Source: Eledone cirrhosa
Taxonomy: Eukaryota
Assembly: GCA_964016885.1 (NCBI GenBank)
Contig: OZ024744.1
Location: 113,398,001 to 113,462,000 of the forward strand
Reading direction: 5' to 3'
DNA length: 64,000 nt
Positions 1 through 64,000 of the stretch are shown in pieces (position 1 is the stretch's first letter; every line of letters begins with the position of its first letter). Both the position numbers and the translations under genes were made by a program. Under the pieces are notes generated by a model. The model was not told the origin of the DNA. It saw only the letters and a program-made list of their open reading frames with translations, and ran no database searches.

Positions 1-2670
<2,670 letters not shown>

Positions 2671-3142
2671 ACTTTTTGACTACTATTACTGTAAGAATAA
2701 CCTGCATGGGAATTCTCGCGAACTCGCTACCTAACTGTGAAACCTCTTGTTAAGTCAAACAATGTCATATGTTACAACTATCCACAATACAGAGTATTCA
2801 CAACCTCTAACTGGATTACCTAAAATGATAACTTGTTATCCCATATATATATATATATATACGGGATAACAAATAATAGTTAAATGCAGTCCACTTAGGT
2901 ATAGTCCAGTTATGGTATTCCAGGTAGTGGAAACTCTTACTTCTGCTTCATGACAGCTAGTTTTACACGCCGAAATCTTAGATACACTAAACCCCCCACC
3001 TAAGTAATGTCAGGGTCTCCTCAAATAATTTATTAATAGCATTGTTGTAATTGTTGTTATTGTTCTAATTGAATGCCATTATTACTTCATATAGTAGCCT
3101 GTATATTCTTTTCTTGCCCGTGTATTCTCTTCATTCTCGCAT

Positions 3143-3248
3143 GCTCCGAAGAACTGACTGGTTATAATTTTGTATTGGCGATCGAATAACGTGAAAATAA
3201 GCGAATAGCGATCTCTAGACCTACCAGTTCAGAGAAACAATTGTCAGC
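3143..3248 (+). ncRNA. Type I HHR, CCGAAGA core, long stem II, in PLE pLTR remnant (~2862-3310)
   Basis: GCT-CCGAAGA-[CTGACTGGT...ACCAGTTCAG]-GAAAC-AATT-GTC-AGC. Confidence 0.7.
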
Positions 3249-3309
3249 TATGAGATTAAAAACCTTTTTTGTATAGCAAACCATGCCATGTTAACCTTCT
3301 TTCCTGATT

Positions 3310-3343
<34 letters not shown>

Positions 3344-3673
3344 TATATATACATATATATATTTATTATATACGCGTCAGATAGAGATGTTATAGATTAA
3401 AAGATATTTTTAATGCCCTAGGGACCGTATTAGGCGATTTAGCGATCTCTCTCTCTCTCTCCTTCTCTCTTAGTCTTTCTCTTTTTAGATAGATACATAG
3501 ATATAATGTTGCGCCTTTACAATATTTGTCTGTATGCCTGGCTGTCTGCATTACGACATTATGTATTAGCTGTGTGTGTATATATGTATATATAGTGTGT
3601 GCATATATATATATAGTGTGTAACGTTTTTCGAAATATTTACTTCTGCGTTCACAGATTGATTTTTTTACTTT

Positions 3674-3724
3674 AGTTTCAGAAGATCCCGTTAAGGGTGA
3701 AAGCAGCGATTCTTTACTTAAACT
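3674..3724 (+). ncRNA. Type I HHR, CAGAAGA core (same family at 29389-29439 -, 31035-31085 +, 53450-53500 -; damaged at 30689-30734 and 38996-39046)
   Basis: AGTTT-CAGAAGA-TCCC-GTTAA-GGGT-GAAAGCA...T(G/A)CTT-AAACT; six copies in window. Confidence 0.65.
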
Positions 3725-3883
3725 TTAATCTGTTATTTTAATATATATATATATATATATAATTATATATTTGTGTACAGATATTTTTGCATACACAATA
3801 ACAAAATATAAACAAACATATTTATTTCACGAGGCTTGATAAGGATAAATATATATCAAATATATAAGAACCCTAGAGAAAAT

Positions 3884-3911
3884 CCCGAGCAACGCCGGGC
3901 CATTCTGCTAG
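3884..3911 (+). mobile_element. 3' terminus of non-autonomous Helitron
   Basis: CCCG-AGCAACGC-CGGG hairpin followed by CTAG|T; same terminus at 53096-53125 on minus. Confidence 0.6.
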
Positions 3912-3979
3912 TATATTATATATATCATATATATATATTATATATATATATTGTATATATTATATATATATTTATACAG

Positions 3980-4013
<34 letters not shown>

Positions 4014-4036
4014 GTATATATATAGTATATATATTA

Positions 4037-4112
<76 letters not shown>

Positions 4113-4116
<4 letters not shown>

Positions 4117-4730
4117 TTTACGTATCGAGAAAGAGAGAAAAAGGAGGGATAGGTGATACATATAGTTATTTGCCAAGTAGCGTATGCCAAAGGTGCTCGA
4201 TACTAGTGCCGGCAGTATTAAATATTCGAAGTGTTAATATTTAGTGGGCTAGAGAGATAGCAGAGCGTAAGCACGTGGGAAAGTAAAAGATCGGAGAATA
4301 GACCGTTAAAACATGTTTATTTAAAACAGCACCTGCGTACGTTTCGCCCAGTTGGGCTTCTCAAGGGCATAAATAATCACAAGTGTTCCTTATATAGTTC
4401 GGAAAGAGTTTTTGGGATTAAATCTACATCAAGATTCATTGCTCGCAAAAATATCTTGTTTTGATTTTGCAGCAGGTCAAGGGAGGTAACTCTGGCCGGT
4501 GTTAGGGCAGTCTTTCCCGGATAATTTTTTTTTTTTTTTTTTTTTGCCGCATCCGTTTGTCTGGTATGGGTCTGGTATGCAAGGATTGTTTTCTGGGTGT
4601 TATTTTGCTGCGCCTGCCCGCCGGGGTGTTAAGACTTGTTGCAGGGAGATCCAGTGTACTATTTCACTCTTCATTCTTAACCCATCTAAAGAAGGATATT
4701 TTTAAGCGATGTGTACAACTTATCGCTGAT
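4113..4730 (-). mobile_element. pLTR + tail fragment of the Hydra-type PLE at 23877-27945
   Basis: Near-identical to 27050-27665; flanked by (TA)n; carries mutated UUGAGAA HHR at 4328-4370. Confidence 0.85.
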
Positions 4731-4799
4731 ATTATGAATATATATTAAATATATTATATATATATATATAGTATATATTATATATATATATATTATATT

Positions 4800-5530
4800 T
4801 TAAAGTTGAGACATTAAACAGAAAACAAAAAACGTGGAAGCGAAGAGGCAGTACAAATGTTATTATTAGTTTCATGCTTGAGAGTGGGTGAGGGGACTAC
4901 GTTTCGGGAATAAGCCCTTCATCAGGAGAAAATTGGGCAGGAAGAGAGTTCCAAGGTTGTGTGGGGGAGTGGAGGAAAGACATTAAAAACAATTATTTAA
5001 AAAAAGGTGGGGAGAGAAAGGGGGGGGGGTGGAGAGTAAAAAAAAAAAGTGTGTCAGGCGTGTAGGGGTGGTGGTGGGTGGAGGGAGTGGAGAGGGCAGA
5101 GGGAGACGCGAGGTCCGAGTGGGGAGTACTGAAGGTGGTGTGTGTGTATGTGTGTAGGTGTACGTGTGTATGTGTGTGTGGATGTGAATGTGAGAGTTTG
5201 GGGGAAGAACGAGGTTCCATGTTATGGTAATAGGTAAACCGGTGTGTACATGGGGTGCGGTGTAAGTCAGTGAGTGTGTGTGGGCGTGTAGATGGAGAGG
5301 GGTCAGAGAGGGTGGGGGAGAGGGGGCGTGTGGAGTCCGGAGGCTGAGTGTGTGTATGTGAGGATACGCAAGTGTGTGTTTGTGTGTTTATATGTGGTGT
5401 GGTGCGAAAATAGTGTAAGTGTGTGTGTGTGCCTGGGTTTTTTCCACGGATTGTGAGTTCAGATGCTGGAGATTCAGAGTGTAGCAGGATGGGTAGCTAG
5501 AGCGATGGACATGTGGTGTAAAATCCTGGT
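4800..5530 (-). mobile_element. pLTR/3' UTR fragment related to the Neptune-type PLE at 7681-12168
   Basis: Alignable by eye to 7690-8300; contains CTGATGAAGGGCTTATTCCCGAAACG HHR-like motif (4899-4925, minus). Confidence 0.7.
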
Positions 5531-5550
5531 ATATTTATTATATATAGTAT

Positions 5551-5909
5551 CATCATCATCTTGCAAGGGTGGGACGGGAACTGATTCTGGCTTGATTTCT
5601 ACAGCTGGATGCCCTTCCTAACACCAACCTCATTTACAGTGAGTGCTGGGTGCTTTTTCCGTGGCACCTACACGTCCACTTTACAGTGTGGGCTGGGTGC
5701 TTTTTTTTTTGCGTGGCACCTACACGACCACTTTGCAGTGGAATGATATGGACCCCAGTCCCTAACATCTCATTTCTACAGCTGAGTAAACTGGAGCAAT
5801 GTGAAATAAAGTGCCTTGCTCAAGGAAACAACGCATCACCCGGTCTGAGGATTGAACTCACAACCTTTCGATTGCAAGGCCAATGCTCTAACCACTAAGC
5901 CATATGCCT

Positions 5910-5911
<2 letters not shown>
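5551..5911 (-). mobile_element. tRNA-derived SINE with RTE-type (ATG)n tail
   Basis: Minus head has A box TGGCTTAGTGG and B box GAGTTCAATCC, then TTCCTTGAGCAAGGCACTT central domain; body matches RTE 3' UTR 49291-49400. Confidence 0.85.
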
Positions 5912-7680
<1,769 letters not shown>

Positions 7681-7684
<4 letters not shown>

Positions 7685-10600
7685 GGAAAAATTTGAACAG
7701 GGACAAAACAGAGAGGCAGTACAACAAATATTTATTAATTTCACGCTCTGGAGAGTGGGGTGTTGGTGGGGGACGACGTTTCGGGCATAAGCCCTTCCTC
7801 ATGTGGGAAGTGTGTGGGAACAGAGTTCAAAGGGTGTGTAGGGGAGTGGTGGAGAGACATATAGCGAAAGGAAACGGTGCGAATGAAAAAATAAAAAATA
7901 AAGATAAAAATAAAAATAAAGCATGATCAAAATACAAGGAATGAGATAAATTTAAAAATAAAGGCATGATCAAAATAAACTGAAATTAAAAGGGGGTTAA
8001 ACAGGTGATGGAAGGGTGTGGGGTGTGTAGGGGTGGTGGCGGGTGGAGTGGGGAGAGGGAGACGGGGTGTCCGAGCGGGGAGGGCTGAAGGTGGTGTGTG
8101 TGTGTAGGTGTGCGTGTGTGTCTGTGTGTGTGTATGTGAAAGTAAGGGTTGGGGGAAGAACGGGGTTGCATGTTCAGGAAGTGGTGTGTGTGTGGGGGGG
8201 GGGGGGGAGTTTGTGGGTCGGAGTGTCTGTGCGTGTGTGGATAGAGGGGTGGGGGGAGAGGAATCAGGAGGCTGAGGGTGTAGATATGTGGTGGAAAGCA
8301 CGTCTGTGGGGTTTAAGCGTGTTGTGGGTGTAGGTGGCGTGTGGAGAAAAAATTTTTGGGGGTGTGTGTGTGTGGGTGAGTTATATAGGTGATTACGTAA
8401 GAGGATGGTTGAAAAGTTGGTAAATTCCGAAGATGTTTAGTGGATTGGTGGCTGGTCAATTTCTGCGTGTGGGTATTCCATGAAGCGATGGTCGGAAAAG
8501 GAGAGATGTGGGGTGCGCGCGCAACAGGAAGTGGTCAGCAGTGGGAGTGCTGTGGTCTGTTTGTGCTGGGAGGTGGTCAGAGGGCATAGCAGCAGTCGGT
8601 GGAATGGTAAAGGGGCGAGGATGGGTAGGTGTGAAAGTTGGAGTGAGGAGGGTGTGTGTGTGTCTATTAGTAGGGGTGTTAGTGGGATGAGTGAGTGTTG
8701 AGCGAGGGTGTGGGTGGAGCGGGGAGAGAAGGGTGTGTGTGGTTCTATGGAGGGAGTGTGGTGTACTGGTGTGTGTATAGTTGGATGAAGAGGTGTTAGT
8801 GGGTGTTAGTATACGGGAGGTGGGGAGGGGTTGAATGCAGGTGTGAGTGGGGGTTAGTGGTGGTAGGGTGTGTAGAGTTGGTGGTGTACGAGGGTGTGTG
8901 GGTACGTGTGCGCGGGGTTGGGGGGTGTTAGTGATGTTAGTTGCGTGTGGGGTGGGTGGTGTAAGTGGGTGCGTGTGTTCGTGTGCTTGGGGTTAGGGGG
9001 TGTTAGTGAGGTTAGTTGCGGGGTGGTGGGATGGAGGTGTGGGGTGAGAGGTGTGGGGTGAGGGTTAGTGGTGGTAGTAGGGTGTGTGTTTAGTGTGAGC
9101 GCGTGTATATATGTGCCGGTGGGTGTGTGCGTGTGATAAGGAGGGGGGAGGAGGAGAAGAGGGGAGGGAAGGGATGTTAGTATGTTAGTTGGGGAAGGGT
9201 GGTCAGATGAGGGGTGGAGTGGAGGTGTTAGTGGGGGATAAGTGTGGGGGGAGGGGGCGGTCGAAGGCTAAAGGAATAAGGGTGGGGAGTTCAGGCCGGG
9301 AGAAGTGTAGGTCTGTAAGATGAAGATAGTTCGTTGTTCGACCGTAAGGCGATTGGCGGGGGTTCCGTGGCACTGGAGTAGGCCACAGACTGTGAGATGG
9401 CGTGCGGAATGTCCAGGGCCACCAAAGTGGCGGGCGATGGGGGAACTGCCCCCGAGACGAATATCCCGGAGGTGCTCCGTGACTCGGTCCGCCAGGCGAC
9501 GTCCCGTCTGTCCGACATAAGTCCGTAGACTAGGTTGGAGGAGGTGCAGCGGAAGGCATGCCGGACCGAGAGAGAGTGGCCGTTGGGACCATGGAAGGTG
9601 GTGGTGTTGGTGATGTGGGGACAGGTGTTGCAGCGGGGCCTAGAACAGGGAAAGGAACCGGGGGGGGGAACAGAGCGTGGGTTGGGGGGTAGGGAGCTGT
9701 GGACGAGGAGGGTGCGGAGATTGCGTGCGCGTTTGAAGGAGGGGAGTGGTGGCGTTGGGAAGATGTGGGAGGTGGAGGGGTCGGACTGGAGGCGTCGGAA
9801 GAGGCGGCGGATGGTGCGGTGGAGGGGTAAGGTGGAGGGGTGGTAGGTGATGGGGAAGTGGAGACGGTGGGTGGGTGTGCGGTGGCGTGGGGTGAGGGTG
9901 GTGGAGCGGGGGACAGCACGGGCGCGGGTGAGAGCGGTGTGGACGAGAGAGGGGGGTAACCTCTGCGGATGAAATGGCTGACTAGGGAAAGGGCCTGGGA
10001 CTCAAAGTCAGCATCACGGCTACAGAGGCGGCGGATCCTGAGAAGTTGGGAGTAGGGAATGGAGTGTTTAGTGTGGGTGGGGTGGGAAGAGGTGAAGTCG
10101 AGGTAAGAGTGAGAGTCGGTGGGTTTGAAGAAGGCGGAGGTGACGAGGGAGTGGTGGGAGGGGTCGAAGGCGACGGAGATGTCTAAGAAGTGGACGTGGG
10201 TGGTGGAGATAGAGGTGGTGAAGTGGAGGGAGGGGTGGAAGTAGCAGAAGAAGGAGAGAAAGGAGTCGAGCTGTTCTCGGGTGAGGGTCGTGGCTCCGAT
10301 ACAGTCGTCAATGTAACGACCGTACAGTTCGGGCGTGGGGCCGGTGTACTGGGCAAAGATTTGGGCCTCAACATGGCCAACAAAAAGGTTGGCATAGTTC
10401 GGGCCCATTCTTGTACCCATGGCTACCCCCGTGACCTGTTGGTAAAACTCACCCGAGAAGGAGAAACAATTCAGGGTGAGGACCAGCTCGGCGAGGCGAA
10501 GGTGGGTGGGGGTGGAGGGAATGGGGGAGGGGCGAAGGTCGAGGTAGTGTTTGAGGGCGCGAAGGCCGTCGGCGTGGGGGATGACTGTATAGAGGGACTT

Positions 10601-12168
10601 GATGTCTAGGGTGAAGAGGAAGGGCTGTGGGCCGGGTGGGTAGGTGAAGGAGTCGAAAAGGCGCAGGGCGTGGTTGGTGTCGGAGATGTGGGAGGGGAGG
10701 GTGGTGACAAGGGGAGCGAGGAGGGAGTCGAGAAAGGCGGAGATGAGTTCGGTGGGGCAATTGCAAGCGGAGACGATGGGGCGGCCGGGGTTGTCGGGTT
10801 TGTGGAGTTTGGGGAGGAAGTAGATGGTGGGGGTGCTGGGGGTACGGACGATGAGGTGGGAAGCGGTGGGGGGGGGGGGATGCGATAAGGTCTTTGATCG
10901 TGGAGGAGACTTGTTGTTGGTAGAGGGGGTTGGGATCGGAGGGTAGAGGGCGGTAAAAGAGGAGGTTACAGAGCTGCCTTAGGGCTTCGGCCGTGTAGAG
11001 GTCCGCGCGCCACACCACTACGGCGCCTCCCTTGTCCGCCGGTTTGATGACGATGTCATCTCGGCTACGGAGGGAGCGGAGAGCGAGGAGTTCGCCCCGT
11101 GAGATATTGTACCGTTTGGAACGGTGGCGGAAGTCGAAACGATTTACTGCGCTACGGCTGGCATCGACGAAGGCGTCCAGGGTGCTAAATTGCCCTGGGG
11201 CCGGCGTCCAAGAAGATGGTCGTCGGCCCAGGGCGAGAAACGGGTCTGGGGCGTCCGGAGCAGGTGGCGTTCGGCTGAAATGTGCCTGTAGCTTAGTGCG
11301 TCGCACGAATCGCTCGACTTCCGTTCGGGTGCGGAACTCGTCGCTGTGCGGAGTGTGGGGTATGAAGCGAAGGCCTCTACTAAGGAGTGAGCGCTCAGGT
11401 GCGGAGAGGGGGAGGTCAGGGGGTATGGTGACAACAAGGGTGGGGTTGGGAGTGGAGGGGTGGAGGGGGTGGAGATCGGGTAGGGGTGTGGGTCGAGGGA
11501 GAGGTGGAGAGTGGTGGGCGTATGGGGATGGGCGGGTGGTGGTGGATGGGGGGGGGGAGCTTGCGGGCTTTGGTGGAGCTGAGGAACGAGAAGAGGTTGT
11601 GGTTGAGGTTTTGGATGAAGGAGAGGATGGCTTGGGCGAGGAGGGGGTGGCAGGTGGAGTTAAGGCGGAAGAGGGTGGGGGTCAGTTGGTGGTCAAGTTG
11701 GCGGAGGGTGGAACGGGAGGCGCGGATGGAGTTGCGCATCAGGAGGCGTGAGGATCGGGTGAGGATACGTTGCGTGGAGGGGGAAGCGGCGGGGGAAGCG
11801 GCGGGGGAAGGGTGGAAGTGTAGACGGAAGCCGAGGGAGATAAGGTGGAGGCGGAGACAGTGGCTGAGGAAATGGATGTGGCTGGAGTGCCGGGTTTTGG
11901 CGAAGAGAAGGTAGGAGAGTTGAAGGGCCGAGGGGAGATAGCAGGGTGGGAGGAGGGGGTGAGGAAAAGTTTGAGGCGATTATGTAGTTGGTGGAGAAAG
12001 GATCTCAGGTTGGGCATGATGGGCGTTGGGTGAAAGCAGGGGGAGGGATGAGAAGGCAGGGGTGTGAAGCGGGGTGGAGTGAACGAAGGGGTGAGTGCGA
12101 AGGATAGGCAGAGACGGGGAAGGGAAAATGAAACAGAAAAACGTAGGGAGGGGGGAGTAAACACAGGA
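7681..12168 (-). mobile_element. Near full-length Neptune-type PLE between (TA)n tracts
   Basis: RT motifs KPADKGGAVV, LDIKSLY, MGTRMGPNYANLF, RYIDD, SHP; linker CSRPRCNTC; GIY-YIG YVGQTGRRLADRVTEH; 1.6-kb 3' UTR ending in HHR-like motif at ~7772-7802. Confidence 0.92.
9268..12017 (-). pseudogene. PLE polyprotein (RT + GIY-YIG), several frameshifts in G/C runs
   Basis: ATG at 12017 (MPNLRSF...), pieces in ORFs 11416-11739, 10449-11306, 9530-10420; stop TAG at 9268-9270 after LQTYTSPGLNSPPLFL. Confidence 0.85.
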
Positions 12169-12526
12169 ATATATATATATATATATATATATGATATTAA
12201 ATAAATGGAAACTATATTTATAAAACCATATTTATTTCGTTATATATATTTCAGGGATATCATATTAACAATATGTTATGCCTTCTTCAGACAAAATACA
12301 ATATAAACAGTCTTATAAATAAATAGATACGAGGGGGATAAGGTGGAGGCGGAGAAACTTAAACTATGTCAGCTTTAACTCTAACCACCCCAAATCTGTT
12401 AAAAATACTATAGTAAACTCTGTTCAATCACGTATCTCTAGAATCTCATCTAATAAAAAGATTTTCGACGAAAAAGCCCATTATTACAATGAAGCGTTTG
12501 CTAGAGCAGGATATAGTGATAAAATT

Positions 12527-13321
12527 ATGTACATAGATAATGATAAACAAATTAAACAAAATAACAACTATTTTAACTATGGCGACAACCTTAACAACTA
12601 TAATAGAAAGCATTACAATAATTCCAAAAACCATAAAAGAAATAGAACTAGGAATATAATATGGTTTGCCCCCCCTTTCTCACTAAACATTAAAACCCAC
12701 ATTGCTAAACTATTTTTTAAAGCTCTCGATAATCGCTTCCCTAGAACACATAGGTATCACTCAATTTTCAATAGACATACTATAAAACTAACCTACTCAT
12801 CCACCAAAAATTTAGCGCAAAATATTAATAGAATAAATAACAGGAACTTAAAACCTAGCGATAATAGCATAAATAATATCCAAGTTAACAAATGTAACTG
12901 TAGAGATAGATCTAAATGTCCGTTAAATAACAACTGCTTAGTTAAAAATATAATATACAACTGTAATGTTAAAACGGACGTTAATTCTTTTAACTACGTT
13001 GGTTCTACATCGACGGAATTTAAACTTCGCTATAACAACCACAAGAATTCTTTCACAGATCCATCCAAAAAATCTTCAACAGCACTATCAGGCGTACTCT
13101 GGCAACTTAGGCATGATAACGTTAGATATTCGACGACTTGGAATATAGTTTCAAGGGGGATTCCTTTTAATTCATCCTCTGAGACATGTGACCTCTGTGC
13201 GGAGGAGATATTCTTTATACTAAAATCTAAAAATTCCCTTAATCTACGGACAAATTTATTCAGTTGCTGCAGACATAGATTAAACTCAACGTTTAAATAT
13301 AAATTTAAATTTAAAATGTAG
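12527..13321 (+). pseudogene. PLE C-terminal region: linker + GIY-YIG endonuclease
   Basis: RNIIWFAPPFS, CNCRDRSKCPLNNNC, IIY...YVGSTSTEFKLRYNNH, CDLCAEE, CRH. Confidence 0.9.
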
Positions 13322-14263
13322 TTATGTTTGATTTGATTTGTAATTATTTATGAAACTAGCCGATAAATCTTTCGATTTCTTCTTTTTATTAAAACATTCT
13401 TTTTATTAAAACATTCTTCATGAATAATTAAACTACCCTAAAAGCTGATGCTCCAAATATATCGAATTAAATTTTAAACTAGATAAACTTCTATATTAAA
13501 TATAAGAACATATGTAGACCAAATGGGTATCCTAAACTTTTGGAATGATTTCTGCTAGACAGGATTTGGTAAACAATTTTTGTTTTATCTGTTTCGACTC
13601 TGATGCTTATGATGATCTTGGCAATATATTGTCAATTAACTTTGAAAGGCTGATCTCTGTGTTTTATTTGTATTATTTTTTAATATTTTTTAATATTTTG
13701 TAATATTTTTTATTTTTAATATTAAATGTTTTAGTTTTCTGTTTATTTATTTATTTTCTTGTCTCTGATATTTTTATTTTTATTTTTATTTTTATTAATA
13801 TATTGAAATCTGTTCTCTATTTCTGCTTGATCGACAATAATGTAGAATAAAGACAAGAATAGTATTGTTAAAATTAATATAGACTCTATATATATGTGTA
13901 TATATACACACATATATGTATACTTGAATTTTTATAGCACAATGAGAATGTTTTCGTGTGAATTGGGAGTTTGTTTATAATTATGATATAAACATATGAA
14001 TTTTTAAAAACTAGACATAAGATCATTACTTTTCACACATTATAGATACATGTCTCATTCATGAATACTGGTATTTACATTATAATGCCTGTTTTATACG
14101 AACTAATATTTTCTACGGGATAAAACATAGCGGTTTTAAATTCTGCATCGTTTATGTCTGGTTGTGTTTCATTTTCTCTTTTTCATTTTCTCTTTTTTCT
14201 CTCTATATAACGGCTATTTTCTCTCTTAACTACATACATCTCTCTTTACATTAATACTAGAGC

Positions 14264-14294
<31 letters not shown>

Positions 14295-14600
14295 ATGTAT
14301 CAACCGATACTCAACTTCCTAGTTTCTCTATCTATCTCTATCTATCTCTTTCTTTTTTTCCTCTCTCTATATATATTTCTCTCTGTTTCTTTACATGAAG
14401 TCCTTCTCTTTATCTATCTTTCTATATCTCTCTATTTAGTCACATGCATTTCTTCTTTTTCTTCGTTTCTCTTTCTTTCTCTCTTTATCTCTTTCTTTTT
14501 ACAACTGTCCACAATATTTTTTACTGCCAAATCAACCTCCCAAATGCAAGGTGATTGAAAGGTATGTCGTATCTATTTATTTATAAGACTGTTTATATTG

Positions 14601-14666
14601 TATTTTGTCTGAAGAAGGCATAACATATTGTTAATATGATATCCCTGAAATATATATAACGAAATA
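14601..14666 (+). ncRNA. Type I HHR, CUGAAGA core (mirror copy 12233-12298 -)
   Basis: TATTTTGT-CTGAAGA-[AGG...CCT]-GAAAT-ATAT-ATA-ACGAAATA; 8-bp stem I. Confidence 0.8.
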
Positions 14667-14794
14667 AATATGGTTTTATAAATATAGTTTCCATTTATTT
14701 AATATCATAAATATACTCCAAATACTTGTTGAGTGCTTTTATATCAGTTATAAATATTTACTCGTTGTTAACCCAACAATTTAAATATAACTTT

Positions 14795-14853
<59 letters not shown>

Positions 14854-14878
14854 TATATACATATATATATATATATAC

Positions 14879-15096
<218 letters not shown>

Positions 15097-15112
15097 TTAT
15101 ATATATATATAA

Positions 15113-15364
<252 letters not shown>

Positions 15365-15519
15365 TTATATATATATATATATGTATATAATGAGGTAATT
15401 GTATTGTATTGATTTTTATACATAAAATTTTGCTCTGATACTTACATAGAGCACTCTTCACTTCTATGATCTTTTCTGTTTTCAACGGAAATTTCAATAC
15501 TTATATATTTATATATATA

Positions 15520-15605
<86 letters not shown>

Positions 15606-15610
<5 letters not shown>

Positions 15611-18296
15611 ATACTTTGGGAGGGTCATGTTGCCAATAAGAAACACACGCACCAGTTGTATTCACTTCAATTTACTATAATAAATTTATAAATTTAGGAA
15701 TTTATAAATTTCCGGTTGGTTGGTTCCACAACCAGATGGTTGTTTATATATTGTCAAAGTTCTTTCGTCACACATTCTGTGACCTCTTCAGTGACTGAGG
15801 ATTCTTTTCTTTGTTTTTGTGCCTCTCCTTTGTTCTGTCCTACGCCATCTTATTTCTGTGTGTGTGTCGTGTGCTCAGTCTGCGCATGCGCCACATCCGG
15901 GTGTCTGTGTGTGTTTATATTCGTTTATTTATTTGTTTATTTACATGTTACAGGTTTGTTCTATGTGCGTATGTGTTTTCATTTTGTCCTTAATTGTAAG
16001 TTGTAATGTTGCTGGTCCACTCATGTTTTCTATTTAATTTTGGTTGTAATTCTTTTATGTTTATTGCCTCTGGGATTTGTCTAAACATTGCGTCTTTTCT
16101 GTGTGTAGATTCTATTTTTATTTCTATGTTCTCTAATTTACCCTTATGTTCTATTTTAGCATGTTGGTAGAGTACAGATGATTCTTTATTATCTTGAAGG
16201 TCTCGCAAGTGTTCATTTATCCGTTCCCCTACACTACGAGCTGTCTACACTATGTACACTATATTTTTTTGTCTCTACATTGTCCTTCAGTACATCTTAT
16301 ACTATATACTACATTTATAGTTTTACAGTTAATATGGGGGCTTATTTTACAGGTTATACATTTCTTATCTATACAGGGGGTCTTTGAAAAGGGTATGTCT
16401 TGCTAATAAGTGTTTTTACGGAGGTACCTGGTCTTTCTACTATCTTAATATTGAGTTTATGTTTATCTAGGGCCCTTCTAAATTTGTAAGCTAATTCACC
16501 TCTAGGGGTTGTATCGATGAACATTACACTCTGGTATTTATTGCTATCATACCATGAGTTTATTCTATTAACCTTATTCCTAGTTCTTTCTATTCTATTC
16601 CAAAATTTGCTCCTATACAAGGGGCAGGTCCCACTTGTGTCATTATTTACCATTTTTTTCCCATTTGGTTCTGGCTCCTCTATACACTCTGATTTTATCT
16701 CTCTGATTGTAGCCAGAGAACTGCATACGGTGGATGAAGTGTTGTATGTGTCTCTCTAGTTCTTCGGGGTTGCACATGCGGGACACGTTTCTCATCACCC
16801 GTACCAAATCCGCAATCAGTATGGTCCGAAACAGCTGAGTTTCGGTGGATCAGATATTTGGAAGTCATGGGTTTAGCATAATGGGAATGGAGGATTTGTT
16901 TTTTGTTATTAATGGTATCTAACCAGAGCTCTGTGTCTAGTACAGGTAATCGAACAGCCCAACCATCGATTACCTGTACTAGACACAGAGCTCTGGTTAG
17001 ATACCATTAATAACAAAAAACAAATCCTCCATTCCCATTATGCCAAACCCATGACTTCCAAATATCTGATCCACCGAAACTCAGCTGTTTCGGACCATAC
17101 CAAAATCAACATACTGATTGCGGATTTGGTACGGGTGATGAGAAACGTGTCCCGCATGTGCAACCCCGAAGAACTAGAGAGACACATACAACACTTCATC
17201 CACCGTATGCAGTTCTCTGGCTACAATCAGAGTGTATATAGGAGCCAGAACCAAATGGGAAAAAATGGTAAATAATGACACAAATGGGACCTGCCCCTTG
17301 TATAGGAGCAAATTTTGGAATAGAATAGAAAGAACTAGGAATAAGTTTAATAGAATAAACTCATGGTATGATAGCAATAAATACCATGGTATGATAGCAA
17401 TAAATACCAGAGTGTAATGTTCATCGTGGTGAATTAGCTTACAAATTTAGAAGGGCCCTAGATAAACATAAACTCAATATTAAGATAGTAGAAAGACCAG
17501 GTACCTCTATAAAAACACTTATTAGCAAGACATACCCTTTTCAAAGACCCCCCTGTATAGATAAGAAATGTATAACCTGTAAGTTAAGTCCCCATATTAA
17601 CTGTAAAACTAGAAATGTATATAGCATAAGATGTACTGAAGGACAATGTAGAGACAAAAATATAGTGTACATAGGTAAGACAGCTCGTAGTGTAGGGGAA
17701 CGGATAAATGAACACTGGCGAGACCTTCAAGATAATAAAGAATCATCTGTACTCTACCAACATGCTAAAATAGAACATAAGGGTAAATTAGAGAACATAG
17801 AAATAAAAATAGAATCTACACACAGAAAAGACGCAATGTTTAGACAAATCACAGAGGCAATAAACATAAAAGAATTACAACCAAAATTAAATAGAAAACA
17901 TGAGTGGAACAGCAACATCACAACTTACAATTAAGGACAAAATGAAAACACACACGCACATAGAACAATCCTGTAACATGTAAATAAACAAATAAATAAA
18001 CGAATATAAACACACACAGACTGAGCACACCACACACAGAAACAAAATGGCGTAGGACAGAACAAAGGAGAGGCACAAAAACAAAGAAAAGAATCCCCAG
18101 TCACTGAAGAGGTCACAGAATGTGTGACGAAAGAACTTTGACAATATATAAACAACCATCTGGTTGTGGAACCAACCAACCAACCGGAAATTTATAAATT
18201 CCTAAATTCATAAATTTATTATAATAAATTGAAGTGAAAGCAACTGGTGCGTGTGTTTCTTATTGGCAACATGACCCTCCCAAAGTATAACAATAT
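15606..18296. mobile_element. Head-to-head inverted pair of 5'-truncated PLE copies (arms 15606-16953 - / 16966-18296 +)
   Basis: ~1.35-kb inverted arms; + arm encodes KPMTSKYLIHRNSA...FSGY and GIY-YIG YIGKTARSVGERINEH...EAINIKELQPKLN; (TA)n flanks. Confidence 0.92.
18100..18142 (+). ncRNA. Minimal type I HHR (copies 15753-15795 -, 28970-29012 -)
   Basis: GTCA-CTGAAGA-G-GTCAC-AGAATGT-GTGAC-GAAAG-AA-CTT-TGAC. Confidence 0.8.
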
Positions 18297-18350
18297 CGGT
18301 TTCAACACACGTTTTCAGATAAAGAATCTTGCTAAACAAATTCAGAAACG

Positions 18351-18403
<53 letters not shown>

Positions 18404-18443
18404 AATATACACGGGTGTGTATGATTGTGTATAGAAGATTATA

Positions 18444-19236
<793 letters not shown>

Positions 19237-19289
19237 TATATATATATATATATATATACATATATATACACACATATATATATATATAC

Positions 19290-19355
<66 letters not shown>

Positions 19356-19415
19356 GTATATATATATATGTGTATATATATGTATATATATATATATATA
19401 TACATATATATACAC

Positions 19416-19496
<81 letters not shown>

Positions 19497-19497
19497 C

Positions 19498-19536
19498 ATC
19501 CTCCGAAGAAGAGATATTATCTCGAAAATTAAGGAT
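19498..19536 (+). ncRNA. 39-nt ultra-minimal type I HHR heading a pLTR/tail remnant (19498-19845; related tail at ~15387-15503)
   Basis: ATCCT-CCGAAGA-A-GAGAT-ATT-ATCTC-GAAA-AT-TA-AGGAT. Confidence 0.65.
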
Positions 19537-19856
19537 ATTTAAATAAATTTAAGGTAAAAGACTAATTGTCAACAATATCTTTTGCATTTGCATTTATATT
19601 CTATATCCATGCCTGCATTGTTTTGGCTTTACAAATACAAACGTTTATACCTCATTACACAATGTTTCAAGTGAACTATAACTTCCTTCTTATATATATT
19701 CGTATTCGTCTTATTCGGGAAACCTCTGGTAATGAGGTAATTATATTGTATTGTTTATTATACATTACATTTAGCTCTGGTACTTACATAGAGCACTCTT
19801 CACTCCTATGACTTTTTCAATTTTCAACGGAAACTTCAATACTTATATATATATAT

Positions 19857-23732
<3,876 letters not shown>

Positions 23733-23800
23733 GAGAGAGAGATATATATGTGTGTATGTATATATATGTATATATATATATGTGTGTGTATGTATATATA

Positions 23801-23877
<77 letters not shown>

Positions 23878-23930
23878 GTGGGAAAGTAAAAAATCGGAGA
23901 ATAGACCGTTAAAACATGTTTATTTAAAAT

Positions 23931-23973
23931 ATCACCTACGTACGTTTCGCCCAGTTGGGCTTCTCAAGGGCAT
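23931..23973 (-). ncRNA. Type I HHR with U3-A8 core UUGAGAA (identical copy 27265-27307)
   Basis: ATGCCC-TTGAGAA-GCCC-AACT-GGGC-GAAAC-GTAC-GTA-GGTGAT; stem I weak. Confidence 0.6.
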
Positions 23974-24266
23974 AAATAATCACAAGTGTTCCATATATAG
24001 TTCGGAAAGAGTTTTGGGGGTTAAATCTACATCAAGATTCATTGCTCGCAAAAATATCTTGTTTTGATTTTGCAGCAGGTCAAGGGAGGTAACTCTGACC
24101 GGTGTTAGGGCAGTCTTTCCCGGATAATTTTTTTTTTTTTTTTTTTTGCCGCATCCGTTTGTCTGAGGCTGGGTCTGGTATGCAAGGATTGTTTTCTGGG
24201 TGTTATTTTGCAGCGCCTGCCCGCCGGGGTGTTAAGACTTGTTGCAGGGAGATCCAGTGTACTATT

Positions 24267-27003
24267 TCACTCTTCATCCTTAACCCATCTAAAGAAGGAT
24301 ATTTTTAAGCGATGTGTACAACTTATCGCTGTTTCAGCTCTGCTGTTGATGAGCTCGTGGGGTACAGTTATGATGTGGTAGAGCTCCATGAGGCAAAGAT
24401 CGCATTTCCTCTTGAAGTTGTACGGTGCAGCCCTGCCGACAATCTCCCAGTGCGTGGAGAAGCTGATGTTTAAGTCCTTTAGTGATGTGATGTAGTCCGC
24501 GAGCGAAGTGGAGTGCCTTAGTTTTCTATTTGTGAAAGAGTGGAGATGTGTTCGAAACCTAATTTTGAACGGGCCGGAGGTGGCCCCTATATAATGTTTA
24601 ACGCTATTGTGGCTAGTAATAGTGCATCTATATATAACCCTATCAGTCAAGCAGTATCCTCTAAGGGGGCAGCGTCCTCTGTCGCGGCAGTTGCAATTTC
24701 TGTCGCGGTTCCGTCTATTTCCAACGGTAAGGCTATCATTGTTGCTGCCTACGTTGTTACCTACGCTACCGCAGCTGTCGTTAGCACAATTACAACCCAC
24801 AGCACGCGGGATGGTGCGATTGTTATTCCGCACGTCATGTTCTGCATGTTCCCCAGCCACTTCGCGGTCATTCTGGTTGCGTCTGCGGATGCCGTTGCCA
24901 ACACTATTGGATGCTGCCAGGGAGTTGTTAAGGCCGATATAGTTATTGTCAGGTGTAGGTGCGTCTGTGTCGAGGTGCTGTGTCTTGGTGATCTTACTGT
25001 GGTTCGTTGTTCCTATGATGTCTGCTAGGTTAGGAGTAGTAGAGAAGGATATTTTTATATTGTTCCTACTAAGAATTTTTCTATACCTATGGTTGGGCGG
25101 GAAGTTCTTCTCTAAGGCTTCGAAGAATATCCGGGGTATGTTGGAGGCCACACTCCGAGAGTAGGGGGGGTGGAACCATAGGACGTTACGGTGGCGATTA
25201 CGTGTCCTTGTACTTTTGCTACGGGTGGTTCCATCTAAGTGACCGCTCTTATGTGTGTTAATGCGCAGTCGCCCGTTCGGTGCCCCTTTCACTTTATGCT
25301 CGGGTGCACTCTTTCTACCTCTTCCATGTTTATGTACACGAAGATGTTGGTTGGAAGGCGTTGGTAGTAGGCCGTCGCCTTTGTTGGTTTTGTAATAGGG
25401 GAATAGTTTGAGTAATCTACAGTGTTTACCGTCGCCGGGGACGTGATCTTTGGTGCGGTTATCTATTCTATTATATCCGACTTCAACGAGGTCGCCGCGT
25501 GATCGGTTATAGGTATGGCTTACTATAACGTTAGTTTTATGAGGGGGGGGGGGGGGTTCTAGAGCTAGCGTTAGGGATGTAGGAAATTCCTCGGTTAAAG
25601 CCGGCGCTTATCAGGGCCCTATTGTAGTAATCAGCCGCTTGGTTGAAGATATCCTCATTGGCGGATAGCCTCGAGATTCTATGTGAGATACTATAGACTA
25701 TGGAGTTGAGAGTCTGCTTAGGGTGGTTGGAGGCATAATTAATATAAGAGAGGCACTCTCCAGGCTTATGGTATGGCTTGTATAAGCCCGTACTCAACTC
25801 CAGGGTCACGTCCAGGAAGTTGACAACCCTGTGGTTGAGGTCCATAGTTACGGATAGGCCGTATGACTTAAAGAACCTGTGTATATGTTTGTTAAGGTTC
25901 TCTATCCTACGGGGGCTATGGTTCCTAACGGTAAACAGGGCGTCGTCCCTATATACACCTCCTTGTAAGGCCGGTATTTCTTCCTTAAGCTTATGTAGGA
26001 GGTATATCCCAACCAGCTCAGTTTCTTGCGCTGAGTCACTGGACACCATCGTGACATCGAAGTTATCAGGACGGTCGGTTCTGGTCCAGTGGGAGCCTTC
26101 GAACTGGATAATGGTTCTACGTGCCGCTAGAATTATGTCTATTTCTTTTTTAGTGAGGCTAGTGTTAGATCTAGCTAAGATAAGTGCCTTATTTAAGAGT
26201 ATGGGGGAGATAGAGGCGTAGTAGCTATCTATATCAAACTGGATGAATTTCAGGGTGGCTTTATCCGGCAACTCGGTGAATCAATTTATGACCTGGTCGG
26301 TGTTGCCCCAGAGGCAGACCTTAGCCTTTCTATTAAGCTCGAGTAGTACTCTGTCGAGGATCACTTTACTAATCTTACCTATATCTGATGTAGAGGGGCA
26401 TATTAGTCTAATAGAGGGGCTTTCATTAAAGTCATATTTGTGATCCTTAAGAGAGAATTTAGGCGTCAGAGGGACGTACGGGTTAGTGTACTTTTCTATT
26501 TCTAAGCTGGTGACTATATCCTTCCCTACTCTATTTATGTCATTTAGGGTACTAGAGGGTGTCTTTTTGTAGTCTTTGTGTAGTTCCTTATAGATGAATT
26601 TTTTATACTCACTCGCGTCCATCTTGTACAGCTTTTTGGTTTTGTCGGAGGTGACGAAGAGGTGCGGGTCATTCTTGATCTTAGTTATTAGTGTATCAAG
26701 GGACGTTAAGAATGGATTGCTGCATTGGTGTTTCTTTCTGAGCTTAACGTTTTTGATCATTTTCAGCAGGTCCTCTTCAAAGAAGTCCAGTAAGGTGTTG
26801 TGCGGTGGGTTTCGGTATGTTTTGAAGCCATACTTCTCTTTCGGTTCAGGAAGGTTTCGGGTGTTCTTATCCAGGTGATATGCCTTCCATCTGACTCTCC
26901 GTATAAACGAATTAGTAGCGTCTATAAGCAGTTTAAGGTGGGTTTTTCTGCTGGGTAAGGGGATACACATGAGAGACATGGGTAACGGCTGGTTCTCCAA
27001 CAT
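24267..27003 (-). pseudogene. PLE polyprotein (RT + GIY-YIG) with one TGA (26281) and frameshift(s) near 25540
   Basis: FIRRVRWKA, SDKT, LKDHK, RLICP, QFDIDSYY, GVYRDD, SNHP, WFHPPYS, CNCRDRGRCPL, YIGATSGPFKIRFRTH, CDLC. Confidence 0.92.
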
Positions 27004-28145
27004 AATGGCAAATAAGGTGAGATGCTCTACAAAAGGAGCACGGTAATATAGTATTTACGTATCGAGAAAGAGAAAAAAAGGGGGGATAGGTGATACATAT
27101 AGTTATTTGCCAAGTAGCGTATGCCAAAGGTGCTCGATACTAGTGCCGGCAGTATTAAATATTCGAAGTGTTAATATTTAGTGGGCTAGAGAGTTAGCAG
27201 AGCGTAAGCACGTGGGAAAGTAAAAAATCGGAGAATAGACCGTTAAAACATGTTTATTTAAAATATCACCTACGTACGTTTCGCCCAGTTGGGCTTCTCA
27301 AGGGCATAAATAATCACAAGTGTTCCATATATAGTTCGGAAAGAGTTTTGGGGGTTAAATCTACATCAAGATTCATTGCTCGCAAAAATATCTTGTTTTG
27401 ATTTTGCAGCAGGTCAAGGGAGGTAACTCTGGCCGGTGTTAGGGCAGTCTCTCCCGGATAATTTTTTTTATTTTTTTTTTTTGCCGCATCCGTTTGTCTG
27501 AGGCTGGGTCTGGTATGCAAGGATTGTTTTCTGGGTGTTATTTTGCAGCGCCTGCCCGCCGGGGTGTTAAGACTTGTTGCAGGGAGATCCAGTGTACTAT
27601 TTCACTCTTCATCCTTAACCCATCTAAAGAAGGATATTTTTAAGCGATGTGTACAACTTATCGCTGTTTCAGCTCTGCTGTTGATGAGCTCGTGGGGTAC
27701 AGTTATGATGTGGTAGAGCTCCATGAGGCAAAGATCGCATTTCCTCTTGAAGTTGTACGGTGCAGCCCTGCCGACAATCTCCCAGTGCGTGGAGAAGCTG
27801 ATGTTTAAGTCCTTTAGTGATGTGATGTAGTCCGCGAGCGAAGTGGTGTGCCTTAGTTTTCTATTTGTGAAAGAGTGGAGATGTGTTCGAAACCTAATTT
27901 TGAACGGGCCGGAGGTGGCCCCTATATAATGTTTAACGCTATTGTGGTTTATATATATATATATATATATACATACATATACATATATATATAAATATAT
28001 ATATACATACACACACATATATATATATATACATATATATACATACACACATATATATATATATACATACACACACACATATACACACAAATATATACAT
28101 ACACACACACACTCTTACACAAATACATATATATATATATATATA

Positions 28146-28815
28146 CGCCCCATCATTGAAATGTTCCCAGATGTATGTGACAGCACGGAGGACCTCCTCA
28201 GCAGAATCGGCGAGAGTAACCGATCTAGGGACCTAACAGACTGCATAATAGGTAGTATGGATGTTGTGTCCCTGTATCCATCTATTGACGTGGATTTTGC
28301 TGTGGAGAAATGCGTAGAAATGATCAGTGAGAACAATGTTGATTTCCGTGGGATTGATACCAGTGAGCTGGGACTCCTACTTAAACTTACCTATAGTAAT
28401 AATTACCTAGATACATATGACCTTACCAACCTGTGCCCTACAAGACCAGCAAGAGGCAGACCACCTACCATTACCTCAATGGCCAAGAAAACCCATACAG
28501 ATAGATGGAACGGGTCGACCAGAGCCATGCGGACCCCCGAAAACCACGATGAACTAAAGAAAATGATTGCACATGCGGTGGGGGCCAGCATAAAATTAAC
28601 CCTTAAGGAACATATGTTCAAATTTAATGGAAAAACATATGCCCAAGAGGAGGGAGCAGCCATTGGTGTTAGCATTGCAGGCGACATAGCTAACCTATTT
28701 ATGGTATGGTGGGACAGTAGACTTAAACTTAAACTTAAATAACAATTAGAAGACCCCTTAACCTTGATAATGTACTCCCGCTACGTTGATGATATAAACA
28801 TCGTAGTAAAACACG
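28146..28815 (+). pseudogene. PLE RT core fragment, probably the family of 15606-18296
   Basis: IIGSMDVVSLYPSID, YAQEEGAAIGVSIAGDIANLFM, YSRYVDD; joined directly to that family's pLTR. Confidence 0.85.
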
Positions 28816-29328
28816 ATATTGTTATACTTTGGGAGGGTCATGTTGCCAATAAGAAACACACGCACCAGTTGCTTTCACTTCAATTTATTATAATAAATTT
28901 ATAAATTTAGGAATTTATAAATTTCCGGTTGGTTGGTTGGTTCCACAACCAGATGGTTGTTTATATATTGTCAAAGTTCTTTCGTCACACATTCTGTGAC
29001 CTCTTCAGTGACTGGGGATTCTTTTCTTTGTTTTTTGTGCCTCTCCTTTGTTCTGTCCTACGCCATCTTGTTTCTGTGTGTGTGTTGTGTGCTTAGTTTG
29101 CGCATGTGTTACATCCGGGTGTCTGTGTGTGTTTATATTCGTTTATTTATTTGTTTATTTACATGTTACTGGTTGGTTGTTTGTTCTATGTGCGTGTGTG
29201 TTTTCATTTTGTCCTTAATTGAGGACAAAATGAAAACACACACGCACATAGAACAAACAACCAACCAGTAACATGTAAATAAACAAACAAACAAACAAAC
29301 AAATAAATAAACGAATATAAACACACAT
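28816..29328 (-). mobile_element. pLTR of the 15606-18296 family with terminal hairpin (centre ~29218)
   Basis: Matches 15606-15995; ~29125-29215 inverted at ~29222-29328. Confidence 0.85.
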
Positions 29329-29367
29329 ATATTATATATATTTATTAAAATACATATATTATATATA

Positions 29368-30650
29368 TTTATTAAAATAACAGATTAAAGTTTAAGCAAA
29401 GAATCGCTGCTTTCACCCTTAACGGGATCTTCTGAAACTAACAAAGTAAATCTGTAAACGCAGAAGTGGATATTTCAAAAAACGTTGCAACCTGAGGAAG
29501 ACAGGAAGACGATTCTTTGGTTCGTGGTAACGTTCCCTTCACAAAACATTCAGGTAATATATACTTACCTATGCAAATAAGTAATGGTATAAACATAACA
29601 TATACTTAGCTACCACATCAAGACGTAAAATATCCACGTAAAGATCGTACTATCCGTTAGGGTATAATGTGGGGCTGTAATACAGGAAAGTTTTGTGCAA
29701 TTTATGTTTACAAGCCGAAATTGCCTCAGATTGTTTAAGATGTGGTCTGTGGCGTAGAGCATTTCCAGGGCCTCAGCGGCGCAGAGGTCACATGGTCTTT
29801 TATTTCTGTTATACGGTCTAGCCCTAGCTAGGATCTCCCAGTGTAACTTATATTGGGTGTGGTTGTCTTTTCGACTCCAGATATAAGCTGAAAGTGACGT
29901 CATATTCCTTCTTAGAGGGTAACGAAAAGAATGGGTATGCATGTAAAGACGCTGCTTGAATCTATTGGCGGTTACCCTATGTAGGCCCTGCGGGACGTGG
30001 GTGTTTCAACCTTACATTTGTAGACAATGTTACTAGAGAGGCATTTCCCGAATAGGGGGAAAACTAACTACAGGGTTGCACGTGTTCCTACGGCTAGGTA
30101 GTTTAGCTAAATTTGAAGCTGTGATGTTATGTGCAAGGTTAGGAGTCGTAGAGTAAGAAATTTTAATAGTATTTCTATTAAAAAATTTACTATATTTATG
30201 TGTAGGGGGAAAATGCTTCGTAATAAGGGATAGAATCATCTTAGCTAATGGTGTGGCCACCTCCATATTATATGGTGGGTTATACCATATAATGCGTCGG
30301 GATCTATTTCTTATAGGTCTATTCTCGTACTCTGTATATGCTACCTTATCGACAAATCCACTCCGAGCAAGAGCTTCATTGTAATAAGTGGAATGGTCGT
30401 TGAAAATATGCTCGTTAGTAGATAGACGGGAAAGCCTCAACGAAACGTTTCTTACCAGGTTCTTGGTTATGTTGACAGGATGGTTGGAATGCTTACTTAT
30501 GTAATTAAGCGTATCATTCGGCTTTCTATACGGGTAATACAAGCCATTCGATAAATTGAGGGTAACGTCTAGGTAATTAACGACCGAGAGGTTGGCCTCA
30601 ACCTGTATAGAGAGGTTGAAGCCTTTAAAGAAGGCTGTGAGTATTTTAAT
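29368..30650 (-). mobile_element. 5'-truncated Hydra-type PLE
   Basis: YLDVTLN, SNHP, RRIIWYNPPYN, CDLCAAEA; pLTR with CAGAAGA HHR at 29389-29439. Confidence 0.88.
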
Positions 30651-30667
30651 ATATATATATATATATA

Positions 30668-31192
30668 TTTATTAAAATAACAGATTAAAGTTTAAGCAAA
30701 GAATCGCTGCTTTCACCCTTAACGGGATCTTCTGCGTGCTATTGTTCTCCACACTCCACATATGACGTATTATCTTCGTTTTTTCGTTCATTGCCAGAGA
30801 ACGTCTCTATGCACCATCTAAGAGAACATTAGTCTACGACCTCTTTTATACCATAAACGTGGTTCTGTCTTTGCGCGTAATTGTTTTTCACCGCTCCTAT
30901 TAATGACGATTTATTCGTTTTTTCCCGTTCTTTGCCAGCGACCTTTCCACGAACCAAAGTATCGTCTTCCTGTCTTCCTCCGGTTGCAACGTTTTTTGAA
31001 ATATCCAGTTCTGCGTTTACTGATTGACTTTGTTAGTTTCAGAAGATCCCGTTAAGGGTGAAAGCAGCGATTCTTTGCTTAAACTTTAATCTGTTATTTT
31101 AATAAATATTTGCTCTACAGTTCTTATATATTTGATATATATTTATCCTTATCGAGCCCTCTTTGGATTTTAGTCTTCAAATTTATTATTAT

Positions 31193-31196
<4 letters not shown>
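30668..31196 (+). mobile_element. Fold-back pLTR remnant of the CAGAAGA-HHR family (similar copy ~38640-39160 with ~140-bp diverged tandem units)
   Basis: 30668-30734 is the inverse of ~31040-31106; body matches 38690-39160. Confidence 0.85.
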
Positions 31197-31286
<90 letters not shown>

Positions 31287-31289
<3 letters not shown>

Positions 31290-33320
31290 GTGGGTGTAAC
31301 TAGGAGTTACTGCAGGTTCACCCGGGTGAGCACTCGATGTTTAGGTTCACTTCTGTGATGATGTGTAGAGCTATACAGAGTGTAAAATATAGAAAGGATA
31401 AAAAGGACGATTGATTATTCCTTCATTGCATTTATTGATAGGTGACGCGCGTTTCGCCACTGATCAGCTCAAGGTTCGATCTATATCGATCCTACCCAAC
31501 ACAATAATTGGCAGCTCGACGGACCCTCTTAAAATGCTATAAGAAAATGAAATACATGCTATGTGGTAAAGTTAGAGTTTCTAGAGTTTGATAAAATGAG
31601 ATGTTTTGATTGGTGAGAAGGATCAAGGCGATGTACTGGCCTGTAGTGTATATGGGGGTGGGTGTGATGGTGAGATGTTGGTGACGGTCTGTGGACGAGG
31701 TGGGCTGTGGTGTGGTGGTGGTGGGTTGGCCTTAGCGTGTAGAGTATGTGGGGGTGGATGTGAAGATATGGTGATGGTTAAGGTTATTTAGTGGGATGGG
31801 CTGTGGTGTGAGGTTAGTGGATTGTCAGTAGACGGGTTGGCGTGGGGGTGGGTGTGTGGTAGTGGTGCCTTTGTCAATCATTGACCGAATATTACCTGAA
31901 CTTAAGATTAGAACTAAACTCAGCCTATGGTCTTGTACAAAGGAGGTAATAGACTGGTTTTGTGCCATTGAAACTAAGTCGAATGTTCGATTAGTCCAAT
32001 TAGACATTACGAACTACTACACATCTATATCCCCAATCATCCTTAACAAGGCACTGATCTCAGCCATGAACAGATCAAGCCTCACTTGAAAGGAAGTGGA
32101 CATCATAATAACAGCTAGGAAAACTTTACTAGAATTCGACGGTAGACTTTGGGAACGACAGAATAGACCAGATAGCTTCGACATCACCATGGGATCGACT
32201 GACTCGGCACAGGTTACAGATGTAGTAGGCATATATCTCCTAAACATATTAACGGACGAGATCCCCTCCTTGGGCGGTGGCTTATACCGGGATGATGCCC
32301 TACTAATGACCCGTGGACTCAATAACAGCCAACTGAATAGAATACACAAACGACTTAGGTACATCTTTAAGACCCAAGGTTTAGCAGTAGAAATTGAACC
32401 CAACAATAGGACAGTTAACTTCTTAGACGTCACCCTAGAATTAGACTCAGGCCTCTACCGTCCATACCACAAACCTAATGAAAATCTTAGATACATCAAT
32501 AGACACTCCAACCACCCTTAGAGCATAATTAACTCTATAGTTAAAAGTGTCTCCAACAGAGTGTCCACACTGTCGGCCAACGAAAACATCTTCAAGCAGC
32601 ACGCGGAATACTATGACTCCGCACTTATAAACGCTGGTTATACTGAGAAGATTTCTTACATCGACCCAAATAGAACCGTAACACAGCTAAACATAGCAGG
32701 ACCCTTAGAAACGAACTTAGAAGAAACCTCAACACATAGGACGCACAATAACCTTAGACGCCCCCTATCCGGCAGCGTAGACAGCACCACACATAACTGT
32801 CTAGGAGATAAAGCCATACTCTCCAGCCCCAATAACAACTCCGACTATCGCACACGTTTGCGTACCAATAGAGACAAGGAACATAACGCCAATAGATTAC
32901 CTGGAACCTATTTGAAACATACGCCTGACCAAAACACACACAAACTCACTAAACAACGCATAAACCGAAGTAGACCTGTCACGTGGTATAAACCCCCCCC
33001 CCCTATTCTATACACGTCGCCACTAACATACCGGGAACCTTTTTCAGGGCCCTCGAACAATCTTTTCCACACACACACAAATACCACAAGCTCTTCAATA
33101 AACACACAGTAAAATTCTCTTTCTCCACAGCACCAAACCTAGGTCACACAATAGCACACAATAATAGGGCAAAAATACGAAAACACATGGTTTCCCCACA
33201 ACAAACCACCACCACAACCCAGAACGAAACCACATACACAACACAACACAACAACACACACACCACACCAACACCGCACGACACCAACCGCCAACGTTGC
33301 ACCGCACCGGTTACTCCCAA
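31287..33320 (+). mobile_element. Second copy of the 19857-23610 family: inverted pLTR 31287-31870, RT body 31872-33320, 3' end lost
   Basis: QLDITNYY, GGLYRDD, HSNHP in ORFs 31856-33112; high similarity to 22040-23380. Confidence 0.9.
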
Positions 33321-33329
33321 ATGCAAAAT

Positions 33330-33713
33330 TTACTCCCAAATGTGTAAAATTTGAACAAAGTAGGTTGATTAATGTGGGAGCTAGAGCCGAAAAAGTGGAA
33401 ATTTAAGTCTAAAAGTGGTATTTTTAAATATTTAAGCGGCTGCCACGCCGTCCCTGAACATCCATTGCAGGATGTGCAATGATAAATTCTATTTTGCTTT
33501 AAAATTTGAACGAAATCGGTGGCAAAATGTGGGAGCTCGAGCCAAAAATCATATTTTTCAATACCTAAAAAAAGGTGACCCCCCTATCGATTTTTATCTG
33601 CAGAAAAAACGGTACGCTGATATATAGAAAACACTCCCCGATGACTAATCTATGAGCCTGTAAAGTTTCATGAAAATCGGTCGTAAGATGTAGGCCCCTG
33701 TAGGTAATACACA

Positions 33714-33772
<59 letters not shown>

Positions 33773-33795
33773 TTAATGTTATATATATATCTAGA
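33330..33795 (-). mobile_element. 5' part of a non-autonomous Helitron-like element
   Basis: Minus begins TCTAGATATATATATAA, (GT)n, then ACCGATTTTCATGAAACTTT, a layout typical of Helitron-N/DINE-like repeats. Confidence 0.55.
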
Positions 33796-33808
33796 TATAT
33801 ATATATAT

Positions 33809-34778
33809 TAGGCATAGGTTAATTATAACGTTCGAGAAAGTGAAAGTCATTTTTCTGACAAGTGAATGTGTTTGTTTGTTTTTTTTACATTTAAATTTAC
33901 GATACAGTTTGTTTATTTACAACAGGTCTCTATAGTGATATGGTGTTAATTAGTATTGCGTGTGTGATTATTTTCTCTTATATCTATATGTGTGGGTGTG
34001 TATATGTGTGTATATATATGTGTGTCTGTATGTATATATATATGTGTGTTTGTATATATATATGTGTTTGTGTCATCATCATCGTTTAGATGTTTTTGTA
34101 ATATCTTGCCAAAGTTGGCACCAACTATAAACAAATTAAGGCCGGGTCATAAGAAGGACAGAGAATGATAAGGGATTTGGATAAAAACATCTAAACGATG
34201 ATGATGACACAAACACATATATATATATACAAATACACATATATATATACATACAGACACACATATATATACACACATATACACACCCACACATATAGAT
34301 ATAAGAGAAAATAATCACACACGCAATACTAATTAACACCATATCACTATAGAGACCTGTTGTAAATAAAAAAAACTGTATCGTAAATTTAAATGCAAAA
34401 AAAAAACAAAAACATTCACTTGTCAGAAAATTGACTTTCACTTTCTCGAACGTTATAATTAACCTATGCCTATATATTATATATTTTTTCCATTTATCGT
34501 TTGCGGTACGCCCGGCCGACTAACTCACTCGATATGCAAATTAGGCTGCTCAGCCGTTAATATGCATAAGGTAAGTATATACTTTCAAACGTTCAATCGA
34601 TTGACAGGAAGGTATACTGTGCTGATGACAGCTATTAAGATAGAAACTAGTTCATCGTTCCTTTGTCAGTGTTGAACAAAAGGGCAACGATGGTTGCTGA
34701 ACACTGTACGGCTTAATTCGGGCTGTTTGTTTACAAACAAACTGATTATTATAATAAATGTTCGGCAAACCCATACGT
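33809..34778 (+). mobile_element. PLE-like fold-back: arms 33809-34097 / 34183-34472, extension with HHR to ~34778
   Basis: Inverted arms; spacer reads NILPKLAPTINK, resembling a GIY-YIG C-terminus; HHR at 34619. Confidence 0.65.
34602..34668 (+). ncRNA. Type I HHR, extended stem I, eroded stem II
   Basis: TGACAGGAAGG...GTG-CTGATGA-CAGCTATTAAGATA-GAAAC-TA-GTT-CAT...CCTTTGTCA. Confidence 0.6.
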
Positions 34779-34975
34779 ACATATATATATGTGTGTGCAT
34801 GTATGTATAAATTTACATACTACTGTACGTCTGTATACATATATGTCTGTACGTATACATACTTATATTTATTATATATCTATATTATATATATATATAT
34901 TATGTATTATATACATATATATTTTATATATTATATATATATCATATATAATAATTTTACGTCCGCTTTCATATT

Positions 34976-35100
34976 TTTACGGACTGAGTTCAAATTCCGC
35001 CGAGGTTAACTTTGCCTTTCATCCTTACGGGGTCGATAAAATAAAGTACCAGTAATGCACTGGGTGATTGCTGGCCTTGTGCCAAAAGTAGAAACAATTA
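34976..35100 (+). mobile_element. 5'-truncated Nin-domain-type SINE (other copies 45022-45206 -, 48879-48973 -, 59281-59328 -)
   Basis: B box GAGTTCAAATTCC, GCCTTTCATCCTTACGGGGTCGATAAAATAAAGTACC domain, GGCCTTGTGCC tail. Confidence 0.8.
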
Positions 35101-35119
35101 TATATATTATATCGAACCT

Positions 35120-35210
<91 letters not shown>

Positions 35211-35211
<1 letters not shown>

Positions 35212-35570
35212 TGCTTACGCACGTGCTCCAGTATAGCTTCTTTTACAAAACGTTTTTTTTCCCCATTTCAGGTAGACGCGCTCCATCATCCACTTTTCTA
35301 AAAAAACAAATCATACACAAAATGCCAGCACCAACATTTTGCAAGAGATGTCAACATGAAGAGACCTGTTATTTTTATCTAAAGACATTTTTTCCAATTC
35401 CATCCCACCTGTCCCCTCAATCTATCTTATTTCTCATTCTTTCTACTGATGAAGGTCTAGCGTCCGAAACGTTAAGACTCTCTTCCTGCTATATCAAGTG
35501 TTAACCTAATATATACCTTCCATATACTGTACCGATTGTGTTGTTATTTCTGTTTACCTTTTACATACAT
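35211..35570 (+). mobile_element. 3' end of a Neptune-like PLE
   Basis: KRCQHEETCYFYLKTFFP resembles the GIY-YIG end; CTGATGAAGG...CCGAAACGTT HHR-like motif 35446-35473. Confidence 0.55.
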
Positions 35571-35580
35571 ATATATATAT

Positions 35581-36792
35581 CATCATCATCATCATCGTCG
35601 TCGTTTAACATCCATCTTCCACGCTAGCGTGGGTTAGACGGGAGTTGTCCCACTTGAGGCAAGGTTAGTCGGATGACCGTGTCCTGCTCATATAGGACTA
35701 TCTGGAAGGTTTTCTACGGCTGGATGCCTTTCCTAACACCAAGCACATTTACAGTGTGGAACTGGGAGGTTTTTTTTCATGGCACCTACACGATCTTGAT
35801 CTCATTATCTCATTTATTTGGACTGGATGTTGTGGTACCAACTTTACAGAGAGAGGGTGGTGCTGGTGGGAGTGGGAGGATAGGGTAGAGGTAGTGGATT
35901 GGGGTGTATATTTGGTTAAGAGGTGCCTACTGACTGTAGGTTTCGCTTTGTACATAGGCAAGGCGGGTCTTCTGTATTACTGCGTAGCGCCAAAGATCTC
36001 GGTCCAGTGACATTGTCTTAGAGAGGTGCAAGTGTGTAAGGTAAGAATTTATCAGATCGTCCCAGGTTTTTCTGGGTCTATCTACTCCGTAACTACCACC
36101 AATTTTGATCGCCCTGTACTTTTTTTTATACAGCTGTCGTCTTTCATGCGCATCACGTGACCATACCAACGTAGTCTTCTCTCAAGTAAACAGCATCTGA
36201 TCCCTCCTATTCCTAATTTCTCATTTACTTCATTTATGCTTTGCCATTCATGTATATTACTATTACACATCCAACGGAGCATGCAAGCTTCGTTCCTTTC
36301 CAGTCTGCGCAGGTCCTCTGCTCACAATGCCCATGTCTCACTGCCATGTAGCATTGCTGTTCGTATACAGGCATTATGCAACCTGCCTTTCATTTTTAGA
36401 GAGAAACCTTTAGTAGCCAACAGCGGTATAAGCTCTCTGAACTTTTTCCATCTCTGGCTACTGTACTTTCAGAGCACCCTCCACCACTACTGATTTCGTC
36501 ACCCAGGTAACGGAAGGTGTCCACTATTTCTATAGAACCATCTGGGCAATAGAAGGAGCTAGTATCCTGTGGGCACTTGCTACTTATTGCACCTGAGCAT
36601 CGGCCATATATAAAGTCTACGTTCTTAGATAGTTTACCTGTGATCCCACTACATCTTTTATGTACCCAGAGTTTGCATTTGGGACATAAAATGGAATTTC
36701 TGCCTACTCCTTTCCTACACACTGAGCATGGCCATTTCCCTGAGGGCACCTGTGCCCTATTTTCCTTTCTACAAACTAGAACTTTAGTCTTA
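35581..36792 (-). mobile_element. RTE LINE 3' fragment with (ATG)n tail
   Basis: KTKVL...WPCSVC...FRYLG, ERRLRWYGHVMRM, RPRKTW; (CAT)n at 35581; cut at a TA by the next element. Confidence 0.9.
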
Positions 36793-36814
36793 TATATATA
36801 TATATATATATATA

Positions 36815-38037
36815 TAGGAACAAGTATGACCCCGACGGCAGAGCTCAAACCATTTCGACGGCTATTTCTGGACTAAATAAGAATTTTTAGCCTGGTAAAT
36901 AAATAGCCAAACTTCTCAAGGGGAATTTCCTTATATGGGAAGATAGTAATTGTCAAGTTGATTGGTTAAAATTTGTTATAAAGACAGATAAATCTATCAT
37001 GGCATTTGGTGGGAGGTAGGGGTGGCTGAACTTGCCGGTAGAACAAAGAGGGGGTGGGGAAATCCAGTCAGGCTTTGAAAGTGAAATCTATACAGCAGAA
37101 TCTATGGATAGTGTATAAAAGGTCGAAAAATTGTACTGGAGAAAAGGGAGGGGGGGGTGTTGAAAGAATAGGTAGGTCGAAAGGAAGTAAAATAAAACTA
37201 TTTATAAAAATAAATATATAAAGACAATATTTTGATAGTGAGAAATGAAAAAAACAAAAACAGCTGCTAAAAATTAGTAGGTATTGCTAAGCTATAGAAA
37301 AGTTTAATAGGTAGAGAATGGGAAAAAAAACGAGATTGTAGTTGGTAGTGGGAAAAATTCTTTAAGCCGACTTTACAGGGGGTCTAACACCGCTGCAATA
37401 AATAAAGCGTAAACAGCCAATGCTATCTTACGATGAAAGGTTAATAGGTTGAGAACAAAAATACTATATAAGGAATTTAGAAATTGTAGAAATGGAGTAG
37501 TAACAAAAAAGAAACAATAACGGGGTCTAACACATCTACTATAAAAAGCGTAATAGGCCAATTCGTAATAGGCCAATAGTTTTATTTTACTTCCTTTCGA
37601 CCTACCTATTCTTTCAACACCCCCCCCTCCCTTTTCTCCAGTACAATTTTTCGACCTTTTATACACTATCCATAGATTCTGCTGTATAGATTTCACTTTC
37701 AAAGCCTGACTGGATTTCCCCACCCCCTCTTTGTTCTACCGGCAAGTTCAGCCACCCCTACCTCCCACCAAATGCCATGATAGATTTATCTGTCTTTATA
37801 ACAAATTTTAACCAATCAACTTGACAATTACTATCTTCCCATATAAGGAAATTCCCCTTGAGAAGTTTGGCTGTTTATTTACCAGGCTAAAATTCTTATT
37901 TAGTCCAGAAATAGCTGTCAAAACGACTTGAGCTCTGCCGTCGGGGTCATACTTGTTCCTATTACCCACTCTACTACCCTAAGTATTGAGTACTTTGGTG
38001 CATTATGGTCTATCTGGTTCCTTACCACAATTCCTTC

Positions 38038-38040
<3 letters not shown>
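36815..38040. mobile_element. PLE-type fold-back: arms 36815-37202 / 37575-37962
   Basis: ~387-bp inverted arms, (TA)n both sides, HHR in each arm. Confidence 0.8.
36830..36923 (-). ncRNA. Type I HHR with U3-A8 core (damaged mirror copy 37854-37946 +)
   Basis: CCCC-TTGAGAA-[GGCTATTT...AAATAGCC]-GAAATGG-TTTGAGCTCTG-CCGTC-GGGG; all three stems form, GUC triplet. Confidence 0.75.
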
Positions 38041-38098
<58 letters not shown>

Positions 38099-38104
38099 TA
38101 TACA

Positions 38105-38170
38105 GTGAACAGTGAGCTGTACTGATGAAGGGTGATACCCAGAAACATTAGTGTCTGCAGTTCTGTTCAC
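38105..38170 (+). ncRNA. Canonical extended type I HHR
   Basis: GTGAACAG-TG-AGCTGTA-CTGATGA-AGGG-TGATA-CCCA-GAAACATTAGTGTC-TGCAGTT-CTGTTCAC; 15-bp bulged stem I. Confidence 0.88.
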
Positions 38171-39231
38171 ATGCCAACACAAGAGCAAGAATGAAGGGTT
38201 CATTCTACTGATATGGCTATAAAATAGAGGCTTGTTTGCATAATTGCAAACGAATAGAATATTATTATTAATATTCGCAAAACTCAGATTACAATTATTG
38301 TATTCAGCCATATAGAGCGAATAAATTTTCTTTTTTATTTGAATTTGGCAAAGCTGGCCACTTATCGCTCGTATAGAGGAAACTGACTGGCCAGTCTGCT
38401 GATATGCAAATCTGGCTGACCAGTCTGCTAATATGCAAATCAGGCCAATCAGTCACTGTGTATTTTTGAAAATAGCATATATTTTCACTAGCTCTGACTT
38501 CTGTAAAATTTCCTTGTACATCTAAGAATAAAGTAAATAAAATACAATACATGTATTTATTTAATTTCAATTACCTCATTATTGTATTTTATTTACTTTA
38601 TTCTTAACTCTGGAGCGGAGAATCATTCGGTTTCCTAGTTAGAATTTTAGTCTACGACTTCAGTTATACCATTTACGTGGTTTTGTCTTTGCGTGCAATT
38701 GTTCTCCACAGTCCACATATGACGTATTATCTTCGTTTTTTCCGTTCATTGCAAGAGAACGTCTCTATGAACCACCTAAGAGAACATTAGTCTACGACTT
38801 CTTTTATACCATAAACGTGGTTCTGTCTTTGCGTGTAATTGTTTTTCACCGCTCCTATTAATGACGTATTATATTCGTTTTTCCCCGTTCTTTGCCAGGG
38901 AAAGTTTCCACGAACCAAAGTATCGTCTTCCTGTCTTCCTCCGGTTGCAACGTTTTTTGAAATATCCACTTCTGCGTTTACGGATTGACTTTGTTAGTTT
39001 CAGAAGATCCCGTTAAGGGTTGTAGCAGCGTTTCTTTGCTTAAACTTTAATCTGTTATTTTAATAAATATTTGCTGTACGGTTCTTATATATTTGATACA
39101 TATTTATCCTTATCGAGCCCTCTTTGGATTTTAGTCTTCAAATTTATTATTATTACTATATTATATATATATATATATATTATATTTATACTATATGTGT
39201 ATATATTATATATTATATATTATATATATAT

Positions 39232-39340
<109 letters not shown>

Positions 39341-39363
39341 CTATATGTGTATATATTATATAT

Positions 39364-39425
<62 letters not shown>

Positions 39426-39432
39426 CATTATA

Positions 39433-42400
39433 TAAGGGTGGGACGGGTCCTATTTCAGCACAGCAGCTTTCCACTTGTCTCAACTTGTCACGGTCCTTCG
39501 TCATCTCCTCGGTGAGTTTCAGCGATCTGAAGTCTGCTCTCACCACCTCCGCCCATGTTTTTCGTGGTCTACCTCTACTGCGTATTCCTTCTACTGGTAT
39601 TTCTTGGCACTTCTTTACCCAGCTGTCATCCTCCATGCACATCACATGTCCATGCCATCTCAGCCTTCTCTCCTGCACACCACAACTGATCCCTCTTATA
39701 CACAGTTTCTTTCTCAACTCGTCTATGCTTGGTCGTTCACGCACATTGACATTGCACATCCAATGGAGCATGCTTGCTTCATTTCTCTCCAGCCGTCGCA
39801 TATCCTCTACAGTTGCTGCCCTAGTCTCACTACCATGCAGCATCGCGCACCTCACACAGGCATCATACAACCGGCCTTTCGTACGCAGGGAGAAACCCTT
39901 CTTTGTCAACAGAGGAAGCAGCTCCCTAAACTTCTTCCAACCCGCCCTTATTCTAGATACTATGGCCTCAGACCCCCCCCCCCATGAAAATCTGATCACC
40001 TAGGTACCGGAATCTATCAACCACTTCTATAGAATCCACCTACATTGGAAAAATGTGTCTATCAATGCGATTACTACTGCCAACTTTCCCTGTACATCTA
40101 CTGCATATGTAGTTTTCCCTACCTGTTAGTTTGCCTGCTATCCCGCTACATCTCTTGTGTACCCAAGATCTGCATTGTGTGCATTTTATAGAATTTATGC
40201 CAGTTCCTTTCCTACATATCGAACATGACCATTTCCCTGATGGAATCAGAGCTTTGTCCTCTTTTCTACTCATCAACACTTTTATCTTAGCTATGTTCAC
40301 TCTCAGTCCTCTTGATTCCAACTGCTGTTTCCATAGCCAGAATTTATTCTCTAGCTCCTCTACTGATCATCAACATAGAGAATTTCCCAGGGGCAGCCAA
40401 TCTTAAATTCCTCTGTTATGGCTTGGAGGACTATAATGAACAAGAGAGGGCTGAGGACTGAACCCTGATGTACTCCTACTTATATCTGGAATTCCTTACT
40501 AAACTCCATTCCTATTCTCACTTTACTGACAGCACCTCTGTACAAAGCTTGCACTATCCTCACAAGCCTTTTCTCAACACCTAGCTTCGTTTGGGACCAC
40601 CAGATAACAGATTGAGGGTACCCTATCACAACAAAAGCTAAGTATAGTGGCTTATTCTTCTCTAAGAACTTCTCTTGTAGTTGTGCTAATATTCTATCTG
40701 CCACTTTCATAACCTGATCGATCAGCTTTATTCCCCTATAATTGCTCCTCTCCAGAGCATCTCCTTCACCTTTGTAGCAATTTATGAGAATACTGCTGCA
40801 CCAGTCTTTGGGCATGACACCACCATATATAGCCTGATTGATGATGCGTGCAACCAGTTTAGTTCCTACTTCTGATCCCTTCAGCATCTCAGCAACTATC
40901 TCTGATGGTCCAGCAGACTTACCATTTTTCATTTCCTTAATTGCCTCTTGGACCCTATATTCGTCAATCTCAATAGCTGGTCCCTCTGTCGGGTCTACTG
41001 GTGGTAATTTCTCTCTCTCCCATTCGCACTCCACATTCATCAGTCTCTCATAATGACATTTCCAGCCTCCTTTTTTTTTATCATTCATGACACTAAGTAC
41101 ACCGGCATCATTCCGGATACACTTTTCTCCAATAACAACCTGATTTGCATTGACACAATACCTTGCAATGCGGAACACCACACGTCTCTGAGGCAAACCT
41201 ACTCTCAGCCTCCCTGTGTGCTAAGTACACCTGACGTCTAGCTTCTCTCTTAACGGCTGTATATCCTTCTCTACTCCCACCATTTTTTCAAGCCTTCCAT
41301 GCCAGTCTTTTGTCTCTAATAGCCTTATCTACTGTGCTGTTCCACCACCAGGTCACTCTCTGTCTGGTTGAAGCTCTGCCCCAACCACAAGTTTCATCAG
41401 TAGCCTGCAGCAAGTTGTCACGTAAGAAATTCCAGTTATCATCTATGTCATACGTCTCTAAATCGTCTTCTTTTTTGTCATACACATCTTGAAGGGCTTT
41501 CTTAAATTTGAATTTTAGTGAAAGGTCTTTTAACTTCCAGACCTTTCTCCTCCACACCTTCCTGTATGGCTCATTCTATCTCTTGCTTACTGAGATATCA
41601 CTAACGACTAACCTATGCTGTGGGGTACATTCTTCCCTGGGGTATGTCATGGTATTTGACACCATCTGTCTGTCCCGCTGCCTAACTAGCAAGAAGTCAA
41701 TCTGGCTTATGTGCTAGCCTGACTTGTAGGTTATTAAATGGTTGGCAGGTTTCTGGAAGTTAGTGTTGCAAATGGTCAGTGCACTTGCATCACAAAATTC
41801 AAGAAGTCTCACTCCTTCATTTCTTGAGCCGTAACTGTGCCCTCCATGTATCCCAGTGTAACCATCCTGGAGCTGTCCAACATGACCATTGAAGTCCCCT
41901 GCTAGCATAACAATGTCTCCGTCTTCTGTCATTGTGGCTGTTTGTAAAAGTTGCTCGTAAAAGCAGTCTTCTCTTCTTTACCTAGGCCTGCCTGGGGAGC
42001 ATAGGCAGAGATGATTGTCAGCAATCTCTTGCCTACAAGTAATCTAATCTTAATTGTTCTATTACTAACTCTAACTACCTCTATTGTCTTATTGATCCAT
42101 CTCTCAGCCAGTAAAATGCCTACCCCACCAAACCCATCATCATTACCCACCCAGAAAAGCTTATAAATAAGATTTTTTCCTGTGGTTAGTCTCGCAGATC
42201 CACCTCTCCATCTCACCTCTTGCACGCAGCACACATCCACATGCCTTCTCTCCAGCATCTCCACTATTTCACCAAATCTATCTGTGAGAGTGCGAACATT
42301 AAGAGTTGCAACTCTGAGATGCGACGTCTTGATATTCTTGTTCCTTTTCCTGTAGTGCGATTGCTTGATGATGGTCGTGGGGTTCTCACACATGGTCACA

Positions 42401-42726
42401 CTAGCCACCCCACTACTGTGCGCAGCCCTGATATAGTTAGTGCTATTGCTGTTGACGCAGTTGTTGCAATTCTCATTCGTTGTGTTCATAGTTTTTGGCA
42501 TTGATACACTAGTTGGATACCCTGCCTAACACCAGCACCACTTTACAGCATGGACTGGGTGCTTTTATTCGTGCCACCAGCACTAGAGAGGTTGTCTTAC
42601 TAGACTCAGGGGCCCTCTCTACCCCTCCATTTTACAGCATGGACTGGGTGTTTTTATTCGTGCCACCAGCACTAGGGAAGTTGTCTTACTGGACTTAGGG
42701 GCCCTTACCACCCCTCCATTTTTACA
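39433..42726 (-). mobile_element. Near full-length decayed RTE LINE (APE + RT)
   Basis: ATG 42501; LRVATLNVRTL, CVQEVRW, SAYAPQ, GDFNGHVG, NYRGIKL, GSET, RLRWHGHV, GRPRKTW. Confidence 0.93.
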
Positions 42727-42769
42727 TATATATATGTATATTATATATATATATATATTATATATTTTA

Positions 42770-42945
42770 TTGTCCTGGGTATGACATTAAACTACATCCA
42801 GCGACAAGGCTCCAGTTCGGGAGTTCAAGAGCTGTGGGGAATGTGGAGTTACCCCTTAGTTTTCATAACTCCCAGGTTTGCTCTGGCCCGGAGTAGTAGT
42901 ACCTGTTAGGGCCCCATTTATGGGTTAAATAACTACCTTATTCGA
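42770..42945. repeat. Short interspersed repeat fragment, unclassified
   Basis: Resembles from memory an abundant octopus repeat (TGTCCTGG.TATGACA.TAAAC...GGGGAATGTGGAGT); single copy here, unverified. Confidence 0.35.
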
Positions 42946-43060
42946 GTGGCGCCGCTAAGGTATTGTCAGCCATTGAAAAGAAATATGGAGAGTCGATCTA
43001 ACAGCACTAGGGTTAGAGCCCCTAATTACACTGTCAAGGAGCAGTCTGGTCATTATGACT

Positions 43061-44632
43061 CTACTGTACTTTCAGAGCACCCTCCACCACTGCTGATTTC
43101 GTCACTCAAGTAACGAAAAGTGTCTATTATTTCTATAGAACCATCTGGGCAATAAAAGGAGCTAGTATCCTATGGGCACTTGCTATTTATTGCACCTGAG
43201 CATCGACCACATATAAAATCTACGTTCTTAGATAGCTTACCTGTGATCCCACTACATCTTTTATGTACCCATAGTTTTCATTTGGGACATAAAATGGAAT
43301 TTCTACCTTCTTCTTTCCTACACACTGAGCATGGCCATTTCCCAGAGGGCACCTGTGCAATATTTTCCTTTCTCCATACTAGAACTTTAGTCTTAGACAA
43401 GTTAACTTTAAGGCCTTTTGATTCTAGGCCATGATTCCATGTTTCGAATTTCTTCTCTAGTTCAGCCATAGATTTAGCTATGAGAGTTAGATCATCTGCT
43501 TATAGAAGTTCCCATGGACAGCCGGTCTTAAATTGTCTGTTATAGCCTGAAGGGCAATAATAAATAGGAGGGGGCTAAGGACAGAGCCTTGATAAACACC
43601 AACTTTTATGCTAAATTCTTCACTATATTCATTGTTAATTCTAACGTTGCTGACTAATTCTTTATACATGGCTTGTATAGCTCTCACAATTAGTTTTCTA
43701 AGAGCCCACCAGATAATGGAGCGGGGGACTCTGTCAAAGGCTTTCTCCAAGTCAACAAAATCTAAGTAAAGAGGTTTACTTTTAGCTAGGTACTTCTCCT
43801 GTAGTTGTTGTACAAGAAAAAGAGCGTCTGTGGTACTTTTACCTGACACAAACCCAAACTGCATTTCATCTAGATCAATTCGCTCTCTGATTAGTTGCAC
43901 TATAACTCTTTCTGTGACCTTCATGACCTGGTCAACCAACTTAATGCCTCTATAGTTTCCCCTATCTAGAGCATCTCCTTTACCCTTGTAGCAGTTAATT
44001 GGTATGACCCCATTCTGTATTACTTGGTTAACTATACGGGTGACTGTAGTGTGTCCCACCAAACCAGATGCCTTCAACATCTCAGCAACTATCTCCGAAG
44101 GCTCAGCTGCCTTGCCTGTCTTCATGTCTTTGATTGCCTTACTTATTATACTACCTTTAACTTGCACTGCTGGTCCCTCTATTGGATCGATTTGGGGCAG
44201 ACTATCTTTTTCCCATTTATTCTCCTCATTTAGTAATCTCTCATAGTGACACTTCCAGGCTACCTTCTTATCAGTATCAGAGAGGGCAAGTACACCATCA
44301 TCATTACGGACAAACTCCACCCCGACAATATCACGGTTTTCCTTGACATATTGCCTTGCAATCCTGAACACCTCATGTTTTTGGTCCTCGCGTTGTAGAA
44401 CATGCTTGAACTTTCTATCTTATGCTTCCCTTCTTGCAAAGTACACTTGCCCCCTTCCTAGCCACTTGATAGTGTTCTCTACTTCCCCCATCCCGCCCTA
44501 CTTTCCAAGCCTGCCTTTTGACCTTCATTGTCTTCTCCACCGTACTGTTCCACCACCAAGTTACTCTCCTCCTGCCTATAGGTCTGTTCCAGCCACAGAT
44601 TTCATCTGTCTCCTTCAGCAGGTTAACTTTCA
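43061..44632 (-). mobile_element. RTE LINE internal fragment
   Basis: NYRGIKL, QFGF, FVDLEKAFDRV, GVYQGSVLSPLLF (ORF 43487-44371). Confidence 0.92.
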
Positions 44633-44644
44633 AGAATTCCCACG

Positions 44645-44736
44645 ACGAAGGACCATGACAAGTGGAGAGATGCTGTGCTGAATAGGACCTGTCCCACCCT
44701 TACAAGCAGGGAAAAGCGGACGTAAAATGATGATGA
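44645..44736 (+). mobile_element. 3' tip of an RTE LINE
   Basis: Similar to the reverse complement of 39433-39500; ends (ATG)n. Confidence 0.7.
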
Positions 44737-44742
44737 TATATA

Positions 44743-45472
44743 TCTACCTATATATGTAAATGGCAATTTCTGTCTGTTTGTTTGTGAACCTAAAACTCAA
44801 AAATTACCAAACCCATGTTGATGAAACTTAACACGTGTGTGGGGCTCATGCCCATTTGATTTCTTACATATATTTCATTTTAATCAAAGAGTTCCACGGG
44901 GGTTCAAACACCCGCTGAAAACCCCGCTTAGTTTTTTCCATTCGATTTATATGAAATTTAAACCATAGGTAAATGACAAGATATGATGCATATTCACAAC
45001 ATTTCAGCAAATTTCAATAATTGTTTCTACTTTAGGCACAAGGCCAGCAATTACCCAGTGCATTACTGGTACTTTATTTTATCGACCCCGTAAGGATGAA
45101 AGGCAAAGTCAACCTCGGCGGGATTTGAACTCAGATCGTAAAGGGACGTAACTATGCTGGAAAGCATGGCGTCCGACCCTCTACCGATACTGCCAATCCA
45201 CCGCCCTTTCAGCAAATTTCAATAATATTAAGACACCCTAATATTTTTTTTCCTTATAGCAACACTCAACTTCTCTGACAAACATTTTATCACCTGACCA
45301 ATGCAATCAACAATATAGTTTGTATTATTGTTTCGTAAATGAATTTGTCTTCGCTTTTGATTATCTGTCCTATATTGTGATTCCATTTTTGGTCTGAGAG
45401 GCATTGATTGGGCATTTTAATGGGAACTGGGAATATACCCCGCTCTCAGGTATTAACGGGTACCTCAGCTAG
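44743..45472 (+). mobile_element. Non-autonomous Helitron containing a SINE insertion
   Basis: A|TC start, GTCTGTTTGTTTGT tract, subterminal TACCC...GGGTA hairpin, CTAG|T end. Confidence 0.75.
45022..45206 (-). mobile_element. Full-length tRNA-derived Nin-type SINE with 20-bp TSD
   Basis: TSD TTTCAGCAAATTTCAATAAT at 45002-45021 and 45207-45226; A box TGGCAGTATCGG, B box GAGTTCAAATCC. Confidence 0.88.
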
Positions 45473-45480
45473 TATATATA

Positions 45481-47485
45481 TTATTGCGTGGCGCCAGAGG
45501 TCATGGTCGTGTGTCATTGCTCTTGAGAGGTGCAATTGGGTAAGGTCGGCCTTTATCATCTCATCCCAGGTCTTCTTGGGTCTCTCCACTCCGCAGCTTC
45601 CATCGACTTCTAGTGCCTTTTTATGCAGCTGTCATCCTTCATACGCATCACATGTCCATACCAATGCAACCGCCTCTCCTGCACATACCATTTGATTCCT
45701 CTTATGCTCAGTCTCTCTCTCAATTCATTTATGCTTTGCCGTTCGCGTATATTACTATTACACATCCATCGGAGCATGCCAGTCTTCTACACACAATGCC
45801 CAGGTCTTACTACCATGTAACATTGCTGTTCATATACACGCATCATACAGTCTGCCTTTCATTTTGAGGGAAAAGCCTTTTGCAGCTAGCAGTGGCAGTA
45901 GTTCCCTGAACTTCTTCCATCCCGTTTTTGCCTCAGTTGCTGTACTTTCAGAACATCCACCTCCGCTGCTAATTCAGTCACCTAGGTAGCAGAAGCTGTC
46001 TACTGTTTCTACAGAGCCCTCCCAGAGTTAGGTGGTGCTTGTTTCCTGTGGTCGTACAGCTGCTACATGTGAAGCTTACATTCTTAATTAAGCTTCCTGA
46101 GATCCCGCTACATCTCTTGTGTACCCATTGTTTGCATTTGGGACAGAGGATGGAGTTCCTACCTACACCTTTCCTACATACAGAGCAAGGCCATTTCCCT
46201 GAGGGAATCTGGGTTCTGTTTTCTCGTCTACTTACAAGGACCTTAGTCTTTGTCAGGCTGACTTTGGGACCCTTTCTTTCTAGTCCCTGCTTCCATGTTT
46301 CGAATTTCATCTCTAGTACCACCATGGAATCATCTATAAGTGCGAGGTCATCTGCATACAGAAGTTCCCATGGGCATCTGGTCTTAAACTCCTCCGTTAT
46401 TGCCTGCAAAACTATAATGAACAGGAGAGGGCTAAGAACAGAGCCCTGGTGGACACCAACCTGTATGCTAAATTCCTCGCTATACTTATTCCAAACTCTA
46501 ACTTTGCTGACTGCTCCTCTATACATGGCTTGTACAGCTTTCACAAGCCATTCATCTACCCCTAGTTTTCTAAGAGCCCACCAGATTATAACACGGGGGA
46601 CTCTGTCGAAGGCCTTTTCCAGATCGACGAATGCCAGGTAGAGCGGCTTACTTTTAGCTAGGTACTTTTCCTGTAATTGCCTCACAAGGAAGAGGGCATC
46701 AGTGGTGCCTCTTCCTGGTACAATCCCAAATTGCATCTCATCTAGTTTCACCCGGTCCCTAATCAACTGTGCTATAACTCTTTCTGTTACTTTCATGACC
46801 TGGTCCATCAGCTTTATACCTCTATAGTTTCCTCTATCTAGTGCCTCACCTTTACCCTTGTAGCAGTTGACAATGATGCTACTGCACCAATCCTTTGGTA
46901 TGATACCCTCTAGTATTATTTGGTTAACAATTTGTGTGGTTATTGTGTGACCTACCGACCCAGATGCCTTCAGCATCTCGGCAGCTATACTTGATGGACC
47001 GGTTGCCTTCCCTGACTTCATATCTTTGATTGCCTTACTTACTACACTGCTGCTGACTTGTACTGCTGGCTCCTCTATAGGGTCTACTTGGGGTAGGGTC
47101 TCTTCTTCCCATGCATTCTCCTCATTTAGTAATCTATCATAATGGCTCTTCCACGCATCTTTCTTCTCAGCACTTGTGAGGGCAAGCTCACCTTTATCAT
47201 TCTGGATACACTTCTCTCCAATGACATCACAATTCTCTCTGACACACTGCTTCGCAATCTTGAACACCTCCTGTTTCTGGTCCTCACGTTGTAAAACATG
47301 CTTGAATTTTCTATCCTCTGCTTCCCTCCTAGCTAAGTAGACTTGTCGCCTAGCTTCCCTCCTGGTCTCTATGTAATGTACCCTGCTTCCCCCGTTCTTC
47401 CATTCTTTCCATGCCTGTCTCTTGGCCTTAACTGCCTCATCTACCTTATTGTTCTACCACCAAGTCACTTTCCTCCTCCCTGTTA
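45481..47485 (-). mobile_element. RTE LINE fragment; 429-aa open stretch 45978-47267
   Basis: FVDLEKAFDRV, GVHQGSVLSPLLF, LYADD, C4HC3 finger. Confidence 0.95.
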
Positions 47486-47642
47486 TCAATTTTTCGAATT
47501 ACACCATGTTGGCTATTAGACATCTCCCTTAACTCATCTTCGTTCTCTCTATCTCATTCCGATTTATTTTATTACTGTTTATTCCTAAATCTCCTATGCT
47601 GATGATATATGTGTGCTGACTGCCTCTCTCTCTCACAATATA

Positions 47643-48565
47643 CAGGGTGCGGACGATATTTGTTCGCAATTTTCAACTGCTAATTTTATGCAATTTTTTT
47701 CTGCTTCCATTGTCACTCTTGTCTTCATAAAAACAGTGACTATATTTCCATTATTTATTTTCAGAATAATTGATTATGAATAATTTTGAACCTCCAAATT
47801 TATGAAAGAGACATGGAATTCTTCTTGAAATCCGCGCCGAGAGGACAAATAAGACCAGAAGATCAACTCTGAGAACAACAGGTGGGTCGCTATCTCATCC
47901 AAAGACGTGCCCAGAGTCATGCAGACAAAGTTTCCAGCGACAACATTGGTCTTAGGTGTCGTCAGCAGTCAAGGTGACGTCATGCCACCTCATTTCTTCC
48001 CTGAGGGCTTCAAGCTGAACACCGATGGCTACATCCGCGTTCTGAGAGAAGTAGTAAAGCCCTAGATCGACCAGGTAGCTGCAGGTTGGCCGTACGTGTG
48101 GCGGCAAGACTCAGCGCCCTGTCATACCGGCGGCAAGACTCAGCGCCCTGTCATACCAGCCGAAAGACCCAAGCCTGGCTGTCAGAGAACTTCGTCGACC
48201 ACACTTCACCTGACATCTGGCCGTCCAGCTCGCCTGACTGGAACCCCTTTGACTTCTTTGTGTGGGGCGCAGTGGAACGAGACACCAACAGATCTAGCTG
48301 CAATACAATAGACGATCTGAAGGCCAGGATCACAAGTGCCTTTAGGGGCCTAAGTCGGGGGACAGTGACGAAGGCCTGTAGCCGGTTCCGAGGCCGCCTT
48401 GAGACCGTCATCAAAGCCAATGGCAGGGTTTGTCAAGTGAGATCGAAAGAACAAGTCATGAAGACAACCTGACCCAAGTTTGATAAATATATCTTTAAAA
48501 ATAAAACTACTGTGTTAACTTTTTCCTAGACAGTAATCTTGCGAACAAATATCCTCCGCACCCTG
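47643..48565 (+). mobile_element. Internally deleted DD37D (maT-type) Tc1/mariner transposon
   Basis: 27-bp TIRs CAGGGTGCGGA(C/G)GATATTTGTTCGCAA, TA flanks; QDSAPCH...WPSSSPDWNPFD with 37 residues between the Ds; 29-bp tandem duplication 48101-48158. Confidence 0.92.
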
Positions 48566-48674
48566 TATATATATATATATATATTCATATATATATATAT
48601 ATACATATATATACATATATATATATATACATACATATATATATATATATATATACATATATATATACATATAT

Positions 48675-48738
<64 letters not shown>

Positions 48739-49175
48739 AGAGAGAGAGAGAGAGAGAGAGAGGAAGAGGAAGTAAGGTAGATAGAATAAGACAGAGGAAG
48801 GTAGATATATATATATGTATATATATAAATGAAAGTATAGAAATTATTGTGAGCATGAAGCCAACAGTATTTCATAATTGTTTCTACTTTTGGCACAAGG
48901 CCAGCAATTACCCAGTGCATTACTGGTACTTCATTTAATCGACCCCGTAAGGATGAAAGGCAAAGTCAACCTCACAGTATTTCATAATATATAATTATAT
49001 ATTATGACGTTATAGTCACTTATAAGTGACTATAACGTCAAATATATATATTATATATATATCATATATATAGTATGTATATATCACATATTATATATAT
49101 ATATAATATATATATATAATATATATATATATATTATATATATATATATATATTATATATATATATTATATATAT

Positions 49176-51853
49176 CATCATCATCATCATCATCACCGTT
49201 TTCCGTCCATTCTTCCACGCTACCATGGGTTAGGCGGGTTGTCCTGTTGTGGGCAGTGTCCGGTTAGCAGACCTTGTCTTGCTTCTACAGGAACTGATTC
49301 TGGCTTGATTTCTACAGCTGGATGCCCTTCCTAACACCAACCTCATTTACAGTGAGTGCTGGGTGCTTTTTTGCCGTGGCACCTACACGACCACTTTGCA
49401 GAGGGAGGGTGTGGGGGCATATTGTCTATATGCTTCAGCTTGTTCCCATGGGAGGTCGGGTACTCTGTATTACTGCGTGACGCCAGAGGTCACAGTCGTG
49501 TGTCATCGCCTTTGAGAGGTGTAATTGGATAGGGTCGCTTTCATCACCTCATCCCAGGTCTTCTTGGGTCTCTCCACTCCGTGGATTCCAATGACTTCTA
49601 TTGCTCTCCACCTTTTTATGCAGCTGTCATCCTTCATACGCATCACATTTCCATACCAACGCAACCGCCTCTCCTGCACACAGCATTTGACTCCTCTTAT
49701 GCTCAGTCTCCCTCTCAATTCATTTATGCTTTGTCGTTCGCGTATATTACTATTACACATCCATTGGAGCATGCAGGCTTCGTTTCTCTCTAATCTACGT
49801 AAGTGTTCCACCTTCAGCGCCCAGGTCTCACTACCATGTAACATTGCTGTTCGGATACACGCATCAGACAGTCTGCCTTTCATTTTGAGGGAGAAGCCTT
49901 TTGCAGCTAGCAGTGGCAGTAGTTCCCTGAACTTCTTCCATCCCGTTCTTACCCTAGTTATTGTACTTTCTGAACACCCACCTCCGCTGCTAATTGGGTA
50001 ACCCAGGTAGCAGAAGCTGTCTACTGTTTCTACAGAGCCCTCCCAGAGATTGGTGGTACTTGTTTCCTGTGGCTGTTTGCTGCTTGCTGTCCCAGTACTG
50101 CTGCTGCATGTGAAGCCTACATTCTTAGTTAAGCTTCCTGAGATCATGCTACATCTCTTGTGTACCTATTGTTTGCATTTGGGGCAGAGAATGGAGTTCC
50201 TACCTACACCTTTCCTACATACTGAGCAAGGCCATTTCTCTGAGGGGATCTGTGTTCTGTTTTCTCATCTACTTACAAGGACCTTAGTCTTTGTCAGGTT
50301 GACTTTGAGACCCTTTCTTTCTAGTCCCTGCTTCCAAGTTTGGAATTTCTTCTCTAGTTCTACCATAGATTCAGCTATAAGTGCGAGGTCATCTGCATAT
50401 AGGAGTTCCCATGGGCATCCGGTCTTAAACTCCTCCGTTATTGCCTGCAGGACTATGATGAACAGGAGAGGGCTAAGAACAGACCCTGGTGGACCCCAAC
50501 CTGTATGCTAAATTCCTCGCTATAGTCATTGCTAATCCTAACTTTGCTGACTGCTTCACTATACATGTCTTGTACAGCTTCCACAAGCCATTCATCTACT
50601 CGTAGTTTTCTAAGAGCCCACCAGATTATAGCACGTGGAACTCTGTCAAAGGCTTTCTTGAGATCGATGAATGCTAGGTAGAGTGGCTTACTTTTAGCTA
50701 GGTACTTTTCCTGTAACTGCCTCACAAGGAAGAGGGCATCAGTGGTGCCTTTTCCTGGTACAAACCCAAATTGAATCTCATCTAGTTTCACCCGGTCCCT
50801 AATCAACTGTGCTATAACTCTTTCTGTTACTTTCATGACCTGGTCCATCAGCTTTATACCTCTATAGTTTCCTCTATCTAGTGCATCACCTTTACCTTTG
50901 TAGCAGTTGACAATGATGCTACTGCACCAATCTTTTGGTATGACACCTTCTAGTATTACCTGGTTAACAATATGTGTGGTTATAGATGGACGTTGCCTTC
51001 CCCATCTTCATATCTTTCATTGCTTTACTTACTACGCTGCTGCTGACTTGTACTGCTGACCCCTCTATAGGTTCTACTTGGGGTAGGGTCTCTTCTTCCC
51101 ATGCATTCTCCTCATTTACTAATCTATCATAATGGCTCTTCCGTGCATCTTTCTTCTCAGCACTTGTGAGGTCAAGCTCACCTTTATCATTCTGGATACA
51201 CTTCTCTCCAATGACATCACAATTCTCTCTGACACACTGCCTCGCAATCTTGAACACCTCCTGTTTCTGGTCCTCACGTTGCAAAACATGCTTGAATTTT
51301 CTAACCTCAGCTTCCCTCCTAGCTAAGTATACTTGTCGCCTAGCTTCCCTCTTAGTCTCTATGTAATGTACCCTGCTTCCCCCGTTCTTCCATTCTTTCC
51401 ATGCCTGTCTCTTGATCTTAACTGCCTCATCTACCTTATTGTTCCACGCACCACCAAGTCACTCTCCTCCTGCTTGTGGTCTTACTCCAGCCACAGATCT
51501 CATCCGTCGCCTCTAGTAAGTTATTTTTTAGGAACTCCCAGTGCTCCTCTACATTGAATGTCTCTATCTGTTCTTCTTTCTGTCGTAGGTGTTGAGTAAA
51601 ATATCTTTAAATCTGTTACTGGCTGAGGGGTCTTTCAGCTTCCAGATCTTTCTTCTCCAGGTTGCCTTCTGTTTCCAGGTTCGTCTAGTTCTGACCGTGA
51701 GGTCGTTGATAACTAAGCTATGTTGGGAGGTAAATTCCTCACTAGGGAAGGCTTTGGTGTTTACGACCGTCCATCTGTCACGTCCTCTGATGAGGATAAA
51801 ATCTATCTGACTAGAATGCTTCCCTGATCTATAGGTAATCAGGTGGTTGTTGG

Positions 51854-51858
<5 letters not shown>
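49176..51858 (-). mobile_element. 5'-truncated RTE LINE with complete 3' UTR and (ATG)n tail
   Basis: ORFs 49503-51284 with RT motifs; close paralogue of 45481-47485. Confidence 0.95.
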
Positions 51859-53055
<1,197 letters not shown>

Positions 53056-53095
53056 ATATATATTATATATATATATATATTATATATATATTATA

Positions 53096-53363
53096 CTAAC
53101 AGAATGGCCCGGCGTTCCTCGGGATTCTAAACATAGATTGGCATGTTTATCCCTCCTTTCTGAAACAGTTTCGTTGTATGTTCACCACTTGATGCAGAAG
53201 TCCTAATAAAAAGGGAAGTCGCCTTGGGTGAATAGGTAAATAATTTTCCATTAAGATCTTTCAGAAGCATGTAATTGCGTTCCCTCTGTTTTTTGTTTTT
53301 GTTTTTGCTGCTGTCGAACCTCGTGAAATATTTGTTTATATTTTGTTATTGTGTATTATTTTA

Positions 53364-53433
<70 letters not shown>

Positions 53434-53840
53434 TAAAATAACAGATTAAAGTTTAAGCAAAGAATCGCTGCTTTCACTCTTAACAGGATCTTCTGAAACT
53501 AAAAAAATCAATCTGTGAACGCAGAAGTAAATATTTCAAAAAACGTTACACACTATATATATACACACACACTATATATACATATATACACACACACACA
53601 GATAGTGTCATAATGTCGTAATGCAGACAACCAGATATACAGACAGATATTATAAGGGCGCAATGTTCGGTGCCTAATGCGCAATATTTTTTGCTCAAAA
53701 CACTCACAGGACCATAAGTATTACATGTGTAAAGTTTAAAAACAATCGGTTGGGTGGTTCTCGAGTTTTAGGGAGTCAGGCAGACAGACAGACAGACAGA
53801 CAAACAGATAGACAGACATTCTCTGTTTTAGATATATAGA
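53096..53840 (-). mobile_element. Non-autonomous Helitron interrupted by a PLE pLTR (~53345-53665)
   Basis: Minus starts TCTATATATCTAAAAC, (GTCT)n; ends CCCG...CGGG hairpin + TTAG, matching 3884-3911. Confidence 0.7.
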
Positions 53841-54219
53841 TTATATATATTATATATATATTGTATATATTTATATTATATATATCATCCTCATCATCAT
53901 TTTATGTCCGCTTTTCCCTGCTACAGCTGGATGCCCTTCCTAATACCAACCTCATTTACAGTGAGTGCTGGGTGCTTTTTGCCGTGGCACCTCCACGACC
54001 ACTTTGCAGTGGAATGATAGGGCATGGTCGGGTCGTCGGCGACTAAACCGGCAACCCCACCAAGTTTACTTGGTGGGGTTGCCGGAGGGTCATTTTGGAC
54101 ACCCTGCAGGACAAAAAACAAAACCTGACAAAGGGCGGAAGAACTGATAAGAGTCAACGGCCATCCAAAAATGTGTAAATATGTATATACACATGTACAT
54201 ATGTATGTGTATGTATATA

Positions 54220-57200
54220 CGTGTGTATATGGCTGGGGTGTCAGGGAAGAGCATGTCCCACCTGACACTTAGCTCTCACCTGTGGCCCCAAGAAGCTGTA
54301 GCATGCGACAGCGGCCACACCCTGGTAAACCGCCTTGGCTGGCGGGCCGAACCAGGTTGAGGGTAGTCGGACGGGTCTGAAAGCCCCCGGTGAGTTAGAT
54401 AGGGGATGCCTTCCCCTGCATGCAAAGAGTGGACCCGGCGGAGTGAGTGGAGTAGGACAACATCGTACCCACAGTCACGAAGACGGCGACAGCAAGCAGT
54501 GTGGAGTGCTAGGGCATCCACTGCAGCCAAGGAAGTCCTTGGTCGCGACTGGCCTCTGTACCACCGGATTCTGGCTTCTGCGGCCGAGTAAGTGGGACCG
54601 TCACTGTGCACTGGCTCTCCCACTATAAACCTTTCCCGCACAGGTTTCTACTTTAGCGTGCACTCCCAAAGCCCTGCAGCGATGGGCGAGAGGCGGAGGT
54701 AACAGGTGGAGGTAACCTATGGGAGTTGACAGTCTGAAACCCACATCTGGGCGGCCTGGATGCGCAAGTCGTTCTCCTCCTGACCCAGGGATGACAGAGG
54801 AGATCAGGTGTTCCACCGCGCGACTGAGCAGCCCTTTTCAAGGGAGCACTGCTCACCCTCGCACGAGAGGAGGGGCAATAAAAGGAGCCCTAACCAAATG
54901 CTCGTCCCACACAAAGCCGGCCAGTCTACTGCGGCTGGCGGTTTTACCCTTCCAAGCGGTCGAAACCAACATAATAGAATGTGCACACCTTCATGGATAG
55001 GGAAACCTCCTTGAGGCCAGAGAGAAAAACTGCCCTCATAGCAAGGGAATTAGCTCTCGACCGGATCGACATAGCCGCCCTCAGCGAGAATAGACTCGCC
55101 GAAGAAGAATCAGTAGCAGAACCGAAAGGAGGCTACACCTTCTACTGGAAGGGCAATCCAAACAAAGGAGGAGGACAGAATCCACGGGGTAGGCCCGGCC
55201 ATCAGGACTTCACTCTGCAAGCAGCTACCAGACCTCCAAACACCTGTGAGTGAGCGGCTGATGAAGCTCCGCTTCCCCCTCGACCCATCTCGGCATATCA
55301 CAGTCATCAGCGTATACACCCCCACTCTCACCAGCAGTGATGAAGCAAAGGATGCTTTCTACGGGGAACTCAACGCACTCGTCAAGGGCGTCCCCCCAAG
55401 CGATAAACTCATCCTACTGGGGGACTTCAACGCAAGAGTCGGGTCTTACAGCAGCAACTGGAGAGGCATCCTGGGACCTAATGACACAGGGAAGCTGAAC
55501 TCTAACGGCCTCATACTGTTGAGGTTCTGCGCCGAGAACGACCTCACCATCACCAGCACACTGTTCCGCCAGGCAGACAAGTTCAAGGCGGTATGGATGC
55601 ACCGCAGGTCCAAACAGTGGAATCTGATTGACTTTGCCATATGCCGCAGGAGGGACATCCGTGACATCAGAATCACCAGGGCCATGCGTGATGCAGAGTG
55701 TTGTACCGACCATTGCCTTGCCATGACCATCCTGTCACTGCACATCACCCCGACGCATCACAAGACTCCGAAAGTCTGTAGGCCAGCTTTCGACGTTGCA
55801 CGACTCAAGTAGCCAGAGCATCGTGATGCGTTCGCGGAAGACCTGGGCGGCCGGCTGACTGCCCATCGACCACTGACTGAGCCCCCAACTCAACAGTGGG
55901 ACCAGTTCAAGTCGCTGGTGACAGAGTCTGCCAAGGCAACCATCGGGCCGAGGAAGAGAGTCCACCAGGACTGGTTTGATGAAAACGGTGAGCGCATCAG
56001 ACAACTCCTGGACGAGAAGAGGAGGGCTTTCATTGAGTGGCAGAATGACAGCTCTTCCACCTCGAAGCACGACCGCTTCAAGCACCTCCATAGGCAGACC
56101 CAAGCAGCGCTACGCAGAATGCAGGACAAGTGGTGGGAAAAGGAGGCCGAAGAAGTCGAGAGATACACTGACACAAAGAACTCCAAGATGTTCTTCAGCG
56201 CCATCGGGGACGTCTACGGACCCCCCAAGCCTGTCACCACACCGCTGCTATCTGCTGACGGCTCGATCCTGCTGCCCTCCACCAGGTTCCACAGAAGCCC
56301 GTAGTCGGCAGCCTCGACCCCCCCCCCCATGTTGGATGAAATCACGAAGGCAATCAACCAGACCAGCTCAGGAAAGGCCCCTGGGAAGGACGGGATTCCT
56401 GCCGAGATCTTCAAGTCGGCCGGTCCAGCTGCCCTGGGGGGGGGGGGGGGCTCTTCCACACCCTCCTCGTCAGCATATGGGAGGAAGAAGAGGTGCCCAA
56501 AGACTTCAGGGATGCCACAGTTGTCTCGCTTTTTAAGAACAAAGGCAGCAAAACTGACTGTGGCAACTATCGGGTCATTTCTCTTCTGTCCATCGCTGGG
56601 AAGGTCCTGGCTCGAGTCATGCTCAACCCCTCATCGCCAACATCTCGGAGGACAACCTGCCTGAGTCCCAGTGTGGGTTCCGCCCAAACGACAGCACGAT
56701 CGACATGATCTTCTCTGTACGCCAGGTTCAGGAGAAGTGTGTCGAGCAGAACATGGACCTCTTTGCCATCTTCATAGAATTGATGAAGGCCTTCGACACT
56801 GTCAACAGGGAGGCCCTCTGGTTAATCCTGTCGAAGTTTGGATGCCCGACAAAGTTTGTGAACCTGATACAGCAATTCCATGACGACATGACCGGGCAGG
56901 TGCGCTCGGGCAGAGAGGCATTGGAGCCGTTCGGAATCACCAACGGCGTCAAGCAAGGATGCGTGCTGGCTCCCGTCCTCTTCAACCTGTTCTTCACCTG
57001 CGTGCTCAATCATGCCGTCAGGGACCTTGAGCACAGAGTGTATCTGCGATACAGACTGGACGGCTCCCTGCGACGCCTGACAGCCAAGACAAGGACCGTG
57101 CAGAGGATCGTCCTGGAGGCACTTTTTGCTGACGACTGTATCCTCATGGCCCACAAGGACTCTGACCTCCATGTCATCGTCAACAAGTTCGCGGAGGCCT

Positions 57201-58085
57201 TCTGCCTCTTCGGTCTCACAATTAGCCTTGGCAAGACTGAGGTCCTGTTCCAGCCTGCACCCGCATCCGTCGCCCACCCTCCTTCCATCTCCATCGGAGG
57301 CTCCCAGCTAAAGACGGTGGACGACTTCAAGTGCCTCGGGAGTGTCATCAGCAGCGATGGAAGCCTCGACAAGGAGATAAACGCCAGAATCTGCAAGGCC
57401 AGTCAAGCCCTCAGCCGCCTGAGGACACGCGTCCTGAACCAGTACAATATCAGGCAGTCCACCAAGCTCAAGGTGTACAGAGGCGTTGTTCTCACCAGCA
57501 TCCTCTACGGATGTGAGACATGGACCCTGTACAGAAGGCACCTGAAGCAGCTGGAAAGGTGCCACATGCGCAGCCTGCGGTCAATCATGAACATCAAATG
57601 GCAGGACAAGGTCTCCAACCTCGAAGTTCTTGACATGGCTGAGACAACCAGTGTCGAAGCTATGATACTGAAGAGCCGACTGGGTGGGACACGTCATCCG
57701 GATGGACAATCACAGGCTTCCGAAGCAACTGATGTATGGGGAACTCTGTTCGGGGAAACGAAAGCGGGGCAGGCCTCTCAAGAGGTTCAAAGACTGCGTG
57801 AAGTCTAACATCAACAACACTGGAATAACGCCAAAACAACCCGAGTCCCATGCTCAGGACAGGACTGAGTGGCGAGCCCTTACCAGACGCGCCAAAGACT
57901 CTTTTGAAGAGAAGAGACGGGCAGAGGTCACTGACACCCGTGAAAGGAGGAGAAAGGCATCAACAGCTGCCCCAAGCGACTCCAGTCTCTTCCCCTGCCC
58001 CCACTGTCCCCGGACCTGCAAGTCAAGGATCGGCCTCCACAGCCACCTTCGTGCCCATGGCAGACGGGAACTAAAATAAAGGACA
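54220..58085 (+). mobile_element. Near full-length RTE-BovB-like LINE, frameshifted
   Basis: DIAALSENRL, LGDFNARVG, NYRVISLLS, GVKQGCVLAPVLF, LFADD, YGCETW, terminal CPHCPRTCKSRIGLHSH; ORF pieces 54981-58079. Confidence 0.95.
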
Positions 58086-58228
58086 ACTGTACGAACGTGC
58101 ATGCGCAGAAACGATCACCTCACACAGGCAATACTAAATTGTGTGCGAGAGGTGTAAGGGAGATAACTGCGAAAGTCCGAAAGTTTCTAATTGATAAGAA
58201 AATTAGGATGTAGTTGTAATTCAATCCT

Positions 58229-59195
58229 TTAGGTACCCAGACAGATAATGTTTTTGAGAATTATGTTAGTCTTGTGTATTATCTTTTGGTTCTGTTTGAA
58301 GTTCTGGATCTTAGGGAGGGTGTCTCGTTGCCCCATGTCAGATTCTTTCATTTTCATCCATTCGATCATAATTTCATCCTTCAAGTTGGCAAGTTCATTC
58401 TCATTCATTTCTTTATCATTTACGATCTCATTATTTTCATTTGGAGTTTCATCTTGAGCATGCACTCCCTCCACTTTTTCGATCCTTTCTTTAATTTGTT
58501 CTGTTGCCAGTGATTCCGCCCCAACCCTGGGATTCGAAGTGTTACAATTTACCTCGTTTTCACTGACACATGCTTCATTTTCCCTTCGCTGACTTTGTGC
58601 TAATAGCTTGATCTGATCAATTTCTATATCAGTTAGTAACTTTTTTCTTACAATATTTCTTCGTATATTGGCTAGTTTGTTACTGTCAATATAGCCTCTG
58701 TTTTCGGGATGTTTCTTTTTCCAGTTGATATATGTCTGTTCTGTATTTGATGTATTTGATGGGTAGTACATGGCAGTGTAGAAAGCCTCAAGGACTTCTT
58801 TATTATCTTCCCTTGACCATTTTTCTCTCTTTTTCTTTGGATTTCTTGGTGGTGAGCATGGGGGGCCAACAGTAGGAGTATTCCGGTTATGGGAGGTCTC
58901 CAGCTCCGAAGTGATGGGAAGGTTTGAACCATTAGCTGATTTTTCGACCCCAGCCTGGTTCCTCTCTGAGGGACGCGGCCCTTTTTTACCCGGGGGACGG
59001 CCGATCCGGTATGAGATTTTATCATTAGACATTTACTTTATTTTGTCGCGTTTTATCCTTATCTGCCAAGGGGTAATCATTTCGTGTTACCACTTCTAGA
59101 ACGAGTGTCAACCAAGACTAGAGGGGTCGTTCTCCCCTAGAGACACGGCTATTCCCCGCCGGCCGCCATCCCGGTATTTCTTGGTCACGGGGTTT
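58229..59195 (-). mobile_element. 5' part of a Dong/R4-like non-LTR element
   Basis: ORF 58229-59032 with KREKWSREDN...W...KLANIRRNIVRKKLLTDIEI, recalled as the R4/Dong N-terminal domain. Confidence 0.65.
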
Positions 59196-60176
59196 TCTTT
59201 TTGTTGTTTTTTTTAAATTGTTATTATCATGAGTGGTTCCTTAATGTGAGCATTGCGTGGCTTAAGAATGAAATTATTAATAATTGTCTCCACTCCAGGC
59301 ACAAGGCCAGCAATCACCCAGTGCATTACAATAATATAATATACTTTTTGCTGAAGTTGCCTGTTATTGTTGTTGGCTATGTCGGTGGTGGTGCTGGGGC
59401 TTTTTATATTGTTGGTGAGGAAGGGGTGAGCCAGCAGTGCCATAGTTGTTGATGTTGACGTTTGGCCGTTGGCCAGGTCACTAAGTCAATCTATTTATAT
59501 CTTTTGCTAGCCTCTCCCTTGTCTAGTGATACCGCAACCTTCCCCTTTCTCTCTCAAGTTAACAGGGAAATAGTGGTGGTAGCAATGAAGGAGTGGTGGC
59601 GGCGGTTATGGGATAGTGGTAGCAATGATGGATGAAGTGGTGGCGGCGGCGGTGGCGTTGTCGTTACTGAGTTTTGTGATATGTAGTATCTATGAGTTTG
59701 TGACGCGTATGTTTAATATATATTGTGTTGACATATTCCCGTAAAATTGGAATTAAACATTTTGTTAAAACTTGAGACAATAATAATAATAATTATTATT
59801 ATGATGCTGGGATTGGTGGTGGTGAAATTGCCGTTATCTGGCTGTTATATTTAGTGTGGTGGGGTAGGTGGTGTATCAAGTTTCTGGTGTTGGTGAACTT
59901 GCTGTTATTTGGCTGTTCTATATAGTGTAGACAGAGGGTGTTTTCTTCCATTTATAACCATTTTCTTTTTTTAATATAAAATATATAATACAAAATTGAA
60001 TATTTGAGCGATATAACAATATAATATGGATCCGAAATTTTATGGGACTTGATTCGGTGGTTTATGCAACATTTTTACTAAGAATTGTTATTTCACAATT
60101 GATTTAAATATGTTAAAAATCAAAAACTTACGGGAGCGATTTCATGACCTTCTACCACCTGGTGCGTCTTCTTCCC

Positions 60177-61517
<1,341 letters not shown>

Positions 61518-61537
61518 TCTTCTTCTTCTTCTTCTTC

Positions 61538-61581
<44 letters not shown>

Positions 61582-61777
61582 GGCGACCTACGTAGTAAAT
61601 CGTATCATCGTGAGCTCCGCAAAGGTTTGTTATTTCCGTTTGTTAAAAATTGTCATTTATGGAAAATGTTATTGTTAACTGTTTATAAGCGCACATACAT
61701 TGTTTTCCGAAAAGGACACCCAAAAAGATTGGGGCCTTGTGCCCAAAATTTAAACTTTTATTATTATCAAAAAAAAT
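61582..61777 (+). mobile_element. Probable 3' end of a LINE or related element
   Basis: Ends GGCCTTGTGCCCAAAATTTAAAC, (TTA)3, poly(A). Confidence 0.45.
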
Positions 61778-61963
61778 TTCTTTGAAAAAAATGGCTAATT
61801 CACCTCTGCACCAAACAGCTGAAAGCCTTCCTCACAAATTAACACCTCACACCGACACCACCATTGTAAATGTTACTACGTTTGCCAACACAAAAAAATA
61901 AATATAAGCAGTAGCAATATTTTAAATTTGTCTCAGGCAGACATTCATTTCCCGCCATTACCA

Positions 61964-63790
61964 ATGACTGCAGGTGTTAAAGCCTCCACCACCACCACCA
62001 CCGCGACAACCACCACCCCCACCACCACCGCGACAACAGAAACAAAAGAAGAAAAAAATAAATTAACTCGTGATGTCGAAATGAAATCAAGCAAAATGGA
62101 CTCTTCCCCACCAAAGACGACTGACGTCACCACCACCACAACTGAAACTAAAATTAATGTTAACGATAGCAACAACAACAACAATGACATTATAAAACCC
62201 CACCTCAGTTTCGCCAGAGTAGCAAAACAGTTCGAAGCATTTACGGTAACTCAGGAGGATTTAGAAAATGCCAAACAAATGGTAAAGAAAGATGGGTACA
62301 GGGTCAGCCCCCCCCCCCACACACACCTAATAAAATGGAGCATCGGCACCTATGCACCGTGTCGTATAGAACAATAAATGTAAAATCGCGCCGAGTGGAA
62401 CGGGCATCCGAGTCCCAAATCCAAAAAGCTTTGGGACATGTGTGGGCAAGAAAAACCCACATCAGACGTGGGCAAAAGTATGGAACCGTGGACGCGTTCT
62501 TTGAAACACCAGAGGAGGCTAGAGAACACTCCATGGCCCCATTAAGAAGTGACGACTTCACACTCGTCCCAAGCTTTTGTGGCCAGAGACTCGTAAAGAT
62601 CAGGGTGACCCACGTTCCACCGGCCATCGAAATTCCCTGTCTAATAGCGGCTGTCCTCGCCGGCATCGAAGCCAACACGAAAATAATAGCAATAGCAAAA
62701 GAAAAGCAGGAGAACTGGTCCGGATCTGGGATGGAGCTCCTGATCCAAGCGGACCAAAAAAGCATTGAGGAGATCCCAGAGGTAATAGACCTCACTGACG
62801 GCAGCCACCTCACGGTAATTGTCGAGGGCAGAAGACCTAGGTGTGTCGTTTGTGGTGAAGGAACCCGCCTAAGGGCTTTCTGCCCTCAGGCTAAAAGGTT
62901 GAGGCCACCTCTCCTACCCACCCCAGTGACACAACCATCAACACCACCAGTAGCAGAGATTGCAGCAACAACTGTAGCAGCAACAACAGAAGCAACTATA
63001 ACAGCAACAACCCCAGCAACAATAGCAAACCAACACCACTACCACCACCAGCAAAACCAACACCACCACCACCCAACGCTTCAGAACTAGCACCAGCGCC
63101 TACACCATCCACCACGCCACAACCAAACAACCAAAACTAACGGCTGTGGAGGATTTTCCACTCCCCGGCCTATCACAACTGGAGACAGATTGTGACGACG
63201 AGGAGTGGGAAACGATATCCGGAAAAAAAAAAAGAAACCAAAAAAGAAAAAAATTCTCTTCCTTCCCCCTCCAAAAACAAAATACAGAGGGAAACAAATA
63301 AATTAAGAAACAAAAAAGTTAGGACAGATATGCCACCATCCACACCAGCATCACCAACCCCATCAACCCATCACCAACACCATCACCATCATTAACCCCA
63401 ACACCACCATCACCTACACCACAAAAGTCACCAAAATGCGAAACAGAAACAAACCCACAACAAACGCAAACAAAACAAAACAACCAAAACGATACACACT
63501 ACACAGCATTAAATTTGAACAACAAGCAATTATTACACTACATCCAACACAACACCAGCATCACAGAAAAAGACTACACAACAACCCCAAAATTCACACC
63601 ACCTCCACACATACAAATCACTCGCATCACACAGAAAACGTACACGACACTAAAACAAAAATTCCCCAAAGACATCGGAGACTTCCGACAAGCACTCTCC
63701 AGGAGGATTTATAAGGACATCCTTCCTGAGGAGGCCACAAGCAGTGAAAAGGATGGAAAAACCGTCCTTCCCCTACGAGAAGTAAGGTAA
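61964..63790 (+). pseudogene. ORF1 of an L1/Tx1-like LINE, frameshifted
   Basis: RRM-like segment KIRVTHVP...VIVEGRRPR then zinc knuckle CVVCGEGTRLRAFC (H lost); low-complexity flanks; directly precedes an APE ORF. Confidence 0.75.
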
Positions 63791-63824
63791 GTGGTCTTTC
63801 CCATCTTTTCCACTCCTTTTCAAC

Positions 63825-64000
63825 ATGACCTCACTCAGAATAGGCAGCATAAATACGCGTGGCTTGGGGTCGTCATGGAAGCAGGGCCACCTGCTCAACG
63901 ACCTCAGGTCACTAAACATAGATGTAGTGGCCATCAGCGAGACCAGAATCTCCGAAGCACAGGCTTTCGCACCGATCTTCGGCGGCTACGATGTGTACGC
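63825..64000 (+). CDS. Start of LINE ORF2 (APE endonuclease), runs off window
   Basis: MTSLRIGSINTRGL...LNIDVVAISETR. Confidence 0.85.
   Translation, partial: MTSLRIGSINTRGLGSSWKQGHLLNDLRSLNIDVVAISETRISEAQAFAPIFGGYDVY

What the first reader, a model, noticed from the sequence alone, without database searches (positions are those of the whole stretch)
36830..36923. U3-A8 compensatory core (UUGAGAA) in two unrelated families
Seen: 36830-36923 has CCCC/GGGG stem I, an 8-bp stem II helix, a 4-bp stem III and GUC around UUGAGAA...GAAA; the unrelated 23931/27265/4328 family has the same heptamer. Established: C3-G8 is a tertiary Watson-Crick pair and U3-A8 is its rare compensatory form. The double change is internal evidence of selection for the active fold, and suggests recurrent origin or a shared deep lineage.
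Basis: partly seen in the sequence, partly recalled or inferred. Interest (0 to 1): 0.75.

Follow-up and report, generated by a model that had tools for sequence, protein, structure and literature searches.

The report
Penelope hammerhead that broke and repaired
This is a real hammerhead motif, predicted to cut its own RNA, at the end of a truncated Penelope-type jumping gene; its swapped core pair (U3-A8) is already published, likely arose separately in the two families, and in this family was broken for several rounds of spread and likely restored later, so the pair looks favoured but not essential.

Summary
Confirmed on the minus strand: a type I hammerhead (CCCC-UUGAGAA-long stem II-GAAA-stem III-GUC-GGGG) in the 3' repeat of a 5'-truncated Hydra-clade Penelope-like element (family A). 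The 23967/27301/4364 copies belong to a second Hydra family (B). U3-A8 is published, also in Penelope-like elements, and is common in this genome.

A and B are homologous (42% protein identity) but not sisters; canonical C3-G8 families lie between them (AU p=0.001). Separate origins are modestly favoured. The shared G7 is coincidence, since position 7 varies freely.

Family A shows no double change. A8 is fixed, and position 3 is U in 5,001 and C in 1,538 exact genome matches. The mismatched C3-A8 subfamilies sit between two U3 clades, so the pair was probably restored at least once. A true C3-G8/U3-A8 swap occurs in a separate 320-nt retrozyme. Cleavage is untested.

This scan has already noted U3-A8 retrozymes and the C3-A8 subfamily on other DNA of this genome.

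The parts
36830..36923 (-). Type I hammerhead motif of family A with U3-A8 core, long stem II and palindromic loop III
   Evidence: conserved in family copies
36913..36919 (-). Core U3 U4 G5 A6 G7 A8 A9
   Evidence: N7 variable, A8 fixed
36833..36836 (-). GUC triplet; predicted cut between C17 (36834) and G1.1 (36833)
   Evidence: sequence; hammerhead consensus as given in PMC7151607
36817..37564 (-). Long arm of a 5'-truncated family A insertion (3' UTR/pseudo-LTR only; does not reach the ORF, which ends about 870 nt upstream of the core in full-length copies); ends 17 nt past the predicted cut
37575..38041 (+). Inverted short arm, 98% identical to the long arm, with an extra tail of about 80 nt (the element's own 5' UTR sequence)
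37854..37946 (+). Second hammerhead copy, damaged (G12>A at 37920, stem III mismatch)
36791..36816 (.). (TA)n target, left flank (right flank from about 38040)
23877..27947 (-). Family B Hydra-clade element: frameshifted RT-endonuclease ORF 27054-24267 between 737-nt direct repeats (99.5% identical)
27267..27305 (-). Family B hammerhead (UUGAGAA, 4-bp stem II, palindromic stem III ACGUACGU), 5' repeat
23933..23971 (-). Family B hammerhead, 3' repeat
4330..4368 (-). Family B hammerhead in a solo fragment, damaged (U16.1>C)
12323..14670 (+). Comparison: family C Hydra-clade element with canonical C3-G8 hammerhead (core at 14609; inverted copy at 12290)

Best explanation
The motif is a type I hammerhead with the known U3-A8 core in the terminal repeat of a truncated Hydra-clade Penelope-like retroelement, predicted to cut the element's RNA after GUC, and the U3-A8 core likely arose separately in this family and in the family at 23967/27301/4364. 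SHOWN: the motif, its host elements, their clade, the non-sister position of A and B, and the spread of a C3-A8 single-mismatch lineage inside family A. INFERRED: in a read-through transcript of tandem copies the two repeat hammerheads would cut out a unit-length RNA, possibly as a dimer through the palindromic loop III. Because insertions end 17 and about 100 nt beyond the cut site, the RNA copied into DNA must carry an intact junction (uncut or re-ligated). Cleavage therefore helps but is not strictly required in each round, so a 3-8 mismatch can persist through several subfamilies before a C>U change restores the pair. The same single-mismatch route would let C3-G8 and U3-A8 interconvert repeatedly.
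For: Host: full-length family A copies with RT and endonuclease (L061; intact ORF in L368) show RWR, DKT, CxCX5C, CxxC, CxH and (TA)n targets, the Hydra features of PMC8557442 section 11; family B likewise. Register: N7 is A, C, G or U while A8 holds in 857 of 870. With the core left free, 13 of the first 100 of 855 matches differ elsewhere, nearly all as singletons. Phylogeny: A-B identity 42% over 666 residues, the same as A to canonical C; B and a third U3-A8 family Q lie in a 100/99 clade with canonical families, A outside it; A+B as one clade rejected, p-AU 0.0011. Break and repair: a coding-DNA tree of 15 elements gives two U3 clades (100/99, 100/100) separated by five C3-A8 elements, with 2 changes forced by starred branches. 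The top 8 bootstrap root positions never lie inside the younger U3 clade or on its stem, and that clade is youngest by arm divergence (0.6-2.1% against 4.7% pooled for C3). Ease of switching: a 320-nt retrozyme has U3-A8 in 92, C3-G8 in 6 and single mismatches in 2 of the first 100 of 1,038 matches. Literature: U3-A8 natural and stated to be active in vitro (PMC3088659); in Schistosoma Cercyon elements (PMC4209133).
Against: No cleavage data and no RNA data. Parsimony is nearly tied: 2-3 gains against 1 gain plus 2 reversals, and B and Q are unresolved. Exchange of the hammerhead between families is not excluded by a protein tree. The root of family A is unresolved (707 of 1000 inside the older U3 group with two outgroups; 367/315 split with seven), so 'U>C>U' and 'C>U twice' cannot be told apart. 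No helix pair covaries within family A. No sampled copy begins cleanly at the predicted cut (the sample is biased towards copies that keep stem III). An alternative fold of similar energy sequesters the core. PMC4209133 found low in vitro activity for metazoan Penelope hammerheads.
Confidence: 0.65

Rival explanations
1. Shared deep lineage: U3-A8 arose once at the base of this Hydra subclade (or moved between families by template switching), and the canonical families between A and B reverted.
For: A, B, Q and the canonical C/M/E/R families form one 100/100 clade; one gain plus two reversals costs 3 steps against 2-3. All seven U3-A8 scaffolds seen have G10.1-C11.1 directly after A9.
Against: Outgroups (W, N, metagenome L379) and all 25 Hydra families in File S2 of PMC8557442 are C3-G8 (their descriptor was canonical and could miss U3-A8). 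The A and B scaffolds share no DNA similarity. The retrozyme family switched on its own.
Confidence: 0.25
2. The C3-A8 subfamilies stay active by a register slip: G7 pairs with C3 (core CUGA-GA plus an extra A before G10.1), so the pair was never really lost.
For: C3 copies have G7 in 94 of the first 100 of 1,538 matches, U3 copies in 60 of the first 100 of 5,001. All 5 tree changes at position 7 fall in U3 lineages. An extra nucleotide between 9 and 10.1 is typical of Penelope hammerheads (PMC4209133).
Against: The C3 lineage is one or two events, and its internal branches are short, so the absence of a position-7 change is not significant. It needs a core without N7, for which I found no precedent in the passages read.
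Confidence: 0.2
3. The motif no longer needs to cut in family A; it is kept as a structure for reverse-transcriptase binding or priming, and the changes at position 3 are neutral.
For: C3-A8 subfamilies spread widely. Insertions run through the cut site. Short copies mostly begin 26-47 nt upstream of it, in the 3' strand of stem II. Naiad elements thrive without hammerheads (PMC8557442).
Against: U4, G5, A6, A8, A9, GAAA and GUC are fixed across subfamilies whose coding DNA differs by 10-20%, while N7 and the loops change. Position 3 takes only U or C at subfamily level.
Confidence: 0.15

Closest known systems
U3-A8 minimal hammerheads of Schistosoma mansoni Cercyon Penelope-like elements (Cervera and de la Pena 2014, PMC4209133; parts 1-2 of 4 read, Fig. 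2A inset and supplements not seen)
   Same: Type I hammerhead in the pseudo-LTR of a Penelope-like element; U3-A8 instead of C3-G8; longer stem II, short stem I; pairs in opposite orientation; about 1,300 copies reported
   Different: Hydra clade here; real stem III with palindromic loop; no extra nucleotide between 9 and 10.1; stem II with an inner hairpin; a large C3-A8 lineage, not mentioned in the text read
Hydra-clade Penelope-like elements (Craig et al. 2021, PMC8557442; passages, section 11, Files S1-S2)
   Same: RWK/RWR, DKT, CxCX5C linker, CxxC and CxH around E and N, C-terminal endonuclease, (TA)n targets, inverted truncated arm with one-sided tail, 3' hammerhead
   Different: All 26 Hydra rows (25 families) of File S2 have C3-G8; families A, B and Q have U3-A8, and part of A has C3-A8
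Natural U3-A8 hammerheads (Perreault et al. 2011, PMC3088659; passages)
   Same: Same covariation, stated to be active in vitro (citing Przybilski and Hammann 2007, which was not held)
   Different: Not tied to a retroelement lineage in the passages read; no single-mismatch lineage
Animal non-LTR retrozymes (Li, Clavereau and Pollet 2026, 10.64898/2026.07.22.740005; part 1 of 5 read)
   Same: The 320-nt and 591-nt tandem repeats with U3-A8 found elsewhere in this genome fit this class
   Different: The finding itself belongs to an autonomous, protein-coding family and is not a tandem non-coding unit

Membership tests
Type I hammerhead ribozyme | Core YUGANRA ... GAAA ... UH with three helices, stem I open | tested here: met
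   (91% of cells paired in 15 family copies; slid controls 31-56%)
Type I hammerhead ribozyme | Watson-Crick pair between positions 3 and 8 | tested here: met
   U3-A8 in this copy; not met in the C3-A8 subfamilies (10 of 15 rows paired)
Type I hammerhead ribozyme | G10.1-C11.1 and A15.1-U16.1 | tested here: met
   15 of 15 rows each
Type I hammerhead ribozyme | Match to an Rfam hammerhead model | tested here: not met
   none among the 150 of 176 matches shown; the long stem II and variant core may explain this
Type I hammerhead ribozyme | Site-specific self-cleavage | not testable with these tools
   needs an assay
Hydra-clade Penelope-like element | RWK motif and DKT in place of DKG | tested here: met
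   A: RWR, DKT; B: RWK, DKT
Hydra-clade Penelope-like element | C-terminal endonuclease with CxCX5C linker, CxxC and CxH | tested here: met
   A: CNCPDRSMC, CNLC, CKH; B: CNCRDRGRC, CDLC, CTH
Hydra-clade Penelope-like element | (TA)n insertion, pseudo-LTR with hammerhead, inverted arm with tail | tested here: met
Hydra-clade Penelope-like element | Placement in a tree with named Hydra reference proteins | not tested
   trees used only in-genome, metagenome and unnamed database proteins
Nematis-clade Penelope-like element | CX2-5CxxC linker (PMC8557442) | tested here: not met
   the linker is CxCX5C
Non-LTR retrozyme | Non-coding tandem units each with a hammerhead | tested here: not met
   family A has coding full-length copies; met by the 320-nt and 591-nt repeats elsewhere

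The most novel reading that the evidence does not exclude
A retroelement lineage crossed the hammerhead fitness valley in plain view: it lived for several subfamilies and over 1,500 copies with the single-mismatch core C3-A8, possibly rescued by G7 slipping into the G8 role, then restored U3-A8, after which position 7 became free again. This is the natural intermediate by which C3-G8 and U3-A8 cores interconvert, and it gives matched natural wild-type, single-mutant and compensated ribozymes with copy numbers as a fitness read-out.
Probability: 0.3. Interest if true: 0.62.

Novelty: new member of a known kind. Interest (0 to 1): 0.38.

Why it matters
Whether Penelope-like elements need their hammerheads to cut is open (PMC8557442 calls the function unclear). 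Family A supplies natural, matched U3-A8 and C3-A8 versions on one scaffold, both of which spread, so an assay of two or three natural sequences would show how much cleavage a mobile lineage can lose. Practically, searches restricted to CUGANGA would miss roughly a third of the hammerheads in a genome like this one. The U3-A8 pair itself is not new.

Tried and rejected
1. Idea that UUGAGAA arises by loss of N7 from CUGA-N-GA-A followed by C3U, which would make G7 obligatory: rejected as a general route, because N7 is free in family A and other U3-A8 families have U7 or A7.
2. Idea that U3-A8 is favoured where stem I closes with CC/GG: 2 of 5 against 1 of 10 families seen in two or more loci, p = 0.24, rejected. 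G10.1-C11.1 next to A9 was 5 of 5 against 4 of 10, p = 0.044; this is one of two after-the-fact tests and only a lead.
3. First clade guess Nematis: dropped after the Hydra motifs were checked.
4. First family tree (46 of 71 rows, 25 dropped for poor upstream alignment) suggested a single derived C3 clade; superseded with the sister lineage added.
5. Rooting family A with distant proteins: unresolved.
6. Copies starting at the cut site: none clear in a biased sample.
7. Expression: no RNA holder listed; the one listed run is contigs of unknown kind and shows only that the family is present.
8. Link of family K to a reverse transcriptase: not confirmed in 30 loci. The apparent link of family H to an endonuclease is interrupted by (TA)n.
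9. Pfam did not recognise the Hydra ORFs of the window.
10. One search used a structure string out of register and is disregarded (redone).
11. Przybilski and Hammann 2007, Martick and Scott 2006 and Luense et al. 2017 were not read, so no rate for a C3-A8 mismatch is cited.
12. Literature searches for a natural C3-A8 lineage returned none; the library lacks most subscription journals, and figures and supplements of PMC4209133 were not seen.

Full report
OBSERVATION. The motif is on the minus strand, 36923 to 36830: CCCC, UUGAGAA, G10.1, an 8-9 bp helix with a 7-bp inner hairpin, C11.1, GAAA, a 5-pair stem III around the palindrome GAGCUC, GUC, GGGG. The predicted cut is after 36834. The same heptamer is in hammerhead context at 27301, 23967 and 4364. 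The heptamer alone is at chance level (11 seen, 8.4 expected), folding energy is ordinary (z = 0.25) and Rfam listed no hammerhead among the 150 of 176 matches shown. The evidence is family-wide conservation. A hammerhead-compatible fold is within 1.0 kcal/mol of the minimum, and 91% of cells pair in 15 family copies against 31-56% for slid controls, though no pair changes on both sides.

HOST ELEMENTS. The motif ends the long arm (36817-37564) of an inverted insertion into (TA)n. The short arm (37575-38041) is 98% identical, carries a damaged second motif (G12>A) and has an extra tail of about 80 nt. The window copy holds no ORF, but relatives in the 3.0-Gb own genome do: L061 and an intact ORF in L368. 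Family B is a frameshifted element at 23877-27947 between 737-nt direct repeats. Both proteins show RWK/RWR, DKT, a CxCX5C linker, CxxC and CxH, the features that section 11 of PMC8557442 gives for the Hydra clade. I first read them as Nematis; an earlier scan note pointed to Hydra and I checked it.

WHAT IS KNOWN. PMC4209133 (parts 1-2 of 4) reports U3-A8 in Schistosoma Cercyon elements, about 1,300 hits, and low in vitro activity of metazoan Penelope hammerheads. PMC3088659 (passages) reports natural U3-A8 covariation and says it is active in vitro. File S2 of PMC8557442 lists 26 Hydra rows, all C3-G8, found with a canonical descriptor. So U3-A8 in a Penelope-like element is known; in the Hydra clade it is not in that list.

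NOT RARE HERE. My scanner on 80 evenly spaced 10-kb stretches gave 90 hits: 36 C3-G8 and 26 U3-A8, against 0 and 1 of 20 in reversed sequence. By inspection 17 of the 26 belong to repeat families and 9 look like chance or an AT-rich tandem. Exact genome counts for other U3-A8 families: a 591-nt tandem repeat 6,094 (99 of the first 100 UUGAUAA), family K 11,931, a 320-nt tandem repeat 1,038. In the last, my tally of the first 100 is 92 U3-A8, 6 C3-G8, 1 C3-A8 and 1 U3-G8, with a paired change in stem II as well. This is the real double change on one scaffold.

ONE ORIGIN OR SEVERAL. A and B are 42% identical over 666 residues, the same as A and canonical family C. In a tree of 44 proteins, B and a third U3-A8 family (Q, L322) fall in a 100/99 clade with families C, M, O, E, S and R, whose cores are C3-G8 (the window copies of E and S are decayed, the core is read from L291). 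A lies outside that clade. A+B as one clade against 9 canonical rows is rejected (p-AU 0.0011). Outgroups are C3-G8. Two or three gains compete with one gain plus two reversals, so separate origins are only modestly favoured. The shared G7 is coincidence: in the first 100 of 870 family A matches the cores are UUGAAAA 36, CUGAGAA 38, UUGACAA 12, UUGAUAA 8, UUGAGAA 2 and four singletons (my tally).

BROKEN AND REPAIRED. In family A, A8 is fixed (13 exceptions of 870; 2 C3-G8 and 3 U3-G8), but position 3 is not. A wider pattern gives 5,001 U3 and 1,538 C3 matches, with A8 in all of the first 100 of each. The pattern requires C at the stem II position where the window's own subfamily has U, so that subfamily is not in these two counts. 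A coding-DNA tree of 15 elements chosen for length has two U3 clades (100/99, which includes the window's subfamily, and 100/100) with five C3-A8 elements between them; two changes at position 3 are forced. A 65-row tree of the repeat shows the same ladder with less resolution in the older group. The root is unresolved, but none of the eight commonest positions in either run lies within the younger U3 clade or on its stem, and that clade has the least diverged arms (0.6-2.1%, 4 pairs; C3 4.7% pooled, 8 pairs). A C3>U3 restoration is thus likely whichever state came first. C3 copies keep G7 (94 of 100) while U3 copies vary (60 of 100), which would fit G7 standing in for G8, but this rests on one or two events and is not significant.

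HOW IT LIKELY WORKS. From PMC4209133 and the anatomy, the repeat hammerheads would cut a unit-length RNA from read-through transcripts, possibly as dimers through the palindromic loop, which the younger lineage extends to UGAGCUCA. Insertions end 17 nt and about 100 nt beyond the cut site, so the copied RNA has an intact junction, uncut or re-ligated. The lineage is very abundant (33,210 exact matches to its stem III region), mostly as short inverted pairs beginning 26-47 nt upstream of the cut; none clearly begins at it in my biased sample. Cleavage that helps but is not required every round explains both the fixed core and the tolerated mismatch. These steps are inferred; no activity or RNA data exist here.

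VERDICT. The U3-A8 core is a known variant in a known kind of element. The recurrence is probably right, but the claim that the pair shows strict selection is weakened by the family's own single-mismatch lineage. My searches found no paper on a natural C3-A8 lineage, within the limits of the library. Interest 0.38.

Noticed in passing
window 12290 (-), 14609 (+), 52139 (-), 52299 (+), 52828 (+): Family C Hydra element with canonical CUGAAGA/CUGAGGA hammerheads; young and very abundant (61,847 first-look candidates, many 100% identical in the endonuclease); intact 745-aa ORF in L378.
   Followed up: partly
window 15607-18302 and 28809-29221: 2.7-kb palindromic insertion of a GIY-YIG Penelope-type element with minimal hammerheads CUGAAGA-G at 18104 (+), 15791 (-) and 29008 (-).
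   Followed up: no
window 730-635 (-); L291, L166, L369: Hydra families E, S and R have canonical hammerheads with a very long stem II (about 75 nt); the window copy is decayed (CCGAUGA).
   Followed up: partly
window 7400-11700 (-): Decayed Penelope-like element with DKG and YIDD motifs and a decayed minimal hammerhead near 7770.
   Followed up: no
L199-L228, L165, L166: 320-nt tandem retrozyme with U3-A8 and C3-G8 subfamilies and a GUAC/GUAC to GCAC/GUGC change in stem II.
   Followed up: partly
L229-L258: 591-nt tandem retrozyme with U3-A8, 6,094 exact matches, in direct and inverted arrays.
   Followed up: partly
L259-L288: Family K: 11,931 exact matches of a compact U3-A8 hammerhead, mostly short inverted pairs; no coding partner found within 1.5 kb.
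   Followed up: partly
L329-L358: Most copies of the A lineage are tiny inverted pairs whose 5' ends cluster in the 3' strand of stem II, as if reverse transcription stalls or switches there.
   Followed up: partly
L362:1105 and 4487: One full-length element has UUGAGAA in its 5' repeat and CUGAGAA in its 3' repeat.
   Followed up: no
window 35964-51540 and 55117-58079: Several nested, decayed LINE-type fragments (endonuclease, RT, PHD or C2H2 fingers); the finding sits in a (TA)n beside one.
   Followed up: no
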